Below are positions 1-64,000 of a stretch of 64,000 nucleotides of DNA, piece by piece (positions within the stretch are counted from its first letter, which is position 1; each line of letters opens with the position of its first letter). This DNA is from an uncultured Candidatus Saccharimonas sp. (GTDB taxonomy: Bacteria > Patescibacteriota > Saccharimonadia > Saccharimonadales > AQU-01), in assembly GCA_943358095.1 (NCBI GenBank), contig CALRGT010000002.1:32782-96781 (forward strand). The letters are read 5' to 3'. A program made the translations under genes and the position numbers. Below the pieces are notes generated by a model. The model was not told the origin of the DNA, ran no database searches, and saw only the letters and a program-made list of their open reading frames with translations.

Positions 1-985
1 CTTTTTCTAGGTTTGGCCAACCGGCAAAGGCAGCGGTTAGCATTAGGACGGTTGATTTGGGGGCGTGGAAGTTCGTTAGCAGAGTATCAACAATTTTAAA
101 TTCGTACCCGGGATAAATAAAAATATTGGCTTCGCCGGAAATCACATTTTCCTCATCTGTTAAGGGTTTAACCCTTAACAGGGGGGAGTTTTGTGATTTG
201 GCTACGTATTCAAGTGTGCGGGCGACAGTCGTGCCAACGGCTAATATTTTACGACCCGAATTTTTGGCCTGACGAATAGCCATTACTGTAGACTTTGGAA
301 TCTCGAAATACTCGCTATGCATTATGTGGTCTTCGATATTATCTGCTCGAATTGGCAGAAATGTTCCAAGCCCAACATGTAGAGTTAGATAGGCGATCTT
401 TCCACCCATTGCGATAATTTTCTTTTCTAGCTCGTGAGTAAAATTAAGTGAAGCGGTTGGAGCGGCGACCGAGCCAGGCAAATTAGCAAATACGGTTTGG
501 TAACGTTCAGTATCGTTTTTGGTGGCATCGCGGCGCATATATGGAGGCAGTGGAACTTTACCCGTTAACTCAGCTAAAGTCAGCAAGTCGTGCTCGCTGG
601 TTATTATCGCGAGTCCACCGTCCAAGATATCAGAAATTGTTATTTTTGTTTTGCCGACCGATAACTGCTCGTCTTTATGGATAGCGCCTCGGTACATTAC
701 TCGGCGCTTATATGGGTCGCTACCAGCGTGCTCCTCAAGTAATAGTAGTTCACGTGGCTGGCCATTGGCGTTAACTGCCAATAGACGTGCTTTTATTACT
801 CTGGTGTCGTTCAGAATAACTAAATCGCCAGGTTCGATGAATTCGTGTAAATCATAATAGTGATGATGGGTGATAGATCCAGATACTTTGTCTAAGACCA
901 GTAATCTGCTGCTACCACGAACTTCTGGCGGGAACTGAGCAATCCGTTCATCGGGCAAATCGTAGGTGTAGTCGCTAATTTTCAT
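1..985 (-). CDS. queA: S-adenosylmethionine:tRNA ribosyltransferase-isomerase (QueA), C-terminus cut by window edge
   Basis: Absent from the ORF track because no stop lies in the window. Manual minus-strand translation from ATG 985-983 gives MKISDYTYDLPDERIAQFPPEVRGSSRLLVLDK...GKVPLPPYMRR...ERYQTVFA...GSVAAPTASLNFT...LHVGLGTFLPIR...VGTTVARTLE...NFHAPKSTVLML, the conserved QueA blocks. Confidence 0.85.
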   Translation of the reverse strand, partial: MKISDYTYDLPDERIAQFPPEVRGSSRLLVLDKVSGSITHHHYYDLHEFIEPGDLVILNDTRVIKARLLAVNANGQPRELLLLEEHAGSDPYKRRVMYRGAIHKDEQLSVGKTKITISDILDGGLAIITSEHDLLTLAELTGKVPLPPYMRRDATKNDTERYQTVFANLPGSVAAPTASLNFTHELEKKIIAMGGKIAYLTLHVGLGTFLPIRADNIEDHIMHSEYFEIPKSTVMAIRQAKNSGRKILAVGTTVARTLEYVAKSQNSPLLRVKPLTDEENVISGEANIFIYPGYEFKIVDTLLTNFHAPKSTVLMLTAAFAGWPNLEK

Positions 986-1077
986 ACTGACCTATTTTAC
1001 ACCTTAATATTGCCAGCTCATAACAAATAACATCTTGGCTACTGTTAGATAACGGCCTCATCTGCTAACATAAGCGT

Positions 1078-1788
1078 ATGTGGGAAATAGATAACAATCA
1101 ATTATACAAAGAATTTAGTTTTAAGAATTTTCGTGAGGCCTTTAAGTTTATGGAGGCCGTAGCTGAGTTGGCTGAGCAGCAGCAACACCATCCAAAATGG
1201 CAGAATGAATGGAATAAGGTCGGTATTTGGCTGTCTACACACGAAGCTGGCGATACTATTACCAACAAAGATCATCATCTTGCTGAGACAATTGACGCAG
1301 CTTATAACAGATTGATTCAGACGAAATTCGTAGAGCAAAACACAACGTTATCGCCAGCTGAAATAGGCAAGGATATTGAAATTAAATTGTATGCAGATGG
1401 TGGTTCTAGGGGTAATCCTGGTCCTTCTGCGGCCGGTTTTGTCTTATTAGATATGCACGACGAAGTTATCTTTAAGAACGGTTTATATCTGGGAGTTACC
1501 ACTAATAATCAGGCAGAATACCAGGCTCTAAAGCTTGGCCTAGATGAGGCGCATAAACGGGGTGCTCAAGAGGTGCATGTGTTCCTCGACAGCCTCTTAG
1601 TAATCAACCAGATGAAGGGCATATTTAAGATTAAAAACCGTGATTTATGGCCGATACACCAATCTATCGTTGATCAGCTTAAAAACTTCAAAAAGGTTAA
1701 TTTTACTCATGTACCGAGAGAGTTTAATCAGTTAGCTGACCGTATGGTTAACGATATTTTGAATGATACTGACCTAAAAGCCGTTTAA
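1078..1788 (+). CDS. Fusion protein: N-terminal pterin-4a-carbinolamine dehydratase (PCD/DCoH)-like domain plus C-terminal RNase HI-like domain
   Basis: The 236-aa ORF starts with EFSFKNFREAFKFMEAVAELAEQQQHHPKWQNEWNKVGIWLSTHEAGD-ITNKDHHLAETID, the PCD pattern (HHP...TH...D..LA). The C-terminal half reads LYADGGSRGNPGPSAAG...NNQAEYQALKLGL...VFLDSLLVINQ...NQLADRMVN, the RNase H D-E-D-D residues. A TGn-TAACAT -10 box lies at 1063-1071, 6 nt before the ATG. Confidence 0.8.
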   Translation: MWEIDNNQLYKEFSFKNFREAFKFMEAVAELAEQQQHHPKWQNEWNKVGIWLSTHEAGDTITNKDHHLAETIDAAYNRLIQTKFVEQNTTLSPAEIGKDIEIKLYADGGSRGNPGPSAAGFVLLDMHDEVIFKNGLYLGVTTNNQAEYQALKLGLDEAHKRGAQEVHVFLDSLLVINQMKGIFKIKNRDLWPIHQSIVDQLKNFKKVNFTHVPREFNQLADRMVNDILNDTDLKAV

Positions 1789-1831
1789 TATATCTATTGC
1801 GCTTTAGGTTTAAAAGTGGGATAATGTATTA

Positions 1832-2199
1832 GCCAGATAATCGACTGATCGACGGACTATTGGCAACAATGGTCGGTAGGAAAGTCCGGGCAACACAGGG
1901 AAGTACTGTCGCTAACGGCGACCGGGGGCAACCCTAGGGAAAGTGCCACAGAAACTAAACCGCCTAAGCAGTCGAAAGACTGACGGTAAGGATGAAACGA
2001 GTGAGGTAAGAGCTCACAGCATCTCATGGTGACATGAGACGAAGGTAAACCCAGTACGTTGCAAGGAGATATGTCTCACACAGGCGTCCCGCCGAGGCAA
2101 TTCACAAAACCCGCTCGAGCCTAAGAGCAATTTTAGGCCTAGATAGATGATCAGAACTCGCGCAAACGAGGACAGAACCCGGCTTACAGATCATCTGGC
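1832..2199 (+). ncRNA. rnpB: RNase P RNA, bacterial type A
   Basis: Contains the universal blocks GGAAAGTCCGGGC (1879-1891), AGGGAAAGTGCCACAGAAA, GGTAAGGATGAAA..GGTAAGAGC and ACAGAACCCGGCTTA (2172-2186). The P1 stem pairs 1832-1842 with 2189-2199. An extended -10 (GTGGGATAAT) sits just upstream. Confidence 0.9.
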
Positions 2200-2205
2200 A
2201 TATAT

Positions 2206-2237
2206 AAAAACACCGCCCCTAAAAGGCGGTGTTTTTC
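2206..2237. terminator. Bidirectional intrinsic terminator between rnpB and rplT
   Basis: Stem CACCGCC (2211-2217) pairs with GGCGGTG (2225-2231). It is flanked by an A5 run on the left and a T5 run on the right. Confidence 0.8.
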
Positions 2238-2270
2238 TTAGTACTTCAATGCTATCAACTATGAATGGGT

Positions 2271-2615
2271 CTATTTGTTGGTAGCTTTGACTACTGCTTC
2301 AAAAGATTTCGGCTCATTAACAGCTAGTTCAGCTAGGATCTTGCGATCTAGAATGATGTTAGCGGTTTTTAGGGCAGCAATTAATCGGCTGTAAGTAGTG
2401 TCGTGTAGGCGAGCAGCTGCATTAATACGAGCATTCCATACTTGTCGGAATGTTCGCTTGCGGTTGCGTCGGTCGCGATAAGCGTGCTGCAATGACTTTG
2501 TAACAGCTTGGCGACCTCTTTTAATACTGCTACGGTTGCCTCTAGTGAAGCCCTTAGTAGCTTTGCGAATCTTCTGGTGTCTGGCGTGACTAGTGACGCC
2601 TCGTTTAACTCTCAT
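2271..2615 (-). CDS. rplT: 50S ribosomal protein L20
   Basis: The ORF MRVKRGVTSHARHQKIRKATKGFTRGNRSS...AYRDRRNRKRTFRQVWNARINAAAR is a typical L20. Operon order is infC-rpmI-rplT. Confidence 0.95.
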   Translation of the reverse strand: MRVKRGVTSHARHQKIRKATKGFTRGNRSSIKRGRQAVTKSLQHAYRDRRNRKRTFRQVWNARINAAARLHDTTYSRLIAALKTANIILDRKILAELAVNEPKSFEAVVKATNK

Positions 2616-2810
2616 CTATACTCCCATTCTTGTCTTGATATTTCGTGCAAATTTACCGACGATCTGTTCAGTGCCAGCTAATTTACGCTTACGAGCTGCA
2701 CTCTTCTTCTGCAAGAAGTGACTGCGCATCGAATGACGGCGTAGTACTTTGCCGTTCTTGGTGATTTTGATGCGGTCTTTTGTGCCGCTGTGTGACTTAA
2801 GCTTTGGCAT
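2616..2810 (-). CDS. rpmI: 50S ribosomal protein L35
   Basis: The ORF MPKLKSHSGTKDRIKITKNGKVLRRHSMRSHFLQKKS is a typical L35. It abuts the rplT start. Confidence 0.95.
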   Translation of the reverse strand: MPKLKSHSGTKDRIKITKNGKVLRRHSMRSHFLQKKSAARKRKLAGTEQIVGKFARNIKTRMGV

Positions 2811-3351
2811 TTTTCTTCTCCTGGTTTAGGTTAGGTAAGGCTTTGCCTGTACCTCTTATTACGAATGATAATTGTCGTCCGGCGAGTGATGGTGATTGTT
2901 CAACCACTATGCTGTCCCCGAACATCTCGATCACTTTAGCCGCAAGTTTATAACCTAGTTCCTGGTGAGCCATTTCGCGGCCCTTGTACCAAACTCCGAT
3001 TTTAACCTTGTGACCAGCTTCCAAGAAGCTTGTAACCTTGCGCAATTTGACGGCTAAATCGTTTTCGCCAATCTTGAGACCGAAGCGCATTTGCTTTATC
3101 TCAACCACTTTGACGTTGCGTTTATTCTTCTGAAGCTGCTTTGTGCGCTGGTAGTTAAACTTGCCCCAATCGACAATTTTAGCTACTGGTGGGCTGGCGT
3201 CAGGTGAAATCTCCACCAAATCCAGTCCTGCTTCTTCTGCCAAACGTAAAGCTTCACCTTTCGACATGACGCCAAGTAATTTGCCGTCTTCGTCCACTAC
3301 ACGTAGTTGTGACGCCTGAATAAGATGGTTCAGACGAGTCGGTTTAGCGAT
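2797..3351 (-). CDS. infC: Translation initiation factor IF-3, probable non-AUG (AUC) start
   Basis: The ORF track starts at GTG 3297 (MDEDGKLLGV...). The frame stays open upstream and encodes IAKPTRLNHLIQASQLRVVDEDG, the conserved IF-3 N-terminal segment. ATC at 3351-3349 is preceded by AAGGAG with a 9-nt spacing. The IF-3 domains (KIVDWGKFNYQ..., VKIGVWYKGREMAH) are clear. Confidence 0.85.
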   Translation of the reverse strand: MAKPTRLNHLIQASQLRVVDEDGKLLGVMSKGEALRLAEEAGLDLVEISPDASPPVAKIVDWGKFNYQRTKQLQKNKRNVKVVEIKQMRFGLKIGENDLAVKLRKVTSFLEAGHKVKIGVWYKGREMAHQELGYKLAAKVIEMFGDSIVVEQSPSLAGRQLSFVIRGTGKALPNLNQEKKNAKA

Positions 3352-3387
3352 AAGTTCGTTCTCCTTGCTATCATTTAGGTTCGTCCC

Positions 3388-3416
3388 ATTATAACAGAGA
3401 GAACATCAGAGGTCAA
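3388..3416 (-). promoter_or_regulatory. Sigma-70-type promoter of the infC-rpmI-rplT operon
   Basis: The minus strand reads TTGACC, then a 17-nt spacer, then TATAAT. On the plus strand these are ggtcaa 3411-3416 and attata 3388-3393. Confidence 0.6.
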
Positions 3417-3495
3417 CCTCATCTTGTTACTTTTGATTAGCTTAAGACATTAAACCATTAGCAGTTTATTGTTCTTTTTTAAAAAGAATGAACTT

Positions 3496-3988
3496 TGCCA
3501 CTTTTGTCTCGGACAATAGCTTACCGTTACTTTTGTTTCGGCAAAAGTAACACAAAACCGAGGGGCGATGTCTACTTCTTGATACAGTCTCCAGTCAAGC
3601 CTGACAACTGCCTGCGGAACTAGGCCCGCTCTATTATTCTCCGGAGGGCGGGCCGTCAAACAGTCCTCGGCTGATAGTTGTCAGTTTGACGAGACATGTA
3701 TCAGGAAGCAGCCAAGCCCCATCTAAGACCATGGAATGATTGCTAAAGACAATCATAATTTTATATATTGCCCGCCTCCAGCGGGCATCCATGGTCTTTG
3801 GTGGGGCTTGGCGACTACCCGAAATAGATTCCGACAAGAGCACAACAACACTACCTGCCGAGGACTGTCTGAAGATGCGAATGCATCAAGTTCCGCAGGC
3901 TGTGTTGTGCTCCTTGTTCGGAAGCTATATCGAGTTGGCGACACCGCCCCTCGGTTTTGCGCCATCTTTTGCCGAGACAAAAGTGGCA
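3496..3988. repeat. 493-bp imperfect inverted repeat forming a rod-like multi-helix structure (candidate structured RNA; strand unknown)
   Basis: Long-range complementary blocks: 3496-3512/3972-3988 (17/17), 3553-3572/3940-3959 (19/20), 3610-3621/3889-3900 (12/12), 3660-3671/3857-3868 (12/12), 3711-3735/3788-3812 (23/25). Apical hairpins lie at 3736-3756 and 3770-3786. Only short mutually overlapping ORFs occur here. Confidence 0.85.
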
Positions 3989-4004
3989 TAAGAAACAATT
4001 TTTA

Positions 4005-5531
4005 TTAAAAGGTAACAGTACGTTTTCGGTATTGCAAAGCCTCCGCCATATGAGCCGAAGTAATAAACTCAGAAGATTCTAAATCTGCAATAGTCCGAGC
4101 CACCTTGATAGACTTCATATAATGCCGAGCCGAAATCTGCAGCCGCGAAGCCGCCTGGTTAAGCAGTTCCTGTGCCTCAGAAGAGAGTAGGCCGATCTTT
4201 TTAATATCTTGATTGGTCATATCGCTGTTAGTCTTGGTAGTAGTCTGGAATCGTTCAGTCTGCCGAGCTCGAGCTAAAACCACCCGATCGGCAATTTCGG
4301 CGCTGGATTCTTGGTCGTCACTGGTTAGTAACTTGGCGTGAACCACCTCATCAACATCAACATACATATCAATTCGATCGATAATTGGCCCAGATAATTT
4401 GCGTTGGTAATTAGTTATTTGGTGAGGCATGCAGCTACATTCATGGCTGGTGCCGTAGTATCCGCAGGGGCAGGGGTTGGCGGTTGCGACTAGGATAAAA
4501 TGTGCCGGAAAGATAAGGCTATCACGTGCTCGCGCCACACTTATTATTTTGTCTTCGAGCGGCTGTCGTAGAGCTTCAATCGTGGCTCTACCAAATTCTG
4601 GCAACTCATCCAAGAATAATATTCCTCTGTGGGCTAAACTAATTTCGCCAGGGCGAGGATATTGACCACCTCCAATTATAGATATATCGCTCGCACTATG
4701 ATGCGGCGAACGAAATGGTCTGCTGTGAATAATTACATCGTATTGTTTGCTAGCTAGGCTGTGAAGATGAGTTACTTCGAGCATTTCTTCTGGGCTGAGC
4801 GCAGGCAGGATGGTCGGCAAGGCTTTGGCTAGCATGCTTTTACCGGTGCCTGGCGGTCCGTTTAGCAGAACATTGTGTGAGCCGGCGGCAGCTATTTCGA
4901 GCGCACGCTTGGCTCTGTGTTGGCCCACAACATACTTAAAGTCGCTGCTATTACTATCTCCCGGCGACGATTTAGCACGTCCGGTGGTTCCGTTATTGGT
5001 GGCGATAGATTTTAAGCTGACAGTATTATTTAGGTGTAGATAAATATCACGGATATTCTGAACGGGGATAATGGTTATATTTGGCACTAGTAGAGCTTGG
5101 CGAGCGTTACCGTAGGGAATATAAAATATATCAAAGCCCAGCTCACGCCCGGCCAGTAATTTGCCGATAATGCCTCGGACTGGGCGAACGCTACCGTTAA
5201 GTGCGAGCTCGCCAATCATTAAAGTATTGTCGCCAAGTGCTTGGCTGGTCTGGCTGCCGGCGATTAGGATTGCTGTAGCTATAGCTAGATCAAAACTCGT
5301 GCTGTCTTTTGGAATATCTGCAGGAGCTAGATTAACAGTAATTCGCTTCTTTGGTAATTTAAGTTCAGCATTAGTAAATGCGCCGCGCAACCTCTCCTTG
5401 GCTTCATCGACAGCCTTATTAGCCAGTCCGACGATGATAATGCTTGGTAGGCCGTTAGATAAGTGGCATTCCACATCTATTACTACTCCAGTTGAACCCG
5501 ATTCAATAACGCTTTGTACGGTCGCACTCAT
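4005..5531 (-). CDS. comM: Mg-chelatase-like ATPase, YifB/ComM family
   Basis: The 508-aa ORF has an N-terminal Lon-protease-like fold region, Walker A LLNGPPGTGKSMLAK, Walker B ILFLDELPEF and the C-terminal ChlI-like region (PCPCGYYG...). This is the typical YifB/ComM architecture. Confidence 0.85.
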   Translation of the reverse strand: MSATVQSVIESGSTGVVIDVECHLSNGLPSIIIVGLANKAVDEAKERLRGAFTNAELKLPKKRITVNLAPADIPKDSTSFDLAIATAILIAGSQTSQALGDNTLMIGELALNGSVRPVRGIIGKLLAGRELGFDIFYIPYGNARQALLVPNITIIPVQNIRDIYLHLNNTVSLKSIATNNGTTGRAKSSPGDSNSSDFKYVVGQHRAKRALEIAAAGSHNVLLNGPPGTGKSMLAKALPTILPALSPEEMLEVTHLHSLASKQYDVIIHSRPFRSPHHSASDISIIGGGQYPRPGEISLAHRGILFLDELPEFGRATIEALRQPLEDKIISVARARDSLIFPAHFILVATANPCPCGYYGTSHECSCMPHQITNYQRKLSGPIIDRIDMYVDVDEVVHAKLLTSDDQESSAEIADRVVLARARQTERFQTTTKTNSDMTNQDIKKIGLLSSEAQELLNQAASRLQISARHYMKSIKVARTIADLESSEFITSAHMAEALQYRKRTVTF

Positions 5532-5631
5532 GTTAGCCTCATTTCTAATTGAATAGTGTAGGGCAGAGAGGACTAAAAAATTATGAATAAAAGCTTACAA
5601 AGTTATTAGCGGAATGCTAGTCTCTACAAAG

Positions 5632-5662
5632 AAAAACCCGCCTATTTGTGGCGGGGTTTTCT
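5632..5662. terminator. Intrinsic-terminator-like hairpin (bidirectional) with no CDS on either side
   Basis: CCCGCC (5637-5642) pairs with GGCGGG (5650-5655). An A-run precedes it and a T-run (GTTTTCTT) follows. Confidence 0.5.
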
Positions 5663-7118
5663 TGGGTGATGAGTTTTGGTGTGTGTTTGATTTTGTTATT
5701 AGAACTAATTGTTTTTATGGAACAACGGCTTGCGATAAGCCGTTGTTACTGAAGACGTTTTTGTTTTTGAGCACCTTTTTTATTCAGTGCTATTTATATC
5801 CTATACATTGTCTTTTTAGCTGTCAACATGTTTGTGGTTAAAATAGCAAATAAAGCTGTGCATAACTATATTAACAGGGGTGAGAATTGGCTAAAAATAT
5901 AGTCATAGTCATTAGGTTTTGGCGAACTATTCGGCACAGGCAGCAAAATTGACTATAAAGAGCTATTCTTAACGATCATCAATGATTTTTAATAATTATT
6001 GCGGCTGAAATAGCTAAATAGGTCACAAATTATTAATAGACTGTAAGGTTGGCGGGCGGGGGATTAGATCGTCTGTTTGCCAAAACATACTAAACAGTCG
6101 CTCCGGTATCTGTTAGAGCGATTTTAAGCCCTTATAGCGCGGGTTAATACGAATAATGACCCAGTTAATCGCTTGCGAGCAGATTATGAGTGTATTGCCT
6201 GAGATTATTGATATGAATGGTCTATATAGTCTAGCAAGCCAATACGTACGGCTGAGCTATGCAGCATGTGAGGCTTATTTATGCAGAACCTAAAGGCTAG
6301 ATTAGCAGCCAGAATAGTCCAGTTTAGGCCAAAAATTTACTTTATAAAGTGCCCATAATCCAGGTATAAAAATACGTAAATTCAAGCACTCAGAAGCCTT
6401 AAATTATACATAAATTGAGTGTTTATGTGGTCTAATACCAGGCATTAATCACCAAATAATGCGCTCTAAATCCAATTTCACGGCGTCTAAAACTAGCTGA
6501 AATAAATCTCATTGCTTGGGTCTGTGTTCAGGCTATGTTCGTATTCTGTGCATATATTTTGAGAATTACCGTTGTCATATTAATAACAGCTAGGATGCTA
6601 TATTTCATTTATTCAGAACACCCGCTTACACTGTATAGTTGTTATAATTACATTATAATCGTATTGACATAAGCGTAATAATTTAGTACTGTAGGTGAGG
6701 TAATTTACGAGAATATTACCAAAAGTAACTGCTCCAGTTACACCTCGCTCCGAGTGCTGAAAAGCATAAAGAGCGGTCAGTCAAAAAAGCCAAAGGACGG
6801 TAACTGCCATACATTTTATATTGGGCGGATTTACCGTCCGGCTTCCAAGATTTTATAACGCATCTCGTAGTACGAATTGTCCGCAAAAAGTAAAACAAAA
6901 AAAGTGAGAAAAATATGTCTACACATAAATCAAAACATCAAGATTTTATCAACGAACACACGATCACAAATAGACGATTTTAGTCCCAGAGTTTTTCGGG
7001 GTAGTTATTTTGTTCGTGGACGATTTTGATAGTTTGTGAGGACTGCAGGGATACGATTGCCTTATCGGGAGGAACGGCGGAAACATACAAGAACAGTAGA
7101 AAAGGGGAGGGTTTAGAG

Positions 7119-7472
7119 TTGAAACGAAGACTAGTCAAAAAGTTAACAATACCAGTGCTGCTTTACGGCGGCATTGTTTTGTTTATGTTTAGTACTGATC
7201 CGACCAAACTTGCCATCGGCTGGCTGGTTCTTCCATTTCTATGGATATTTATAACCTTGCTTTGGTCTTTTATTAAATTGTTTACAGAGATAATGCACCG
7301 GGACAAGTCGCCAAGGACCATTATTCTATCTGTATTTTGTGCTGGAATGCCGACTTTAGTATTGTTGCTGGACTCAATTAGTCAGTTGACCATAAGAGAC
7401 GTCATGCTTATTTTTGTTTTTGGGCTTGTTGGATATTTCTATGTTTCTAAGCTTGATTTACGTTTAAGCTAG
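7119..7472 (+). CDS. Small polytopic membrane protein (about 4 TM), unknown function
   Basis: The ORF track starts at 7026. I prefer TTG 7119, which is preceded by AAAGGGGAGGG with a 7-nt spacing. The product MKRRLVKKLTIPVLLYGGIVLFMF... is hydrophobic throughout. Confidence 0.55.
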   Translation: MKRRLVKKLTIPVLLYGGIVLFMFSTDPTKLAIGWLVLPFLWIFITLLWSFIKLFTEIMHRDKSPRTIILSVFCAGMPTLVLLLDSISQLTIRDVMLIFVFGLVGYFYVSKLDLRLS

Positions 7473-7549
7473 TGCTTTTGTCTACATATATACAAAATTA
7501 GCCTTTTTATGTCGTTTTGACGACATGCTTCTGCTATAATTTAAGCCAT

Positions 7550-7984
7550 ATGGACCCGACACAAGACCCTAATCAGGCGGAGGAGGACTCGCTAACTAAC
7601 CTACCAGAGGTTATGGCTATAAAGGCGCAGGCAGCTTCCGCTATACATCAAACACCGGCTACTCCTGATGAGACTGTAGTCGAACCTAATAAAACTCAAG
7701 AAGCAAATAATCTTGTCGATAAGGTTAATGACGAAATTCAGATAAGTTCGGCAAAAAACGCCGTAGATTTAGCGACAAAAGTCCCTGGATCTTCCTATCA
7801 CCCAGATAGTCCAGCTGTGGCAGACGATAACGACTTGATAGAACAAGAGTGGGTGCATAAAGCAAAGGCAATTGTCGAGCGGACTCATGATGATCCTTAC
7901 CTGCAGAATAAAGAGATAAACCAGTTCAAGGCAGACTACATTGGTAAGCGATATAAGCGTGAGATTAAAGTCGATGAATCTTAA
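7550..7984 (+). CDS. Acidic hypothetical protein, unknown function
   Basis: The ORF track starts at 7517. I prefer ATG 7550, which lies 9 nt after TGC-TATAAT (7532-7540). The product is MDPTQDPNQAEEDS...EQEWVHKAKAIVERTHDDPYLQNKEINQFKADYIGKRYK. Confidence 0.5.
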   Translation: MDPTQDPNQAEEDSLTNLPEVMAIKAQAASAIHQTPATPDETVVEPNKTQEANNLVDKVNDEIQISSAKNAVDLATKVPGSSYHPDSPAVADDNDLIEQEWVHKAKAIVERTHDDPYLQNKEINQFKADYIGKRYKREIKVDES

Positions 7985-7999
7985 GAAAAGTAGTCAGTT

Positions 8000-10900
8000 A
8001 TGTCTATAATTCCAGTGGTACTCTTTGTGGTGTTTGTGATAATTCCAGCAATTGGGAGTATTTGGTATTCTCATTCTAAAAAAGTGTTTCGTGAGCAGAA
8101 GAACTTCGAGAGAGGGCTAAAGATTGTGCCGATGCTTATACACCTGCCGCCACTTAGTGAAGATAATCACGAAAACGGCCGCGATGTGCGTGATTTGATT
8201 GATGAGAATATATCTAGGTCGCAAGTTCTTTATGGCATTATTGCTAGCACTATCCAGAAAGCATCGTTCAAGAATAAGTTTTACGGACAGCGTCATTTTG
8301 GCTTTGAGATCATAGCGAGCAAGGGAATTGTTAGCTTTTACGCCGCTGTGCCGATAGCGTTAGTTGAGGTCGTGAAGCAGGCTGTAAACAGTGCTTATCC
8401 GACCGCTCAGCTAGAAGAGGTTGCTGAGCACAATATTTTTAGTCCAATTGGCAAGATTAGTGGGACTGCTGGCGGTGAACTTACCCTAAAAGAGAATTTT
8501 GCTTATCCAATTGCTACCTATCAAGAGCTAAAGCGTGACGCCATGCAGTCGATTTTGAACTCGTTGTCTACGTTAGATAAGGACGACGGAGCCGGGATTC
8601 AGCTATTGATGAGGCCGGCGCATGACGATTGGCGTAAGCGGGCGCAATCGGTTTCTTCTGAGAAGCGTGGTGGCACTGAAAGTAAAGCTAAGTTTAGCGG
8701 CTCGACATTAGATTGGTTTCGTCAGGTTCCAGCAGCTTTATTTTGGCCGCCAGAGGACCGTGGAGTGGGTGGAGAAAAGTCCCAGTCCAAACCGTTATCA
8801 GCTCTTGATCAGCAGATAGTTGACGCTATAGATGATAAGACAAGGCACCCTGGATTTGAAGTTTTGATTCGGGTTATAGCATCTTCTAATAATCCTCAAA
8901 AGGCGCAAGCTATTAAGAGCAGCATGGTGGCTGCGTTTTCTTTATTTGATGCGCCTGGCAAGAACGGCTTCAAATACACTGACGCCGCAGATATCGAAAG
9001 TTTTGCCACAGCATTTATTATGAGATTTTTCCCGCAAGAGAATAATAAGAACATTCTAAACTCTGTTGAGTTAGCTACACTATTTCACTTCCCAGATCAC
9101 AAGAATATACCTACTACTCAGCTTGCTCGTCAGGCCTCCAAGCAGGTTGACGGTCCACGTAATATGCCCGAAAACGGCCTGATGCTTGGCTACAATGTGT
9201 TTCGCGGTGTCAAGAAGCCTATACGGTTGAGTCTAGAGGACCGCCGCCGCCATATGTATGTGGTTGGACAGACGGGTACCGGAAAGTCGGTATTCCTAGA
9301 AAATTTGGCACTTCAAGACATGCTTGCTGGTAGAGGATTCGCTTTTGTTGATCCTCACGGCGACACAGTAGACAGCCTGATGTCTATGGTTCCGAAGGAA
9401 CGCACAGAGGATATTGTCTACTTCAACCCATCCGACATGGATTTCCCAATGGGTCTAAACCTGTTTGAGTTCTACGCTCCTGAGCAGAAGGACTTTTTGA
9501 TTCAAGAAGCCATTAACATGCTTTATAAACTGTATGACCCTCAAAAGCAGGGAATTATTGGGCCTAGATTTGAGCGTATATTCACAAATAGCGCCTTGCT
9601 ATTAATGGCTGATCCTAAGGGCGGAACCTTCGTCGATATTCCAAAACTACTGATTGATTCAGAGTTTATGAAGGCTAAATTGCAATATGTGACCGATCGT
9701 AACGTGTTAGATTTCTGGACCAAAGAGTGGCCGAACTCACAGAAGTCAAACGAGGCAGGTGAGGTCACAAGCTGGGTTGTCAGTAAGTTCGGTGCGTTTT
9801 TGTCTAACGAGATGATGCGTAATATCATCGGTCAGCAGAAGAGCTCATTTAACCTAAGAGACATTATGGATAATAAAAAGATACTATTCGTTAACTTGTC
9901 TAAGGGGCGTACAGGAGAGTTGAACTCAAAACTGTTGGGTATGATTTTTGTTATGAAATTCCAAGCTGCCGCCATGAGCCGAGCCGATATTCCAGAGGCT
10001 GATAGACAAGATTTTTGTCTATATGTTGATGAGTTCCAGAACTTTGCCACAGATTCTTTTGCCACAATTATGTCAGAGGCCAGAAAGTATCACCTTAACT
10101 TGATCGTTGCCAACCAATTCACTACTCAGTTAACAGATGAGATTCGTGACGCCGTATTTGGTAACGTTGGTACGACGGTGGCATTCCGCGTAGGTTCTGA
10201 TGCTGATGCCGACAGTTTGAGTAAGAAGTTTTCGCCAATTTTTGAACGCGAAGATGTGTTGCGAATTCCAAACTTTAACACTATCTCTCAGATGTTAATT
10301 GGCGGTATTCCGACACAATCCTTCAGCATGGCTACTTTGCCTCCATTAGGATCAGCTAACCCAGAATTAGGCAAGGCGCTCAGACAATTGTCGGCAGCAA
10401 AATTTGGACGAGCCAAGGATCAAATCGAGAAAGAAATATTTGCCAGACTTAAGACTGTAGAAGCTCCAACTCCTGTTGGTGGTCAAAGGCCAGCTAGTCC
10501 AGCCCCTACCGCGCCTCCAAGGGCGCCTGGAGCTCCTGCGCCATCGTTTTTGGATGATTGGATGACTAAGCGCCAAACAGTTACTCCTGCAGGCGCTGGG
10601 CAGCCTGCCAAGCAATCTGTTGCGCCAATAGCCAGTCAACCTCAACCGCCGACAGCACCAACACCATTACCGGTAGCACCTGTGGCCAGCAACAGTCCAG
10701 TCGTTGCAGCCGATAATATTCCAGCCGCCACCCCAGACACTGCGACTATTTCACCACAAATTGATCGCCATGAATCCAAATTCATAGCTACTGATCAAGA
10801 TGATAGTGAGTCTTTAACCCGTGACAGCGCCCACAAGCTTCCTTTTACAGAGACTACCCATCCGGCCACTGAAACGACTAATATCTCCAGTTCTCAGCTT

Positions 10901-11083
10901 GAGGATAAGGAGATAGCAGGAGTTGCCGCCGAATTACGAGAGAGCCTTAACCATAACGCCGCTCAACCTGTTCCAGCCCAAGTTAGTCCAGAGCCAATCC
11001 ATAACGGTGAGCTTCATCTAGGCAAAACTACTCCTGCATCAACGCACACAGAGCACGTTATAAATATTGATCGAAACAGCTAG
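8000..11083 (+). CDS. TraD/TraG/VirD4-family (type IV coupling protein-like) P-loop ATPase with N-terminal TM anchor and Pro/Ala-rich disordered tail
   Basis: The 1027-aa ORF has an N-terminal TM (IIPVVLFVVFVIIPAIGSIW), Walker A VVGQTGTGKSVF, FVDPHGD and Walker B CLYVDEFQNF. It continues with ARKYHLNLIVANQFTTQL...TTVAFRVGSDADADSL, the pattern I recall for the TraG-D_C domain. The last roughly 220 aa are low complexity (PAPTAPPRAPGAPAP...). Confidence 0.7.
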   Translation: MSIIPVVLFVVFVIIPAIGSIWYSHSKKVFREQKNFERGLKIVPMLIHLPPLSEDNHENGRDVRDLIDENISRSQVLYGIIASTIQKASFKNKFYGQRHFGFEIIASKGIVSFYAAVPIALVEVVKQAVNSAYPTAQLEEVAEHNIFSPIGKISGTAGGELTLKENFAYPIATYQELKRDAMQSILNSLSTLDKDDGAGIQLLMRPAHDDWRKRAQSVSSEKRGGTESKAKFSGSTLDWFRQVPAALFWPPEDRGVGGEKSQSKPLSALDQQIVDAIDDKTRHPGFEVLIRVIASSNNPQKAQAIKSSMVAAFSLFDAPGKNGFKYTDAADIESFATAFIMRFFPQENNKNILNSVELATLFHFPDHKNIPTTQLARQASKQVDGPRNMPENGLMLGYNVFRGVKKPIRLSLEDRRRHMYVVGQTGTGKSVFLENLALQDMLAGRGFAFVDPHGDTVDSLMSMVPKERTEDIVYFNPSDMDFPMGLNLFEFYAPEQKDFLIQEAINMLYKLYDPQKQGIIGPRFERIFTNSALLLMADPKGGTFVDIPKLLIDSEFMKAKLQYVTDRNVLDFWTKEWPNSQKSNEAGEVTSWVVSKFGAFLSNEMMRNIIGQQKSSFNLRDIMDNKKILFVNLSKGRTGELNSKLLGMIFVMKFQAAAMSRADIPEADRQDFCLYVDEFQNFATDSFATIMSEARKYHLNLIVANQFTTQLTDEIRDAVFGNVGTTVAFRVGSDADADSLSKKFSPIFEREDVLRIPNFNTISQMLIGGIPTQSFSMATLPPLGSANPELGKALRQLSAAKFGRAKDQIEKEIFARLKTVEAPTPVGGQRPASPAPTAPPRAPGAPAPSFLDDWMTKRQTVTPAGAGQPAKQSVAPIASQPQPPTAPTPLPVAPVASNSPVVAADNIPAATPDTATISPQIDRHESKFIATDQDDSESLTRDSAHKLPFTETTHPATETTNISSSQLEDKEIAGVAAELRESLNHNAAQPVPAQVSPEPIHNGELHLGKTTPASTHTEHVINIDRNS

Positions 11084-11089
11084 TAGATA

Positions 11090-11644
11090 TTATTTTCGGA
11101 GTTTAAGTGCGTAGTGCGATAGTCTCTCTATGAATAGGCCGATGATGAATCCTGCCAAAAACAATAGGAAAAAGGCTAATAAATTATAGCGAAAACCATA
11201 GTTCTTTGCGGTGTAGAGTATTACGCCGCTACCGAGTAGGGAGACCACGCCTCCGCCTAGTAATCCTGACGGTCGAGCGATGGTATTCTCGCCAGCATCA
11301 CTTAGGAAGTCGATTATTGGCTGGTGAATTACTTTGCTCAATAGTCGTCCGGTAAGTGGTAATTGCTTTCTTGTGCGAATAATTACTCTGTCAAAACCGT
11401 CTTTTTTAAGGCTAGTTGTGACTTGAATCTCGGGTAAAATTTCTGGGGTCTTCTCGGCTTTGTTCATTAGCTCAGAGCTGGTAGCGCTTTGTTCTACTAA
11501 TTGACGAGATTGCTCTAGGGAGCTTAATCTGGCGGCTTCATGGTCGGTATCTGTTGTCTCGGCGACACTTGGCTTGAGTAGATCTAAATAATCGTCTTTA
11601 CCGCTAGACTTTTCGCTAATTTTTCCAGGGTGCTGTTCGCTCAT
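11090..11644 (-). CDS. Membrane protein (C-terminal TM helices), unknown function
   Basis: I prefer ATG 11644 (MSEQHPGK...), 1 nt after the TGA stop of the upstream gene, with GGGGAG upstream. The C-terminus GGGVVSLLGSGVILYTA...LLAFFLLFLAGFIIGLFI is hydrophobic. Confidence 0.55.
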   Translation of the reverse strand: MSEQHPGKISEKSSGKDDYLDLLKPSVAETTDTDHEAARLSSLEQSRQLVEQSATSSELMNKAEKTPEILPEIQVTTSLKKDGFDRVIIRTRKQLPLTGRLLSKVIHQPIIDFLSDAGENTIARPSGLLGGGVVSLLGSGVILYTAKNYGFRYNLLAFFLLFLAGFIIGLFIERLSHYALKLRK

Positions 11645-11645
11645 A

Positions 11646-13100
11646 TCAGTAAGACTCCCCGCCGTCATGATGGTCGGCTTTAATTATTGCTAGTTCGCTC
11701 AATATTAAGCGTGATCGAGCGAAGAAGTAGCCGGCCAAGACCAGTAATACGAAGCAAATAGCTAAGCTGCCTTTGACGCCAGTGTTGGGTAGTATCCTAG
11801 TCGTTATTTCGATGTTTTTGATGATTGAGGGAGGTAGTTTTACTGTTACAGACGCCCCATAAGTATTTGTCATTTTTAAGTCATAATGATTTGGATCACT
11901 AGACGAAACAGGCGTCGCAGGAAGAGTGTTCTTTATCTTGACGCTAAAATTCTTGACCAAGGTTTTGCCACCTCCAATATCCTCGGCTGGCCAAATAATA
12001 ACATTTTTATTGATTATTCCGCCGCTAGTCTGTGAGATGTCGGAGTAGTCTAGTATGTCGCTTATATTTTCTTGGACAACGAAGTTTTTGATGGTTGAGT
12101 CGCCATCGTTGGTGACGGATAGTGAATAGGTGAGTACATCATTAGGCTTAGCGGTTGATCCGTTGGCGTTATTTAGCTTGCTGGTGTCGTTTTTGACCGT
12201 CTTACCGAGTCTCAGGCAGGATGTTTTGTCTTCACGCGTCTGCGAGCTCTTACATGGCTTACAGTCGCTACTGCTGGCTGTGAGTGAGCTGTTATATATG
12301 CAAGACTCGAAACAGCTGCTGGAGTTTTTGGCGTAAGCCTCTTTGTTTTTATAAGGGCAGGGTTCGAAACAAGCGACATTATTGGATTTTATATTAGATT
12401 TACCTTTAACCGGACAAGCCTCGTAACATTCAGAACTAGTCTTGGCTAGGTTTTTTTTGCTGGCAATAGGGCAGGGCTCGGAGCATTTAGGGTCGGTAGA
12501 TAACAGAGACGCAGACCATTCGCATTTTGCTTTTGGAGTAGGTGGAATGCCGACGAATGTCAGGCCACCACCACAATCTTTGACTATATAAAACTTCTGA
12601 CCGTCTTTGTTGGTGACGAGAAGGGCATCGTGCTTGGTTGAGCCGTTGTCGTAGTCAGATAATTTACGCAACCAGTAAGTTTTTGCCTTTATGTTCAGTG
12701 GAGTTTCGCCAACTTTACCGTAAGCTAGGCGGCCGGTGGTGTAGAGTTCGCCGTGAAAGTCTTTGGAGTCGAGCTTAACATCTTTGGCATTCGCCAAGTC
12801 AGCACAATCAATATTAAAGTTCGCCAGAATATCAGCGTAGTCAGAGCTACTAGAGCGGCAGTTGTTGGTAGCATCTTCAGCCGATCTTACGCCTCCGTTA
12901 ATCAAGTCATTATTGGACTGCGCTAATGATGCTTGGGGAGGGCTAATTAAGGCGAACATCTGTATAAACACGGTAAGGATGATCAAGATAAATCCGGTTC
13001 GGCGCACAATAGTCTCCCTACGAAGACGCTTGGCATAAAAAGCTACCTCATCAATAAGGCCAGGACTATAAGGTAAATTAGATAGCAACTTCTTGAACAT
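11646..13100 (-). CDS. Sortase-type (LPNTG) cell-wall-anchored surface protein with Cys-rich repeats
   Basis: The 484-aa ORF has an N-terminal signal/TM (GFILIILTVFIQMFALI). It carries repeated C-x-E-(P/A/S)-C motifs (CSEPCP, CYEACP, CFEPCP, CFESC) and a beta-rich segment (NDVLTYSLSVTNDGDSTIKNF). Near the C-terminus is LPNTG followed by a hydrophobic stretch and ARSR. Confidence 0.7.
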   Translation of the reverse strand: MFKKLLSNLPYSPGLIDEVAFYAKRLRRETIVRRTGFILIILTVFIQMFALISPPQASLAQSNNDLINGGVRSAEDATNNCRSSSSDYADILANFNIDCADLANAKDVKLDSKDFHGELYTTGRLAYGKVGETPLNIKAKTYWLRKLSDYDNGSTKHDALLVTNKDGQKFYIVKDCGGGLTFVGIPPTPKAKCEWSASLLSTDPKCSEPCPIASKKNLAKTSSECYEACPVKGKSNIKSNNVACFEPCPYKNKEAYAKNSSSCFESCIYNSSLTASSSDCKPCKSSQTREDKTSCLRLGKTVKNDTSKLNNANGSTAKPNDVLTYSLSVTNDGDSTIKNFVVQENISDILDYSDISQTSGGIINKNVIIWPAEDIGGGKTLVKNFSVKIKNTLPATPVSSSDPNHYDLKMTNTYGASVTVKLPPSIIKNIEITTRILPNTGVKGSLAICFVLLVLAGYFFARSRLILSELAIIKADHHDGGESY

Positions 13101-13235
13101 TATTCTACTCTCATTAAACAGAGGTTATTCTGTGTGTATTTAAGCATAAGCTGACGCTAGTCACAATAAGATTCAGCTAATATGTAGTATAAGGAGGGCA
13201 TTAAAGAAGCATTGTTTTTCTTACTCTGTAAATAG

Positions 13236-13264
13236 TTGCCATACCAGTCCGAATAATCTATAAT
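13236..13264 (+). promoter_or_regulatory. Sigma-70-type promoter upstream of gyrB
   Basis: TTGCCA (13236-13241), a 17-nt spacer, then TATAAT (13259-13264). Confidence 0.55.
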
Positions 13265-13305
13265 CGATGCAAGCAGTGGGCGTATCTAAATATCTTGGAA
13301 ATTAA

Positions 13306-15309
<2,004 letters not shown>

Positions 15310-15314
15310 GCCGC

Positions 15315-15441
15315 CAATTTGTCATTGAACATTTGGCATTTGGCATTTATTTGTCATTGAACATTGATCAGACGGCTGGTCTTTTGGAGCTAAATGGTAA
15401 ATGCGAAATAAATGATAAATGTAGAATGGTAAATGGTAAAT
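15315..15441. repeat. CATTT/CAATG-rich hairpin repeat element, copy E1 (gyrB-gyrA spacer)
   Basis: The left arm is caatttgtcattgaacatttggcatttggcatttatttgtcattgaacattg. The right arm is taaatggtaaatgcgaaataaatgataaatgtagaatggtaaatggtaaat, its imperfect reverse complement. It shares blocks with E2-E5 (catttattt / aaataaatg, aatggtaaatggtaaat). Confidence 0.8.
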
Positions 15442-18039
15442 AACGCTATGGATGATGAAATTAAAGACGAATTAGTACCAATTGAAGCTAACGATGTAGA
15501 AGTCGTAGAGTCTGGTCGTTACGAAGACGACGACGTATTAGACACCAGTCACTCAAGAGTTGTTGAACGCCGTAAGGTTGAAGATGTCATGGAAGACAGC
15601 TACTTGCGTTACTCTATGAGCGTTATCGTAGCGCGTGCTTTACCAGACGTTCGTGACGGTCTAAAGCCGGTCCATCGTCGTATTTTGTATGTCATGAACC
15701 GAATGGGCATTACGCCTGGTGGCAAGACTGTTAAGAGTGCTCAGATCGTCGGTGAAGTTATGGGTAAATATCACCCGCACGGCGACAGCGCGATTTATGA
15801 ATCAATGGTCCGTATGGCTCAGCCTTGGGCTATGCGCTACATGCTAGTTAATGGTCAGGGTAACTTCGGTTCTATGGACGGCGACCCAGCGGCTGCCTAT
15901 CGATATACTGAAGCTAAAATGACATCTCATGCCGAAGCTATGCTTGCCGATATCGAAAAAGAAACAGTGCCTTTCCGCGACAACTACGATGGTACTCGTC
16001 AAGAACCAGAGGTCTTGCCAGCTAAATTGCCAAACCTTCTACTAAACGGTCAAGTTGGTATCGCCGTAGGTATGGCCACCAACATCCCACCGCACAACTT
16101 GAACGAAATAGTCGACGCGATAATAACTATTATCGACAAGCCTGATGCTACATTAGATGATTTGCTAGTGCATGTTAAGGGTCCTGACTTCCCAACAGGC
16201 GGTATTGTCTATGGTCGCGACTCTATTCGAACTGCTTTTGCTACCGGTCGTGGTGGTGTGGTGGTTCGTGGTGTGGCTAATATCGAAGAGAACGCCAAGG
16301 GTCGCCATCAGATTATAATCAGCGAAATTCCTTACGCCCTCAACAAAGAGAGTTTGATTCTTAAGATCGCCGATCTAGTCCACGAAAAGAAGATTGTTGG
16401 CATTAGTGATATTCGCGACGAAACCGCTCGTGGTGCTGTCCGTATGGTGATCGACCTCAAGAAGGACGCCTACCCGAAGAAGATCCTAAACCAACTCTAT
16501 AAATTGACTCCATTACAGACCAGCTTCCACTACAATATGTTGGCGCTAGTTGATGGTATCCAGCCCCGCGTGCTTGGCTTGCAAGACATTCTTCAGGAAT
16601 ACCTAAAGCACCGGCAAGTTGTTGTACGTCGTCGCACCGAGTACGAACTTCGCAAGGCGCAGGAGCGCGCTCACATCCTAGAAGGCCTCAAGATAGCCCT
16701 TGACCACATTGATGAAGTCATTAAGACGATTCGTGCCAGCAAGAGCGCAGACGAAGCCCAGACGAGTTTGATAGCTAAGTTTAAGCTGTCAGAGATTCAG
16801 GCAAAAGCTATTTTGGCGATGCAGCTACGCACGCTAACTGGTCTTGAGCGTCAAAAAATCGAAGACGAATTAGCCGAATTATTGAAGATTATTGCAAAAT
16901 TAGAAGGTATTTTGGCTAGCGAGCAAGAAATTCTAAAAATCATCAAGACTGAATTAATCGAAATGAAGAAGCAGTTTGGTGACGAACGACGCACTAAGAT
17001 TGTTGATAGTGAACTTGGTAAATTGAGCGACGAAGATTTGATCCCTGACGAACAAGTTGCTGTAACTCTTACATCAGCTAACTACATCAAGCGTAGTCCA
17101 TTGGCCGAATATAAGCGCCAAGGTCGCGGTGGCAAGGGTAGGCGAGGAATGGCTACGAGAGAAGAAGACGTTATCGAGCACGTTGTTAACGCCTCTACTC
17201 ACGACTATATCTTGTTCTTCACGAACCGTGGCCGCGTTTTCCGTCTCAAGACATACGAAGTACCAGCCGTCGGCCTAAACGCCAAAGGTGTTGCACTAGT
17301 TAACTTGCTACAGTTACAGCCTGAAGAGCGTGTCAGCTCGATCATCAATGTCAGCAAGGGCGACAAAGACGGTTACTTGTTTATGTGTACTGTCCGAGGC
17401 GTTGTCAAGAAGACTCCATTTGAGCAATACAAGAATGTACGCAACTCTGGCTTGATAGCCATAAATCTAGACGACAAAGACGAATTGCGATGGATTAGAA
17501 TGACTTCCGGAACAGACGAAATCGTCATCAGCACCTCACTTGGCCAGGCTATTCGCTTCCAAGAAAAGGACGCTCGTCCAATGGGTCGAGTCTCACGAGG
17601 TGTCCGTGGTATCCGTTTGCGAGCAGGCGACGAAGTTATCGGCATGGACACTGTCAAAAAAGACTCCAGCATTTTCGTAATCAGCAAGCACGGTTACGGC
17701 AAGCGCACCAAGATTGACCAGTTTACTCCACACGCTCGCGGCGGTGTTGGTATCCGTTCAGCCATCGTCAACACCAAAACAGGCAACCTGATTGGCGTTA
17801 AGACCCTCTCAGCCGACGATACCGAAGAAGTGATCATTATCTCGCAGCAGGGCCAAACTATCCGCCTAGGGCTTAAGAACATCCCACAGCTAGGTCGCGC
17901 CACGCAAGGTGTTCGCATCATGCGCATTAACGAGAATGATGAAGTCGTATCGCTAGCATTAGTCGACAAAACTGAAGAAATTGATACTGACGAAGTAGCC
18001 GAAATTACTCCACCAAAATCAGACTCAGCCAAAAAATAA
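15433..18039 (+). CDS. gyrA: DNA gyrase subunit A (start ambiguous: ATG 15433 or ATG 15448)
   Basis: The 868-aa ORF contains [45 protein letters not shown], and C-terminal beta-pinwheel repeats. ATG 15433 lies inside repeat E1, so ATG 15448 (MDDEIKDE...) is equally plausible. Confidence 0.95.
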
Positions 18040-18094
18040 ATCGTTAGTAATCGATTGTTGTAATAACCACTACCAACATGGCCACAAAATAGGG

Positions 18095-18123
18095 TTGCAA
18101 TATCTGTTGAGACGGGGTAATAT
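18095..18123 (+). promoter_or_regulatory. Candidate 16S rRNA promoter
   Basis: TTGCAA (18095-18100), a 17-nt spacer, then TAATAT (18118-18123), about 190 nt upstream of the 16S 5' end. Confidence 0.45.
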
Positions 18124-18309
18124 GTTTTGAGCTCGTTTGGAGGTTCTGTCACAAGAGTCTATTTAACTAGCGAACTTTAAAAATTGAATAGTGCAAATCA
18201 ACGTCAGTTCAATAGTCCCGCCAATAAGCGGGGCGCAAGAATTGTTTTAAAAATAAAGTCAGTGTAGTTTAACGACTACATGTTCGACTGAAGTCTAGAT
18301 TTAATTCTT

Positions 18310-19870
<1,561 letters not shown>

Positions 19871-20032
19871 TAGGGAGTATACCAAGGCGAGTAGCTCAAT
19901 TGACTACTCGACCTATGGTCGATCTCGACAACTAGTTTCTTCAGGAAACTCACTAGTTGCCAATTGAGATAAAGTTTTCTGAACCGAACTATGACGTTTG
20001 ATTTGCACTATTCAGTTTTAAAAGGCCAATGG

Positions 20033-20056
20033 CCACCCCGAAAGGGGTGGTTTTTT
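20033..20056 (+). terminator. Intrinsic terminator directly after the 16S processing stem
   Basis: CCACCCC (20033-20039), GAAA loop, GGGGTGG (20044-20050), then TTTTTT (20051-20056). Confidence 0.65.
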
Positions 20057-20077
20057 GTAGCTAAGGCTGTTAACAGA

Positions 20078-20104
20078 TTGACGAAACAGGGGAAATGCTA
20101 TAGT
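20078..20104 (+). promoter_or_regulatory. Candidate promoter for the tRNA-Ile/tRNA-Ala unit
   Basis: TTGACG (20078-20083), then TATAGT (20099-20104). The spacer is only 15 nt, hence low confidence. Confidence 0.3.
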
Positions 20105-20124
20105 CTATAACGGTATTTGTAACA

Positions 20125-20176
20125 AAATACATTAACAATTAGTGAGTCACGATTGATGGGCGATTAGCTCAGCTGG
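20125..20176 (+). repeat. 52-bp direct repeat, copy 1 (leader plus first 19 nt of tRNA-Ile); copy 2 at 20249-20300
   Basis: The sequence aaatacattaacaattagtgagtcacgattgatgggcgattagctcagctgg occurs identically at 20125-20176 and 20249-20300. Copy 1 continues into non-tRNA sequence, leaving a truncated tRNA-Ile 5' fragment at 20158-20176. Confidence 0.9.
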
Positions 20177-20281
20177 CGCAGCTCGCTGCAAAATTAAGTA
20201 ATTGCGCGATTCGCGCTCTAGCGCTGAGCTACAAATTCAGTAAGCGGTAAATACATTAACAATTAGTGAGTCACGATTGAT

Positions 20282-20358
20282 GGGCGATTAGCTCAGCTGG
20301 TTAGAGCGCGTCACTGATAATGACGAGGTCGGAGGTTCGAGTCCCTCATCGCCCACCA
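20282..20358 (+). tRNA. tRNA-Ile (GAU), CCA encoded
   Basis: The acceptor stem pairs GGGCGAT with ATCGCCC. It has the D-arm AGCTCAGCTGGTTAGAGC, anticodon loop CTGATAA, T-arm GGAGGTTCGAGTCCCTC, and ends ACCA. Confidence 0.95.
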
Positions 20359-20411
20359 TTCGTGTCTCGCTAGAGACGACCAAAAGTTCGGTTAACAATC
20401 AAATTCATTAT

Positions 20412-20488
20412 GGGGACATAGCTCAGTTGGCTAGAGCACCGCCTTTGCAAGGCGGGGGTCCAGGGTTCGAGTCCCTGTGTCTCCACCA
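20412..20488 (+). tRNA. tRNA-Ala (UGC), CCA encoded
   Basis: The acceptor stem pairs GGGGACA with TGTCTCC and includes the G3:U70 pair. The anticodon loop is TTTGCAA, the T-arm is CAGGGTTCGAGTCCCTG, and it ends ACCA. Confidence 0.95.
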
Positions 20489-20497
20489 AAATAAGGG

Positions 20498-20525
20498 CCC
20501 GTCCGCAAGGACGGGTTTTTGTTTT
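20498..20525 (+). terminator. Intrinsic terminator after tRNA-Ala, inside the rRNA locus
   Basis: CCCGTCC (20498-20504), GCAA loop, GGACGGG (20509-20515), then TTTTTGTTTT. Confidence 0.7.
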
Positions 20526-20566
20526 GGTGTAATGTCTAGATTCGAACCCTGGACCGCGACAATTAC
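20526..20566 (-). other. Inverted, degenerate copy of the tRNA-Ala 3' half (tRNA-like minihelix ending ACCA)
   Basis: The minus strand reads gtaattgtcgcggtccagggttcgaatctagacattacacca. Its 14 nt ggtccagggttcga are identical to tRNA-Ala 20457-20470. The T-stem pairing is broken, so this is not a functional tRNA. Confidence 0.6.
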
Positions 20567-20638
20567 GTGTAGCCCGGCGATAAACTTAAAAATTATAGTA
20601 GAAAAAAATAAACGCAAAGAGTATCGTAGTATGTATCT

Positions 20639-20860
20639 ATGATAGAAAACTCACAAAGTCCAGGATATCTTGAACACGAAGCAGAAATGCAAGAAGCATT
20701 CGTAGAGTCATTAAATCGGGCTACCGGATCCATTGCCGGAGATTCATCAGCCAGACATTTACCGCATAAGCCATGGAACCAAGATCAGCCTTTAGTCGCC
20801 CCAAAAGCGCCCAATTCATCACCCCAAGACATTAAGTCAGACGAAAATCCTGTACTCTGA
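20639..20860 (+). CDS. Hypothetical 73-aa protein encoded between tRNA-Ala and 23S (uncertain)
   Basis: The ORF is MIENSQSPGYLEHEAEMQEAFVESLNRATG... with no recognisable family. Supporting evidence is TAGTAT (20627-20632) 6 nt upstream of the ATG, the same geometry as other putative leaderless genes here. Confidence 0.35.
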   Translation: MIENSQSPGYLEHEAEMQEAFVESLNRATGSIAGDSSARHLPHKPWNQDQPLVAPKAPNSSPQDIKSDENPVL

Positions 20861-20928
20861 GCCCCAGATGCGAAAAAGTCAGATTTCCAGAGAAGTTAAA
20901 CCGTAGCAAGTTTTACACCAGTATAGTG

Positions 20929-20957
20929 TTGACTACCTCTGTTATTGATGGTAGACT
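20929..20957 (+). promoter_or_regulatory. Candidate separate promoter for 23S-5S
   Basis: TTGACT (20929-20934), a 17-nt spacer, then TAGACT (20952-20957), about 290 nt upstream of the 23S 5' end. Confidence 0.45.
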
Positions 20958-21843
20958 TGTTTAGCTACTTGAGTTTAGGCACGAGGCAGGGAAAAAAGCA
21001 GTGAAAGCTTCCAGCGTAAACTCAAGCATCCGAGATCATTTCAGTCTAATGTATGGGTGTGGTGAGAGTTTTGTAACTTAACAATTTAACCGACAAAATA
21101 AGTTTTTTAGAATCGTTTATGAATTCGTGATTGGCACGAAGGAGTAGACGAACATTAATGACAAACGGCTATTGGTTAATACCAATAACTAGTCAATTGC
21201 ACGAACAGCGATGATCGAGGCTTCGGCCAAAGTCATTGCTAACGTAAAAAGTTACATAAGCGCACACAAGGAATGCCTTGACGTAAGATACCGATGAAGG
21301 ACGTAGTAGACTGCGAAAAGCTTCGGGGAGCTGTCTAACAAGCTTTGAACCGAAGATATCCGAATGGGGAAACCTATGGCGAGTAATGTCGTCATGCACT
21401 TGTCTGAATATATAGGACGAGAGAGCGGTAACCAGGGGAACTGAAACATCTTAGTACCCTGAGGAAGAGAAAGTAAACAACGATTCCGGTAGTAGTGGCG
21501 AGCGAACCCGGAAGAGCCCAAACCTTTTAAGTTTCCGTCTAGCAATAGATGGATAAGTTGGTAGACGAATATTTAAAAGGGGTTGTGACACACAAACAAT
21601 CCAAGCAGACTGTTTGAGCAATCGAACAATCTGTTTGGCCCGCATGACCTACCATTGTCATGCATAAGGTAAAAAATTTGCGAAGCGAGCAGAAGGATCT
21701 GGAAAGTTCCGCCAAAGACGGTGAAAGCCCGGTATGCCAAGTTTCGCAAACCTTATTATTTGTGTTGTCGAGTAGGACGGGGCACGTGAAATCCTGTCTG
21801 AATCTGGGTCGACCACGACCCAAGGCTAAATATATCTTACGAT

Positions 21844-21874
<31 letters not shown>

Positions 21875-23099
21875 TAAAAGAACCCCGGAAGGGGAGTGAA
21901 ATAGATCCTGAAATTGTGTGCGTACAAGGAGTAGGAGCCGGCTTGTCCGGTGACTGCGTGCTTTTTGTAGAACGATCCAGCGAGTTAATTGTCATGGCAA
22001 GCTTAAGCCATTTGGCGGAGGCGCAGTGAAAGCGAGGCTTAATTAGGCCGACTTCAGTCATGATGATTAGACCCGAAACCGAGTGACCTAACCATGGGCA
22101 GGATGAAGCGCAGGTAAAACTGCGTGGAGGTCCGAACCGTAGCGAATTGCAACACGCCCGGATGACCTGTGGTTAGTGGTGAAATGCTAATCGAACTCGG
22201 AGATAGCTGGTTCTCCTCGAAATAGCTTTAGGGCTAGCGTCGTACGGTAACAGATAGGGGTAGAGCTCTGTTTCGGACTGGGGGTCGTAAGACTACCCAC
22301 CCTTGACAAACTACGAATACTATCTGCGGAACTACGGCAGTCAGAACGGCGGGGCTAAGCTCGCCGCTCGAAAGGGAAACAGCCCAGATCGCCAGCTAAG
22401 GTCCCTAAATATACACTCAGTGGGAAACGAGGTGAGATTTCTCGAACAACTAGGATGTTGGCTTAGAAGCAGCCATTCATTTAAAGAGTGCGTAACAGCT
22501 CACTAGTCAAGAGATCTTGCGCGGAAAATGTAACGGGGCTCAAGTGTATTACCGAAGCTGCGAACTCGATCATACCTTCGGGTATGGTTGATTGGTAGAG
22601 GAGCGTTGATATTGCATCGAAGTCGAACTGCGAGGTTCGGTGGAGCGGTATCAAGTGAGAATGCTGGAATGAGTAACCATAAGGCAGGTGAGAATCCTGC
22701 CCGCCGAAAGAGCAAGGTTTCCTGGGCCACGATAATCGTCCCAGGGTTAGTCGGTCCTAAGTCGAGGCGAGTAGCGTAGACGATGGACAACGGGTTAATA
22801 TTCCCGTACTAGCTTTGTATTGTTTGGAAGTGCGCGGCATATTAGTAGGAGCGGGTTCATGGTTATACCCGTCTAAGCCACAGAAATAGTGGTTAACGAG
22901 AGATCTTAATTGATTGATTCCTGTGAAAGCGCTGACCAGAAAAGCTTCCAAGCTTATGTACATAGTTATCCGTACCGCAAACCGACACAGGTGCTCAGGT
23001 CGAGTAGACCAAAGGCGTACGAGTGATTCTTCGTTAAGGAACTCGGCAATACAGCGACCGTAACTTCGGGATAAGGTCCGCCCCGTCACAGTGTTTATC

Positions 23100-23257
23100 A
23101 CTGTGACTTGTAACGCCAGTTTTCTTTTTAAAACGGAAACAACAGAAACCGAGATTAGTTTTTAACTTCTGATCTTTGGCCTGTATAAACGAGCAATTTT
23201 TGAGAATTAGAAAGAAAGCTGACCTCTATAAGCACGTAACGTGGTAGTTACTGTGAC
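23100..23257 (+). mobile_element. 150-nt insertion in a 23S hairpin, bounded by an 8-bp direct repeat ACTGTGAC (23100-23107 and 23250-23257)
   Basis: Deleting 23108-23257 joins gccccgtcacagtg-tttat-cactgtgac to ggggc. That gives a perfect 14-bp stem with a 5-nt loop. The insert has no ORF and no similarity to the CATTT family. Confidence 0.5.
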
Positions 23258-23709
23258 GGGGCCGCAGCTAAAGAACCCATGCAACTGTTTACCAAAAACA
23301 CAGGTCTGTGCTAACACGAAAGTGGATGTATACGGGCTGACGCCTGCCCGGTGCTGGAAGGTTAAGGGGATGGCTTTACGGTCTGAACTGAAGCCCCAGT
23401 GAACGGCGGCGGTAACTATAACCGTCCTAAGGTAGCGAAATTCCTTGTCAGGTAAGTTCTGACCTGCACGAATGGCGTAATGATATGGGTACTGTCTCAA
23501 CGAAGAGCTCGGTGAAAGTGCATTGACGGTAAAGATGCCGTCTGTCCGCAGCAGGACGAAAAGACCCCGTGCAGCTTTACTACAGCTTGACATTGAACCC
23601 GGTTGTAACATGTGTAGGATAGGTGGGAGACTTTGAGATCTCGACGCTAGTCGAGAAGGAGTCATCAGTGAAATACCACCCTTGTTATAATCTTGTTCTC
23701 ACGGGAACC

Positions 23710-23887
23710 TCAATTTGCGAAGCAAATTGAATTTAGCATTTAACATTGATGCATTGACGCATTAATTTAACATTGACCATTTTTCATTGAAGCTCCAGGG
23801 CTACAATGACCAAATGTCACATGGATAAATTAATGACAAAATGATAAATGGTAAATGGTAAATTCTGACATTTGATTCTCAAATTCA
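23710..23887 (+). repeat. CATTT/CAATG-rich hairpin repeat element, copy E2, inserted in the apical loop of a 23S domain-V-proximal hairpin
   Basis: The 178-nt insert is closed by GGGAACC (23703-23709) pairing with GGTTCCC (23888-23894). The left arm atttagcatttaacattgatgcattgacgcattaatttaacattgaccatttttcattgaagct is about 85 percent identical to intergenic copy E3. E. coli has only a short loop at the equivalent site. Confidence 0.8.
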
Positions 23888-24173
23888 GGTTCCCGGACCG
23901 TGTCTGGTGGGTAGTTTAACTGGGGCGGTTGCCTCCTAAAGAGTAGCGGAGGCGTTCAAAGGTTGGCTAGGTTCGGATGGAAATCGAATCGATAGTGCAT
24001 ACGCATAAGCCAGCTTGACTGTGAGACCTACAAGTCAAACAGGCACGAAAGTGGGAGTAAGTTTTCCGCTGTCCATACATTCGTATAAGAGAGTGGTATC
24101 GGCAGCGCTATCGGATAAAAGTTACGCCGGGGATAACAGGCTTATCGCGCCCAATAGTTCACATAGACGGCGC

Positions 24174-24209
<36 letters not shown>

Positions 24210-24260
24210 AGGGGGAGCACCTTCCAAGGGTCCGGCTGTTCGCCGGTTAAAGTGGTACGT

Positions 24261-24294
<34 letters not shown>

Positions 24295-24789
24295 TTATAT
24301 CCGCTGTGGACGATAGGAAATTTGAGAGAATTTGCCCCTAGTACGAGAGGACCGGGGTGAACGCACCGCTGGTGTACCAGTTGTTCTACCAAGAGCACCG
24401 CTGGGTAGCTAAGTGCGGACCAGATAAGCGCTGAAAGCATATTAAGCGCGAAACTGACCTCAAGATTAGATTTCCCTATGAGGGCCGTGAAAGACGATCA
24501 CGTTGATAGGCGCAAGGTGGAAGTACAGTAATGTATGGAGCCGAAGCGTACTAATCGCCCCATCGACTTTTTACGACTATGAGAGATGATCCGTGCCATT
24601 TATGGGACGGGGACTCTCTCGTAGGTAGTGCGTTGACTAGTTATTGGTGAGAATCACCACATAGACAACGTTTGTCATATTTCTTCTGAACTTATTTGTT
24701 GGCACCATACCATTGGCATCGAACCAAGGTTTCAAAGGCCCACCGCCAGATCGTATATATCTGCGCAAAGTCGCCTTTCAAGCCTTTAA

Positions 24790-24903
24790 TCGGTGCCCAT
24801 GGCGCGAGGGAGACACCTGTTCCCATTCCGAACACAGCAGTTAAGCCTCGCAGCGGTTACAATACTTGGGCCATCAAGCCCTGGGAAAATAGCACGGTGC
24901 CGA
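24790..24903 (+). rRNA. rrf: 5S ribosomal RNA
   Basis: The sequence tcggtgcccatggcgcgagggagacacctgttcccattccgaacacagcagttaagcctcgcag...gggaaaatagcacggtgccga has a conserved 5S core and a terminal helix. Confidence 0.93.
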
Positions 24904-24914
24904 ATTATAGAACA

Positions 24915-24945
24915 AGACCTCCTTTTAAGGGAGGTCTTTTCTTTT
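24915..24945 (+). terminator. Intrinsic terminator after 5S rRNA
   Basis: AGACCTCC (24915-24922) pairs with GGAGGTCT (24930-24937), followed by TTTTCTTTT. Confidence 0.8.
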
Positions 24946-24981
24946 AAAAAAGAAGAATAAAGCATAAACTTTAAAATATAG

Positions 24982-25010
24982 TTGACATAAGCAGTACGAA
25001 GTGATATCAT
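24982..25010 (+). promoter_or_regulatory. Sigma-70-type promoter
   Basis: TTGACA (24982-24987), a 17-nt spacer, then TATCAT (25005-25010). Confidence 0.55.
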
Positions 25011-25034
25011 AAGCGTATTCGAAAGAAAGAAAAG

Positions 25035-25070
25035 AGGGCAAGCCACTTATGTGGCGTGTCCTTTTTTATT
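25035..25070 (+). terminator. Strong intrinsic terminator about 50 nt downstream of the 24982 promoter (sRNA end or attenuator)
   Basis: AGGGCAAGCCAC (25035-25046) pairs with GTGGCGTGTCCT (25051-25062), 11 of 12 positions paired. It is followed by TTTTTTATTT. Confidence 0.6.
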
Positions 25071-25253
25071 TCTAGAGAGCGTTTACGAATAAGTAATTAA
25101 CACTGTTAAGCGGTTTTGTGAACGAGTGCAGCTTGGTAGGAGGTTGAGGACCGGAGCATGAGACGTACTTGTTGGTACGTCTCGCCTACGGACCGGAAAC
25201 ATCCTGCCAAGATGTGCCGTTCACGGAAGCGTGCAGTAAAAGGAGAAGATACG

Positions 25254-25451
25254 ATGGCTGGAACAAAGAACGGCGGCGCAGCCGCTGCAAAGACTAACAA
25301 ATCTAAGTACGGTGCAGATTTTTATGCAAAAATCGGCGCTATGGGCGGTAAGAAAGGTCACACTGGTGGCTTTTACGCTAACCGTGACCTAGCTCGTATT
25401 GCTGGTGCTAAAGGTGGACGCATTAGTCGTCGTACTAAAGCTTCAGTTTAA
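25254..25451 (+). CDS. KGG-repeat general stress protein (YciG/GsiB-like), 65 aa
   Basis: The ORF track starts at 25158. I prefer ATG 25254, preceded by AAAGGAGAAG. The product MAGTKNGGAAAAKTNKSKYGADFYAKIGAMGGKKGHTGGFYANRDLARIAGAKGGRISRR has repeated (K)GG motifs typical of that family, as far as I recall. Confidence 0.6.
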   Translation: MAGTKNGGAAAAKTNKSKYGADFYAKIGAMGGKKGHTGGFYANRDLARIAGAKGGRISRRTKASV

Positions 25452-25477
25452 TAAAAACAACTGACCGCTCGAAAAAA

Positions 25478-25505
25478 CCGCTTCTCTTAACGAGAGGCGG
25501 TTTTT
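25478..25505 (+). terminator. Intrinsic terminator after the KGG-protein gene
   Basis: CCGCTTCTC (25478-25486) pairs with GAGAGGCGG (25492-25500), followed by TTTTT. Confidence 0.75.
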
Positions 25506-25597
25506 ATTTATCATTTAACATTGACGCATTAACTTAACATTTATCATTTTTCATTGTAGCTTCAATGACCAAATGACAAATGCTCAATGTTAAATTG
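25506..25597. repeat. CATTT/CAATG-rich hairpin repeat element, copy E3 (short right arm)
   Basis: The sequence is atttatcatttaacattgacgcattaacttaacatttatcatttttcattgtagcttcaatgaccaaatgacaaatgctcaatgttaaatt. The apex cattg-tagctt-caatg is identical to E4. The stop codon of the minus-strand gene (25590-25592) lies in its right arm. Confidence 0.8.
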
Positions 25598-26054
25598 CTT
25601 TTGCGAGTTTTCGGTAGGGGCGACACATTCGTGAGCTAGAAACATTCCAATTTGTCCCGCAATTAAAGCAGGCATAGGTTCTGCTGTTGGTTTGTAGGCT
25701 GCAATTCGTGCAGGTTGGGCAGGTACTTCGCTGATAAAGCCAATCGCGGTAAGTGTCTAGGCAATCCTGAATGTGGTCTGGGTCGATTGTATAATTGAGT
25801 GATTCGGCAAGCTGTTTGGCTTTTTCCCAGGCCGACACCTCGAGTGTTAGTAGCTGAAAGTCAGAGCTGTAGTCATTGTGTTCAAGCAGGGCATGACCAA
25901 CTTCGTGTAATAGCGACCAAGGGGCTACGACGTCGTCATCTGGTGATATTTTATAGATGACATGATTAGTTTTTGGCGACCACGAAAAGGTAGCTCCGGG
26001 TTTGAAATTAATGAAGGGGTAGCTGGCCTTGAGTTTTATTAGTAACTTTTCCAT
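25590..26054 (-). CDS. Putative zinc metallopeptidase (HEXXH, ImmA/IrrE-like) with C-terminal Cys4 zinc ribbon
   Basis: The 154-aa ORF has WSLLHEVGHALLEH (HEXXH) and CPTCTNC...CFNCG. Confidence 0.5.
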   Translation of the reverse strand: MEKLLIKLKASYPFINFKPGATFSWSPKTNHVIYKISPDDDVVAPWSLLHEVGHALLEHNDYSSDFQLLTLEVSAWEKAKQLAESLNYTIDPDHIQDCLDTYRDWLYQRSTCPTCTNCSLQTNSRTYACFNCGTNWNVSSSRMCRPYRKLAKAI

Positions 26055-26066
26055 ATAAATACTCGA

Positions 26067-26882
26067 CTATTTTAGCGGACTAGATTCGCGGGCTAATAGA
26101 TAGCATCCGTAAATCACGGCTTTTTCGCTACGAACGGCTTGTCTTATGGCTGGAGTCGGCACTAGTGGAGTGTCGTACTTGCGCATTTCAGCTAGTAGCG
26201 GCGCTTTAAATTTCTGAAAATGAGAGCCGACACCACCGCCTATAACTATCACATCAGGCTGTATGATTGCGATATTATCTACTAAGCCAATGGCGATATC
26301 TCGTGAAATAGTTTTCCAGATTTTAGGATCATTAATCTCGCTAGCCTTCATGCCATACTTTTTATTTATGGCTTTGCCCGACGCGAAACTCTCCCAAGAT
26401 TTTAGGTGACCGTCTTTTTCTAGTAATATTTTTCCACCTTCGGCATTAATAAAACTAGGATTAATCTTACCATTCGTGATAACTCCTGTGCCAATTCCGG
26501 TGCTAATAGTTACATAAAGTACGTTATTAAACTCTTTTTTGATAAGTTGAGCTTCACTTAGGCCTGCTAGTTTGGCATCGTTTTCGACTATCACGGGACA
26601 GCCAGCTAGTCTTTCTAGGTCTGGACCGATTGGAACATTTTGCCATGCCAAGTTGCCGTATGCGATGCCAATACCTTCTTCGCGGTCGATTAATCCTGGA
26701 GAGGCTACGCAGGCAGACTTATAGTCGTCAACGCCAAGTGCTTTGATGTTTGTTTCTAGTTCTAACAAAAAGTCGTCGTAATCTGGAGGAGTTGGGAATT
26801 TGATTTGCTGTTTAATAGTGCCGTCACTGTAAAAAGCCGCCAAAAGCGTCTTTGTGCCTCCAATATCAACAGCTAAATACAT
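26067..26882 (-). CDS. ROK/glucokinase-like sugar kinase
   Basis: The 271-aa ORF has MYLAVDIGGTKT (phosphate-1 motif), VENDAKLAGLSE and YVTISTGIGTGVI. The classical ROK Cys zinc motif is absent. Confidence 0.7.
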   Translation of the reverse strand: MYLAVDIGGTKTLLAAFYSDGTIKQQIKFPTPPDYDDFLLELETNIKALGVDDYKSACVASPGLIDREEGIGIAYGNLAWQNVPIGPDLERLAGCPVIVENDAKLAGLSEAQLIKKEFNNVLYVTISTGIGTGVITNGKINPSFINAEGGKILLEKDGHLKSWESFASGKAINKKYGMKASEINDPKIWKTISRDIAIGLVDNIAIIQPDVIVIGGGVGSHFQKFKAPLLAEMRKYDTPLVPTPAIRQAVRSEKAVIYGCYLLARESSPLK

Positions 26883-27016
26883 AGCTTAATTCTAGCATAT
26901 CTAACCAAAGTAACCAGTGACTTGACCGGGACAGTCCGAAAGCATTTGCAAGGTCTGACCTTGCAAAACCTGATGAATTTCTCGCCAAGCTTCTTTAGTG
27001 GGTTTGGCCGCAAGCC

Positions 27017-27045
27017 TTGCTTACAGAGAGGCTAAGGTGTATAAT
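27017..27045 (+). promoter_or_regulatory. Sigma-70-type promoter upstream of rpsA
   Basis: TTGCTT (27017-27022), a 17-nt spacer, then TATAAT (27040-27045). Confidence 0.55.
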
Positions 27046-27109
27046 TAGTCTAAATCTGATCGGAGTTACAACTCAAGGGTTGCCGCAGAAATAAGGAGGC
27101 ATGAATATC

Positions 27110-28264
27110 ATGTCTAAAAACACAATGAGTATGGACGAGTTGCTAGCGTCTACAGAAGTCGCCGAACTAAAAATCGGGGATGTTATTGAAGGTACTATTA
27201 CTTCGGTGCGCAAGCACGAGGTTTGGTTGGACCTTGGCCCTAATGGGGTTGGAGTGGTCATGCGCCGCGAAATCGGTTATGGTCAGAAATTAGAAGAGGG
27301 TGAAAAAGTCACTACTAGCGTTGTCGATCCAGAAATGGACGAAGGTTACGCATTGCTTAGCATGAAGCGAGCAGTCAAAGACAAGGGCTGGGACGAACTC
27401 CAGCGCGTATTTGATGATCAAGAAATTATCGAAATTGTTGCCTATGACGCCAACCGTGGCGGTATGTTGGTCGAACTAGAAGGTATCCGTGGTTTCTTGC
27501 CAGTGTCGCAACTAGCGGCTGGTCACTATCCTCGTGTTTCTGGTGCTGACAAAGACGAGATCCTACAGAAGCTAGGTTCTCTAATTAACAAGCCAATTCG
27601 TGTTCGTATTCTTGATGTTAGTCGCAAAGATAACAAGCTTATTTTCTCAGAAAAAGAAGCTGTTAAGGACGACATGCAGGCTAGTTTCGCCAAACTAAAA
27701 ATTGGTGATGAAGTTGAAGGTGTTGTTACTGGTGTTATCGACTTCGGTGCATTCGTCAACGTTGACGGTATCGAAGGTCTAGTTCACATCTCAGAAATCT
27801 CTTGGGAAAGAGTTGAGAATCCACGCGATTACGTTAAAGTTGGTGAAAACATCACTGCAAAGATCATCGCTATCGACAAAGACCGCTTGTCACTCAGCCT
27901 TAAGCAGATGCAGGAAGATCCATGGTTACAGGAAGCTAAGGCCTTCAAAGTCGGCGACGACGTCGAAGGAAAAGTTACTAGAATCACTCCGTTTGGTGCA
28001 TTTGTTCAGCTCGGGCCAGCCGTTGAAGCTCTCGTTCACGTTTCAGAAATGAGCGACGAAGAGGGTGTAGACCCAGAGAAGATCTTTGAACTTAACCAAG
28101 TTAAGAAATTCAAAATCATTGATGTCGATACTGACTCTCGCAAGATTGCCTTGAGTCTAAAGACTAAAAGCGAAGCAAAGCCTAAAGCTAAAGCCAAAGA
28201 CGAATCAGCAGAAGATGCTGAAGTCAAAGCCGAGAAGCCTAAAGCTAAAGCCGCAAAGAAATAA
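27110..28264 (+). CDS. rpsA: 30S ribosomal protein S1 (four S1 domains)
   Basis: Repeated S1/OB motifs are present (GDVIEGTITSV..., GGMLVELEGIRGFLPVSQ, GDEVEGVVTGVIDFGAFV, GDDVEGKVTRITPFGAFV). I prefer ATG 27110, 10 nt after AAGGAGG, over the track start 27101. Confidence 0.9.
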   Translation: MSKNTMSMDELLASTEVAELKIGDVIEGTITSVRKHEVWLDLGPNGVGVVMRREIGYGQKLEEGEKVTTSVVDPEMDEGYALLSMKRAVKDKGWDELQRVFDDQEIIEIVAYDANRGGMLVELEGIRGFLPVSQLAAGHYPRVSGADKDEILQKLGSLINKPIRVRILDVSRKDNKLIFSEKEAVKDDMQASFAKLKIGDEVEGVVTGVIDFGAFVNVDGIEGLVHISEISWERVENPRDYVKVGENITAKIIAIDKDRLSLSLKQMQEDPWLQEAKAFKVGDDVEGKVTRITPFGAFVQLGPAVEALVHVSEMSDEEGVDPEKIFELNQVKKFKIIDVDTDSRKIALSLKTKSEAKPKAKAKDESAEDAEVKAEKPKAKAAKK

Positions 28265-28316
28265 GAACATCCAAAATAATGTAATCGTTTAGCTTTTCGT
28301 GAAAGGAGCGTGCCGA

Positions 28317-30092
28317 ATGTCGAATATAATCGAAATCGAAGATAACGTCACTGTCGGTACGCTTGCCGAAAAACTAAATATACCAGTTACTAAGCTCATC
28401 ACTGAGCTAATGAAGAACGGTATTCTAGCGACCGTCAACGAACGGATTGATTACGATACAGCGGTAATTATTGTTGCCGAATTAGGTATTCCAGACGTTG
28501 AGTTGACTCGAAAGAGCAACGAAGTTGTTGTGTCGCCAAGAGATAATCGTCAGCCTAGCCTAACCGGGACATTACGTCCTCCGGTTGTGGCTGTCATGGG
28601 TCACGTTGACCATGGTAAAACTTCGTTACTCGACGCCATTCGTGGTGCCGAAGTAGCGAAGGGCGAAGCTGGCGGCATTACGCAGCACATCACTGCTTAT
28701 CAAATAAAACATCCAGCAACCGACACCGGTCGCTTGATGACATTCCTCGACACTCCTGGTCACGAGGCTTTTGCTGCACTTCGCCAGCATGGAGCTCGCG
28801 CTACTGACCTAGTTATAATTGTTGTCGCAGCTGACGACGGCATTAAGCCTCAGACTATCGAAGCTATTAGGTACGCTCGCCAAGCAGGTGTACCAATGTT
28901 GGTAGCAATTAATAAAATCGACAAGCCAGGCGCCGACGCTAATAAAATCAAGCAGCAACTAGCCGACCAAGAAGTCCTTATTGAGGAATGGGGCGGCGAT
29001 ACTGTAGTGATGGAAGTTTCAGCTAAGACCAAGCAGGGCATACCAGAACTGCTTGATATGGTGCTATTAGTTACTGACGTCGCTGAGCTAAAAGCCGAAA
29101 ACGCAGGTCCAGCACGTGGCCTTATTATCGAGGCTCATATGGAGCGGGGACGTGGCCCAGTGGCAATTGCACTAGTTGAGGGCGGAACACTCGCTAGCGG
29201 CGACTATGTCGTTGCAGGCGGCACTTATGCCAAGGTTCGCAACCTAGAAACAACCACCGGTCAGGTTCTAAAGACTGCCACCGCATCTACTCCTGTTGTT
29301 ATTACTGGATTCAAGACATTACCAGAATTTGGTGATGAGTTTGCTTGCGCTAAAGACGAAAAAACTGCTCGTACACTAGCCGAATCAATGATGGCTACTC
29401 GTCAATCTGCCTCTGGTAAATTAGACATGAGCGGCGGTGACTTGATCCGTATGATCAATCGAACTAACGAGCTAACAGAGCTTCCGATTATCGTTAAGGC
29501 TGACGTTCAGGGTTCTTTGACATCAGTTATTGACAGCCTTAAATCGCTCGCAAATGACGAAGTAGCAGTTCGCGTCGTAGGATCTGGCGTCGGTGCGATT
29601 GGTGAGAACGATATTCATACGGCTCACTCCAGTGGTGCCATCATCTACGGCTTCAACGTGCCGCTTTCTAGTAGCGTTAAGCAATTGGCCCACCGTGACC
29701 AAGTTTCTATTCGACTTTACAATATTATTTACGAAATGATCGACGACACCAAGCTAGAACTAACCAAGTTATTGGCTCCAGAAATTGTCGAGACAGAACT
29801 AGGCCGACTAGTTGTGCGTGCTATCTTTAAGACAACCAAAACAGAGGTCATTTGCGGTGGCGAGGTTACCAAGGGTAAATTAAGCCTACCAGCACTAGCT
29901 CGCGTTATACGCGGCGGTGAAACTCTAGCAGAAGTAGAAGTCACTAATCTTAAGCGTGGACCTGTCGACGCCAAAGAGGTCGCTGAGGGCGAGATGTGTG
30001 GTATGAGCTTCCGTTCTACTGCTAAAGTCACTATCGAAGAAGGTGACCACATCGAATTCTTTACTCGCCAAACTGTAGCCCGAACTCTTTAG
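28317..30092 (+). CDS. infB: Translation initiation factor IF-2 (short form)
   Basis: The G-domain has VMGHVDHGKTSLLD, DTPGHEAF and NKID, and a C-terminal IF-2 domain follows. I prefer ATG 28317, 9 nt after AAAGGAG, over GTG 28299. Confidence 0.93.
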   Translation: MSNIIEIEDNVTVGTLAEKLNIPVTKLITELMKNGILATVNERIDYDTAVIIVAELGIPDVELTRKSNEVVVSPRDNRQPSLTGTLRPPVVAVMGHVDHGKTSLLDAIRGAEVAKGEAGGITQHITAYQIKHPATDTGRLMTFLDTPGHEAFAALRQHGARATDLVIIVVAADDGIKPQTIEAIRYARQAGVPMLVAINKIDKPGADANKIKQQLADQEVLIEEWGGDTVVMEVSAKTKQGIPELLDMVLLVTDVAELKAENAGPARGLIIEAHMERGRGPVAIALVEGGTLASGDYVVAGGTYAKVRNLETTTGQVLKTATASTPVVITGFKTLPEFGDEFACAKDEKTARTLAESMMATRQSASGKLDMSGGDLIRMINRTNELTELPIIVKADVQGSLTSVIDSLKSLANDEVAVRVVGSGVGAIGENDIHTAHSSGAIIYGFNVPLSSSVKQLAHRDQVSIRLYNIIYEMIDDTKLELTKLLAPEIVETELGRLVVRAIFKTTKTEVICGGEVTKGKLSLPALARVIRGGETLAEVEVTNLKRGPVDAKEVAEGEMCGMSFRSTAKVTIEEGDHIEFFTRQTVARTL

Positions 30093-30093
30093 T

Positions 30094-30825
30094 TTATTTT
30101 AGTCTTAAATCAGATGGTTCGAGGCCTAAGCGGTCGCCATCAAATCCATTTTTGTTCATAAACACCAAATCAGTAATCATTAGGTTTCGCTGAATTTGTC
30201 GCTCTGCTTCTGAGCTATCAAGCATGAACCTGGTGTGGTAGGGGTGTTCGATTTCATGCGCTTCGTCACCAATAAAAGTTACCGTCGGGAAGATATTTGA
30301 CTCCGGTAGAATCAAGACTGTGTCCAGAGCTAGTCTTGCAACTAGTAGTCCAGAATTTTCTTTAGGTTTAGGACTTTCATGGTTAGTTGTGGCCATGTTG
30401 GCATTGCGGTCAATTATCATTATGCCCGATTCTGGTCCCGACAACTGGGTTATTAAGCGGACGCCAGGGTCGTTTGTCTCGTTGTCGCTATCGATGTGCC
30501 AATTCTCTCTTGATCCTGTTGTCAACAAGGCAGATTTTGTGGTCATGATGTTGCTCTGATGCACCGTAAGCTCTCTTATGGCGTCAACGGCATCGATAAG
30601 TTGGGCAGGTTGATTAACGTAGCGTTTAGCACCCATCTTTTTGGGAAAGCTCCGGCCGTATTCGTCGGATAAGTCGTGACTTAGCCCAGCAATAGATATT
30701 GCGCCAATACCCAGGGTTAGGGCGTCGCTAACGGCTCGACTGACGGCCTCAGGGTTAGACCTCGGGTTTATGTCGAAGGCGTGAATATTAATATCGCTAT
30801 AATTAGGATTTCTTTTTTGTGACAT
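30094..30825 (-). CDS. Hypothetical protein, paralog 1 of a tandem pair (possible cupin/2OG-oxygenase-like HxD...H; very tentative)
   Basis: The 243-aa ORF is alignable to the upstream gene: AFDINPRSNPEAVSRA vs AFDYREDPEAATRS, DPGVRLITQLSG vs KPGVRMLANASG, VLILPES vs VVVIPES. It contains WHIDSD and HEIEHPYH. Confidence 0.6.
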   Translation of the reverse strand: MSQKRNPNYSDINIHAFDINPRSNPEAVSRAVSDALTLGIGAISIAGLSHDLSDEYGRSFPKKMGAKRYVNQPAQLIDAVDAIRELTVHQSNIMTTKSALLTTGSRENWHIDSDNETNDPGVRLITQLSGPESGIMIIDRNANMATTNHESPKPKENSGLLVARLALDTVLILPESNIFPTVTFIGDEAHEIEHPYHTRFMLDSSEAERQIQRNLMITDLVFMNKNGFDGDRLGLEPSDLRLK

Positions 30826-30840
30826 TGGTTGATTTCCTAA

Positions 30841-31539
30841 TTATTTAGCTGGTTTTTGGCTACGCATCTCGTCAGCCTTGAGGTCTAGGCCGGTCATGTA
30901 ATTTGCAGATCCGATAGAAAGATCGACAATAGCCATATCTGTTCGGTTGCCTTTAATTATCTTGTAGAATGGTGATTCGGCGTTTTTTAGTCCTTCGTCT
31001 GTCTCTATTGGTAGGCCATTTCTTGGCAGTGGTGATTCAGGTATAACGACTACTGAGCCCATTGGAACTCGCGCGATGTTAATAACAGCTAAAGCTTTTG
31101 GTTTAGGCTGCCAGATTTCATTCTTTTGATCAAATCTAACTTGGTCGTTGTCGGCAATAGACACAACAGATGTGTATAGGCCAGATGCGTTGGCTAGCAT
31201 TCTAACCCCAGGCTTAACAACACTCTTGTCTTGGCTCCATCGAGTATCTGTTCCAAGCTGAGTAAGATTGGTTGCGGCTACCTCTACATCGTCAGGAATA
31301 TCTGTAAATTTTGCAATTGTTTCTGTCAGGCTATCGAAGGCGGAAATTTTATCTACAGTTACTCTGCCTCCTGCGTTAGGAAATTTCATAGCAGTTAACT
31401 CTCTATTGTTGTAAGCACCATTTATCACACCAAAGCCATGTATAGCCATTGACGCCAGTGCGCTACGTGTGGCAGCCTCTGGATCCTCTCGGTAGTCAAA
31501 GGCTTCAACTTGCTTTAGATATGTTTTGTGCTCTCCCAT
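30841..31539 (-). CDS. Hypothetical protein, paralog 2 of the tandem pair
   Basis: The ORF track starts at 31584. I prefer ATG 31539 (MGEHKTYLKQVEAFDY...), 9 nt downstream of the minus-strand TATAAT (plus-strand attata 31549-31554). It lacks the His of the WHxD motif (WSQD). Confidence 0.6.
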   Translation of the reverse strand: MGEHKTYLKQVEAFDYREDPEAATRSALASMAIHGFGVINGAYNNRELTAMKFPNAGGRVTVDKISAFDSLTETIAKFTDIPDDVEVAATNLTQLGTDTRWSQDKSVVKPGVRMLANASGLYTSVVSIADNDQVRFDQKNEIWQPKPKALAVINIARVPMGSVVVIPESPLPRNGLPIETDEGLKNAESPFYKIIKGNRTDMAIVDLSIGSANYMTGLDLKADEMRSQKPAK

Positions 31540-31592
31540 AAGGCGATTATTATAGTACATGCATAGGTTTGTGTCTATAGCCAAAATAACAG

Positions 31593-32687
31593 ATGACTTC
31601 CTTGGTTTTGAGTGCTGCTACAATTTATGTTATAATATTACTCATTATGAGCGTGTCAAGCGGGGACCAGCAAGGTAATGAGAATTATAAGGAGAGCCAG
31701 AGGCCGTTAAGATGGCAGAAAGGCCCATTCTTGGTGTCTTGGTTATCTAAGCGTAATTCCGAGCCTACAGAGGCTGAAAATCCCTTAGAGTCATCAAATG
31801 GCGAGACTGACACACCCCAGCGCCGATTCAAAAAAGCTTGGAGTAGAGCATTTGGTGGGGTAGCCATAGAAAGTCCCATGGAGATTAATAGCTCGCCAAA
31901 TATTTTAGAAGATTCTTACGAGGAGATTAGTGAGCCCGCGCCACTCGAATTTATGCCAAGCAGCAAGGGTGATTATCAGGGGTTGATGATTATAGATCAC
32001 GCCGACGATTTTGCCCTAGACCATGCTTTGCTGGCAAGCTTAGTTTCTGACACTATTTCTTCACCGGATCATAAGCCAATCGCGCGGCAATATTTAAATG
32101 ACTCCTTAGAAACAAAAACCAACATAACGACAGAGCAGGCTAAGTCTTCTCGTTCAGTTGCCAGAAACTTTAGTTCGCCTGCAGAAATACCCTACGAAAT
32201 TCGTGGCAAGAAGCCCGAATCAATTTTAAGTAGACCGGTAACAGCCACAGAAAGATCCGAAGTCATTGAGGGTCAATACGAGCCTAATCCAGAAATTAGG
32301 GCTGATGGTCCAAAGGCTACCCGCAGTAGCGCCACGCATGTTGGGGTGATTTTGGCCTCTCGTCCTACTCCTACCACGCCCGCTACAGATGATTATTCTA
32401 TCCAATACCAGGCCCCGGTAGAAGAATCCAAGCCAGAATCTGCACCGATAAACTATGATCCTCTCTACAGTATTTCCGCTCCGAAGTCGTCCACCTTCTT
32501 CAAGGCTGCATGGCCACTCGAGCCAATGGTTAGCAGGCTGCCGGATGGACCAGACAATCAAGAAGAGTTATTAATGCTATCAGAAGAATCCGTCTACAGT
32601 GACCTTTATCGGCGTGCCATAAGAGGCGGCTTCTTCGGCGGTCTAGCTACAATATTTGTCATAGTGGTGGTTAGTATAATTAGTTGA
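31593..32687 (+). CDS. Hypothetical membrane protein, largely disordered, with N- and C-terminal TM helices
   Basis: The 364-aa ORF has an N-terminal SLVLSAATIYVIILLIMSV, a C-terminal FFGGLATIFVIVVVSIIS, and a Pro/Ser/Glu-rich middle. An alternative start is ATG 31650. Confidence 0.5.
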   Translation: MTSLVLSAATIYVIILLIMSVSSGDQQGNENYKESQRPLRWQKGPFLVSWLSKRNSEPTEAENPLESSNGETDTPQRRFKKAWSRAFGGVAIESPMEINSSPNILEDSYEEISEPAPLEFMPSSKGDYQGLMIIDHADDFALDHALLASLVSDTISSPDHKPIARQYLNDSLETKTNITTEQAKSSRSVARNFSSPAEIPYEIRGKKPESILSRPVTATERSEVIEGQYEPNPEIRADGPKATRSSATHVGVILASRPTPTTPATDDYSIQYQAPVEESKPESAPINYDPLYSISAPKSSTFFKAAWPLEPMVSRLPDGPDNQEELLMLSEESVYSDLYRRAIRGGFFGGLATIFVIVVVSIIS

Positions 32688-32748
32688 TCGCTATCGTGTG
32701 GCGTAATCCCCAAGTTTTTGATAATATTCAGTAGTAAAAGGAGCTCAT

Positions 32749-33138
32749 ATGTTTAAACTAGATGACAATTTATTACAAGAATTAGGACTGGGCACTTTGC
32801 CGGCAGTCGAGAAGAATAAAATGCTCAGCCATATTTATGAGACGTTAGAAATGCGTGTTGGTATGAAGTTGGCAGAACAGATGAGTAACGATCAGTTAGA
32901 CGAGTTTGAGAGTTATATCGACCGCAATGACGAGCCTGGTGCCTTGAAGTGGCTAGAAGCTAATTTTCCTGGTTACAAGCAGGTAGTTGCTGATGAATTA
33001 GAGAAGTTAAAAATCGAAATCCGTTCTGCAGCGCCACAAATCGTCGCAGCATCTCAGGCTGATCCAATCAATCAGGCACCTCAGCCCGCACAACCTCAAG
33101 CTCCTGCCGCATATCAGCCGCCAGCTAACCAGCAATAA
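32749..33138 (+). CDS. Hypothetical protein (resembles the Patescibacteria family I recall as DUF5663) with Q/P/A-rich tail
   Basis: The 129-aa ORF is preceded by an AAAGGAG SD. It reads MFKLDDNLLQELGLGTLPAVEKNKMLSHIYETLEMRVGMKLAEQMSNDQLDEFE. Confidence 0.6.
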   Translation: MFKLDDNLLQELGLGTLPAVEKNKMLSHIYETLEMRVGMKLAEQMSNDQLDEFESYIDRNDEPGALKWLEANFPGYKQVVADELEKLKIEIRSAAPQIVAASQADPINQAPQPAQPQAPAAYQPPANQQ

Positions 33139-33146
33139 GTCGCTGT

Positions 33147-34076
33147 CTATAAATCTTTGCCGTAGCCCGCAAGAAATTGCTTTGCCGTCATAATTTTTTT
33201 GCCGGCAGGCTTTAATTCGTCTATCACGAGTAATTTGTCAGAGGTGCGCACCACTAATTGCTTGTCGTCGGTGGCTTTGGCTTGCCCAATAGTTAGGTCG
33301 TCCACCGCGTCATCAACATGCGCCGCACAAATTATCACGTCCTTGCCAGCTAGTGTCGTATAGCTTCTTGGCCAATCAATAAATCCTCTTATCTCGCGTT
33401 CAATTTGTTCGGCTGGCTTCTTCCAATCAATCAGTCCGTCGGCTTTGCTTAGCTTGCGTGAATAAGTTGGCAGGTATGGTCGATTCATGGCTCTGGCGGC
33501 AGTTTCTTGCGACACAGGTTTAACCTCGCCATCAACATACATAGGTAGATAATGGTCGAGCAGGGCATCGCTAAGCTCAATCAGACCATCGGTTAATTTA
33601 GGCGTAGTAATGTCGCCTGGCAGGTCATAAACACCTTCAGCCAATATTTCACCTTCATCCAGTTTCTGATTAATAAGCATCAAACTAACGCCAGTGTTCT
33701 TTTGTCCGCTTAATATCGAAAAGGTGATAGGATCAGCGCCTCGCCACTCTGGTAATAAAGAGAAATGACTGTTGATAATACCAAGAGGAAAGTAGTCGAT
33801 AACATCTTGCCCAATAATAACTCCATAGTCTATAACGATACCAAGCTGACTCGTTACTGGTTTGGTCGCGAAAAGCTCCGACAACTCGCTTTTGGTAGAT
33901 GCGTAATAAGTTTTGAGCCCGAGAGATTCCACTAGTGTTACAACAGGGAAGTCGCCCCGATGATGGCTAGGTTTTGGCTTGGTAATAACGGCTTCGATAT
34001 GGTATTTTTTTGCCAGTAATTCTAATGACTTAGCAGCGACCGGTCCACTACCAAAAAACACTAAAGAAATCTTCAT
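33147..34076 (-). CDS. fmt: Methionyl-tRNA formyltransferase
   Basis: The 309-aa ORF has FFGSGPVAAKSLELL, the SLLPEWRGADPI motif (HxSLLPxxRG family) and a C-terminal domain. It lies directly downstream of def. Confidence 0.9.
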   Translation of the reverse strand: MKISLVFFGSGPVAAKSLELLAKKYHIEAVITKPKPSHHRGDFPVVTLVESLGLKTYYASTKSELSELFATKPVTSQLGIVIDYGVIIGQDVIDYFPLGIINSHFSLLPEWRGADPITFSILSGQKNTGVSLMLINQKLDEGEILAEGVYDLPGDITTPKLTDGLIELSDALLDHYLPMYVDGEVKPVSQETAARAMNRPYLPTYSRKLSKADGLIDWKKPAEQIEREIRGFIDWPRSYTTLAGKDVIICAAHVDDAVDDLTIGQAKATDDKQLVVRTSDKLLVIDELKPAGKKIMTAKQFLAGYGKDL

Positions 34077-34078
34077 AT

Positions 34079-34657
34079 TTACTCCCCCCAGAGTCTTGGA
34101 TTATCTTTGATCAGGCTGTCATAATCTTGTGGTTCAAGTTTGCCATCTTCCATGATCTTGTAGAAAGCTTCGCTATTGTCCTTGATGTGGTCGATAAAAA
34201 CTATGCCGTTGTTGTGATCGATCTCGTGTTGAAATACGCGAGCCAGAAAGCCCTCGGCTGTGATACGAATTTGCTTGCCTTCGAGGTTAGTAGCTTTTAC
34301 GCGCACCTTTGTGTGGCGTGGTACTTTGCCATAAACATCAGGAATACTTAGGCATCCCTCGAAATCTTCTTCGATTACACCCTCGTATTTAGTGATCTCT
34401 GGATTAATAAAGATATTAAAATTTCGATTATCTTTGTCGTCAAAATCTTCTCGTATTACCACGACTCGGATTAAGCTATCGATCTGAACAGCTGCCAGAG
34501 CCACACCAACTTCGTGTTCACGACTATCTTCCCAGTCGAGAGTAGCGGACTCCATATCATCAATAAGATTCAGGATTTTGTCACTTATAACACCGACTTT
34601 TGTAGATCGTTGGCGTAAATGAGCGTTAGGTAAGGCGATAATGTGGTCTTTGGTCAT
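34079..34657 (-). CDS. def: Peptide deformylase
   Basis: The 192-aa ORF has the three PDF motifs GVALAAVQI, EGCLSIP and QHEIDHNNG. Confidence 0.93.
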   Translation of the reverse strand: MTKDHIIALPNAHLRQRSTKVGVISDKILNLIDDMESATLDWEDSREHEVGVALAAVQIDSLIRVVVIREDFDDKDNRNFNIFINPEITKYEGVIEEDFEGCLSIPDVYGKVPRHTKVRVKATNLEGKQIRITAEGFLARVFQHEIDHNNGIVFIDHIKDNSEAFYKIMEDGKLEPQDYDSLIKDNPRLWGE

Positions 34658-34704
34658 TTGGTAGAGTATAGCCTATGACAGGGGTTGTGGTCCAGACCGT
34701 AAAG

Positions 34705-34830
34705 CTATTTATCATTTAGCATTTGTCATTTTGACATTTATTTGTCAGGTGGCATTTGGTCATTGTAGCTTCAATGTAAAATGGTCAATGTCAAAATAAA
34801 TGATCAATGTTAAATGACAAATGATCAATC
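34705..34830. repeat. CATTT/CAATG-rich hairpin repeat element, copy E4 (priA-def spacer)
   Basis: The left arm is atttatcatttagcatttgtcattttgacatttatttgtcaggtggcatttggtcattg. The apex is tagctt. The right arm is caatgtaaaatggtcaatgtcaaaataaatgatcaatgttaaatgacaaatgatcaatc. The priA stop codon (34829-34831) overlaps its end. Confidence 0.85.
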
Positions 34831-36793
34831 AGAGCAAATTAGAGGGGTCGATATCGTAACTGCAGTTTGCCGGTAGCTCCTTGATGATGTCCACTAGACT
34901 GGCTCGGTTCTTGGCCTTGATGACTGCCTGCCAGCGGTATTCGCCTGCGGTCTTTTCGTAGAAGCTTGGGCTTGGTCCAATAATCTTAACTGGTAGCCGA
35001 AGTTGGCGTAAGCTGTCCACTAATTCACTAGCTGCTTTTTGCGCACCATTGACTGTTTTTCGGCTAATAGTTAGCTTGAGTAGATAGCAAAACGGCGGAA
35101 ACATAAATTGTTGGCGTTCCTTAATTTCTGATTGATAAAAGCTCGGCCAATCCTTGGTGATTGCAGCAATAATCGCCGGGCTTTCGGGCTGATACGTCTG
35201 TATTACGGCAGCGCCCTTACGGTGACCACGCGCGATTCGACCAATAACTTGAGTAAGTAATTGATAAGTTCGTTCTGTGGCAGTGTAGTCGGGGAAGCTT
35301 AGCGAAGAATCGGCAGAAACAACTCCGACAAAGCTAAGCTTGGGCAGATCCAGGCCTTTTACCAGCATTTGAGTACCAACTAGTATGTCGACTTTGCCCT
35401 CACTCACAGAGGCGTAATGTTGCTCGAACCGATCAGCCTTCAAATTATCCGTATCGAATCTTTGTAGTCTAGCCTTTGGAAAAAGTCTTTCCAGCGCGTC
35501 TATTAACGACTTGGTGCCTAAGCTGCGGAAGATAATGTCTGTCGACCCACAACCGCCAGCTTTAACAGGGCAGGATGATGGCGTGCGATCTTTAAATCCG
35601 CAAGTGTGGCATCGCATTTGATGATTATCGCCATGGTAAGTCAGCGGTAGGTCACAGTTCGGGCAGGTTGCTTGCCAGCCACAGCTTTGACAAAGAACCA
35701 ATCTAGCAGTACCGCGACGATTAAGAAATATCAATGATTGTTCGCCGTTATTGAGAGCGTTCTGGACGCCGTCCAATAGTTCGTTAGATAAATATCCATG
35801 TCGACTAAAATGATTTTTGTCGCGGGCTAACACTACTGTTATTTCAGGTGCGCTAACCTCGTCGCTAGTGGCAAGTTTGGTCATTCGTATGATCTTTGCT
35901 TTTTTGGTTTCGGCAATATAATAGTCGGTGATATTTGGCGTAGCAGAGCCTAAAATTGCTATACAGCCGTGTAGTTGTGCGAGCTTGCTGGCAACGCGCC
36001 GCGCATCATAGTGCGGAGTTTGATCTTGTTTATAGGCGCCCTCGTGAGACTCATCAACTACAACTAATCCAAGACTTCGAAACGGAATAAATAACGCCGA
36101 TCGAGGTCCTATCGCGACAATTGGTTGGTCGGCATATAAAACTTTCGTCCAGGCATTGCGTCTTTCGGCGATAGTTAAATTAGAGTGAAACAATATGACT
36201 TGGCCCTGAAAGGTCTGCTCAAACTCCCTCGTTAGTTGCGGCGTTAAGCTAATTTCTGGGGTAAGAATCAGGACATCCTTGCCTTGGCTTATTTGCTGTT
36301 TGGCCAGCTCTAGATATAGCCGAGTTTTGCCCGTGCCAGTATCGCCGTGTAATAGGACGGTCGACCCAGGAGTTGTGCTATTGATCGTATTTAAGGCTTC
36401 CGTTTGTTCGCCAGTCAACTTAGGTAGTGCGGATGCGTCGACGGTCTTAATCTCGGTATTTTTTGGCTTTCTAGGTATTTGCAATAATCCAGAAGGAATG
36501 AATTGGGCGGCAATATAACTTTGTGGGGCAGGGTAGTATTTGGCCAGCCAGTCCATAAGCTCAAGGCTAGTAGCGGGTAGTGGTTTGTCGATTGTAGTGC
36601 GCGTAATTGGCTTTAATTTAAAGCTTGGTTTACCAGTAGCTTCTACAACGACGCCGCCAGTTTGTTTATTTTGCAAAGGAACTTCAACTAATTGCCCCGG
36701 TTTTATGACTTCATCAAATGAGTAAGTTAACGGTTCGCTACCCCTGTAACGTTGACTAGACACCAGCACCTTGTAGTAATACATGTCTACCAT
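34829..36793 (-). CDS. priA: Primosomal protein N' (replication restart helicase PriA)
   Basis: The 654-aa ORF has Walker A LLHGDTGTGKT, DESHE, a Cys-rich zinc-binding insert (CQSCGWQATCPNCD...CHTCG) and helicase C-terminal motifs. Confidence 0.92.
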   Translation of the reverse strand: MVDMYYYKVLVSSQRYRGSEPLTYSFDEVIKPGQLVEVPLQNKQTGGVVVEATGKPSFKLKPITRTTIDKPLPATSLELMDWLAKYYPAPQSYIAAQFIPSGLLQIPRKPKNTEIKTVDASALPKLTGEQTEALNTINSTTPGSTVLLHGDTGTGKTRLYLELAKQQISQGKDVLILTPEISLTPQLTREFEQTFQGQVILFHSNLTIAERRNAWTKVLYADQPIVAIGPRSALFIPFRSLGLVVVDESHEGAYKQDQTPHYDARRVASKLAQLHGCIAILGSATPNITDYYIAETKKAKIIRMTKLATSDEVSAPEITVVLARDKNHFSRHGYLSNELLDGVQNALNNGEQSLIFLNRRGTARLVLCQSCGWQATCPNCDLPLTYHGDNHQMRCHTCGFKDRTPSSCPVKAGGCGSTDIIFRSLGTKSLIDALERLFPKARLQRFDTDNLKADRFEQHYASVSEGKVDILVGTQMLVKGLDLPKLSFVGVVSADSSLSFPDYTATERTYQLLTQVIGRIARGHRKGAAVIQTYQPESPAIIAAITKDWPSFYQSEIKERQQFMFPPFCYLLKLTISRKTVNGAQKAASELVDSLRQLRLPVKIIGPSPSFYEKTAGEYRWQAVIKAKNRASLVDIIKELPANCSYDIDPSNLL

Positions 36794-36838
36794 TATAGAC
36801 TTTTATATGAAAAATTATGGTTGAATTGTTTTTAGTAT

Positions 36839-37168
36839 GTGTCTATACTAAATGTTGTTCTAATAACAATGAAGGTGCTTATGCTAGACGTATTTATCAC
36901 ATCCAGGGTTCGACGCAAGATCATAGTTGTCTATGCCAAATATCCTGACTTCAAAACTCATGTACGCGGACTTGCTAAACTTATTAAAGAAGACGCCGGC
37001 AACATTCAACGTGAACTAAAAAGATTAGAAAAAATAGGATTCTTGATTTCGGAACGCCAAGGTAACACCAAGATTTACCACACCAACAAGCAGTTTGCTA
37101 TCTTTAAGGAACTTCAAAGTATCGTTCTAAAATCTCAGCGAATGAACCAGAAGCGTCCCGGCGCCTAG
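36839..37168 (+). CDS. Small winged-helix (ArsR/MarR-like) transcriptional regulator; start ambiguous (36839/36869/36881)
   Basis: The segment HVRGLAKLIKEDAGNIQRELKRLEKIGFLISERQGNTKIYHTN fits an HTH-wing pattern. It is divergent from priA. Confidence 0.55.
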   Translation: MSILNVVLITMKVLMLDVFITSRVRRKIIVVYAKYPDFKTHVRGLAKLIKEDAGNIQRELKRLEKIGFLISERQGNTKIYHTNKQFAIFKELQSIVLKSQRMNQKRPGA

Positions 37169-37294
37169 CCTTAATTAATTAAATAATGCAACTTATGCAA
37201 AAAAACAGAAGTAATAGTCTACAACCTCAAGCAATATATATCCAGTTTTTGTCCACGCAGACTGCAATAATACAATCGTTGATAAGATTTGGGG

Positions 37295-37323
37295 TTGCGC
37301 GATTGCCTCTGTTAGGGTAGAAT
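37295..37323 (+). promoter_or_regulatory. Promoter of rpsU (ATG 9 nt after the -10 box)
   Basis: TTGCGC (37295-37300), a 17-nt spacer, then TAGAAT (37318-37323). The ATG is at 37333 and there is no SD. Confidence 0.55.
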
Positions 37324-37332
37324 ACTCCAGAT

Positions 37333-37545
37333 ATGATACAAGTTACCCGTAAGGACTCAAAAGAATCTGTAGAAAACTTATTGCGACGTTTTAGTCGTAA
37401 GGTTCAACAGTCTGGCAATCTTATGATCGCTAAGTCTAACCAAAACTTCGAAAAGCCAATAAGTAAAGTTGAGAGACGCAAGAAAGCGATTATTCGCAGA
37501 CAGCGCAAGGCTATCAAGGTCAAGAAGCTAAAACTCGGTCTTTAA
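37333..37545 (+). CDS. rpsU: 30S ribosomal protein S21
   Basis: The 70-aa basic ORF MIQVTRKDSKESVENLLRRFSRKVQQSGNL...ERRKKAIIRRQRK fits the S21 pattern. Confidence 0.85.
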   Translation: MIQVTRKDSKESVENLLRRFSRKVQQSGNLMIAKSNQNFEKPISKVERRKKAIIRRQRKAIKVKKLKLGL

Positions 37546-37572
37546 GCAAAACTCTCGGCAATCTAAACTACA

Positions 37573-37604
37573 AATACCCTACGACAAGTAGGGTATTTGT
37601 TTTG
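37573..37604 (+). terminator. Intrinsic terminator after rpsU
   Basis: AATACCCTAC (37573-37582) pairs with GTAGGGTATT (37588-37597), followed by TGTTTT. Confidence 0.7.
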
Positions 37605-37638
37605 AGAGACACTTCCTATCTGGTACAATCAAGGTGAA

Positions 37639-38088
37639 ATGAGTTTAAAGAACCAAATCGACGCTGATATTAAAGTTGCCATGTTGGCTGGTGAGAAAAC
37701 ACTGGTCACTACTTTGCGCGGCCTAAAAAGCGCCATTTTAAATGTCGAAGTAGCCAAGGGGTTACGAGAGACTGGGTTGGCTGACAGCGAAATTACCGAT
37801 ATTCTCGCCAAGGAAGCAAAGAAGCGCCAAGAAAGTGCCGATATGTATATACAAGGCAATTCTAAGGAGCGGGCTGATGCCGAGCTGCAAGAGAAGGCTA
37901 TTATAGAAAGATATTTACCCAAGCAACTCAGCGAACAAGAGATTCAGCAAATTATTAACGAAGTAACAGCCGAACTCGGAACCAGTGTGCAGCAAATGGG
38001 TCAAATCATTGGTGCAGTAAAAGCCAAAACGTCAGGTTCCGCAGACGGCGCAATCATAGCAAAATTAGTTAAGGAGAAATTACAGTGA
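37639..38088 (+). CDS. GatB/YqeY domain protein
   Basis: The 149-aa ORF MSLKNQIDADIKVAMLAGEKTLVTTLRGLKSAI...EITDILAKEAKKRQESADMY...GAVKAKTSGSADGAIIAKLVKEKL is typical of the YqeY family. Confidence 0.85.
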   Translation: MSLKNQIDADIKVAMLAGEKTLVTTLRGLKSAILNVEVAKGLRETGLADSEITDILAKEAKKRQESADMYIQGNSKERADAELQEKAIIERYLPKQLSEQEIQQIINEVTAELGTSVQQMGQIIGAVKAKTSGSADGAIIAKLVKEKLQ

Positions 38089-38633
38089 TCATATTTATGG
38101 GAGTAGCTGGATCGGGTAAAAGCGTACAGGGCAAGTTGTTGGCCGACGAGCAAGGATTGCCCTGGCTTTCGACTGGTGAGTTCCTTCGTATGTTAATTTC
38201 TGGTCAACGACGTAAGGATATGCAAGCTGGTCAACTACTCGAAGACAAAGAAGTTATCGCATTGGTACGTAAAATTTTTGGTGTGGTTGATACTAACAAT
38301 GAGTTTGTGCTTGACGGCTTTCCACGAACAGTTGCACAGGCTGACTGGCTACTTAGCCAAGTTAAGCACGGTCAGTTGCATATGACAGCTGTTATTCATT
38401 TGACGGCCTCAAAAGACGACGTTCGTACGCGTTTATTGGCTCGTGGACGTGTAGATGATCACGAAGAGGCTATTGCCGAACGCTTTAAGGAATACGAAGA
38501 AGGTATCACACAAGTTTTACAGCAATTCCGTGCTGCCGATGTTAAAGTTTTTGACATTAATGCCGCTCAAACTGTTGATGAAGTTCACGCCGACATCGTA
38601 AAAGCTATGAATTTTACTAATGATAAGGCTTAA
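38085..38633 (+). CDS. adk: Adenylate kinase (short form, no zinc lid)
   Basis: The GTG start overlaps the upstream stop (GTGA). It has the P-loop MGVAGSGKSVQG, LSTGEFLR, LDGFPRTVAQADWL and RGRVDD. Confidence 0.85.
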   Translation: MIIFMGVAGSGKSVQGKLLADEQGLPWLSTGEFLRMLISGQRRKDMQAGQLLEDKEVIALVRKIFGVVDTNNEFVLDGFPRTVAQADWLLSQVKHGQLHMTAVIHLTASKDDVRTRLLARGRVDDHEEAIAERFKEYEEGITQVLQQFRAADVKVFDINAAQTVDEVHADIVKAMNFTNDKA

Positions 38634-39366
38634 GACCGAAAAAGAAATTGAGTTGATGCGCCGTAGCGGCAAGATGCTCGCTACTGTTTTGCAGTTAATG
38701 GCCGAAAAGACGGCTGTTGGGTTAACACCAAAAGATATGTCGGCAATTGCCCGTGCTAAGCTCAAAGCTCTTGGCGGCGAGCCAGCATTTGAGGGCTATC
38801 AAGGCTTCCCAGACATAATTTGTATATCTGTTAATAACCAAGTTCAGCACAGTATTCCTGATGTTCATGTATTTCAGGAGGGAGATGTCGTGAACTACGA
38901 TTTTGGCGTTCGCTATAAGGGCATGGTGACTGACGGCGGCATCACTGTTGGTGTTGGTGAGATAAGTAAATCATCTCAGCGCTTGATAGACGGCACACGC
39001 CTAGCTCTTGAGGCTGGATTATCGGTAGTACGTGATGGTTGTAAGGTGGGTGATATCTCGGCCGCAATCGAAGAAGTTTTGAAGGGCCATAAACTAGGTA
39101 TTGTGCGCGAACTAGTTGGTCACGGTGTTGGACACGAATTACACGAAGAACCAGAAATCCCTAACTACGGTCATGCTGGTCGTGGACCTATTTTGCGGGC
39201 TGGTATGACAGTTGCGATTGAGCCAATAGCCAACCTAGGCGGTGACGATATCATTGGCGATGTCGACGGATGGACGCTCTGGACAGCTGACGGAAGCAAG
39301 TCAGCACAGTTCGAACATACGATTCTAGTCACCGAAAACGGCTACGAAATCTTAACTCAAGTATAG
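38620..39366 (+). CDS. map: Methionine aminopeptidase, type I
   Basis: The 248-aa ORF has the metal ligand context VNYDFGVRYKGMVTDGG, VGHGVGHELHEEP, AIEP and QFEHTILVT. Confidence 0.93.
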   Translation: MIRLKTEKEIELMRRSGKMLATVLQLMAEKTAVGLTPKDMSAIARAKLKALGGEPAFEGYQGFPDIICISVNNQVQHSIPDVHVFQEGDVVNYDFGVRYKGMVTDGGITVGVGEISKSSQRLIDGTRLALEAGLSVVRDGCKVGDISAAIEEVLKGHKLGIVRELVGHGVGHELHEEPEIPNYGHAGRGPILRAGMTVAIEPIANLGGDDIIGDVDGWTLWTADGSKSAQFEHTILVTENGYEILTQV

Positions 39367-39439
39367 TTCGCCCAAATTATTATCTAAAACTATAAACTTA
39401 CTACTGTTCAGACATTGCACTTATGGTATACTTTTGGAT

Positions 39440-40669
39440 ATGCGCGAAGGCACTACTCAATCATTTGTTGGTCTAGATATTGGCACCAGTGCCGTAAGGT
39501 GCGTTATTGGCATGCTCGACCAAAATAGCGACGGTAAGCTGTCTATCATCGGTCATGGTAGTGCTCAGAATGTCGGTATGCGCAAAGGTGCTGTCGTACA
39601 TGTTGATGATGTAGTTGAGGCCGTAACAGGCGCAATCGCCGAAGCAGAAAGAGTATCGGGAACTCATGTTGGCAGCGTCACGGTTAATGTAAACGGCGGT
39701 CATGTACTTGGTATTAACTCACGCGGAGTCATCGCTATTAGCACTTCCAACCGCGATATAACTCAAGACGATCGTTTACGAGTTGAAGAAGCAGCCACAA
39801 TCGTCAAATTACCTCCTAACAGAGAGATTATCCAAGTATTTGCTAAGAATTATCGCCTCGATGGTCAAGATAACATCAAAGATCCTGTCGGTATGCAAGG
39901 TGTTAGGCTAGAAGTCGACACTCATATTGTCACTGCCAGCACTCCTAATCTTCGTAATCTCGATTTAGTCTTAGAAAAGGCACACTTAACGCCTAACCAT
40001 CACACCGTATCTAGCCTAGCTTCAGCCGAAGCAGTACTTAATCGTCAACAAAAAGAGTCAGGCACGGTATTGATTGATATCGGTGCCGGTACAACCAACA
40101 TAGTCGTGCTAGAGGACGGGGAAGTCCAGCACATTGCTGTCTTGCCAATCGGTGGCATTCACGTCACAAACGACTTAGCAATTGGCCTGAAGACCGACTT
40201 AGACATCGCCGAAGCCGTAAAACTAGAACACGCCAACTTAACTGGCGTCTTGAGCAAGAAGCGGTCCGGCGTAACCGTAAACAAAGTTCGCCACGAATTC
40301 GACCCAGAAGATATACAGATGATAGTAGAGGCTCGCATCGAAGAGCTATTAGAATATGTCGACAAAGAACTCAAGAAGATCAGCCGGTCCCGTAAGTTGC
40401 CTGGCGGTGCAGTATTAGTTGGCGGCACCTCCAAGATACCTGGTATCGCCGAATTCACGAAAGAAAAGTTACAAATAGCCGCTAGAGTCGGCAAGCTACA
40501 AACAATTGGCGGCCTGCAAGACACAGTCGAAGACCCAGCTTACTACACAGCTGTCGGTCTAGTTATCCTAGATATGTTGCTCGCTCCTCAAAACGACTCG
40601 ATGATTAACGGGCAAAACAGCGGCGTTTTTGGCATGGTCGAAGGTTTGTTCAAACGATTCAAACGCTAA
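39440..40669 (+). CDS. ftsA: Cell division protein FtsA
   Basis: It has the actin-like ATPase motifs VGLDIGTSAVR and VLIDIGAGTTN, plus GGTSKIPGI. I prefer ATG 39440, 7 nt after TGg-TATACT (39427-39432), over TTG 39434. Confidence 0.92.
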   Translation: MREGTTQSFVGLDIGTSAVRCVIGMLDQNSDGKLSIIGHGSAQNVGMRKGAVVHVDDVVEAVTGAIAEAERVSGTHVGSVTVNVNGGHVLGINSRGVIAISTSNRDITQDDRLRVEEAATIVKLPPNREIIQVFAKNYRLDGQDNIKDPVGMQGVRLEVDTHIVTASTPNLRNLDLVLEKAHLTPNHHTVSSLASAEAVLNRQQKESGTVLIDIGAGTTNIVVLEDGEVQHIAVLPIGGIHVTNDLAIGLKTDLDIAEAVKLEHANLTGVLSKKRSGVTVNKVRHEFDPEDIQMIVEARIEELLEYVDKELKKISRSRKLPGGAVLVGGTSKIPGIAEFTKEKLQIAARVGKLQTIGGLQDTVEDPAYYTAVGLVILDMLLAPQNDSMINGQNSGVFGMVEGLFKRFKR

Positions 40670-40671
40670 AT

Positions 40672-40811
40672 TACAGCTTCAATTTCACATTTTACATTGA
40701 CCATTTGTCATTTATTTGGACATTTAACATTGATCATTGGCGCTACACCTCAATGACAAATGACCAAATGACTAAATAAATGTTCAATGCTAAATGACCA
40801 AATGCTAAATT
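40672..40811. repeat. CATTT/CAATG-rich hairpin repeat element, copy E5 (ftsA-ftsZ spacer)
   Basis: The left arm is tttcacattttacattgaccatttgtcatttatttggacatttaacattgatcattg. The apex is gcgctacacct. The right arm is caatgacaaatgaccaaatgactaaataaatgttcaatgctaaatgaccaaatgctaaat. It starts 2 nt after the ftsA stop. Confidence 0.85.
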
Positions 40812-40861
40812 TATCTATTATTTTGCTCAATCAAGATTATCGCTTATCGTAAAGTTATTCA

Positions 40862-40890
40862 TTGTAGTAGCTCCTCTAGTACGCTATAAT
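40862..40890 (+). promoter_or_regulatory. Candidate ftsZ promoter
   Basis: TTGTAG (40862-40867), a 17-nt spacer, then TATAAT (40885-40890). Confidence 0.45.
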
Positions 40891-40923
40891 TTATTTATAC
40901 ATAGTAAAGTTGAGAGGGATAAG

Positions 40924-42246
40924 ATGCCACAACAAGTAGCTCCTGAGATTGAAACATTTGCTCGAATCAAGGTAATCGGTGTCGGCGGTGCTGGCGGTGC
41001 GGCCATTAATAGAATGGTTGAGGCTGGTATTGAAGGCGTTGAATTCATTGCTATTAATACTGACGCTCAGGCTTTGCATTTTTCTAAAGCTCAAACTAAG
41101 CTTCATATTGGTAAAAGTACCACCCGTGGTCTAGGTACTGGAGCTGACCCAGCTATTGGCCAGAACGCAGCCGAAGAATCAAAAGAAGAAATCAAAAAAG
41201 CCATTGAAGGTGCAGACATGATTTTCGTAACTATTGGTGCCGGCGGTGGTACTGGTAGTGGTGCCGGTCCAGTTGTGGCTGGTGTTGCTAGCGAACTTGG
41301 TATTTTGGTTATTGGTTTTGCGACACGACCTTTTGCCTTTGAGGGTGACAAGCGACGCCGTAATGCTGAAACAGCCATCGAACAAATGCGCTCCAAGGTA
41401 GATACTCTTATTATCATCCCTAACGATCGACTATTACAGACAATTGACCGTCAAACACCGTTACTAGAAGCTTTCAAGGTGGCCGACGATGTTCTTCGTC
41501 AGGGCGTTCAAGGTATTTCCGACCTTATCACTGTACATGGTTTGATCAATCTAGACTTCGCCGATGTTAAGACTGTTATGAGTAACGCCGGTTCTGCCTT
41601 GATGGGTATCGGTCGTGCTAGCGGTGAACATCGTGCATTACAGGCCGCTCAGCAAGCTATCGAATCACCACTTCTTGAGGTGTCAATTGACGGCGCTCGA
41701 GGAATCCTGTTTAACGTTATCGGTGGTAATGATATGTCCATGCACGAAATCAATTCAGCTGCCGAGGCAATCACAGCTGCAGCCGACCCAGACGCGAACA
41801 TTATATTCGGTGCTACGATTAACCCAGAACTTGAAGGTGAGATCATTATTACAGTTGTCGCAACTGGTTTTGACGCATCTTATTTTGCCAAGCGCCAAGC
41901 GCCTGCGCCTGTCGAAGAAGTTAAGACCGAAGACGACAAAGAAGATGACTATAGCTATAACGAGGTTAAGTCCGACGCTATGTCTGACATGGATATGGAC
42001 CTAGAAGTTAAGGCTGACGAAGATTCAATCGGCGACGAGCAAGGCGAACTTCATAACGACCAGCCTATTCCTAACATTTGGTCTCTCGACCACGAAGATC
42101 TTAGCCACGACACTGGTACAACAGCTGTTGTTAGCAGTATGTCCGACGAAGAATCCGAATTAGAGAAGCCATCATTCCTACGACGCTTCAAAAAACGCGG
42201 TCATGATAAGACTGATAGTGATAAAGACAACGAATTACAAAAATAA
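40924..42246 (+). CDS. ftsZ: Cell division protein FtsZ with acidic C-terminal extension
   Basis: It has the tubulin signature [13 protein letters not shown], plus [15 protein letters not shown] and NLDFADV. A GAGAGGG SD lies upstream. Confidence 0.97.
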
Positions 42247-42344
42247 GTCGTCTCTAAGAAGTAAACTGCCAGTTTTCGTATTAAAAATTACACCACAAAT
42301 AGTATTGCAAAACGCTATCGCTAGGGCTAAACTTAATGACATAG

Positions 42345-42360
42345 ACGCTATATCTAGTGA
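42345..42360. promoter_or_regulatory. Candidate NrdR box upstream of nrdR
   Basis: ACGCTATATCTAGTGA matches 13 of 16 positions of the recalled NrdR-box consensus acaCwAtATaTwGtgt. A weaker second match lies at 42290-42305. Confidence 0.3.
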
Positions 42361-42409
42361 TAGAAATACAGCGCCAGCACATTGAGGTTGAATAAAGGAG
42401 GTGTGCGTT

Positions 42410-42883
42410 ATGAAGTGCGGTAAATGCCAAGAGACTGAAACAAAAGTCATTGAGTCGCGTGATGTTGCCGATGGTGAAGCTGTACGAAGACGTCGAGCTT
42501 GCACCAAATGCCATTACCGGTTTACCACCTACGAGCGTCTCGAGCGGCCGAACTTAATCGTTGTAAAGAACGACGGCACCAGAGAACTGTTCGCCCGTGA
42601 AAAATTGCTCGTTGGGCTATATCGAGCCTGTGAGAAGACGCAAGTCACCGGTATGCAGATAGAAAGACTTGTTGCTGACATAGAGCACGAGCTTTACGAC
42701 TGCGGTGACGCCGAGATACCTACGACTAAGATCGGACAGTTGGTAATGGATCATCTGGCTGAGCTTAACGAGGTAGCTTATGTGCGCTTCGCCAGTGTTT
42801 ACAGGCGCTTTAAGGACATTGCAAGTTTCGAAAAGGAACTGTCAGTAGTAAAAGGCCTCAAGACCGACAAATCAAAGTCCTGA
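42410..42883 (+). CDS. nrdR: Transcriptional repressor NrdR
   Basis: ATG lies 8 nt after AAGGAGG. It has the zinc ribbon MKCGKCQ...CTKCHYRFTTYE followed by an ATP-cone. Confidence 0.93.
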   Translation: MKCGKCQETETKVIESRDVADGEAVRRRRACTKCHYRFTTYERLERPNLIVVKNDGTRELFAREKLLVGLYRACEKTQVTGMQIERLVADIEHELYDCGDAEIPTTKIGQLVMDHLAELNEVAYVRFASVYRRFKDIASFEKELSVVKGLKTDKSKS

Positions 42884-43114
42884 TAAGGCTTTGACGGCTC
42901 CCCTAAGTCTTCTCGTTAACAGAGAGTACAAGAAGATTATGGAGAGCTGAAAAGAAAGTTTTCGTTCCGTGAGAGCGCGAAAACAGTCAACTCTAAACAA
43001 AAACTTAACAAAAACAATAATTAAGAGTAATGAGCACTGAAAAGTGAGTGCTTGGCTTCGTAGCCAAAAAACTCACCTTGAAATGATCTACAGCTCACTA
43101 AAACGGAGGGTAAA

Positions 43115-45883
43115 ATGGGAGAGACAACAACACTAGGAATTAGAAGAGTATTTACGGCGCCAAATACTAAGGGTTATGACGCTATTAAATGGGTTACTCG
43201 CGATTCTATTATCACTAATCCTGTAACTTCAAAGCCAGTTTTCGAGCAAAAAGACGTTGAGTTTCCAGAGGGCTGGTCACTAAACGCTATTAACATCGTA
43301 GCTCAGAAGTATTTTACAGGTTCACCTGGCACACCAGGCCGCGAAGTTAGCCTGCGTAATTTGATAGATCGCGTTGCCGACACTATCACTCGAGCCGGTA
43401 TTCAAGAGGGTTATTTTGAGTCAGACGAAGAAGCCGAAACTTTCCGCGAAGAACTAAAGTACATTTGCGCTACTCAGCGTGCTGCCTTTAACTCTCCAGT
43501 TTGGTTTAACATCGGTGTACCAGAACGCTCACAACAGGCTAGTGCCTGCTTTATTTTAGCCGTCGAAGACACTATGCCAGCTATTCTTAACTGGTATAAA
43601 GAAGAAGGTATGATCTTTAAGGGCGGTAGCGGTTCTGGTATCAACATTAGCTCGCTTCGTTCATCTGTTGAAGTGCTAGGCAAGAGCGCTGGTACGGCCT
43701 CTGGTCCTTTGTCGTTCATGCGTGGCGCTGACGCTTCAGCTGGTGCAATAAAGAGTGGTGGTAAGACTCGTCGAGCCGCCAAAATGGTTATTTTGAATGT
43801 TGACCACCCAGATGTAGAAGAATTTATCTGGTGTAAGGCCCGTGAAGAGCGTAAAGCTCGTGTTCTAGCCGACGCTGGTTACGAAATGGGTGTCGATGGT
43901 AAGGACATTCACTCTGTTCAGTACCAAAATGCCAACAACTCAGTTCGTGTTACTGACGATTTCATGCAAGCTGTATTAGACGACGCAGATTGGGACTTAA
44001 AAGCTGTTACTACTGGTAAAACTACTAGCACAGTCAAAGCTCGAGACATTATGCATCAGTTTGCTCAGGCCGCATGGGAATGCGCTGACCCTGGAATGCA
44101 GTACGACACCACTATTAATAAGTGGCACACAACTCCATCGGCTGGTTCAATCAATGGCTCTAACCCTTGTAGTGAGTACATGCACCTAGACAACTCTGCC
44201 TGCAACTTGTCATCTATCAACCTACTAAAATATCTACGAGATGACGGTAGTTTTGATGTTGAATTGTTCAAGCACACAATCGAAATTATGTTCACAGCTC
44301 AAGAAATTCTTGTCGGCTACTCTGAGTATCCAACCAAGAAAATTGGTATCACAGCCAAAGCTTACCGAGAGCTAGGACTAGGTTACGCTAACCTTGGTGC
44401 TCTATTAATGGCACAAGGTTTACCTTACGACTCTGAAGAAGGCCGTGCTCAGGCTGCAGCTATCACCGCTTTGATGACTGGTCACGCTTATGCTACTAGC
44501 GCACGCTTGTCACGACGAGTTGGTGCATTTGCCGGTTACCGCAAAGACAAAGAAAGCACGATGAAGGTCATTAAGATGCACCGCGAAGAGGTTTCTAACA
44601 TCGATGCCAGCCTAGTTAGCGAAGAGCTACTTAGCGCCGCAGCGGCATCATGGGACGAAGCTGTTGAACTTGGTCGCTTACACGGTATCCGTAACTCACA
44701 AGCTACTCTACTAGCTCCAACAGGTACGATTGGTTTGATGATGGATTGCGACACCACTGGTATCGAGCCAGATCTAGGTCTAGTTAAGGTCAAGAAGTTG
44801 GTCGGAGGTGGTACGATGTACATCGTCAACCAGACTGTGCCACGCGCTTTGGACGCCCTCGGTTACAGCAAGTCACAGATAGCAGATATCATTAGCTATA
44901 TCGACACCGAGAAGAGCATTTTGGGAGCACCACATCTAGCCAAAGAGCACGAAGCAGTTTTTGCTTGCTCAATGGGTGATAACGCTATTCATTACCTCGG
45001 TCACGTTAAGATGATGGCCGCCGTTCAGCCTTTCTTGTCTGGCGCTATCTCTAAGACAATCAATATGCCAGAAGAAGTAAGCGTCGAAGACGTTGAACAG
45101 CTACATATCGATTCCTGGAAGTTAGGCCTCAAGTCGGTCGCTATCTACCGAGACAACTGTAAGGTTGGTCAACCACTAAGTATGGCCAAGAAAGATGTCG
45201 AGCCATCTGTTGCTGGTTTGCCTACAACTGAAGGTTTTGTCGTCAGGGGAGCAATCCGCCGCCGCCTACCTAAGGTTCGCACAGCCAAGACTTTCTCGTT
45301 CAAAGTTGCTGACAGCAAGGGCTTCGTGACTGTTGGTGAATACGAGGATGGCACACCAGGTGAATTGTTTGTGAATATTTCCAAGCAAGGTTCGACCTTG
45401 CGAGGTGTCATGGATGCCTTCGCTATCTCAATTAGCCATGGTCTACAGTATGGTGCGCCTCTCAAGAACTACGTCAGAGCCTTCACTAATATGTCGTTTG
45501 CGCCAGCCGGTATAACTGATGACGCTGAGATTCGCACCGCTTCATCACTAGTCGACTATATCTTTAGACGCTTAGCGCTTAGCTACTTGTCATTCGATGA
45601 TCGTCTAGAGTTAGGTTTAGCGTCATTCGACGATATGCCAGAAGCACAGATTAGTCTTTTAGGAAGCGAAGATGCAGTTGTCGAAGAAGCTATTCAGGCC
45701 TCTCAAGACATCGATGTTGCACCAGTAGTTGCAAAAGTTACTGCCCAGGCAGCAACAACAACTCAACCAGTCGCAAGAAGAGACGACACAGCACCTTTCT
45801 GCTATAACTGCGGTAATCAGACTCAACGCGCCGGTTCGTGTTATGTCTGTACTGCTTGTGGTAGCACAACAGGCTGTAGCTAG
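43115..45883 (+). CDS. nrdJ: Adenosylcobalamin-dependent ribonucleotide reductase, class II
   Basis: The 922-aa ORF has WSLNAINIVAQKYF, SPVWFNIG, the GSGSGINISSLRS loop, the NPCSEY active site, and a C-terminal Cys4 ribbon CYNCGNQ...CYVCTACG. Confidence 0.9.
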   Translation: MGETTTLGIRRVFTAPNTKGYDAIKWVTRDSIITNPVTSKPVFEQKDVEFPEGWSLNAINIVAQKYFTGSPGTPGREVSLRNLIDRVADTITRAGIQEGYFESDEEAETFREELKYICATQRAAFNSPVWFNIGVPERSQQASACFILAVEDTMPAILNWYKEEGMIFKGGSGSGINISSLRSSVEVLGKSAGTASGPLSFMRGADASAGAIKSGGKTRRAAKMVILNVDHPDVEEFIWCKAREERKARVLADAGYEMGVDGKDIHSVQYQNANNSVRVTDDFMQAVLDDADWDLKAVTTGKTTSTVKARDIMHQFAQAAWECADPGMQYDTTINKWHTTPSAGSINGSNPCSEYMHLDNSACNLSSINLLKYLRDDGSFDVELFKHTIEIMFTAQEILVGYSEYPTKKIGITAKAYRELGLGYANLGALLMAQGLPYDSEEGRAQAAAITALMTGHAYATSARLSRRVGAFAGYRKDKESTMKVIKMHREEVSNIDASLVSEELLSAAAASWDEAVELGRLHGIRNSQATLLAPTGTIGLMMDCDTTGIEPDLGLVKVKKLVGGGTMYIVNQTVPRALDALGYSKSQIADIISYIDTEKSILGAPHLAKEHEAVFACSMGDNAIHYLGHVKMMAAVQPFLSGAISKTINMPEEVSVEDVEQLHIDSWKLGLKSVAIYRDNCKVGQPLSMAKKDVEPSVAGLPTTEGFVVRGAIRRRLPKVRTAKTFSFKVADSKGFVTVGEYEDGTPGELFVNISKQGSTLRGVMDAFAISISHGLQYGAPLKNYVRAFTNMSFAPAGITDDAEIRTASSLVDYIFRRLALSYLSFDDRLELGLASFDDMPEAQISLLGSEDAVVEEAIQASQDIDVAPVVAKVTAQAATTTQPVARRDDTAPFCYNCGNQTQRAGSCYVCTACGSTTGCS

Positions 45884-45905
45884 TAAGACTAGCCATCCAA
45901 CAGAG

Positions 45906-45937
45906 AAAACCCGCCAATTATAGGCGGGTTTTCTGTT
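45906..45937 (+). terminator. Intrinsic terminator after nrdJ
   Basis: AACCCGCC (45908-45915) pairs with GGCGGGTT (45923-45930), followed by TTCTGTTT. Confidence 0.8.
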
Positions 45938-45979
45938 TAAGGGTTGCCATATCCGAGCTATCTATTACAATAGTAGTCT

Positions 45980-46228
45980 ATGAGTTTTGAAATTATTGGT
46001 ATGCCAGAGACACAAACCTTTACCGCTGAGTCAGCTATAGTCAGCCAACCCGAGCCAGGGTCGGGTAGTCTTATACACGACACTTTGGTCAAGCCCTTCG
46101 AAGTTAATCCAATTGGAGCGATTGTAATGCTGGGAGCTATTGCTGCCGGTACGGCCTTGCTCCGCAGAGCCGTTAAGTCTGACAAATCTTGGGGTGAGTC
46201 TATCAAAGACCGGCTAGAGGACAAATAA
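45980..46228 (+). CDS. Small hypothetical membrane protein (82 aa)
   Basis: A single TM (IGAIVMLGAIAAGTALL) is present. The promoter is TTGCCA (45944-45949), a 16-nt spacer, then TACAAT (45966-45971), with ATG 8 nt downstream. The overlapping minus-strand ORF 45958..46224 is rejected. Confidence 0.5.
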   Translation: MSFEIIGMPETQTFTAESAIVSQPEPGSGSLIHDTLVKPFEVNPIGAIVMLGAIAAGTALLRRAVKSDKSWGESIKDRLEDK

Positions 46229-46299
46229 TCCAGCTTTTGGCTATTATTGGCCTTAATCTCAGCAAAATATTCTCATCAAGCTTATGGTACTATTGAAGT

Positions 46300-46563
46300 A
46301 TGAAAATCCAATTTCTATACAGGCCCAACTCAGAGCATTCACGACTAGTAGATGAGTATGTTCACGAGTTTAAAATCCGCCGCAATACGGAGATAGATAT
46401 GATAGATATTGACGGCAGAGATGGCTCATCATTAGCTCGACTTTACGATGTTATGGCTTATCCGGCTATTCTAGTCACAAAAGAGGGCGGAGAATTAGTA
46501 GCTAGTTGGCAGGGGACGGACTTACCGTTAATGGACGAGTTAGCAGCCTACGCCAATCTTTAG
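46300..46563 (+). CDS. Small hypothetical protein (87 aa), possibly a thioredoxin-like fold without CxxC
   Basis: The ORF is MKIQFLYRPNSEHSRLVDEYVHEF...YPAILVTKEGGELVASWQG. TGg-TACTAT (46285-46293) lies 6 nt before the ATG. Confidence 0.5.
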   Translation: MKIQFLYRPNSEHSRLVDEYVHEFKIRRNTEIDMIDIDGRDGSSLARLYDVMAYPAILVTKEGGELVASWQGTDLPLMDELAAYANL

Positions 46564-46597
46564 TTGCAATTTAGCAAAAAAAGTATACAATAGCAGT

Positions 46598-46990
46598 ATG
46601 AATAAACTTGTACCGGCCGCTTCGGCTGCTTTCGCAATAGGTGTTATAGGTGGTGGATATGCTACTCACGAAATATTATCGAGTAAAACCGAGGGATATA
46701 TGGATAATCAGTCTGCGCTCAAAGAGTGCGAGGCTGATCCGTCTCTATTAGTGTCGGCAAATGGCGTACTTCAGTGCGCTGGCGTTGAGCTTAAAACTGT
46801 TAATGGTGTATCTGTAGATTGGGCAGCAACTCACAAGGCGGTGGCTGACTCTATCAAGCACTCTAAAGACGTCGATGAATACGGCTCAATTTATGGTTCG
46901 TTGGCTATAGGTGTGATGGCGGCTTCAGCAGCTATTATTCGCCCAGCCCACAAAAAACAGCAAGCTACTCCTAGAAAACCAAAAGCCTAA
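46598..46990 (+). CDS. Small hypothetical membrane/secreted protein (130 aa)
   Basis: It has an N-terminal hydrophobic segment (LVPAASAAFAIGVIGGGYA) and a second TM (GSLAIGVMAASAAII). TACAAT (46586-46591) lies 6 nt before the ATG. Confidence 0.5.
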   Translation: MNKLVPAASAAFAIGVIGGGYATHEILSSKTEGYMDNQSALKECEADPSLLVSANGVLQCAGVELKTVNGVSVDWAATHKAVADSIKHSKDVDEYGSIYGSLAIGVMAASAAIIRPAHKKQQATPRKPKA

Positions 46991-47054
46991 ATTCGGACAG
47001 GTTAAGAGCAAGAGTTTTGTTTGTGATATAATTTTATTTAGAAACACTCTGCAT

Positions 47055-47216
47055 ATATGTAGATGAGCGGCTATCAACCGTGAAGTTTCGGGAGGAAACT
47101 CGTCCTAGTAACGAGCGTAAAGCCCGCCGGTCCGGCCCGTAATCGCCGTCAATTAAGCCGTGAAGTAGGATGGTACCTTCGCCCATCAGCGAATCCTACT
47201 TGATCAGGGCTTTTTT
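47055..47216 (+). promoter_or_regulatory. T-box leader (Ile) controlling ileS by transcription attenuation
   Basis: The T-box sequence GTAGGATGGTACCTTCGCCC (47165-47184) resembles the consensus AGGGTGGTACCGCG. The terminator pairs GCCCATCA (47181-47188) with TGAT-ca-GGGC (47201-47210), followed by TTTTTT. The candidate specifier is AUC followed by A at 47073-47076. GATGAG (47062-47067), a possible K-turn element, lies at the 5' base. An extended -10 TGATATAAT lies at 47024-47032. Confidence 0.55.
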
Positions 47217-47237
47217 ATTTTTATAAGGGGAACCACT

Positions 47238-50138
47238 ATGAGCGACATCAAGAAATCACAATTTGCCGAAATCGAAGAAACTATGCTGGGTCTATGGGAA
47301 AGCGAGCAAACATTTCAGAAAAGTCTAGATCAGCGCAAAGGCCAGCCAAACTTTAGTTTTTATGACGGTCCGCCGTTTGCTAATGGTCTTCCTCACTTCG
47401 GCCACTCTCTTGTTACTAGTATCAAGGACTCTCTTGGTCGCTATAAAACAATGCAAGGCTTCTATGTCGAGCGCCGTAATGGCTGGGATTGCCATGGTTT
47501 GCCAGTAGAGTTTGCCATCGAGAAAGAGTTCGGAGTTAGTGGCAAGAAGCAGATTCTAGAGCTTGGCCTCGAGAAGTTCAACGCCGCTTGTAGAGCTTCG
47601 GTGTTTTCCTACAAGGCAACTTGGGAGGATTATTTCAAAAGAATAGGTCGCTGGACAGATACCGCCAACGCCTACGCTACTATCGATACCTCCTATACCG
47701 AAAGCGTCTGGTGGACTTTGAAGCAGATCAACGACAAAGGACTGCTCTATAAGGGTTATAAGAGTATGCCGTACTGCCCGCGCTGTGAAACGCCATTGTC
47801 TAACTTTGAAGTTAACGAAGGCTACAAGGACAATGTGCCCGACCCAAGCTTATTCGTAAAGTTTAAGTTAGCCGACGAAGAAGCGTCCATGTTGGCTTGG
47901 ACGACAACCCCTTGGTCATTACCGGGGAACGCCGCTTTGGCTGTTAATCCTGACGAACAGTATGTTTATGTTGATCTTTCTAACGAAGCTGGCGGCAAAG
48001 AAGTATTAATTTTGGCCAAAAAGCGACTAGAAGCGGTATTAAAAGATGAATCTACCTATACTGTCACCAAAGAGGTTAACGGCAAAGAACTAGCCGGCAA
48101 AAGCTATTTACCGCTGTTTACTAACGATAGTTGGCACTCACTAGAGGGGTTTGCTAATTTGTACCACATTCAACTAGCCTCATTTGTTAGTATAGACGAC
48201 GGTACGGGCGTGCTACATGTTGCGCCAGCCTTCGGTGAAGACGACTTGGCGTTAGGTTTGGAGCAGAACTTGCCAGTGCTTGCTACTGTCGATAATGGTG
48301 GTCATATTGTTGCTGGAATCGGTCTACCAGAAGCCGAAGGTAAGTTTTTTAAGGGCGCTGATAGGCCTATCGTTGCGTTCCTGACAACAAAAGGGGCTGT
48401 TTTCTCGGCTGAAACCTTTGAACACACCTATCCTTTCTGCTATCGCTGCGACACGCCACTACTTTATTATGCAATTTCCACTTGGTTCGTCAGAGTCTCT
48501 GCTATTAAGGAGCAAATGGCTAGTACTGCCAAAGATACTAACTGGATGCCAGAGCATATCAAGGACGGTCGCTTCGGTAAATGGCTAGAAGGCGCTCGTG
48601 ATTGGGCGATTAGTCGCAATAGATATTGGGGTGCGCCGATGCCAATTTGGGTCAACGAACAAGACGAAAATGACTATATTGTTGTTGAAAGTGTCGAACA
48701 GTTGCGTTCTTTGGCCGGAAATGACGCCAAACTCGACGATTTGCACCGACCTTTTATCGACAGTGTGACTTTTGTAAAAGACGGCAAGACTTATCGTAGA
48801 ATCGAAGAAGTTTTGGATTGCTGGTTTGAGTCGGGCAGTATGCCAGTCGCTCAGCAGCACTATCCTTTTGAGAACGAAGACAAGTTTAACTCCACATTCC
48901 CAGCCGATTACGTCGGTGAAGGACTTGATCAGACTAGACTTTGGTTTTATGTTCAGCATGTTATTTCTACGATTATTTTCGACAAGCCAGCCTACAAAAA
49001 TGTTCTAGTTAACGGTATTATTCTTGCCGCCGATGGTCAGAAGCTTAGTAAGCGACTCAAAAACTACCCTCCAGTAGACGATGTTTTCTCACAGGAAGGT
49101 GCAGATAGTCTGCGTCTATATCTGTTATCTAACTATCAGGCCGTTGCTGCCGACTATATGCGCTTTAGCCGCGATGCTTTGAAGGATTTGAACCGAAATG
49201 TACTGGGTACGCTACTCAACACGCAACACTTCTTCAAGATGTATACAGATATCGATAATTGGACTCCGGCCAAACAGTTAGCCGAGCCGGCCGTCGAACA
49301 CGTCCTTGACAAGTGGTTGCTATCCCGACTAAACGAAACTATCATTGAGACCACCAAGCAGGCCGACGATTTCAAATTGGCATATGCCATACAGCCAGTT
49401 TTCTCCTTGATTGACGACATGTCTAACTGGTATGTTAGGCGTTCACGCCGCCGTTTCTGGAAAAGTGAGGATGATGGCGACAAATTGCACGCCTACGAGA
49501 CTTTGCATTATGTTTTGGCTAGTATTAGTCAGTTATTAGCACCGTGGGCGCCGTTTGTTAGCGATAAGTTGTGGCGCGAACTAATGTCCACCACTGATAT
49601 GCCGACTTCGGTTCACTTGAGTGACTGGCCAAAAGCTGGAGAAGTCGATCAAACACGGATTAGCGATATGCAGGCCACCCGCGAAGTCATAAACCTCGCT
49701 CTTAGTAAGCGTGCCGAAGCAAAGATCAAAGTTAGGCAGCCACTTCTTAAGGTTACGCTTCCTATGGAGCTCAGCGACGAGCTAAAGGCTGTTGTTGCTG
49801 ACGAAGTTAATGTACGGGAGGTGTTAGTCGATAAGTCTATTCAAGAGGTGGCGCTGGATATCACCCTAAACGATGAGCTTAAGGCTGAAGGTCTAATGCG
49901 AGATTTGGTGCGAATGATTCAGTCGTCACGCAAACAGGCTGGCCTAGAAGTTAGCGATCGAATTAAACTAGTTGTTGAATCAACCGACGAATTGGTCCAG
50001 GCGGCTTTGACGGCTCACGACAGCACAATCAAGCAAGAAACTTTGGCCGTAACCATAGAACAACAGGGAACAGGCGATTTTGAGGCAGAAGTTCGACTAG
50101 AAGGCAAAGAAGTTCATATCGCAATCAGTAAAGCGTGA
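47238..50138 (+). CDS. ileS: Isoleucyl-tRNA synthetase
   Basis: The 966-aa ORF has PPFANGLPHFGH (HIGH-class), an editing-domain insert, KLSKRLKN (KMSKS variant) and an anticodon-binding domain. Confidence 0.95.
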   Translation: MSDIKKSQFAEIEETMLGLWESEQTFQKSLDQRKGQPNFSFYDGPPFANGLPHFGHSLVTSIKDSLGRYKTMQGFYVERRNGWDCHGLPVEFAIEKEFGVSGKKQILELGLEKFNAACRASVFSYKATWEDYFKRIGRWTDTANAYATIDTSYTESVWWTLKQINDKGLLYKGYKSMPYCPRCETPLSNFEVNEGYKDNVPDPSLFVKFKLADEEASMLAWTTTPWSLPGNAALAVNPDEQYVYVDLSNEAGGKEVLILAKKRLEAVLKDESTYTVTKEVNGKELAGKSYLPLFTNDSWHSLEGFANLYHIQLASFVSIDDGTGVLHVAPAFGEDDLALGLEQNLPVLATVDNGGHIVAGIGLPEAEGKFFKGADRPIVAFLTTKGAVFSAETFEHTYPFCYRCDTPLLYYAISTWFVRVSAIKEQMASTAKDTNWMPEHIKDGRFGKWLEGARDWAISRNRYWGAPMPIWVNEQDENDYIVVESVEQLRSLAGNDAKLDDLHRPFIDSVTFVKDGKTYRRIEEVLDCWFESGSMPVAQQHYPFENEDKFNSTFPADYVGEGLDQTRLWFYVQHVISTIIFDKPAYKNVLVNGIILAADGQKLSKRLKNYPPVDDVFSQEGADSLRLYLLSNYQAVAADYMRFSRDALKDLNRNVLGTLLNTQHFFKMYTDIDNWTPAKQLAEPAVEHVLDKWLLSRLNETIIETTKQADDFKLAYAIQPVFSLIDDMSNWYVRRSRRRFWKSEDDGDKLHAYETLHYVLASISQLLAPWAPFVSDKLWRELMSTTDMPTSVHLSDWPKAGEVDQTRISDMQATREVINLALSKRAEAKIKVRQPLLKVTLPMELSDELKAVVADEVNVREVLVDKSIQEVALDITLNDELKAEGLMRDLVRMIQSSRKQAGLEVSDRIKLVVESTDELVQAALTAHDSTIKQETLAVTIEQQGTGDFEAEVRLEGKEVHIAISKA

Positions 50139-50211
50139 CACTAAGGCTTTACAGATACAAGCATCTCTGGTACACTTGTTCGGTATCTAATTTTCTAAAC
50201 AGAAGAAATAA

Positions 50212-50517
50212 ATGAAAAAAGCAGTTATCGCAACCGGTGGAAAACAATATCTCGTCACAGAAGGCGAAACACTTGAAATTGAGCTAATTGGCGACGAAAA
50301 AGTCACCAGCTTCGACGCACTACTAGTTATCGACGGCGACAAAACCACCGTTGGAACACCTACAGTAGCTGGCGTTAAGGTATCAGCAGAAATTGTCGAA
50401 CAAGATATCCAGGGCGACAAAGTTATAGCTATCCGTTACAAGGCTAAAAAGCGTGTCCACAAAATTCATGGTCACCGCCAACACCACACCGTTATCAAGA
50501 TCTCAAAAATCGCCTAA
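50212..50517 (+). CDS. rplU: 50S ribosomal protein L21
   Basis: The ORF MKKAVIATGGKQYLVTEGETLEIE...RYKAKKRVHKIHGHRQHHTVIKI is a typical L21. Confidence 0.93.
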   Translation: MKKAVIATGGKQYLVTEGETLEIELIGDEKVTSFDALLVIDGDKTTVGTPTVAGVKVSAEIVEQDIQGDKVIAIRYKAKKRVHKIHGHRQHHTVIKISKIA

Positions 50518-50530
50518 ATATCGACTTTTA

Positions 50531-50561
50531 ACCCAGAATTGTAAAGATTCTGGGTTTTTTA
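50531..50561 (+). terminator. Intrinsic terminator after rplU
   Basis: CCCAGAAT (50532-50539) pairs with ATTCTGGG (50547-50554), followed by TTTTTT. Confidence 0.8.
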
Positions 50562-50893
50562 TTTGGGATTCGATTAGCAGAGTATGAATTGCTTATGCTT
50601 ATTGCCGCCGAAATAGTCAGTTAAAGCGTTGTATGAGCCTGTCTGGCGGGGATTACTGCTTGATTCGGTAGATTGAACATATTTGTATAGCAGAGCGCTG
50701 TAAGGGCTATAAAATGCCTAGTCGCTTACTACTTTATGCTAGTGGGCCCTCTTAGTTGCTGGTCGGAGTCAATGAGTCAAAGCTTTGGAACAAATAAGGT
50801 GCATGCTTTTGAGTAAAATCAAAAAAACTTTATGTTACAATGATTGCCATAAGCGGTCTATCTGGAGTAATAAGAGTGGCTAAACAATTTATT

Positions 50894-51718
50894 ATGAAAA
50901 TCATGAAGCAGCTAACAGCGACTACTGCTGTTTTATGTCTATTCTCGGGTATTATTCTGCCTCTTGCCGCTAGCGCCGCTAGCATAGCTCAAGGATACGT
51001 AACTTCTGACACAGATTTGGTTGTAGGAATGGCAGCGTCACTGAATGCCGAAAGCGCGACAAAGACCCAAAATGTTGTTCGTTCTGGGACTAGCAATAAA
51101 GCAAAATTCGTTGGTATTATCACAACAAAGAACGCCAATCTTCTAACGCTCACAAATAATAACTCAACTGTTGTTGTAGCTACATCAGGTGAGGTTTACG
51201 CGTTTGTAACAGATATAAATGGTGTTGTAAAAAAGGGTGATAACTTATCAGTTTCACCAATAAAAGGCCTACTGATGAAGTCAGAAGTCAATGAGGTGAG
51301 TGTTGTAGGTTCAGCACTCGAAGACGCCGCCGGCAAAATTTCTACTAAACAAAATATTGACGTTTCTGGTGGCAAAAGACAGGAAATTTCAGTCACTAGT
51401 TTGCAAATAGAAGTTAATCCTCACAACCTAGCAGGTGGTGACGCCAAGAATCAGTCTTTTCTCAGAATTTTGGGTCAGAATGTTGCCGGCAAACAAGTCA
51501 GCGACTGGCAGGCTGTCATCGCTTTAGTCGTGTTTTTACTCTTGTTAGTTGTCGAAGGTTCGTTGATTTATGGCTCTGTTCATAGCTCGATTACGGCCCT
51601 GGGCAGGAATCCTATGGCCCGTGACGCCGTTTATCGCCAATTAGCTCAGGTTTTGTTGGCCGTTTTAGCTGTTCTGGCCTTCGGTGTAGCTATTATTTAC
51701 TTAGTTTTGCAGATCTAG
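50894..51718 (+). CDS. Hypothetical secreted/membrane protein (signal peptide plus two C-terminal TM helices)
   Basis: The ORF-track start 50840 overlaps a TGTTACAAT -10 box, so I prefer ATG 50894 (MKIMKQLTATTAVLCLFSGIILPLAASAAS...). The C-terminus has VIALVVFLLLLVVEG and LLAVLAVLAFGVAIIYLVL. Confidence 0.55.
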   Translation: MKIMKQLTATTAVLCLFSGIILPLAASAASIAQGYVTSDTDLVVGMAASLNAESATKTQNVVRSGTSNKAKFVGIITTKNANLLTLTNNNSTVVVATSGEVYAFVTDINGVVKKGDNLSVSPIKGLLMKSEVNEVSVVGSALEDAAGKISTKQNIDVSGGKRQEISVTSLQIEVNPHNLAGGDAKNQSFLRILGQNVAGKQVSDWQAVIALVVFLLLLVVEGSLIYGSVHSSITALGRNPMARDAVYRQLAQVLLAVLAVLAFGVAIIYLVLQI

Positions 51719-52070
51719 CCTAGCTGTTTTCTCGGTTATAGACTTTTTTATGGCAATTTGATGGTATTTTTTGGTTTGCCTAGTTCTTTTTTTGCCATTT
51801 AAAATATTTTGCATATTTTGGCGTCTTTTGCATCTATGTAACATTCTATCGGTTTAGTCATATATTTTTACGAATCCGCATCTGTTAAATATAATTATTG
51901 AGTACCTAGTAAACTCATAAATTCTCTACTTTTTAACTCGATATTTTTAGGTTGTGGATAAGTTATTAAAAAAGTATTCAAAATACCCCGAAAACGCTTT
52001 TGTTTATATAAGTAATAAACTACACTAATAACAGGTTAATTCATTCAGAATTACAGACAAACAAAAATCA

Positions 52071-55000
52071 ATGCAAGATTCAACTAACACACAGCCAAAT
52101 CTCACCCCTGTTGTTACCCCTAATACGGGCTCTATTGAAGGCATAACTCCGGTACAAAATATACAAAATTCACCAGTTTATCCTGAACAAAAAATAGATA
52201 ACACCGTTGTTTCTTCGCTGACTTCAGTTGCTAGTCCTGATGTGCAGGTTCAAGAAGCCTTTATGGATCAGAGTTCGCTTGAGAATTCCGGTCTACTTGA
52301 CGCTGTAGACACTGGATCACTGATCAACCAAGATAATTACGCTACACCGAAGGCAAAGCGTCGTTCTGCCAAAACTCCTTTCATCATCACTGGTCTAACT
52401 CTTGTGGTAGCTCTCATCATTGCTGGCCTTGGTAGCTATTTTGCCAAGCGCACTACTGTCGCCGATAAGAGTGTCTCACAGCAGGTTGTTGAGCAGTCAG
52501 TCGACTCCGCACTCCTACGTGTTGACCCTCTAAGCCTGCTTTCTCCTGTTGGTGTCATAGGTCAACAACTTCTTGTGAATGGTAATGCCGACTTCACAGG
52601 TAACATAACCGCCAATAACTTCTTTGGTAACGGTTCTGGTATTACCGACCTAAAGGCCGCTAACTGTGATGATTGTGTCATGCTTCAGCCAACCACTCCT
52701 GGCTTGGCTCAGGTTGGAGGCATCAATGTTGCGGGTAATGGTTTGTTCGGCAAACTAGGGGTGGGCACTCAGAATCCTGCCTATACCGTTGATGTTTTGG
52801 GTGACATAAACGCCAGCTCAAGTCTTAAAGTTAACGGTGTTACTGTTTGTACTGTTGCTGGTTGTGGAGCTACAAGTGGTCTAACCTCTGCTGTTACTCA
52901 ACTAGACGGACTTGTCGGCAATCTGCTAATAAGCAATACATCTGGTATTGGCACAACGATTACCATCAACGACGCCTCCACAACAGGTAAGGGAATAGCT
53001 CAGTTTAGCGCTACTAACTTCTTAGTTTCTGGCGGTACAGTCAACACTATCCAAGACATTACAAACGCTTCTATCCCAACTTTTGGTGGAATTATCTTGA
53101 ACGGTAACGTCACTCTCGGTACTACTGGTACTGTCTTTAGCAATAACCTGAGTCAGACTAGTGCTGGCAATGCTGTTGTTGTTAACGCCGCTGCCGATCA
53201 AATCACTTTCCAGGCTAATGGCCGAACTTTCCAGTTCCCGAGCACTGGGGTAGCTAATCAAACCATCTGTACTACTGGTATTACCTGTGTAGCAGGTGGT
53301 GGTCAGGCGATTTTGCTGGCACCCGGCAGCGCCCAAACAGACACCTCTGTAGATGTCTCCATATTCGTAAACGATACTGGGGGCGGTAATCTTTTACAAC
53401 TCCAGACTGCTGGAGCCGATAAGTTTGTCGTCGCTAACAACGGCGACACTTCTATAAATGCCATCCTTAAGGTTAATACCATTACACCTACAGCATCCTT
53501 TACAGTTGGCTCTAGTACTCAGACTATTACTCTTCAGGGTGATGCCAGCTCGACCTTTAATGCAACTGGCGGTGGTTTTACTTCAAGTCTTGGTTTTACT
53601 TCGCCAACCGCTAATAGGACAATTACCATCCCTAACGCTAGTGGTACAGTTGCGGTCAGCGCCAGTGGTAATATTAGCCTTAGCGCCAGCGGTAATGTAA
53701 CTTTCACCGGCCTATTACCGATCGGGAGCGGCGGTACGAACTCTTCAACTGCCGGAGGTGCTCTCACCAATCTAGGTGCTGCCGCTAGCGGTGCTAACTC
53801 CGACATCACTAGCACATCAGCATTAGCTACCGCTACTGGACTCAACACCATCACTCCGACTGGTGCTTTGACTGTTGGTGCTGTATCTCAGTCCATAACT
53901 CTACAGGGTTCTACTGCCACATTGACCAGTAATGGTGCAGGCAATGACATTACGCTAACTTCGGCCGACGCCATTATTTTGTCAGCTGTCGGTAATGTTA
54001 CATTCTCTGGATTTAATTGTACGACCTTTTCAAACGGCGGTACGCTGACGACTGACGCCAGCGGCAATGTAACTTGTTCTAACGATGATGGTGGAGCTAC
54101 TCCAACTCTGCAAACTACCTATAACGCTTCTACTAATCCAGAACTAACCGTCGACGCTACTAGAGGTGCTTTGACTGTTCGAGACAACTCTACTCCAATC
54201 GCCGCTAATCTGTTAGAAGTTCAAAATAACAGTGGTAGCACGACTTACTTTAGGGTTGACGCTAACGGCATTGAAACTACAGGCACGACCACCAGTACCG
54301 GCAATATTAACTCTAGTGGCGGCGTAATCCAGACTAATAGCGTGACTCGTATCGATAACTCCGGCAACTTAACTAACATTGGTACAATTAACAGCCAGAC
54401 TATCTCATCATCAGCCAACTTTACTGGCACAGTATCTGTCGCTACTAGCCTAACATCACCACTGTTAAGCAGTGTCGGAGCGCTAACTATTACGCCAGGA
54501 GGTGCTTTCGTAGTTGGCGCTACCAGCCAAAGCCTATCGCTTCAGGGTAACGGTTCTACTACTCTTAGCTCCACTAGCGGTGGCTTTACTAACACCCTAG
54601 GATTTACTACACCAGCTGGCTCCAACAAGTCCATCACCATCCCTAACGCTAGTGGTACAGTTGCGGTCAGCGCCAGTGGTAATATTAGTCTCAGCGTTAG
54701 CGGAGATATTACCTTCACCGGCCTATTACCGATCGCTAACGGCGGCACGAACTCTTCTACTGCCGGAGGTGCTCTCACCAATCTAGGTGCTGCTGCCAGC
54801 GGTGCAAACTCTGACATAATTAGCACATCAGCATTAGCCACCGCTACTGGACTCAACACCATCACTCCGACTGGTGCTTTGACTGTTGGCGCTACTAGCC
54901 AGGCCTTTACATTGCAGGGTAATGCTAGCTCGATAATTACTGCCACAGGTGGTGGGTTTTCTACAACAGTTGGCTTTTCTGGAACGCCTACCGGTGGAGT

Positions 55001-58000
55001 AGCTTACAATTTTGATCGTTCTGCTCTAGCTGGAACTTATACAATCTGTACAACAGTAGGTAACTGTGTGGGTGCTGGCGGTGGTGTTACTACTGCCGGA
55101 GGAACGGCAGGAAAACTAGCTAAGTTCACTGCAGGCAGCGTCATAGCTGATTCAATCATTAGTGAGTCTGGCGTTATTGTTACTGTTGCTGGTGAAGCAG
55201 TTCTTCAAGGCTCCGGCGGTTTAACTCTAGGTCAAGCATCAACAGCCACAGGTAAAATAGTCTTTAACAACATCGGTAACGCAAACACCATCACTCTTCA
55301 AAGTGGCAATCCTGGCTCAAATGTGACCTTAACTCTTCCAATCACTGCTGGAGCTAACGGTGATTGTATAACCAGTAACGGTTCAGGAGTTCTAAGCTTT
55401 ACTGCCTGTACCGGCGGACCAGGTGGCGGTGTTACTAGCGTAGACGGCCTAATAGGAGTTTTGACTATTGCTAATTCGAGTGGTTCTCTAAGTACGATAA
55501 CTATCGATGACGCCACAACCTCAAGCAAGGGTATAGCCCAGTTCAACAGCACAAACTTCACAGCCAGTAGCGGTACCATCAACACTATCCAGAACATCGA
55601 CTCAACAGCTACTCCTAGCTTTGCTGGTCTAAGCGTTACGACTGCAACAGGGCTAACATTAGGTACTGGAACGGCTGCAGGTAAATTAGTTGTACGTGAC
55701 GGTATCTCGGCATTTGGTAGCACCTTCCAGACAACCACTCTTACTGGCAATCAAGTGATTACCATTCCTAACGCTGGTGGTACCTTAGCAGTCAGCGCCA
55801 GCGGTAACATTAGTCTCAGCGCCAGCGGAGATATTACCTTCACAGGCCTATTACCGATCGCTAATGGCGGTACGAACTCTTCTACTGCCGGAGGTGCACT
55901 CACCAATCTAGGTGCTGCCGCAAGCGGTGCTAACTCCGACATCACTAGCCTTAGTGGCCTTACCACTGCGCTATCTGTTGCTCAAGGTGGCACAGCATTG
56001 GCCACAATTCCAACAAATGGTCAGTTATTGATAGGTAACGGCACTAACTACACACTGGCTGGACTCAGCGGTACCGGTATAACTGTTACTAACGGAGCCG
56101 GCAGTATTGGCTTGGCAACTATTTATGGCTCAGGCTCGAACACGGCCGCACAAGGCAACGTAACCTTTACTTGCCCTAGTGGAACAGGCAACTTATCTGG
56201 TACCGGTAACGCCATAACTATCGGTAGCGGTGGAACATGTAACAGCTTAACTGTAGTAAATAATCCAACATTCTCTGGACTTGTAACCGGCCAAGCTGGA
56301 CTAGTTGTAACAAACGGTGGATCGCTATCTACACAAAAGGGAACTGACTATGCCACGACTGGCGTGACGAGCGACGTAAACTTGGGTGCTGCTAGTCTTT
56401 ATCGACTCACTGGTATAAGTGCTCAAACCATCACCGGCTTTAGTGGTGGCGTCGATGGCCGTATCCTGACATTAATAAACGCTGGTTCAGCCACTGCCGT
56501 ATTGAGCAACTTAACCACCTCAGCTGCTGGTAATCAGATTAGTACTGGTTCTGGTAGTGATGTAAATCTACCAATTGGTAGCTCTATTTCGTTGATTTAT
56601 GATTCGGCCGCTAGTCTATGGCGCGTCAATGGTAGTCCTGCAGGCAGTGGCTTGTCTGGGGTTACTAACGACACTAACGTTACTGGAGTGTTAGCTTCTA
56701 ATGTACTAACACTTGGCTGGACAGGCACATTAGCGGTTGGGCGTGGCGGCCTAGGCGTCGGCAGCCTTACTAGTAACGGAATTCTCTACGGTAATGGTAG
56801 TAGCGCTGTTCAGGCCACTGCATCGGCTGCAAACAGTATTTTAATAACCGACGGTAGTAGTGTGCCAGCGCTTAGTCAGACATTACCTACTTTAGTGCAA
56901 GGTAATATAACTTCAACGGGCGCACTAAACTCAGGATCAATTACCTCTGGCTTCGGAGTTATAGATAACGGCTCCGACACAATTACTACAACCGGTACAA
57001 TTGGTACCGCCGGCACCACTACCTTCACCGGTAATACCGCAACATTCTCTGGTGGTGTTATAGCACCAAGTCTAGAGCGAGCCACGGCTGGCACCTTAAC
57101 TATAGGCAGCACATCCAACACTACTGCCATAAGTGAGGGTCGTACTGGAATTACAACGACCAATGCTGGTGCGCTTACAGTTTCGGAAGCCTTTAGTGCG
57201 AACCTCGGCGCAACAGTAACAGGCGGAGCAGTTACGCTGAACTCAACAGGCTCGTCTAACTTCAACACAGACATTAATACTGGCACATCTACAGGAGCTA
57301 TAAACATTGGTAACTCATTATCTGGAGCAATTAGTCTTCAGAGTAGTTCTTATGTGTCGGTGGGTGCTAGTGACACAACAGGTACGCTGTTGATACTTGA
57401 TACCAAGACAGACGCATCTGATCCTAGCGGTTCAAACGGCGGTATGTACTACAACTCTAGCCTAGGCAAGTTCCGTTGTTATGAGAACAGTGTTTGGAAA
57501 GACTGCGGCACATCAACTCCAACTAGCTTGCAAGGAGCATACACTCAGTCAGCCGGCGCCAGCCCATCCATAACCCTGACCAATGCCTTCGGAGGAATTA
57601 ATATCGTTGACGGCACAACTCCAGTAGCCGGTAACCTATTCTCCATCAAGAATAACGCCGCTACCGCCACTTACTTCGGCATAACCTCTACAGGTTTATT
57701 GATCCAAGATGCTTCTGCTACTAACGCTCTAGCGTTTGATTCGTCGACTAAAACCTTAAAGGTCTACGGTACGAGTGGCGCTGGATATGCTGGTGTTAGC
57801 TATACTGATGCTACCAGTACGGCTATTTTTGCCGCTTCTTCTGGCGGCGTATCACAACTTGGTAACGGTAACGGTAATGTTACTATTTCGCTTGGTGGTG
57901 CAACTGACGCGCTTAACTTCGACAAGACATATACACCTATTGCCGCCTACAGTTCGTCTGATTTCAATGTTATCCGCAACCTGACTGGTACATCCTTCGC

Positions 58001-59102
58001 CTTAACTGGTAATGTATTCAAAATAGAAGATCAAAGCACGATAACGAGCGGTTCAAGTGCTTCTAACTTGTTATATATTAACCAAGCCAATACCTCTGCT
58101 ACTGGCAACTTAATATTAGCTCAAACCGGTGGCTCAACTACGAAATTTGCCGTCAGCACTGCTGGCACGGTCACTGTCGCAGCTGGTCAATCCTATACTG
58201 GCACTGGCGCATTAACAGTTTCTTCAGGAGCTGCAACAGCATTGACTATCACTGGCAATGCCGCATCAACTTGGTCAACATCTACCGGCAATCTAACTAT
58301 TCAAGCTGGTGGCGCTAGCAAAGTGATATTGAAGCCAGGCACAGACTCTACTTCAGCTCTTGAGGTGCAAAATGCCGCTGGAACAGCTATGTTTACTGTT
58401 GACAGCACTAATAATAGGTTAAGCGTAGGTGTCAGTGACACAACTGGTACATTACTTGTTATCGACACCGACAATGACGCAACCTATAGCGGCGGCGCGG
58501 CGGCTAATACTGCCACAGAAGTTGACGGAGGTATGTTCTACAGTACGGTTAACCATAACTTCATGTGTGGCGTAGCTGGTTCTTGGCAGACATGTACCGG
58601 CCTGCTGTACTCGAATACTGCCATCGGCGCTACTATAAGTACCTGTACGACAGCATGTTCTCCGCTCGGCACGGCACCAATTCCAGCTAACTATTGTAAG
58701 CCAGGCAGAGTAATCCACTTAGTAGCTAGAGGAACATGGACTACCACTACAACCACACTTGCCTTGGCCGTTTACTACGGCTCTAGTACTGTAAAAGCTA
58801 GTGATACTTTGCTTGGAGTTTCGCTACCTGCGACAGCATCTTTGTCCGCAGCTACTTGGGCTTGGCAGCTAGACACGACCTTAATTTGTTTTAGTACCAC
58901 TACGATTATGGCTCAAAGTCAGGTCGTAATGCAGGTTTCGGCAACTGCTTCAACAGCCAACACTACTTATAGTACTGCCGCCACTGCCGCAACTACTGTA
59001 ACGACATCGTCGGCCAACAACTTGTATGTCTTCCCAGCATTTGGTGTATCTGCAGCTGGTAACTCCGCCATTGCAACACAGTTGATAGTAACCGGTAACT
59101 AG
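52071..59102 (+). CDS. Giant (2343 aa) N-terminally membrane-anchored fibrous surface protein with phage-tail-fibre-like repeats
   Basis: The single uninterrupted ORF has a TM at about aa 103-125 (PFIITGLTLVVALIIAGLGSYFA). The module IPNASGTVAVSASGNISLSASG..TFTGLLPI..GGTNSSTAGGALTNLGAAASGANSDI occurs three times. It also has KGIAQF..TNF motifs, the GKLGVGTQNPAYTVDVLGD motif, and very high Gly/Thr/Ser/Ala/Asn content. Antisense ORFs in the track are artefacts of repeat composition. Confidence 0.85.
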   Translation: MQDSTNTQPNLTPVVTPNTGSIEGITPVQNIQNSPVYPEQKIDNTVVSSLTSVASPDVQVQEAFMDQSSLENSGLLDAVDTGSLINQDNYATPKAKRRSAKTPFIITGLTLVVALIIAGLGSYFAKRTTVADKSVSQQVVEQSVDSALLRVDPLSLLSPVGVIGQQLLVNGNADFTGNITANNFFGNGSGITDLKAANCDDCVMLQPTTPGLAQVGGINVAGNGLFGKLGVGTQNPAYTVDVLGDINASSSLKVNGVTVCTVAGCGATSGLTSAVTQLDGLVGNLLISNTSGIGTTITINDASTTGKGIAQFSATNFLVSGGTVNTIQDITNASIPTFGGIILNGNVTLGTTGTVFSNNLSQTSAGNAVVVNAAADQITFQANGRTFQFPSTGVANQTICTTGITCVAGGGQAILLAPGSAQTDTSVDVSIFVNDTGGGNLLQLQTAGADKFVVANNGDTSINAILKVNTITPTASFTVGSSTQTITLQGDASSTFNATGGGFTSSLGFTSPTANRTITIPNASGTVAVSASGNISLSASGNVTFTGLLPIGSGGTNSSTAGGALTNLGAAASGANSDITSTSALATATGLNTITPTGALTVGAVSQSITLQGSTATLTSNGAGNDITLTSADAIILSAVGNVTFSGFNCTTFSNGGTLTTDASGNVTCSNDDGGATPTLQTTYNASTNPELTVDATRGALTVRDNSTPIAANLLEVQNNSGSTTYFRVDANGIETTGTTTSTGNINSSGGVIQTNSVTRIDNSGNLTNIGTINSQTISSSANFTGTVSVATSLTSPLLSSVGALTITPGGAFVVGATSQSLSLQGNGSTTLSSTSGGFTNTLGFTTPAGSNKSITIPNASGTVAVSASGNISLSVSGDITFTGLLPIANGGTNSSTAGGALTNLGAAASGANSDIISTSALATATGLNTITPTGALTVGATSQAFTLQGNASSIITATGGGFSTTVGFSGTPTGGVAYNFDRSALAGTYTICTTVGNCVGAGGGVTTAGGTAGKLAKFTAGSVIADSIISESGVIVTVAGEAVLQGSGGLTLGQASTATGKIVFNNIGNANTITLQSGNPGSNVTLTLPITAGANGDCITSNGSGVLSFTACTGGPGGGVTSVDGLIGVLTIANSSGSLSTITIDDATTSSKGIAQFNSTNFTASSGTINTIQNIDSTATPSFAGLSVTTATGLTLGTGTAAGKLVVRDGISAFGSTFQTTTLTGNQVITIPNAGGTLAVSASGNISLSASGDITFTGLLPIANGGTNSSTAGGALTNLGAAASGANSDITSLSGLTTALSVAQGGTALATIPTNGQLLIGNGTNYTLAGLSGTGITVTNGAGSIGLATIYGSGSNTAAQGNVTFTCPSGTGNLSGTGNAITIGSGGTCNSLTVVNNPTFSGLVTGQAGLVVTNGGSLSTQKGTDYATTGVTSDVNLGAASLYRLTGISAQTITGFSGGVDGRILTLINAGSATAVLSNLTTSAAGNQISTGSGSDVNLPIGSSISLIYDSAASLWRVNGSPAGSGLSGVTNDTNVTGVLASNVLTLGWTGTLAVGRGGLGVGSLTSNGILYGNGSSAVQATASAANSILITDGSSVPALSQTLPTLVQGNITSTGALNSGSITSGFGVIDNGSDTITTTGTIGTAGTTTFTGNTATFSGGVIAPSLERATAGTLTIGSTSNTTAISEGRTGITTTNAGALTVSEAFSANLGATVTGGAVTLNSTGSSNFNTDINTGTSTGAINIGNSLSGAISLQSSSYVSVGASDTTGTLLILDTKTDASDPSGSNGGMYYNSSLGKFRCYENSVWKDCGTSTPTSLQGAYTQSAGASPSITLTNAFGGINIVDGTTPVAGNLFSIKNNAATATYFGITSTGLLIQDASATNALAFDSSTKTLKVYGTSGAGYAGVSYTDATSTAIFAASSGGVSQLGNGNGNVTISLGGATDALNFDKTYTPIAAYSSSDFNVIRNLTGTSFALTGNVFKIEDQSTITSGSSASNLLYINQANTSATGNLILAQTGGSTTKFAVSTAGTVTVAAGQSYTGTGALTVSSGAATALTITGNAASTWSTSTGNLTIQAGGASKVILKPGTDSTSALEVQNAAGTAMFTVDSTNNRLSVGVSDTTGTLLVIDTDNDATYSGGAAANTATEVDGGMFYSTVNHNFMCGVAGSWQTCTGLLYSNTAIGATISTCTTACSPLGTAPIPANYCKPGRVIHLVARGTWTTTTTTLALAVYYGSSTVKASDTLLGVSLPATASLSAATWAWQLDTTLICFSTTTIMAQSQVVMQVSATASTANTTYSTAATAATTVTTSSANNLYVFPAFGVSAAGNSAIATQLIVTGN
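53625..53878 (+). repeat. 254-bp intragenic direct repeat (copy A); copy B at 54636-54889 (about 90 percent identical), partial copy C about 55763-55950
   Basis: Direct sequence comparison shows identical runs such as accatccctaacgctagtggtacagttgcggtcagcgccagtggtaatattag and cgctactggactcaacaccatcactccgactggtgctttgactgttgg. The offset is exactly 1011 bp, which is in frame. Confidence 0.9.
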
Positions 59103-59104
59103 CC

Positions 59105-59695
59105 CTACTGTCGGAGCGAGGCAAGTACTTGGTTTAGCTTGTCAGGATTAACGTCGCTAGGCGCAGTTATTATCAGCCAGGTGGAAGTCTTGGTTGTTAG
59201 GCTAACCATAGTCTTTAGATCGTTTTTAAGATTATATGCTCCAATTTCGGCGTGACCAATCGATACATCTAATTGATTGCGTAGTGGTATGTAGTTGCTG
59301 TAGAAATTTTGCAGTTCATCTTCTGATGGCTTTGGCTGGACGGAAAAAACGATCTTTTTATTGTTGTCATACTTTACAGAGTAAAGCACAGCTTCTTTTT
59401 GAGGGTTGCTGAAAGATGTTATGTCTAGGGTATATCCAGCTGGCAATTTTTTTGGGTCAGGGTAATAGACTATAAAACTGACTTTTTTGCTGACATCTTT
59501 AGGCACTGGGCTGATGGTACGGTGCGTATAAATCCAGCCAGCCACCCCAATTCCAGCTATTAAAGCTATAGCCAACAGGGCAGTGACAATTTTACGCAAT
59601 TTACTAGAGGTTTTTTTTAGTCGTCGGACTACTTTGGTGGCATCATCAGATTGGTCGGGGTGATTAGTTTGGCGAATGTCTGAGTCCATAACCAT
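59105..59695 (-). CDS. Hypothetical N-terminally anchored membrane protein (196 aa)
   Basis: It has a TM (IVTALLAIALIAGIGVAGWIY) followed by a beta-rich ectodomain. It is convergent with the giant gene, with a 2-nt gap. Confidence 0.55.
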   Translation of the reverse strand: MVMDSDIRQTNHPDQSDDATKVVRRLKKTSSKLRKIVTALLAIALIAGIGVAGWIYTHRTISPVPKDVSKKVSFIVYYPDPKKLPAGYTLDITSFSNPQKEAVLYSVKYDNNKKIVFSVQPKPSEDELQNFYSNYIPLRNQLDVSIGHAEIGAYNLKNDLKTMVSLTTKTSTWLIITAPSDVNPDKLNQVLASLRQ

Positions 59696-59853
59696 TAATC
59701 TAACTCAATAGACCTCCTTGTTGCAACTTTCTACTAATTTTTTATATAAGCATAATGACCGTTTTACGGCATTATTTGCTATAATATAAGCATAAACTTA
59801 TAGGGGTGGCGGAACGGCCAAGTAGCCGCGAAGTCAGGGTGACATAGTCGAAA

Positions 59854-62800
59854 ATGAAAATCAAACGGCATCTCCTTGGTAAAATAGTCAAAAAGCCACT
59901 CACCAAACTAAGGCGAGCGGTCAAGTCTAGTCATGTGTTTCTGGCTCGACGTGCCAATCGTTATCTAGTAAAGCCGTTATTACAGCTAAAGCATAAATAC
60001 AATATTCGCCTGCCTAAATTCGTTAAAGATCCTTGGTTTTTGAGCGTGGCTTTGAGCCTTATTGTTATATTAGTAGGGGTCGGTTACCGCACTTGGCACA
60101 CTAATTCGCTCTACAAGTTAGGGGCTAGCGAAACCAAATTACTATCAAAATCTAGCGTCGACAAGTCCTTTATCAAAGAAGACAAAAAATCGTTTAGCTA
60201 TAGTCGATCAGCAGAAACCAAAGTTGGCACATCTAGCGAACAGGTTGTAGCTGGGGTAGGTGACGGCACCGCTAAGCTACCTTATCGGGCTAATTTAGCC
60301 AAGAATCCCAAAGACGGGGTGACTTTTAGTGACGAAAAGGGCGAGCGTAGCGTTACTATGACGGCGCGCTATCCACAATCGGCCGGCCGCTACCAAGATG
60401 GGCGAGTGATGTATCCTTCCGGTAGCAACGAGATCAGTAGCTATACCTTTAAGCGCAACGGACTCAAGCAGGACATAATAATCAGCAAGCCCAGCAAAAA
60501 GACACAGACCTTTGTCTGGGACCTAAAATTAACCAGTTCGCTAGAAGCAAGAATGTTGCCAGATGGCGGTGTCGGTATTTATGCGGCCGACAATATACTT
60601 TCGGGTGATATCACTATTTCCGATAAAAAAAGTCAGGATTTAATAGACAACGCTCGCAAGAACTCAGCCAAAACTACTCTAGTCTTTCAATTACCAAAAC
60701 CATTCATGATAGACCAGCGAGGAGTCAAAAATTACGAAGATTTAACTTATAGACTTAATGGAAACACCTTATCTCTAGAGGTGCGAAACTTGCTTAGTCA
60801 AAAATATCCTATCAATATTGACCCTACTATTGTTGTAACCACAACAAGTGATTTTCGACAGGGGGTAGGCGACAGCAGCAACACAGACTACACTACTGCA
60901 GATCAGATTACATTTACAAATAGTAACTCAACTAGTGCGCTCAACACTTGGGCATATACTCACGACTCTTTAAACGATGGCGGTAGTTTTGTGTCTGGCT
61001 TCACCACCGGCCGTACTGGTCACGCCTCCGTCGCCTATAACGGCTACTTATATGTTGTGGGGGGATTCCAGAGCGGTGGTGCTTATCAGAATGATGTGCA
61101 ATACGCACCAATCAACGCCGATGGCACCATAGGCACCTGGGCAGCCACCACCAGCTTCACCACTGCTCGTAACGCTCACACTTCTGTCGCCTATAACGGC
61201 TATTTATATGTTGTAGGGGGCTACACCGGTAGTGTTTATCAAAGCGACGTCCAATACGCCGCAATTAATGCCGATGGCACCATAGGCACTTGGACAGCCA
61301 CCACCAGCTTCACCACCGCCCGTAACGGCCATACCTCCGTCGCCTACAATGGTTATCTATATGTTGTAGGGGGCTACACCGGTAGTGTTTATCAAAGCGA
61401 CGTCCAATACGCCGCAATTAATGCCGATGGCACCATAGGCACTTGGACAGCCACCACCAGCTTCACCACCGGTCGTACGAATTTATCTAGTACTATTAAT
61501 AATGGCTATCTATATATCATGGGGGGCTACACGGGTAGTACTTATTTAAGCGATGTCCAGTATGCTCAGTTTAAAGTTAACGGTAGTTTGGGAGGCTTTG
61601 TTGCCACCACTAGCTTCACCACCGGCCGCTTCGGTCACGCCTCCGTCGCCTATAACGGTTATCTATATGTTATTGGCGGTTCAACCACTGGCCCCGATAT
61701 AAGAGATGTTCAGTTTAGTTCGATAAGTAGCGGCAAGGCTAGTAGTTGGGCGAACTCTAGTATTAATTTGGATCCTTTTGGCAGCGCTTATCATGGCTTA
61801 GTCGCCTATAATGGTTATTTATATAAATCAGGTGGTACTTATTATTTCTTTGCGCAAGGTTACTTGAACGACGTCCAATACGCCCCAATTAACGCCGACG
61901 GAACCATAGGCACCTGGACAGCCACCACCAGCTTCACCACCGCCCGATTTGCCCATACTTCTGTCGCCTATAATGGCTACCTTTATATTATAGGTGGTTG
62001 TACTAATGACGGAGCCGCTGCATTTGCTGAGTGCAGTGGAACGCTAAGCAATGTCCAATACGCCGCAATTAATAGCAATGGAACCATAGGTACCTGGACG
62101 GCCACCTCCAGTCTAATCAGCGCTCGCTTTGCCCACACTTCTGTCGTTTACAACGGTTTTGTCTATGTTATGGGTGGTTGTGACAATAATTGCGTTACTC
62201 ACGATAACGGTGTCCAATACGCCCAAATTAACAGTACCGGCACCATAGGGGCTTGGATGACCACCACCAGCTTCACCACCGGCCGCTATAAACATTCCAG
62301 CGTTGTTTATAACGGATATGTCTACATAATTGCTGGATGCTCTGTTTCTTCTTGGTTGGGCTGTTCAACAACTTTGAGCGATGTTCAGTACGCCTTAATC
62401 TGTACCGGCACTAATAGCGGCACTCTTGGTTGTGGCACCACCGCTGGAAGAGTAGGCACCTGGACGGCCACCACCAGCTTTGCTAGCGGGCGCTACGGCC
62501 ATACCTCCGTCGCCTACAATGGCTACATCTACGTTATGGGTGTCGAAGCAGCTACCTTAGCTATAATTAACAGTAACGGCACCATAGGCACCTGGACAGC
62601 CACTACCACCATCGTTACCTCAGGGCTGGGTATAGCGTCGGCCGCTTTAGAGGGTTATATTTACTTAACCGGCGGCCTTAACGGTGGCACATATAATAAC
62701 GTTACTCAATACGCCAATGTCGGTCCAACTACTAATTTTCCTACTACTTGGACGTACACCACCAGCTTTTCTCTCGGTCGTTATGGTCACACCTCCGTCG

Positions 62801-64000
62801 CCTATAACGGCTATCTGTACGTCATAGGCGGGTATACTGGCGCCTATAAAGTAGATGTCCAATACGCCCCAATTAACGCCAACGGAACCATAGGTACTTG
62901 GACAGCCACCACCAGCTTCACCACTGGCCGTTTCGGTCACAGCTCTGTCGCCTATAACGGCTACCTTTATGTAATGGGTGGATATGATGGAGCGGCATTT
63001 CGGACTGATGTCCAATACGCCCTAATTAACGCCAACGGAACCGTAGGCACTTGGACGGCCACCACTAGCTTCACTTCACCCGCTTTTTTCTTTCAGGGTT
63101 CCGTTGCCTACAATGGTTATTTGTATCTACTTGGTGGTGAGTATTTTTCACGTGGTGTCCAATACGCCCTAATTAACGCCAACGGAACCGTAGGCACTTG
63201 GACGGCCACCACCAGCTTCATTGGCCCCGGCACTCTCACAAATTTTACCGCCGTCACCTATAACGGATACCTTTACGTTATAGGAGGCTGTACTGGCTCA
63301 TTTAATTCTTGCGTTAACATCGAAGACAGAGTTCAGTACGCCCCAATTAACGCCAATGGCACCATAGGCACCTGGACGGCCACCACCAGCTTTTCTGTCG
63401 GTCGTCACGCTCACACCTCCGTCGCCTATAACGGCTATCTGTATGTTATAGGCGGCTGCTCTGCCGGTAGTTATACTTCTTGCGTGACGCACAATGCTGA
63501 TGTCCAATACGCCCCAATTAACGCCAATGGCACCATAGGCACTTGGATCAAAAACCACGATTCAACTATTGATGGCTCAAATAACGCTAATGGATTTACC
63601 ATCGCTCGATCTGCCCATACCTCCGTCGCCTATAACGGCTATATATATGTCATGGGAGGCCTTAGTGGCTTTTATAGTGACGTTCAGTACTTTATCGCCA
63701 AAGGATCCTACCAAAGAGCACGATACGAAAGGTTTTTCGACACGGGTTCGTCTGGTAATACTATTATGTCCTTTGTGATCAATGGCACGACCACCTGTAA
63801 CTATTCCGTCGCCTATAAAACGGCCGGCAGTAGTGCGATATTTGGAGCGTCTACAGTCATATCTGGGGTTTTGCCAAGCGTATCGCAAACTATCACTACT
63901 GCATTGAAGCGGTATGTCTACATATCAGTATCTATCGATGATTCCAGATGTGCCGATATATCAACAATTACAGACATAAGGCTAACTTATAATGGTGCAC
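59854..64000 (+). CDS. Giant membrane-anchored Kelch-repeat (beta-propeller) surface protein, 3' end beyond window (more than 1382 aa)
   Basis: Absent from the ORF track because no stop lies in the window. Manual translation from ATG 59854 gives MKIKRHLLGKIVKK...FLSVALSLIVILVGVGY (TM). At least 17 repeats of about 51 aa follow, of the form FTTGR.GH.SVAYNGYLYV.GGY......DVQYA.IN..GT.G.W (Kelch motif). Minus-strand track ORFs at 62113-63888 are antisense artefacts. Confidence 0.85.
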   Translation, partial: MKIKRHLLGKIVKKPLTKLRRAVKSSHVFLARRANRYLVKPLLQLKHKYNIRLPKFVKDPWFLSVALSLIVILVGVGYRTWHTNSLYKLGASETKLLSKSSVDKSFIKEDKKSFSYSRSAETKVGTSSEQVVAGVGDGTAKLPYRANLAKNPKDGVTFSDEKGERSVTMTARYPQSAGRYQDGRVMYPSGSNEISSYTFKRNGLKQDIIISKPSKKTQTFVWDLKLTSSLEARMLPDGGVGIYAADNILSGDITISDKKSQDLIDNARKNSAKTTLVFQLPKPFMIDQRGVKNYEDLTYRLNGNTLSLEVRNLLSQKYPINIDPTIVVTTTSDFRQGVGDSSNTDYTTADQITFTNSNSTSALNTWAYTHDSLNDGGSFVSGFTTGRTGHASVAYNGYLYVVGGFQSGGAYQNDVQYAPINADGTIGTWAATTSFTTARNAHTSVAYNGYLYVVGGYTGSVYQSDVQYAAINADGTIGTWTATTSFTTARNGHTSVAYNGYLYVVGGYTGSVYQSDVQYAAINADGTIGTWTATTSFTTGRTNLSSTINNGYLYIMGGYTGSTYLSDVQYAQFKVNGSLGGFVATTSFTTGRFGHASVAYNGYLYVIGGSTTGPDIRDVQFSSISSGKASSWANSSINLDPFGSAYHGLVAYNGYLYKSGGTYYFFAQGYLNDVQYAPINADGTIGTWTATTSFTTARFAHTSVAYNGYLYIIGGCTNDGAAAFAECSGTLSNVQYAAINSNGTIGTWTATSSLISARFAHTSVVYNGFVYVMGGCDNNCVTHDNGVQYAQINSTGTIGAWMTTTSFTTGRYKHSSVVYNGYVYIIAGCSVSSWLGCSTTLSDVQYALICTGTNSGTLGCGTTAGRVGTWTATTSFASGRYGHTSVAYNGYIYVMGVEAATLAIINSNGTIGTWTATTTIVTSGLGIASAALEGYIYLTGGLNGGTYNNVTQYANVGPTTNFPTTWTYTTSFSLGRYGHTSVAYNGYLYVIGGYTGAYKVDVQYAPINANGTIGTWTATTSFTTGRFGHSSVAYNGYLYVMGGYDGAAFRTDVQYALINANGTVGTWTATTSFTSPAFFFQGSVAYNGYLYLLGGEYFSRGVQYALINANGTVGTWTATTSFIGPGTLTNFTAVTYNGYLYVIGGCTGSFNSCVNIEDRVQYAPINANGTIGTWTATTSFSVGRHAHTSVAYNGYLYVIGGCSAGSYTSCVTHNADVQYAPINANGTIGTWIKNHDSTIDGSNNANGFTIARSAHTSVAYNGYIYVMGGLSGFYSDVQYFIAKGSYQRARYERFFDTGSSGNTIMSFVINGTTTCNYSVAYKTAGSSAIFGASTVISGVLPSVSQTITTALKRYVYISVSIDDSRCADISTITDIRLTYNGA
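61205..61470 (+). repeat. Perfect 113-bp tandem-phase direct repeat (61205-61317 and 61358-61470; period 153 bp, one Kelch blade)
   Basis: The sequence tatatgttgtagggggctacaccggtagtgtttatcaaagcgacgtccaatacgccgcaattaatgccgatggcaccataggcacttggacagccaccaccagcttcaccacc occurs twice without mismatch. Confidence 0.95.

Follow-up and report, generated by a model that had tools for sequence, protein, structure and literature searches.

BOX elements of Streptococcus pneumoniae and ERIC/IRU sequences of enterobacteria are modular structured intergenic repeats with no known transposase. MITEs are small non-coding elements. In MITE-flanked cassettes, e.g. Correia elements of Neisseria or the pairs flanking integrons and resistance genes, two copies bracket cargo, and rearrangements occur in a naturally competent host. 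REP/BIME/REPIN sequences (RAYT, Y1 HUH) and IS200/IS605-derived elements consist of alternating palindromic units, which form larger hairpins and cause no target duplication. The hairpin structure of REP/REPIN is more conserved than the sequence. REPs measure 20-40 nt with a conserved GTAG head, are mobilised by RAYT transposases and number tens to hundreds of copies. Small hairpin-loop inversions of chloroplasts and bacterial invertons comprise a segment bounded by inverted repeats that occurs in both orientations in close relatives. GOLLD, ROOL, OLE, HEARO and raiA represent large orphan RNAs. The genomes of CPR bacteria, including Saccharibacteria, are small and usually called poor in mobile DNA, and no description of such repeat families in CPR/Saccharibacteria was found in the literature searched.

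Between comM and the infC-rpmI-rplT operon, the window (the whole 64-kb stretch of DNA that was analysed) contains an element comparable to these systems. Positions 3497-3987 probably represent a cargo-less head-to-head dimer, formed by two diverged copies of a dispersed intergenic palindromic repeat of Saccharibacteria. The repeat family is most likely low-copy, recombinogenic and previously undescribed, akin to MITE, BOX and ERIC elements. Pairs of its units often bracket accessory genes, coding for a C39-like peptidase, a heliorhodopsin or an APH(6) kinase. The region 3496-3988 is read here on the strand opposite to its neighbours and has the following features.

3388..3416, minus strand: infC promoter, TTGACC-17-TATAAT with a TG extension; near-consensus, outside the element.
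3497..3512, strand not applicable: orphan half terminal hairpin, GCCACTTTTGTCTCGG; pairs 17/17 with 3972-3988 and corresponds to the first copy of the outer-stem strand in an earlier note on this DNA.
3522..3758, minus strand: unit A, from the GC-hairpin end to the terminal-hairpin (TH) end; covariance model R1, 241 bits, E ~1e-61; also an nhmmer match.
3526..3551: TH of unit A, GTTACTTTTG-TTTCGG-CAAAAGTAAC; the stem covaries among copies, GCC/GGC versus TTA/TAA.
3553..3567: outer inverted repeat, left copy, CAAAACCGAGGGGCG; boundary of the large inversion.
3558..3720: long hairpin A, 163 nt, with the apical hairpin at 3623-3654; fold z = -9.6, alignment and covariation.
3711..3735: inner inverted repeat, left copy, GCCAAGCCCCATCTAAGACCATGGA; boundary of the small central inversion.
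3736..3769: AT-rich centre, containing the small hairpin ATGATTG-ctaaaga-CAATCAT at 3736-3756.
3766..3991, plus strand: unit B, from the GC-hairpin end to the TH end; covariance model R1, 229.6 bits, E ~1e-58.
3770..3786: GC hairpin (hp), GCCCGC-ctcca-GCGGGC; inner end of unit B, terminator-like.
3787..3812: inner inverted repeat, right copy, ATCCATGGTCTTTGGTGGGGCTTGGC.
3803..3954: long hairpin B, 152 nt, with the apical hairpin at 3874-3887; fold z ~ -5 to -6.
3945..3959: outer inverted repeat, right copy, CGCCCCTCGGTTTTG.
3961..3987: TH of unit B, GCCATCTTTTG-CCGAGA-CAAAAGTGGC; the element ends at GGC|A.
4005..5531, minus strand: comM (Mg-chelatase-like ATPase), flanking gene; 17 nt separate its stop codon from the element.

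Units A and B are joined head to head with one GC hairpin common to both, and unit A of the window strain has no GC hairpin of its own. The A-type and B-type units of this element are ~65-70% alike. Hairpin A contains a conserved apex-proximal motif, AGTTCCGCAGGC ... GCCGAGGACTGTTTGA in minus-strand reading. The earlier note had located the element correctly between comM and the infC promoter (comM stop at 4005, promoter at 3388-3416). The short internal ORFs, which it considered non-coding, gave no Pfam match and no coding signal.

The same note had described a long palindrome, zipped by complementary blocks into a single rod. Every listed block is present, and the outer stem 3496-3512/3972-3988 pairs exactly (17/17). 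The arms can be extended to 56-59-nt stretches of 71% complementarity. Two long-range blocks, 3607-3621/3889-3903 and 3656-3678/3850-3872, are 93% and 87% paired, respectively. The local hairpins GGCCCGC...GCGGGCC (3623-3654) and GATGC-GAAT-GCATC (3874-3887, one base off the earlier coordinates) were recovered as well. Folding z-scores were obtained against dinucleotide shuffles on both strands. The MFE of 3496-3988 amounts to -265.7 kcal/mol on the plus strand (z = -20.8) and -272.9 on the minus strand (z = -18.8), with 0/100 shuffles as good in each case. The blocks are real, but the simple rod shape is not the one obtained. The MFE structure is a cloverleaf of an outer stem, the ~160-nt hairpin A, a central hairpin and the ~150-nt hairpin B, and each sub-hairpin is significant alone. 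All four half-arms are mutually homologous: a ~75-nt segment is present four times, with its orientation alternating. The rod and the local hairpins therefore have about the same stability, and the energy does not separate them. Extreme folding values in this region stem from the alternating repeat copies, not from one RNA.

An alternative-pairing switch had been postulated for the left arm. Both copies of the outer-stem strand exist as a direct repeat (3500-3512/3529-3541, 92% identity), and the second copy, 3529-3547, pairs over 19 nt with 3966-3984 at 95%. The switch gives way to a simpler description, in which the orphan half TH (3497-3512) stands beside the complete TH of unit A (3526-3551).

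Extreme folding z-scores on both strands and real long-range blocks would suit one large rod-like structured ncRNA spanning all 493 nt, the candidate favoured in the earlier note. This reading has become extremely unlikely. The long-range pairing arises automatically from the homology of the four alternating half-arms. A search of the whole window including 3300-4200 against Rfam 15 at the gathering score gave no match for the element. At E<=10, the best sub-threshold models for 3300-4200 were plant miRNA precursors with 25-27 bits, versus 93-100 needed. The units of L003, L006, L029, L031, L040 and L094 had no Rfam match at the gathering score either. The earlier note likewise had not matched the region to tmRNA, 6S, RNase P, a group I/II intron or a riboswitch. 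The likeness to GOLLD, ROOL, OLE, HEARO and raiA is one of size and helix content only. Unlike these large orphan RNAs, the element varies in the order and orientation of its parts, and its halves occur alone and at other loci. At the comM-infC locus, conservation is limited to a narrow clade and the element is absent from most relatives. Its halves are separated by a gene or found singly, and modules are inverted between strains, so no fixed transcript sequence is conserved. Covariation was found in the local hairpins of the unit. The cruciform or DNA palindrome, mentioned in the earlier note as the alternative, comes near to what the evidence shows.

Several other candidates were rejected. 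ARAGORN found no tmRNA. No covariance-model match near the gathering score was obtained for GOLLD, ROOL, OLE, HEARO, 6S, SRP, tmRNA or the L20 leader (Rfam 15). On inspection, resemblances to integron attC sites, retrons, DGR, SRP and 6S lacked the defining features. A replication origin or terminus is unlikely; the GC skew has no switch near 3.5-4 kb.

The repeat unit measures ~215-235 nt and consists of three hairpins. Their order is GC hairpin, linker ATCCATGG..GGGGC, long hairpin, linker CGCCCCTCGGTTTTG / CTCGGTTTTG and TH. The long hairpin of ~150-165 nt is almost perfectly Watson-Crick paired and closed by GGGGC/GCCCC. The TH has the form YYACTTTTG-N6-CAAAAGTRR with 9-10-bp arms and a 6-nt loop, and ends at GGC|A. 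A single unit thus has unlike ends (hp versus TH), w/o terminal inverted repeats. Near the tip of the long hairpin, an asymmetric internal loop, CCGAGGAC-TGTTTGA ... AGTTCC (CCGAGGA-TGTTTGA ... AGTTCC), is conserved even in L014, the diverged unit described below. Hairpin formation is therefore under constraint, and protein recognition probably is too.

The observation that pairing was preserved while the rest diverged holds for the local hairpins of each unit. Between A and B, 97.7% of the hairpin positions are paired with 13 compensatory pairs, against 87% in shuffles and ~40% in slid controls. Across 22 family members, 94.7% of the cells are paired and 43/62 pairs carry a compensatory change, in an alignment that was fitted to the model and leans towards structure. 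The corresponding controls for the unit consensus reached 78% (shuffles) and ~40% (slid). The unit alignment A3 comprises 554 Watson-Crick, 25 G-T and 6 A-C pairs. In the family alignment, these numbers are 1102, 51 and 19, respectively, i.e. >90% Watson-Crick. Single-sequence folds show no consistent strand preference. In a symmetric two-strand analysis, G-T moderately outnumbers A-C on the strand that runs from hp to TH (29 versus 10 pair positions, 78 versus 36 cells), and the alifold energy is better on this strand, -70.5 versus -59.8. The G-T excess on the hp-to-TH strand is read here as the trace of a single-stranded intermediate, DNA or RNA, and not as evidence for a 493-nt RNA.

Each unit, rather than the 493-nt whole, could be a functional structured RNA element, although this is unlikely. 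Its transcript would either form the 3' tail of the gene before it or start in the AT-rich stretch upstream of the unit itself. Rod and internal loop would form an RNase III or protein-binding site, a stabiliser or a terminator, and the DNA repeats would be copies of an RNA gene or motif. The 43 covarying pairs among copies with little common sequence would agree with this, as would the loop beside the tip, kept even in L014, and the G-T excess and better alifold energy, both on one strand. Several copies follow a stop codon directly on the strand of the gene, namely comM in L001-L003 and L014 and the heliorhodopsin gene in L094 (copy c2). The orientation to neighbouring genes varies, however: the window modules are opposite to those of L001-L003, and L094 copies c1 and c3 sit in divergent regions. 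More than 90% of the pairs are Watson-Crick and wobbles are scarce, the single-sequence folds prefer neither strand consistently, and the family tolerates truncation and inversion of its copies. In favour of the RNA element, the comM-proximal hp of L002, GCCCGCTGGAGGCGGGC TATTTTTT, scores as an intrinsic terminator, whereas none was called at the GC hairpin in the window. A promoter-like match in the centre (9/12) does not exceed what shuffles yield, and L082 has lost its spacing. Under the preferred DNA-level reading, read-through from comM would give a long double-stranded 3' tail as a by-product, which would not be the reason for the 493-nt palindrome.

Dispersed copies were sought with profiles and the covariance model R1 in ~0.76 Mb of Saccharibacteria DNA. 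A spurious 68-aa ORF, placed inside the element by gene callers, served as protein query and led to L094. A six-frame concatenated protein query over the element returned nothing. L094 harbors three copies within 2.3 kb around a heliorhodopsin gene, all in direct orientation. Copy c1 is A-type, ~92% identical to all comM-locus copies, and located between a type I restriction-modification operon and the heliorhodopsin gene. Copy c2 is B-type and lies directly 3' of the heliorhodopsin stop. Copy c3, also B-type, is truncated exactly at the hairpin apex. L094 and L087 have a common sample of origin. In L006, two diverged copies are inverted, with 156-nt arms at 90% identity, and flank two ORFs, one of them an APH(6)-type kinase gene. 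L014 carries a diverged full-length unit directly after comM. Weaker members or look-alikes were detected in L029, L031, L040 and L025.

The copy number of the family looks low. Profile and covariance-model searches of the 64-kb window revealed no further copy beyond the comM-infC locus. Heliorhodopsin genes of other lineages are located in tight operons without units, and the unit-gene-unit cassette was not seen there. Pattern scans of IMG/VR viral contigs gave only chance matches in GC-rich phage DNA. A JGI metagenome scan with one 21-mer of unit A matched solely an unrelated coding gene. Blastn against plasmids and phages gave no match.

Unit A of L003 is ~94% identical to that of the window, and its TH 98%. 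The flanks are less similar, with 72% for the comM DNA and 83% for the infC operon. Identity falls at the unit boundary, and the adjacent coding DNA is not elevated. This island of similarity suggests either a recent exchange between lineages or an unusually strong constraint, and exchange is favoured, in which the units would be the homologous or recognised segments. Strong constraint rather than transfer could also account for the identity.

In 74 Saccharibacteria loci, comM and infC are syntenic, and the spacer between them has a median of 77.5 nt. Most relatives have the infC promoter almost immediately after the comM stop. Spacers >200 nt occur in 18 of the 74 loci and contain unrelated small genes; the site is therefore an insertion hot spot. 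No comparable inverted repeats were present in the other long comM-infC spacers. By sequence similarity, only the species of the window and L003 carry the palindrome at this site, besides the highly diverged unit in L014. The ComM protein of L003 is 82% identical to that of the window, the comM DNA 72%. L003 has the comM-proximal half (unit A) alone; the DNA after it is AT-rich and contains a small membrane-like ORF. In the sibling strains L002 and L087, a gene for a Peptidase_C39_2-like protein of 189-211 aa lies between the units in the position of the centre (3736..3769), with a GC hairpin on either side, the two copies being inverted.

Strains with exactly identical IF3 were selected, and five element segments were mapped with orientation relative to comM. 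Three arrangements resulted.

Arrangement 1: A+ cen- B+ (L001, L084, L086, L090).
Arrangement 2: B- cen+ A- (L082, L085, L089).
Arrangement 3: B- cen- A- (window, L091).

The strains of the three arrangements have 100% identical IF3 and 96-97% identical comM DNA. A single inversion of the A-centre-B block between the two CAAAACCGAGGGGCG repeats converts arrangement 1 into 2. Arrangement 2 turns into 3 by a single inversion of the centre between CCATGGA repeats. The segment inverted in L082, L085 and L089 consists of the AT-rich centre and the GC hairpin. Both the large hairpins and the central hairpin have short inverted repeats at their base, and these are the breakpoints. While A and B swap, the GCC/GGC and TTA/TAA types of TH each keep to their position, which places the outer breakpoint in CAAAACCGAGGGGCG. 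Every arrangement was recovered from 2-4 independent assemblies. Assembly k-mers are much longer than these inverted repeats, so the variants are real. They follow strain clusters 3-4% apart in comM DNA, which argues for occasional rather than rapid flipping. The L083 scaffold joins incompatible arrangements across a gap, a hint of a mixed population.

As in invertons and chloroplast hairpin-loop inversions, a segment bounded by inverted repeats occurs here in both orientations, and the two segments, the centre and the A-centre-B block, are nested. A programmed phase-variable DNA switch of inverton or shufflon type with nested invertible segments is nevertheless very unlikely. A site-specific recombinase encoded elsewhere would flip the locus and thereby change transcription into infC-rpmI-rplT or antisense to comM. 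Identical flanks, short inverted-repeat boundaries and the hint from L083 would suit such a switch. In its geometry, 9-10-bp inverted arms around a 6-nt spacer, the TH also matches a tyrosine-recombinase core site, yet the breakpoints lie elsewhere than at the TH sites. Each arrangement is fixed per strain cluster over several samples, so flips look rare, and no recombinase is encoded in the window. The near-consensus infC promoter is located outside the element, and the promoter-like site inside is weak (9/12) and not conserved in spacing. The locus differs from invertons in lacking signs of rapid switching, a dedicated invertase and a conserved internal promoter.

Compared with BOX and ERIC, the units are likewise non-coding, intergenic and dispersed, consist of stable hairpin modules with compensatory stem changes, and are at times more conserved than adjacent genes. 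They differ in that there is no sequence similarity to BOX or ERIC and the unit is larger, dominated by one ~160-nt near-perfect hairpin. The copy number appears low, inverted pairs are placed around accessory genes, and the host belongs to the CPR. The small non-coding copies are dispersed as in MITEs (comM-infC locus, three in L094, two in L006, one in L014). Inverted ends are found on pairs, 17/17 in the window dimer and 156 nt at 90% in L006, and the ends of single units are unlike, being different hairpins. As in MITE-flanked cassettes, pairs bracket cargo and rearrangements occur in a naturally competent host. In contrast to MITEs, no target-site duplication accompanies the copies: by eye, no flanking direct repeat was found in the window, L003, L006, L088 or L094. 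No matching autonomous IS or transposase was found in the window. Pfam annotation of the window ORFs >=110 aa yielded housekeeping genes, a TraG-like ATPase and unknowns, with no transposase or recombinase, and none was found next to any copy.

With REP/BIME/REPIN and IS200/IS605-derived elements, the family has in common the alternating palindromic units that form larger hairpins, the lack of target duplication and a hairpin structure more conserved than the sequence; the wobble strand asymmetry would fit a single-strand intermediate. Unlike REPs, the unit of 215-235 nt has two different end hairpins, and it occurs at one locus in 64 kb. Integron attC sites were rejected after inspection of alignment A3; the unit ends do not fit R''/L''-L'/R' boxes (RYYYAAC ... 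GTTRRRY), and no integrase was found. In contrast to one-direction attC arrays, unit pairs are inverted in the window, L002 and L006, and direct in the three L094 copies. On this comparison, the family is best explained as resembling BOX, ERIC or MITE-type elements, while fitting none of them by size, end structure and the absent target duplication.

In the preferred reading, the units act as DNA, forming a non-autonomous module for mobility or recombination. They would move or be exchanged as hairpin-forming DNA and provide portable homology for cassette swapping in a naturally competent host. Inverted copies would make the locus recombinogenic, allowing inversions, direct-repeat deletions and exchange of flanks. 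Candidate routes of spread are hairpin-based transposition, site-specific recombination and homologous exchange after natural transformation. Mobility of the family has to be deduced, since neither target-site duplications nor a filled/empty site pair was found. The conservation of structure and asymmetric internal loop over deep divergence and the moderate G-T excess speak against the DNA reading to some extent; they would also fit selection on a single-stranded molecule, including RNA.

As a doubtful extension, Saccharibacteria may possess an undescribed gene-cassette system based on hairpins, with the units, as strand-specific three-hairpin modules, serving as its ends or recombination sites. 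The internal loop would then be a protein-recognition site, and the TH is shaped like a recombinase core site. Single accessory genes would be captured, inverted and moved between naturally competent CPR genomes, and the window dimer without cargo would be an empty landing pad. A structured repeat that is found around accessory genes, sits at an insertion hot spot next to an essential operon and differs in arrangement among strains of one species gives a concrete handle on gene gain and shuffling in reduced, naturally competent genomes.

L088 has another upstream gene, coding for an S41 peptidase, which is joined at the element end. Instead of a real rearrangement, this left flank could reflect two repeat copies joined in the assembly. 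Both ends of the L088 element are built from an orphan-type half-site and a full terminal hairpin.

The spacer between comM and infC is an insertion hot spot. In 18 of 74 Saccharibacteria lineages it holds 0.2-1.6 kb of DNA containing unrelated small genes, for example in the related loci L006, L015, L019, L020, L024, L025, L031, L033, L058 and L074. The spacer of L024 harbors an isochorismatase-like ORF of 169 aa, and HAD-like or unknown ORFs occur in other long spacers. Inverted repeats comparable to the element of the window were found in none of these 18 long spacers. In another relative, L028, the spacer (5530-6081) comprises 551 nt with 32% GC and no ORFs. Several AT-rich inverted repeats of 26-30 nt lie within it (5542-5571 with 5910-5939; 5713-5742 with 5942-5971), and it may represent a different palindromic element.

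The infC promoter, cTTGACCyCTGtt...TGTTAyAAT, is conserved across Saccharibacteria. It usually starts about 5-30 nt or less from the comM stop codon (loci L004-L026 and the window). In the window (2797-3420) and in the same loci, inspected from the comM stop to infC, the near-consensus extended -10 promoter is followed by an AAGGAG Shine-Dalgarno sequence located about 8 nt before the apparent start codon of infC, a non-AUG codon (ATC or ATA).

On the infC side of the element, a direct repeat, CAAAAGTAAC(A/G), is present on the comM strand in two copies 100 nt apart (window 3426-3438 and 3526-3538). Exactly the DNA between these copies is missing in L002 (6655-6690) and L087, the two loci with a C39-like peptidase gene between the repeat units; thus, the right end of their element directly adjoins the infC promoter. 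These loci thus differ from the window by DNA that was either lost or gained between short direct repeats.

In L088 (2262-2340, on one contig), the left neighbor of the element is not comM, but an S41 (CtpB-like) peptidase gene, which is preceded by a CHAP-domain gene. This element has the long 'outL' type of end at both ends. The arrangement reflects either a rearrangement between copies or an assembly join via a repeat copy adjoining the S41 peptidase gene. In L083, a scaffold gap (10 N, 2409-2418) lies inside the element. The modules joined across it belong to arrangements that are not compatible with each other (B- cen- ... A+ cen+ B'+; A and B, repeat units; cen, AT-rich center), suggesting that the sample contained several arrangements or strains. 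In L094 (1-4899), the second locus with units, of which three surround a heliorhodopsin gene, the units adjoin a type I restriction-modification operon that is complete (hsdR, hsdS, Ymh-like, hsdM). This locus is a variable or defence-type region.

Upstream of comM lies a non-coding segment of about 160 nt whose sequence is conserved between lineages, with up to 95% identity between the window and L003, a relative with unit A only. It was located at the following positions:

Window, 5634-5662 and 5721-5790
L006 (two units around a kinase gene), 3494-3657
L029 (related locus), 3672-3827
Also present in L003, L025, L031 and L040

Two hairpins within the segment, AAAAACCCGCC...GGCGGGGTTTT and GGAACAACGGCTT...AAGCCGTTGTTAC, resemble terminators and have T runs behind them. 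Rfam searches of the segment at E<=1 yielded chance-level matches only.

Elsewhere in the window, the rRNA operon (18310-24905) carries CPR-type insertions. In the 16S gene, an insertion of about 92 nt is located close to the 5' end. The 23S match is 3331 nt long, compared with 2925 positions in the model; in the part of the alignment listed, its 5' region shows insertions of about 36 nt and about 72 nt. The GC skew is positive from position 1 to about 52 kb and negative thereafter. The negative part lies within and after an ORF of 2343 aa (52071-59102; inspected at about 50000-64000). The change of sign could mark a point of strand switching or result from gene composition. At 1078-1788, a pterin-4a-carbinolamine dehydratase domain and an RNase H / RVT_3-type domain are fused in a single ORF. 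This ORF adjoins the RNase P RNA (1833-2202), and this neighborhood is kept in related strains.

Follow-up and report, generated by a model that had tools for sequence, protein, structure and literature searches.

Results

An extended hairpin in helix 79 of a 23S rRNA gene

We analyzed a 64-kb stretch of Saccharibacteria DNA (the window) whose 23S rRNA gene, at 21245-24575, was aligned end to end by the Rfam LSU model. The gene is 3331 nt long, compared to the 2925 positions of the model (RF02541), and contains a 178-nt insert at 23710-23887 (173 nt in the Rfam alignment, in a terminal loop at model positions ~2228-2250). Alignment with E. coli 23S rRNA placed the insert at ~2205-2215, in the hairpin immediately 3′ of H78. 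We take this hairpin to be helix 79 (H79), a numbering anchored by a published table (PMC2441807). The site is organized as follows (L numbers designate relatives):

21245-24575, + strand: 23S rRNA gene, host of the insert (Rfam RF02541, 2570 bits, model positions 1-2925)
23703-23709, + strand: H79 closing stem, 5′ strand GGGAACC (Rfam alignment; compensatory changes in L008, L028, L055, and L086)
23710-23721, + strand: 5′ outer shell, TCAATTTGCGAA, continuing GCAAATTGA (rRNA-specific; unmatched by the intergenic elements)
23722-23864, + strand: core, a member of the CATTKAN/AATG hairpin family with a 7-8-nt period (nhmmer, periodicity)
23865-23887, + strand: 3′ outer shell, CTGACATTTGATTCTCAAATTCA, pairing with the 5′ shell (MFE and consensus structures)
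23888-23894, + strand: H79 closing stem, 3′ strand GGTTCCC (Rfam alignment and consensus structure)

As the original prediction stated, the insert replaces the loop of a hairpin closed by GGGAACC/GGTTCCC, on which the Rfam alignment agrees, and it has no ORF of note, since those touching it encode only 35 and 21 amino acids. Placed on the 23S secondary structure, it occupies the apical loop of H79. It is AT-rich, with a GC content of 0.30 compared to 0.50 for the 23S core, and is predicted to fold into a single hairpin of ~85 bp (ΔG −70.7, z −8.9). The predicted duplex is imperfect, with many 1-nt bulges and mismatches and a longest perfect run of ~10 bp.

Ribosomal RNA operons from metagenome assemblies are often chimeric, and the 16S rRNA of one relative (L002) is only 95% identical to that of the window, yet its gyrA is identical; both observations would fit an insert that is an assembly artefact. 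However, all nine independent assemblies that contain an identical 459-nt stretch of 23S upstream of the site carry the insert, and two of them match the window without a difference (100% identity) for 3.9-6.5 kb. A contig of ENA ERZ27280309 likewise has 100% identity to the window. This cross-assembly evidence disposes of misassembly, which the original prediction had named as a danger to its claim. We also considered a self-splicing intron. Group I and II intron covariance models from Rfam, run over the 23S gene, gave no match and no intron core structure, and the fold of the insert is a plain hairpin without an ORF. Together with orthologues of the insert in four other species, the nine assemblies refute the artefact and intron readings, to which we assign next to no probability.

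H79 length varies in steps across Saccharibacteria

Among ~97-99 Saccharibacteria species, the H79 interval was graded from 42 to 219 nt, with steps at 42, ~72, ~88, and up to 219 nt. H79 was expanded in ~60 of 99 species, and ~39 of 99 had a 42-44-nt ground state; the insert is therefore not the universal expansion that would have been at odds with the original prediction. A neighbor-joining tree of ~1 kb of conserved 23S was poorly resolved and, in some taxa, distorted by insertions, and nearest-neighbor identities on 695 gap-free 23S columns were used in its place. By this measure, the nearest 23S neighbors of the window have other H79 states, the ground state included. The cores were patchy and lineage-specific. 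The interval is 158 nt in L024 and 42 nt in L078, with flanks that are 98.6% identical, and L016 and L059, with 99.6% identical flanks, have H79 inserts that differ, stems included.

Shell and core of the window insert were orthologous and in register in L008, L086 (closed genome CP064992.1), L028, and L055. The 16S rRNA of L008 is only ~91% identical to that of the window, and the two inserts are 77.5% identical over 160 nt. CATT-type H79 intervals measured 213-219 nt in five species, with a mean column identity of 78%.

The insert is layered and its core is periodic

The H79 insert is a composite of the rRNA stem, an outer shell common to other Saccharibacteria, and a core that belongs to the hairpin family. 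Homology to the family is confined to ~23722-23864 (the family profile matched 23731-23864 in nhmmer, E = 6e-28), and the outer ~12-20 nt on each side form an rRNA-specific shell that is widespread in Saccharibacteria. Its 3′ side is conserved in L008, L086, L028, L055, and L016. As read from these alignments, the insert is not a simple loop insertion but is nested on a shell that also occurs without a core (L036, 74-nt interval) or with other cores (L016, L024, and L071).

The arms of the core are degenerate arrays of 7-8-nt units, CATTKAN in the 5′ arm and a complementary AATG unit in the 3′ arm. Both tandem repeat finding (TRF) and autocorrelation detected the 7-8-nt period in both arms of all family copies, with a lag-7 autocorrelation of 0.57 compared to 0.32 for shuffles. 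Double changes were found in 17 of 69 pairs of the H79 hairpin, a count reached in 0 of 500 shuffles; slid registers gave 3-5. At the level of sequence, then, compensatory changes maintain pairing along the whole hairpin.

The core has relatives between protein-coding genes

The family has five members in the window, namely the H79 core and four intergenic hairpins. A motif-density scan of the 64 kb picked exactly five loci (9-14 motifs per 120 nt, compared to a background mean of 0.5). With the insert as query, nhmmer returned 34707-34822 (−, E = 1.3e-13), 25492-25586 (+, E = 8e-9), 40675-40811 (E = 5e-5), and 15315-15446 (+, E = 6e-4). These values, far beyond chance, uphold the claimed homology between insert and intergenic hairpins. 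The arm-by-arm resemblance that had been described was also recovered: the left arm matches the element at 25.5 kb (81% over 62 nt and 89% over 28 nt), and the right arm matches that at 15.4 kb in the stretch ending AATGGTAAATGGTAAAT (75% over 36 nt). No known RNA family in Rfam matched the intergenic elements at E ≤ 1. The elements are:

15315-15442, + strand: E_A, filling the gyrB-gyrA intercistronic spacer (profile E = 1.2e-25; flanking genes by Pfam)
25502-25599, + strand: E_B, 3′ of a KGG-motif gene (family profile E = 7.9e-17)
34703-34829, − strand: E_C, filling the priA-def spacer (nhmmer profile E = 1.7e-30; colinear alignment with the insert)
40680-40812, + strand: E_D, in the ftsA-ftsZ spacer (profile E = 1.6e-26; FtsA and FtsZ by Pfam)

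E_B follows a terminator-like hairpin of the KGG-motif gene and adjoins the stop codon of a convergent gene, and E_D lies upstream of a conserved promoter-like segment. E_C is the nearest relative of the H79 core in the window (75-77% identity), and pairwise identities across the family are flat, at 61-77%. The E_C flank (34671-34708) matches the 23S gene (23370-23407) over 38 nt, but no better than expected by chance (E = 0.028 in the window), and this match was rejected. An orientation bias suggested by the CATT arm on the 5′ side of all copies was also dropped, because the reverse complement of a perfect hairpin is that same hairpin and the position of that arm is uninformative. Orientation is readable only from asymmetries, as differences in nhmmer strand score, and only three copies are informative, too few for a conclusion.

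The arms are periodic arrays, the units at one and the same slot differ between genomes, the identity matrix is flat, and any two arrays of the same unit align significantly. All of this could be expected if nothing had been copied between sites and a slippage-prone 7-nt unit had arisen independently at each, through a genome-wide mutational bias and compensatory slippage on the opposite arm. However, the insert and E_C have colinear, non-periodic features in common (GACCATTTT-CATTGAAGCT…ACAATGACCAAATG), a 23-nt exact run links the insert to an intergenic variant in a relative, the unit is found at only five loci in 64 kb, and a family without periodicity has the same multi-site distribution (both described below). 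We consider independent origin quite improbable.

Intergenic slots turn over

Judging from the relatives, slots gain, lose, and swap hairpins both between close relatives and within species. L003 has an empty gyrB-gyrA slot, and in L007 and L008 this slot is filled by unrelated hairpins. The ftsA-ftsZ slot is variably occupied in L187-L190, being empty in L190. A metagenome scan around priA recovered only two close relatives, because the PriA protein evolves fast. In L109, the priA-def slot holds a different, inverted allele between flanks that are ~96.5% identical; this variant aligns with the insert from GCAAATTGA at 23722, with the 23-nt exact run noted above.

A model with one family per genome was rejected. 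In L008, the rRNA cores are CATT-type and the gyrB-gyrA hairpin is of an ATAGTC/GACTATC type; in the L007/L187 genome, the hairpins at gyrB-gyrA and ftsA-ftsZ differ. Neither target-site duplications nor defined termini were evident at the junctions of filled and empty sites or of the L109 replacement, where hairpin symmetry obscures the ends. Sister strains have an insertion after the 5S gene with a 221-aa ORF that we considered as a candidate mobilizer; this ORF had no Pfam match and so provides no candidate mobilizing enzyme.

Related hairpins occupy other rRNA sites in relatives

In relatives, the CATT family is also found at the tips of other rRNA helices, at H45 in L008 and at H63 in L055. 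Core types found at H79 recur elsewhere in the same genome: at H63 in L055 and L054, at H25 and in the 23S-5S spacer in L024, and at H45 (in opposite orientation) and in the 23S-5S spacer in L064. The L064 core family is non-periodic, yet is likewise distributed over several sites. The downstream copies in L024 and L064 had at one stage been taken for intergenic elements among protein genes, an assignment we rejected on their location in the 23S-5S spacer. A 164-nt hairpin in domain III is present in some strains and absent from others, with flanks that are 99.8-100% identical.

Transfer may have run in either direction

The original prediction held that a repeat of mRNA spacers had entered an rRNA helix. 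That the family resides in an rRNA helix stands, and entry into new rRNA helices is seen in the relatives with copies at H45 and H63. The direction and recency that the claim implied were not supported, as the H79 copy is orthologous in four other species and those intergenic copies that can be dated are younger or unstable. Since the whole insert is orthologous in these species, including L008 with its distant 16S rRNA, none of the datable intergenic copies can be older than it. With the rRNA copy as the oldest datable member of the family, transfer from rRNA to spacers is equally possible.

The H79 insert might then be a long-lived source, and the intergenic copies might derive, for example, from copies of its DNA or of its excised RNA. 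The H79 copy is common to five species, and close relatives lack the intergenic copies or have others in their place; the L109 variant reaches into GCAAATTGA, at the border of shell and core; and the identity of the window core to E_C (75%) is on a par with that to its L008 orthologue (77%). Against this, the shell proper is in no intergenic copy, no signature of reverse transcriptase or integration was found, and the presence of the family at new rRNA sites in relatives implies that movement into rRNA occurs too. We regard rRNA as the source as possible, if on the unlikely side.

Excision or retention of the H79 hairpin

The two fates named by the original prediction, a tolerated expansion segment or an excised intervening sequence (IVS), are the right alternatives. 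We lean toward excision. As with the classical IVSs at H25 and H45, the ~85-bp duplex would be cut out by a double-strand-specific RNase of the RNase III type without religation, and the 23S rRNA would then consist of two pieces, of ~2.45 kb and ~0.7 kb. By the same logic, the intercistronic copies would act as mRNA processing or stability hairpins. The insert is an AT-rich, ORF-less sequence of 100-200 nt that replaces a terminal loop, features that fit the published definition of an IVS (PMC8708148, PMC4990558), and its sister copies are found at H25 and H45, both classical IVS sites, as well as in a spacer whose removal is part of normal processing. Tsurumaki et al. suggest the same fate for short CPR insertions (PMC11270868). 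However, the conservation of the insert between the window and L008 (77.5% over 160 nt) equals that of two other 23S expansions, in a setting where most spacers are unalignable, and the interval has stayed within 213-219 nt in five species, although the arms are prone to slippage. Conservation and held length suggest a constraint beyond that on "any dsRNA," as would be expected of a retained segment. No RNase III gene was located among 10 window ORFs or, by tblastn with an E. coli query, in 1.7 Mb of fetched loci, a sample that is uninformative on this point.

Were the hairpin retained, mature 23S rRNA would carry it as a surface rod of ~230 Å at the tip of H79, the site of eukaryotic ES31L. 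With the expansions in the H18 area and at H63, this would give a bacterial ribosome with expansion segments of more than 100 nt. Beyond the points just made on conservation and length, retention would account for the graded size series on a conserved base, for compensatory changes along the entire helix, for a duplex so often broken that its longest perfect run is ~10 bp, and for arms that are "cryptically simple" and slippage-type, as in eukaryotic expansion segments. On the other side, the nearest relatives lack any extension, which makes it dispensable, and the same families occur at H25, H45, and the 23S-5S spacer. All experimentally studied bacterial helix-tip inserts of such size and composition are excised (PMC8708148, PMC4990558), and Penev et al. 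(2020) state that expansion segments of more than 100 nt had not been seen in Bacteria (PMC7594248). Our literature search yielded neither a ribosome structure from Saccharibacteria nor an account of fragmented rRNA in them. We give retention a substantial chance, somewhat short of even.

Discussion

Our data are best accommodated, in our judgment by slightly better than even chances, by a model in which the insert is an H79 tip hairpin of the IVS or expansion-segment kind, built in three layers and drawn from a genome-wide pool of copyable modules. On the universal H79 stem would sit the outer shell and, within it, a ~140-nt core that is one copy of a self-complementary, AT-rich module. Such modules may be copied non-homologously between sites at the DNA level, whether by a transposition-like mechanism or by ectopic conversion, and would persist only at places where a long hairpin does no harm, namely at the tips of surface rRNA helices, in rRNA spacers, and in mRNA spacers. 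Replication slippage, compensated by changes on the opposite arm, would account for the growth and turnover of their arms, and entire H79 cassettes (stem, shell, and core) could pass between genomes through homologous recombination within the conserved rRNA sequences on either side.

Several observations count against copying at the DNA level. No target-site duplication or defined terminus was evident at junctions whose ends the hairpin symmetry obscures, no transposase was found in the 64-kb window, and the flat identities reveal neither the direction of transfer nor recent copying. A single family in both rRNA and protein-gene spacers was seen only in the genome of the window. Also, the periodic hairpins that fill a given intergenic slot are unrelated from one genome to another, so part of the pattern could reflect turnover in situ or selection for any hairpin. 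We think it unlikely that the modules form a previously undescribed class of non-autonomous periodic hairpins that copy themselves into hairpin-tolerant sites and are the direct source of the insertions at H25, H45, H63, H79, and 16S helix 6.

[quoted passage not shown] Like them, it is an AT-rich extended stem-loop of 100-200 nt that replaces the terminal loop of a surface helix, is sporadic among close relatives, and, as is true of most IVSs, has no ORF; its sister copies in relatives lie at H25 and H45 (PMC4990558, PMC8708148). Unlike them, the window copy is at H79, the IVS sites listed in our sources being H9, H25, and H45; its arms have a 7-8-nt period; and its core is homologous to dispersed intercistronic hairpins of the same genome. 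Reviews call the origin of IVSs unclear, and the idea that they are transposon remnants dates from 1990 (PMC4990558); our literature search found no link between IVSs and dispersed repeats.

The insert also resembles eukaryotic and archaeal expansion segments. It grows to variable length at a helix tip, on a conserved base and at a fixed site, in the helix of ES31L. Simple motifs on one arm face complementary motifs on the other, compensatory change keeps the pairing, and different expansion sites within one genome have motifs in common. Hancock and Dover reportedly proposed a model of "cryptic simplicity" and "compensatory slippage" for expansion segments. The concept is cited in PMC1888808 and PMC3290570. 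The insert differs in that its host is a bacterium and in that copies exist in mRNA spacers; its place in mature rRNA is putative.

The family as a whole has features of bacterial dispersed hairpin repeats and MITEs. Such elements include REP/BIME, Correia/NEMIS, RUP, ERIC, and the Rickettsia palindromic elements. Its members are likewise short, ORF-less, and self-complementary, with five copies in 64 kb; they lie just after stop codons and between co-transcribed genes; and filled and empty sites are found among relatives (gyrB-gyrA is empty in L003 and ftsA-ftsZ in L190). In contrast to MITEs and REPs, no target-site duplication or discrete terminal repeat was evident at the self-complementary ends, and no cognate transposase was identified in the 64-kb window; the arms are internally periodic; and one copy lies inside a functional rRNA helix. 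Among eukaryotes, the microsporidian Nosema bombycis has MITEs within its rDNA (cited in PMC10946416).

We place the insert in the same class as the short, uncharacterized rRNA insertions of Saccharibacteria surveyed by Tsurumaki et al. (2024) (PMC11270868). In that survey, insertions of at least 100 bp were present in 35 of 35 Saccharibacteria 23S genes, and 64 of 66 rRNA insertions were at most 250 bp and contained neither an intron nor a homing endonuclease (PMC11270868). Positions are given there in figures only, without structure, family analysis, or a link to intergenic repeats.

How bacterial 23S IVSs, and rRNA expansion segments in general, originate is a long-standing question, and the H79 case provides a concrete lead on the source of bacterial rRNA insertions. 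In one genome, the same hairpin module is found at the tip of an rRNA helix and also in spacers of co-transcribed housekeeping genes, and in relatives, genome-specific modules are repeated at several classical insertion sites and slots change their occupants within a species. Should the modules prove to be the self-copying class considered above, an outcome we think unlikely, they would provide concrete evidence, for the first time, that dispersed genomic repeats seed bacterial IVSs or expansion segments. If the hairpins are retained, bacterial ribosomes would also have expansion segments of more than 100 nt, at sites homologous to eukaryotic ES7, ES15, ES27, and ES31. The question can now be tested in Saccharibacteria, a phylum with cultured members (PMC11270868). 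Variable hairpins of this kind will affect the length of Saccharibacteria 23S and 16S rRNA, primer sites, and measures of rRNA integrity, and the exchange of cassettes may blur rRNA-based phylogenies.

Results

A hairpin insert in the 23S rRNA gene

A full rRNA operon lies in the window. The names on GyrA proteins identical to the window's assign the genome to Candidatus Saccharibacteria.

18310-19869: 16S rRNA
16S-23S spacer: tRNA-Ile and tRNA-Ala
21245-24575: 23S rRNA (3331 nt vs a 2925-position model)
23703-23709 and 23888-23894: GGGAACC and GGTTCCC, closing stem of the insert-bearing hairpin
24789-24905: 5S rRNA

As the original prediction held, the insert replaces the loop of the hairpin closed by this stem. 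In the Rfam alignment, the terminal loop of this hairpin (model positions ~2228-2250) is 173 nt longer than in the model; aligned to E. coli 23S rRNA, the site falls at about 2205-2215. We take this hairpin to be helix 79 (H79), the site of the eukaryotic expansion segment ES31L. H78 spans 2127-2160 in the table of PMC2441807, and the insert-bearing hairpin is the next one. In the insert, ORFs do not exceed 35 aa, in agreement with the claim that it is non-coding, and GC content is 0.30 vs 0.50 in the remaining 23S. With the rRNA stem the insert is predicted to fold into a single imperfect hairpin of ~85 bp, with a ΔG of −70.7 kcal/mol and a z-score of −8.9.

The operon has other enlargements. 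Two more 23S expansions exceed 100 nt and lie outside the repeat family described below (21527-21687 and 23083-23259; one near E. coli 276-293 in the H18 area, the other in H63), and 16S helix 6 (~18378-18490) is enlarged by about 100 nt. The 16S-23S spacer contains an exact 52-nt direct repeat (20125-20176 and 20249-20300). Since the second copy overlaps the 5′-most 19 nt of tRNA-Ile, the first is a partial duplicate of the tRNA upstream region and 5′ end.

The core belongs to a dispersed hairpin family

Used as an nhmmer query, the insert matched four further loci in the window, with E-values whose significance is inflated by the periodic sequence:

34707-34822, minus strand: priA-def spacer, E 1.3e-13
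25492-25586, plus strand: 3′ end of a KGG-motif gene, E 8e-9
40675-40811, both strands: ftsA-ftsZ spacer, E 5e-5
15315-15446, plus strand: gyrB-gyrA spacer, E 6e-4

A crude motif-density scan picked the same five loci, and no others, out of 64 kb. All five are hairpins in which the 5′ arm is a degenerate 7-8-nt CATTKAN array and the 3′ arm consists of complementary units (CATT-type). Lag-7 autocorrelation of the arms was 0.57 vs 0.32 in shuffles, and TRF found period-7/8 arrays in both arms of every copy (5/5). Because the similarity is colinear and extends to non-periodic features, whole elements are homologous, at least for the insert and the priA-def and KGG-gene copies. The predicted homology to intergenic hairpins holds for a core at about 23722-23864; the flanking ~12-20 nt at either end do not resemble the family. 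The four intergenic copies fill spacers directly past the stop codons of housekeeping genes, and matched no Rfam family even at E ≤ 1.

The insert is real and old

All relatives compared here are metagenome assemblies. A spurious ORF that gene callers annotate in 23S just upstream of H79 led us to nine independent ones. The insert was present in nine of nine, two of them 100% identical to the window, which answers the concern about misassembly. A homologous insert occupies the same site in L008, a 1.05-Mb contig (77.5% identity over 160 nt; GyrA 82% and 16S ~91% identical), and in L086, L028, and L055. The five inserts are in register (intervals 213-219 nt, mean column identity 78%). Pairing has been preserved by compensatory change: of the 69 pairs in the consensus hairpin, itself predicted from the alignment on which it was scored, 17 are kept by double-sided change. 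Across 500 shuffles the observed values were never reached, and sliding the register by 1-3 columns left 3-5 such pairs. Identity of L008 to the window is 87-95% in core rRNA, and spacers are mostly unalignable; the H79 insert and the 21527-21687 and 23083-23259 expansions each show 70-80% identity for most of their length. We conclude that the H79 insert is real and old.

L002 (12878-14433) and the window encode the same GyrA, yet their 16S sequences are just 95% identical, reflecting either a chimeric assembly of L002 at the rRNA operon or rRNA recombination. In L003 (14025-22643; GyrA 89% identical), the 7 kb past the 16S contain no 23S, so the rRNA genes of this relative are possibly not linked. 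In L024 (1472-1754), Rfam places both spacer tRNAs on the other strand from the 16S and 23S that flank them.

H79 is built in layers and varies among close relatives

A search of one genome per species for a conserved pattern 3′ of H79 recovered 100 loci, nearly all from Saccharibacteria. The extension is not universal.

H79 interval lengths
42-44 nt (ground state): 38 species
69-78 nt: 24 species
87-92 nt: 9 species
105-107 nt: 2 species
131-219 nt: 24 species

The loop motif CCGTNATCCGG is present in 35/35 of the 42-nt intervals and CCGTTATCCGG in 34/35. Every long version is predicted to fold into a single long hairpin. The extended H79 has three layers: stem, shell, and core. The outer shell CAAATTGCRGAGCAA…TTGRTCYTCAAATT is shared: it has no core in L036, surrounds a CATT-type core in the window, L008, L086, and L055, and surrounds other cores, several ~7-nt periodic, in L016 (TTTTCAA/TTGGAAA), L024 (TAGTTTT/CTAACNN), and L071. 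The cores of L017 and L059 are periodic too, on a different base.

Distribution is patchy. Carriers of CATT-type inserts are not mutual nearest relatives on 695 gap-free conserved 23S columns, a comparison that, like our trees, uses short conserved rRNA stretches. L024 has 158 nt at H79 vs 42 nt in L078, with flanks 98.6% identical; L016 and L059 have flanks 99.6% identical and different inserts, stem included. In a helix-tip survey, the commonest expansion sites were H63 (57/76 expanded) and H79 (60/99), and occupancy was sporadic at H25, H45, and one site in domain III.

Cores recur within genomes and slots turn over

We searched each long H79 core against its own locus, mostly just 8 kb around the operon. 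In five genomes the core type recurs:

L008: H45 (E. coli 1168-1180), plus a weaker related insert in 16S helix 6
L055 and L054: H63
L024: H25 (534-558) and the 23S-5S spacer
L064: H45, opposite orientation, and the 23S-5S spacer; a non-periodic family

The window genome alone showed a single family in an rRNA helix as well as between protein-coding genes, most others being sampled for 8 kb around the operon.

Intergenic slots also change contents. A CATT-type hairpin fills the gyrB-gyrA slot of the window and of L002; L007 has a GCAAGCA/GCTTACC hairpin there, L008 an ATAGTC/GACTATC hairpin, and L003 nothing, its genes abutting. At ftsA-ftsZ, L188 and L189 have unrelated hairpins, L187 a CCATAAT array, and L190 nothing. 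Within the species, L110 shares the window's priA-def allele; in L109 the entire spacer is swapped for an inverted, ~70% similar variant between flanks ~96.5% identical. This variant aligns to the H79 insert from GCAAATTGA on, including a 23-nt exact run. Separately, the ftsZ-nrdR spacer of L187 (3812-4403) is 592 nt, with a giant predicted hairpin (ΔG −190), vs 154 nt in the window.

At a site in 23S domain III immediately 5′ of E. coli 1598, four sister strains (L181, L183, L184, and L186) carry a perfect 164-nt hairpin (ΔG −79) between 99.8-100% identical flanks, vs a 2-nt loop in the window (22953-22956). The hairpin recurs at this site in four other species (L024:4263-4427, L107:6530-6693, L106, and L064), so the window lineage either lost it precisely or exchanged it by recombination. 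This hairpin is not a CATT-family member.

Other repeats and ORFs were noted. Nested inverted repeats of ~540 nt (3465-4009; I2, I3, I6, and I25) have no Rfam family match. In sister strains L180-L184 and L186, a ~1-kb insertion directly past 5S (window 24944/24949) holds related sequence (224 nt at 95%, 470 nt at 85%) and a 221-aa ORF with no Pfam match; a 2.3-kb insertion in L109 (6960-9306; window 37164/37207) holds related sequence too. It looks like a mobile element. ORF 1078-1788, adjoining the RNase P RNA gene (1833-2202), is an uncommon fusion of pterin-4a-carbinolamine dehydratase and RNase H/RVT_3 domains. A 2343-aa ORF (52071-59102) has ~1-kb internal repeats and is followed by at least 13 copies of a 153-nt-period repeat (60995-63670), open-ended at the window edge.

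Discussion

As a helix-tip intervening sequence (IVS) or expansion segment, the insert is an already known type of object. Short insertions lacking introns or ORFs are catalogued, uncharacterised, in Saccharibacteria rRNA genes: insertions ≥100 bp occur in 35/35 23S genes, and 64/66 insertions are ≤250 bp (PMC11270868). The IVS literature surveyed gives H9, H25, and H45 as sites and calls the origin of IVSs unclear; here the site is H79. Our literature search found no description of this insertion site and no report connecting a family of dispersed intergenic repeats with IVSs or with expansions in bacteria. The link between the rRNA insert and the repeat family, for which the original prediction knew of no earlier description, appears to be new, as do the periodic arms and the multi-site, genome-specific hairpin families.

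We lean towards excision of the insert from the RNA by an RNase III-type enzyme. Its size, composition, and architecture resemble classical IVSs (PMC8708148, PMC4990558, PMC11270868), its distribution is sporadic, sister copies occupy H25 and H45, and others lie in a spacer that is discarded in any case. In favour of retention in the RNA are the constrained length and sequence and the way sizes form a graded series on a conserved base.

At the DNA level, hairpin modules may be copied between sites by a non-homologous process, with copies surviving only where a long hairpin does no harm. Arms would evolve by slippage and compensatory change. Because the stem changes along with the insert, whole H79 cassettes would also be exchanged between genomes through homologous recombination in the conserved flanks.

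Follow-up and report, generated by a model that had tools for sequence, protein, structure and literature searches.

The window, the whole 64-kb stretch of DNA analysed here, is part of a 114-kb metagenome contig (ENA ERZ27280309 k141_2341726). Near-identical DNA is present in the metagenome-assembled genomes (MAGs) JBAXJI01, CALREK01 and JAPLYV01, which bear the label Candidatus Saccharibacteria or Saccharimonas, as well as in numerous lake-type metagenome assemblies, and the next closest PriA in a collection of species-representative genomes is 57% identical. An earlier note on this DNA had described five related hairpin elements, placed between gyrB and gyrA (E1), inside the 23S rRNA gene (E2), between priA and def (E4) and between ftsA and ftsZ (E5), with E3 as the fifth. 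Direct reading of the window confirmed all five and their gene positions, for which the coordinates after refinement are:

15315-15441, E1: between the gyrB stop codon (15307-15309) and the gyrA start (15433 or 15448), of the subfamily with the CATTTATTTGT core; nhmmer E = 7e-24
23731-23863, plus strand, E2: family member that forms the distal part of the 23S helix 79 extension; nhmmer E = 5e-25
25506-25597, E3: copy with a shortened right arm, overlapping the stop codon of a minus-strand ORF; nhmmer E = 5e-15
34705-34830, E4 (allele A): between the priA stop codon (34829-34831, minus strand) and a candidate def promoter plus the def start (34657); nhmmer E = 2e-26
40680-40811, E5: between the ftsA stop codon (40667-40669) and a ftsZ leader/promoter region of about 110 nt; nhmmer E = 1e-27

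The elements are 92-133 nt long, have a G+C content of 26-32% compared to 45% in the window, and each forms an imperfect inverted repeat over its whole length. A density scan of the 64 kb, which required four or more CATT[T/G] within 60 nt and, after them, four or more [C/A]AATG within 60 nt, matched exactly E1 to E5 and no other site. Concordantly, all 14 occurrences of the three-unit pattern CATTKNNCATTKNNCATTK, for which shuffled sequences predict 0.01, fell within E1 to E5. The copies were independently linked by a repeat finder (families D8, D10-D13 and D17; inverted pairs I1, I2, I5 and I6), and E1 to E5 were the only matches in the window to a profile HMM built from them (E = 5e-15 to 1e-27). 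The 10 kb upstream and 6 kb downstream of the window held no further copies, so that the roughly 80 kb of this genome that were examined contain five, with two more sites in other strains. No Rfam family matched the elements, and in 1.26 Mb of other loci clusters of the CATT type were absent except from close relatives and one weak case.

As had been proposed, the copies share sequence and not just base composition, since apart from E3 they align over their full length, with pairwise identities of 72-98%, and have identical stretches of 16 to 23 nt in common. The low G+C content and the short repeats would also fit AT-rich low-complexity sequence that arose by chance at unrelated sites, the more so as heptad satellites that fit a four-unit pattern are common in unrelated viral contigs. 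Nevertheless, the 14 occurrences against 0.01 expected, the full-length alignment with its shared identical stretches, nhmmer E-values down to 1e-27 and the near lack of clusters in other loci effectively rule this explanation out.

In a full-length copy, about seven left-arm units are followed by a short apex, after which AATG units are arranged in mirror image. Each left-arm unit consists of a CATT core and three to four variable bases, with one longer 11-mer unit, and the consensus reads ATTTAnCATTTAACATTGAnCATTGAnGCATTAATTTAACATTTAnCATTTnTCATTG, followed by the loop and a mirror image ending in AAATGnTAAAT. Fifteen sequences, representing all seven known sites except E3 and including strain variants, could be aligned over their full length. 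They fall into two subfamilies. The E2-type subfamily comprises E2, E3 and the extra copies found at sites A and B of other strains, which are mutually 85-98% identical, while a second allele of E4 (allele B, see below) is 79-88% identical to this group. E2 itself shares 95-98% identity with E2 of other strains and 87-95% with the extra copies at sites A and B, and for E3 the identity to E2-type copies is 85-91%. The second subfamily is made up of E1, E4 allele A and E5, with about 80% mutual identity and 72-81% identity to full-length E2-type copies, the values being higher against the short E3; E1 is 72-81% identical to the other copies. The reported likeness of the E2 and E3 left arms amounts to 81-89% identity, with an 8-nt unit missing from E3 of the window that is retained in E3 of strain L001, and the apex CATTGTAGCTTCAATG is indeed common to E3 and E4.

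Conservation within the alignment is concentrated in the unit cores. With one sequence per site and E3 left out, 39 of 56 core columns were invariant compared to 11 of 67 spacer columns, and almost all invariant columns belonged to the CATT cores of the left arm and the AATG cores of the right arm. Mean column identity was 0.92 in cores and 0.71 in spacers (p ~1e-9), although this contrast is somewhat circular since the alignment is partly driven by the cores. The spacers of 2-4 nt vary freely, those of the left and right arms are not complementary, and unit spacing is 7, 8, 11 or 12 nt, variable within and between copies.

Heptad arrays are bound by ribbon-helix-helix partition or repressor proteins, and the arrangement of units described here resembles such arrays. 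The elements could accordingly act at the DNA level, their 7-8-bp units, seven plus seven inverted, being putative sites of a sequence-specific DNA-binding protein. The clear periodic and inverted arrangement, the far stronger conservation of cores than of spacers and the non-complementary spacers of the two arms are in line with this explanation. However, the core/spacer contrast is subject to the circularity mentioned above, the varying unit spacing does not suit it, and neither do the copies inside the 23S rRNA gene, the persistence of copies with one arm shortened or the quite different unit sequences of other species, three types of which occur in a single genome. A candidate protein was not found, and we consider protein-binding arrays very unlikely.

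All five elements were predicted to fold into long imperfect hairpins, as the earlier note had stated, with 29-71 base pairs and z-scores relative to dinucleotide shuffles ranging from -2.4 for E1 (MFE -34.5 kcal/mol) to -8.8 for E2 including its basal stem. Most strain variants with substitutions retained hairpin stability better than expected after equally many random mutations: the fraction of random mutants that folded equally well was 0.003-0.16 in seven of eight tests of the plus strand and 0.76 in the remaining one, E4 of strain L110. RNAalifold returned almost no consensus structure for the family alignment, because the repeated units permit several pairing registers. Moreover, the fifth unit position (T or G) did not covary with its mirror position, where 36 G-A and 7 T-C mismatches were counted against 9 G-C pairs. 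Together with the non-complementary spacers, this implies that the predicted hairpins are strings of 4-5-bp helices separated by small internal loops. The better-folding strand was the sense strand for E1 and the antisense strand for E4 and E5, both strands were equal for E2, and thus no consistent preference for the transcribed strand was apparent. Conserved CATT and AATG cores and a retention of folding that is better than random indicate some constraint, for which a purely neutral element has no need, and leave room for a structural function. Two further search methods were of limited use: an ungapped hairpin finder missed the window's own elements and found a dispersed copy in the related genome L006, and sliding-window folding energy on other loci mostly retrieved G+C-rich structures, among which AT-rich hairpins do not stand out.

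With respect to gene context, four copies begin or end at a stop codon, in agreement with the placement originally described. E1 starts 5 nt past the gyrB stop codon and E5 at most 10 nt past that of ftsA. Both stop-codon overlaps that had been claimed were found as well: the priA stop codon (34829-34831) overlaps the last base of E4, which lies between this codon and def on the minus strand, and the stop codon at 25590-25592 of the convergent minus-strand ORF 25590-26054 lies within the end of E3. On its other side, E3 directly follows the canonical intrinsic terminator of a plus-strand KGG-repeat gene. A promoter scan assigned the candidate def promoter to 34694-34665, outside E4, and a -10-like TATAAT ahead of ftsZ was seen by eye downstream of E5. 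Promoter and terminator scans gave nothing above chance inside the elements. The elements had also been described as lacking a U-tract; no site at E1, E4 or E5 passed the scan for intrinsic terminators (short G+C-rich stem plus U-tract), in keeping with that description, which has to be qualified for E5 as a T-rich stretch follows it. No conserved target motif was seen by eye beside the window copies or at sites A and B.

This placement raises the question of a functional RNA, in which the copies would be selected cis-acting 3'-end decay barriers, terminators without U-tract or RNase III sites that uncouple cistrons, while the rRNA copies would be true intervening sequences, removed by RNase III without religation so that the 23S rRNA ends up in fragments. 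Every copy is located in transcribed DNA, four of them at a stop codon, and with the candidate def promoter and the ftsZ TATAAT downstream of E4 and E5 these two would be located at mRNA 3' ends. Folding is retained better than under random mutation, and helix 25, which harbors site A, is a classical site of 23S intervening sequences, stem-loops that are cut by RNase III (PMC4990558). On the other hand, the better-folding strand differs between copies, the fifth unit position shows no covariation, a consensus structure is almost absent, no site passed the terminator scan, copies with a truncated arm persist in strains, and in most related species the same spacers have no element. A functional RNA therefore appears unlikely to us as the primary explanation. 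No RNase III gene was present in the stretch examined.

E2 differs from the other window copies in being located within an rRNA gene. In the Rfam alignment, the helix next to the L1 stalk on its 3' side has 173 nt inserted in its terminal loop, which correspond to the E2 region, and in an alignment to E. coli 23S rRNA this helix-79 insertion maps to approximately E. coli 2180-2214. The first and last ~20 nt of the insertion constitute a basal stem, on which the repeat is mounted:

23710-23730, plus strand: 5' half of the basal stem of the helix-79 extension, CAATTTGCGAAGCAAATTGA, outside the repeat proper
23864-23890, plus strand: 3' half of the basal stem, pairing with 23710-23730 in the predicted fold

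The helix-79 copy was present in all strains seen. As there is apparently one rRNA operon, every ribosome of a strain would carry the change in rRNA. A second species, represented by L006 (MAG BP4.bin56), has a 23S rRNA about 90% identical to that of the window and contains CAATTTGCGAAGCAAATTGA with two substitutions. The basal stem is thus common to both species, whereas the distal segment in L006 is composed of different 8-nt units (TAGTNNNN) and cannot be aligned with E2 of the window. At a distance of 3.5 kb, the L006 genome contains an intergenic copy that matches this segment, including the apex, with 88% identity over 84 nt. The tip of the helix-79 extension consequently matches the genome's own intergenic family in two species. 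A metagenome scan with the basal-stem sequence CAATTTGCRRAGCAAATTGA gave 104 matching stretches; among the 80 loci listed, 75 represented an unrelated small hairpin of other bacteria and the remaining five were 23S contigs of the same species that carry extra copies.

The correspondence between rRNA and intergenic copies can also be explained with the rRNA as the source. The extensions of helices 79 and 25 would then be master copies that grow by compensatory slippage, and the intergenic elements would be pieces of rDNA spread by ectopic recombination or gene conversion. The species-specific sequence shared by the helix-79 extension and an intergenic copy in both species argues in this direction, as does the location of all sites within ~16 kb of the rRNA operon. 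Furthermore, the E2-type subfamily is the most homogeneous one (85-98%), and in allele B of E4 the sequence GCAAATTGA corresponds to a portion of the basal stem that is conserved in the helix-79 extension. Yet the second subfamily (E1, E4 allele A and E5) has no rRNA copy, the unit type in the priA/def spacer of L006 is unlike that of its helix-79 extension, and another species, L008, has four copies in 14 kb that contain no rRNA gene. We judge an origin in rRNA distinctly unlikely.

Searches with the profile HMM showed that four independent metagenome contigs from this species contain extra copies, which defined two sites that are empty in the window:

21943-21949, plus strand: empty site A, apical loop of 23S helix 25, approximately E. 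coli 545-551
24660-24668, plus strand: empty site B, 9 nt (CATAGACAA) in the spacer between 23S and 5S rRNA

In strains L154 and L189, site A is occupied by a 172-nt cassette, made up of an E2-like copy and two small flanking hairpins, that replaces the loop and the upper stem. At site B of L154, L189, L119 and L137, CATAGACAA is replaced by 143 nt that include a copy 92-95% identical to E2. Both sites are empty in the window, L096 and L097, even though the 23S rRNA of the filled strains is 99.7% identical, and the four independent assemblies gave the same junctions. Comparison of filled and empty sites revealed no target-site duplication at either A or B, a few target bases being replaced instead, and no matching flanks were found at the five window copies. 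The change at site B resembles a simple gain or loss. Filled and empty strains differ at site A in the entire stem of helix 25, and this polymorphism may represent a recombined cassette, or a deletion in the strain of the window, rather than a clean insertion.

Absence of further copies or of insertion polymorphism had been named in the earlier note as grounds for abandoning the family. Instead, other strains hold two extra copies at sites that are unoccupied in the window, and the comparison of spacers between strains that was suggested there demonstrates that the family changes its location within the species. The dispersed repeats and the rRNA insertions are one homologous family whose presence at individual sites varies between strains. 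Within the species this family still moves, or did so until recently, and enters new sites without target-site duplication.

E2 to E5 were present in all close strains. As no strain lacking one of these copies was seen, they are evidently old within the species. Nevertheless, they are the most variable parts of the region. Nucleotide diversity of element versus flanks was 0.066 versus 0.020 for E5, 0.058 versus 0.019 for E3, 0.247 versus 0.061 for E4, and 0.026 versus 0.002 for E2, with the rest of the 23S rRNA gene as flank; the element thus exceeds its flanks in diversity by a factor of 3-4 at E3, E4 and E5 and of 13 at E2. In E2, E3 and E5 every indel column is inside the element, and indels are unit-sized or bounded by units, as with the 8-nt unit of E3. 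E5 of L110 and L113 has lost four left-arm units by a 33-nt deletion, and E5 of two other strains contains a 106-nt tandem duplication. Persistence of truncated copies, affecting the right arm in E3 and the left arm in E5 of L110 and L113, implies that an intact hairpin is not essential.

E4 exists in two alleles within the same priA/def spacer. Allele B, which is E2-like, was found in L002, L098, L100, L106 and L109. The two alleles are deeply different although both are members of the family, their flanks are up to 98% identical (L002), and the last residues of PriA are preserved through different codons. Two deep alleles with near-identical flanks and a recoded PriA end point to recombination between strains.

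In other species the distribution is uneven. The priA/def spacer is short and has no element in eight related species. In L006 this spacer contains a hairpin of CATGTAG units, unlike the helix-79 extension of the same genome, which harbors three unit types in total. L008 has four composite elements in its 14-kb stretch, among them one in the ftsA/ftsZ spacer and one in the spacer downstream of priA, which consist of TAGGAAG heptads and AAATG-type units and match the HMM of the window weakly. In three further species, reached via ROK-kinase homologues, ~90 kb contained no elements, and the rRNA operon is not beside the kinase gene there. It appears from these comparisons that the architecture of a hairpin made of short periodic units recurs, while unit sequences turn over between lineages and the distribution is patchy. 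In the viral contigs scanned with the four-unit pattern, many of the generic heptad satellites came from giant viruses.

Palindromic repeat families, 23S intervening sequences and hairpin elements of mitochondrial rnl genes are known, and we compared the family with each of them. The earlier note had drawn a parallel to REP/BIME elements. REPs are G+C-rich imperfect palindromes of 20-40 bp, one end of which bears a GTAG or CGTC tag (PMC3733652). REP, BIME and REPIN sequences have in common with the elements described here that they are extragenic palindromes without target-site duplication, often located just after stop codons, and a REPIN forms a hairpin of ~100 nt (PMC3733652, PMC3116915, PMC2817692). 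However, REPs occur in hundreds of copies and flank their RAYT gene, whereas the family studied here is AT-rich and untagged, with few copies seen in the ~80 kb examined and one or two copies within the 23S rRNA gene. The parallel fails on element length (92-133 nt), on G+C content, on the missing GTAG or CGTC end tag and on the lack of a RAYT flanked by elements: the ends read ATTTA.../...TAAAT or CAATTT..., and GTAGC is present only in the apex loop of E3 and E4. A Y1 (RAYT-like) gene does exist ~460 nt beyond the window. It encodes a 205-aa Y1_Tnp protein (L093, 4619-5236) that scores 35.7 bits with Pfam PF01797 and 41.7 bits with NCBIfam REP_Tyr_transpos, the latter being below the cut-off of 80 for that model. 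We rejected a link of this gene to the family, as it is flanked by unrelated G+C-rich hairpins (CCAAGGTGAGACCTTGG) that were found nowhere else in the DNA examined, and no CATTK clusters occur within 6 kb of it.

Bacterial miniature inverted-repeat elements (MITEs) include Correia, ERIC, RUP and the Rickettsia palindromic elements (PMC3184786, PMC2229807, PMC10969869). They are 90-180 bp long, and those of Rickettsia also tolerate insertion inside the genes of a reduced genome. The elements of the window have terminal inverted repeats and a size within the ~50-500 bp typical of MITEs. Further resemblances are hairpins in transcribed spacers and insertion polymorphism between strains. The proposed likeness to Correia and ERIC elements nonetheless breaks down at the target-site duplication, which is lacking at the two filled/empty pairs. 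In addition, the unit periodicity and the rapid gain and loss of units set this family apart from those MITEs, to which it has no sequence similarity. No parent insertion sequence with matching ends was detected in the 80 kb examined.

TIGR arrays of CPR bacteria lie beside a Tas gene with a Nop domain and repeat a 36-nt unit in tandem, with edge repeats, loop repeats and two spacers (PMC12045711). We rejected this candidate on the basis of the 7-8-nt units, the palindromic nature of the whole element and the lack of a Nop-domain gene among the genes called around the copies.

Since the 23S copy is a family member mounted on a helix-79 extension, its closest bacterial relatives in kind are the 23S intervening sequences. 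These have been described from Salmonella, Yersinia, Campylobacter, Leptospira and Coxiella (PMC4990558, PMC2801512) as stem-loops that occur sporadically among strains at helices 9, 25 and 45 and are cut by RNase III (PMC4990558). A stem-loop replacing an apical loop of 23S rRNA was found here at helix 25 (L154 and L189) and at helix 79 (all strains), and presence is sporadic at helix 25, where L154 and L189 have a copy that the window, L096 and L097 lack. Like intervening sequences, the rRNA copies are non-coding and apparently dispensable. They differ in that the same family also resides in intergenic spacers and in that helix 79 is not among the classical sites (PMC4990558). In the papers retrieved on intervening sequences we found no description of a bacterial one that belongs to a dispersed intergenic family.

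A parallel to this dual location is provided by mitochondria, whose repetitive hairpin elements occupy intergenic regions and variable regions of rnl (PMC2800124). For mitochondrial hairpin elements, double-hairpin elements and yeast GC clusters, the copies within rRNA reportedly remain part of the transcript (PMC2800124, PMC4478555). The mitochondrial elements share with the present family the location in intergenic and large-rRNA variable regions, a patchy distribution among relatives, the frequent lack of target duplications and the absence of a known function. Unlike it, they belong to organelle genomes, usually have stems of 8-18 bp and are not made of 7-8-nt units; no sequence relationship exists, and the parallel is an analogy only.

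Altogether, we consider it probable that the elements are a lineage-specific, selfish or near-neutral family of mobile hairpins that is tolerated after stop codons and at the tips of rRNA helices. The occupied sites always lie either behind a stop codon or terminator and ahead of the following promoter, or in apical loops of 23S helices at the ribosome surface, where a long hairpin would do little harm, and we infer tolerance as the reason for this placement. Units would be lost, gained and duplicated by replication slippage, copies seem to exchange sequence with each other, and alleles would move between strains by homologous recombination. When transcribed, a copy is expected to form a long AU-rich imperfect hairpin, which in 23S rRNA would produce an extension similar to an expansion segment or intervening sequence; any role of the hairpin at mRNA 3' ends would be secondary. 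That no transposase or other copying mechanism could be linked to the family in the ~80 kb examined counts against the mobile reading. Moreover, a segment of 25.5 kb around the rRNA operon contains all seven known sites, while the other ~55 kb examined yielded none. With such clustering, local gene conversion from rDNA fits as well as transposition.

Eukaryotic expansion segments contain short repeated motifs on both arms, gain and lose units, and have been modelled as growing by 'compensatory slippage'. Helices 25 and 79 carry ES7 and ES31 in eukaryotes. The tips of the same two helices are extended here by repeated units of varying number, similar to ES7 and ES31. The differences are that the extensions described here are AT-rich and are copies of a dispersed family, while eukaryotic expansion segments are G+C-rich, fixed within species and, to our knowledge, not known as copies of dispersed elements. 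We tentatively raise the possibility, which falls well short of being probable, that a family of mobile hairpins creates and remodels ribosomal expansion segments at helices 25 and 79 that are kept in the mature ribosome and differ among strains with 99.7% identical 23S rRNA. If this is true, the family would provide a living example of the birth of expansion segments and a direct origin of bacterial intervening sequences from dispersed repeats.

How 23S intervening sequences and rRNA expansion segments originate is a long-standing question, and both are usually described as sporadic insertions of unknown source. The occurrence of copies both in intergenic spacers and in 23S rRNA, varying among strains, links bacterial rRNA insertions to a dispersed mobile repeat. 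Because a single family occurs between genes as well as in extended helices 25 and 79, and near-identical strains differ in its presence or absence, the question of origin becomes testable with RNA data. The small genomes of Saccharibacteria are thought to hold little repetitive DNA. Our data document a repeat family in this group, and full-text literature searches retrieved none described for Saccharibacteria, in accordance with the earlier note. In practical terms, the family alters the length of 23S rRNA between strains and needs to be flagged. The 23S rRNA gene of the window additionally carries insertions near E. coli 276-293 and 1709-1748 that are unrelated to the family.

Between infC and a Lon-like gene lies a large nested inverted repeat, which is listed here by window position together with further repeats and structured elements:

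3465-4009, nested inverted repeat of 545 nt, highly structured
20125-20176 and 20249-20300, perfect direct repeat of 52 nt that takes in the first 19 nt of tRNA-Ile
20430-20575, very stable hairpin (-82 kcal/mol) 3' of tRNA-Ala
21527-21687, 23S insertion of ~144 nt versus E. coli, near E. coli 276-293
23083-23259, 23S insertion of ~138 nt versus E. coli, near E. coli 1709-1748
25110-25230, single long G+C-rich hairpin of 120 nt
25254-25451, plus strand, KGG-repeat stress-protein-like gene, 65 aa
52071-59102, ORF of 2343 aa with internal repeats of ~1 kb each
60995-63677, tandem coding repeats, ~13 diverged units of 153 nt

For the infC/Lon-like repeat an MFE of -270 kcal/mol was calculated, and no Rfam family matched it. 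Whole or partial copies, some inverted and with 76-96% identity, occupy different positions in other strains: in loci L096, L189 and L119 they lie 3' of the 5S gene, in L001, L002, L106 and L109 close to the region upstream of priA. L223 and L224, from another species, also carry parts of it. The repeat resembles either a second mobile palindromic element, richer in G+C, or a structured RNA.

Repeats built from short units were also detected in other contigs. Locus L008, from another Saccharibacteria species (MAG JAYVRB01), carries four composite repeats within 14 kb (3946-4060, 5500-5892, 9230-9480 and 11936-12220), each with a long direct TAGGAAG/ATAAAGT heptad array followed by units of the AAATG type and a terminal hairpin rich in G+C. 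Of these four, two are in the same spacers as the CATT-family copies E4 (priA|def) and E5 (ftsA|ftsZ). On the metagenome contig L143 (3870-3965), directly 3' of a terminator, the small hairpin CAATTTGCAAAGCAAATTGA lies beside 7-nt units CTGACCA/CTGATTA and is identical to the base of the helix-79 extension, the 23S insertion that bears copy E2.

A RAYT-like Y1 transposase gene (205 aa, Pfam PF01797) is located ~460 nt past the right end of the window (L093 4619-5236); its match to NCBIfam REP_Tyr_transpos fell under the model's cut-off. Three copies of hairpin CCAAGGTGAGACCTTGG flank this gene, and no others were found in all DNA examined. L221 and L222, from another species, carry a similar gene of 204 aa.

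Within the rRNA operon, the hairpin following tRNA-Ala arises from pairing of this tRNA with an inverted copy of its own 3' part. Taken together with the 52-nt direct repeat, this suggests that the 16S-23S spacer contains partial tRNA duplications. The 23S gene measures 3331 nt versus a 2925-nt model, and neither of its two listed insertions is related to the CATT family.

The hairpin directly upstream of the KGG-repeat gene (-70.5 kcal/mol, z = -7.3) had no match in Rfam and may constitute a structured leader. The 153-nt units belong to a 1479-aa Kelch/beta-propeller protein, whose gene adjoins the 2343-aa ORF. Finally, gene prediction in the source assembly gave a 45-aa ORF (window 15304-15441, equal to L114 6202-6339) that runs across E1, the gyrB|gyrA copy; this ORF is most likely an artefact caused by the numerous ATG triplets of E1's right arm.
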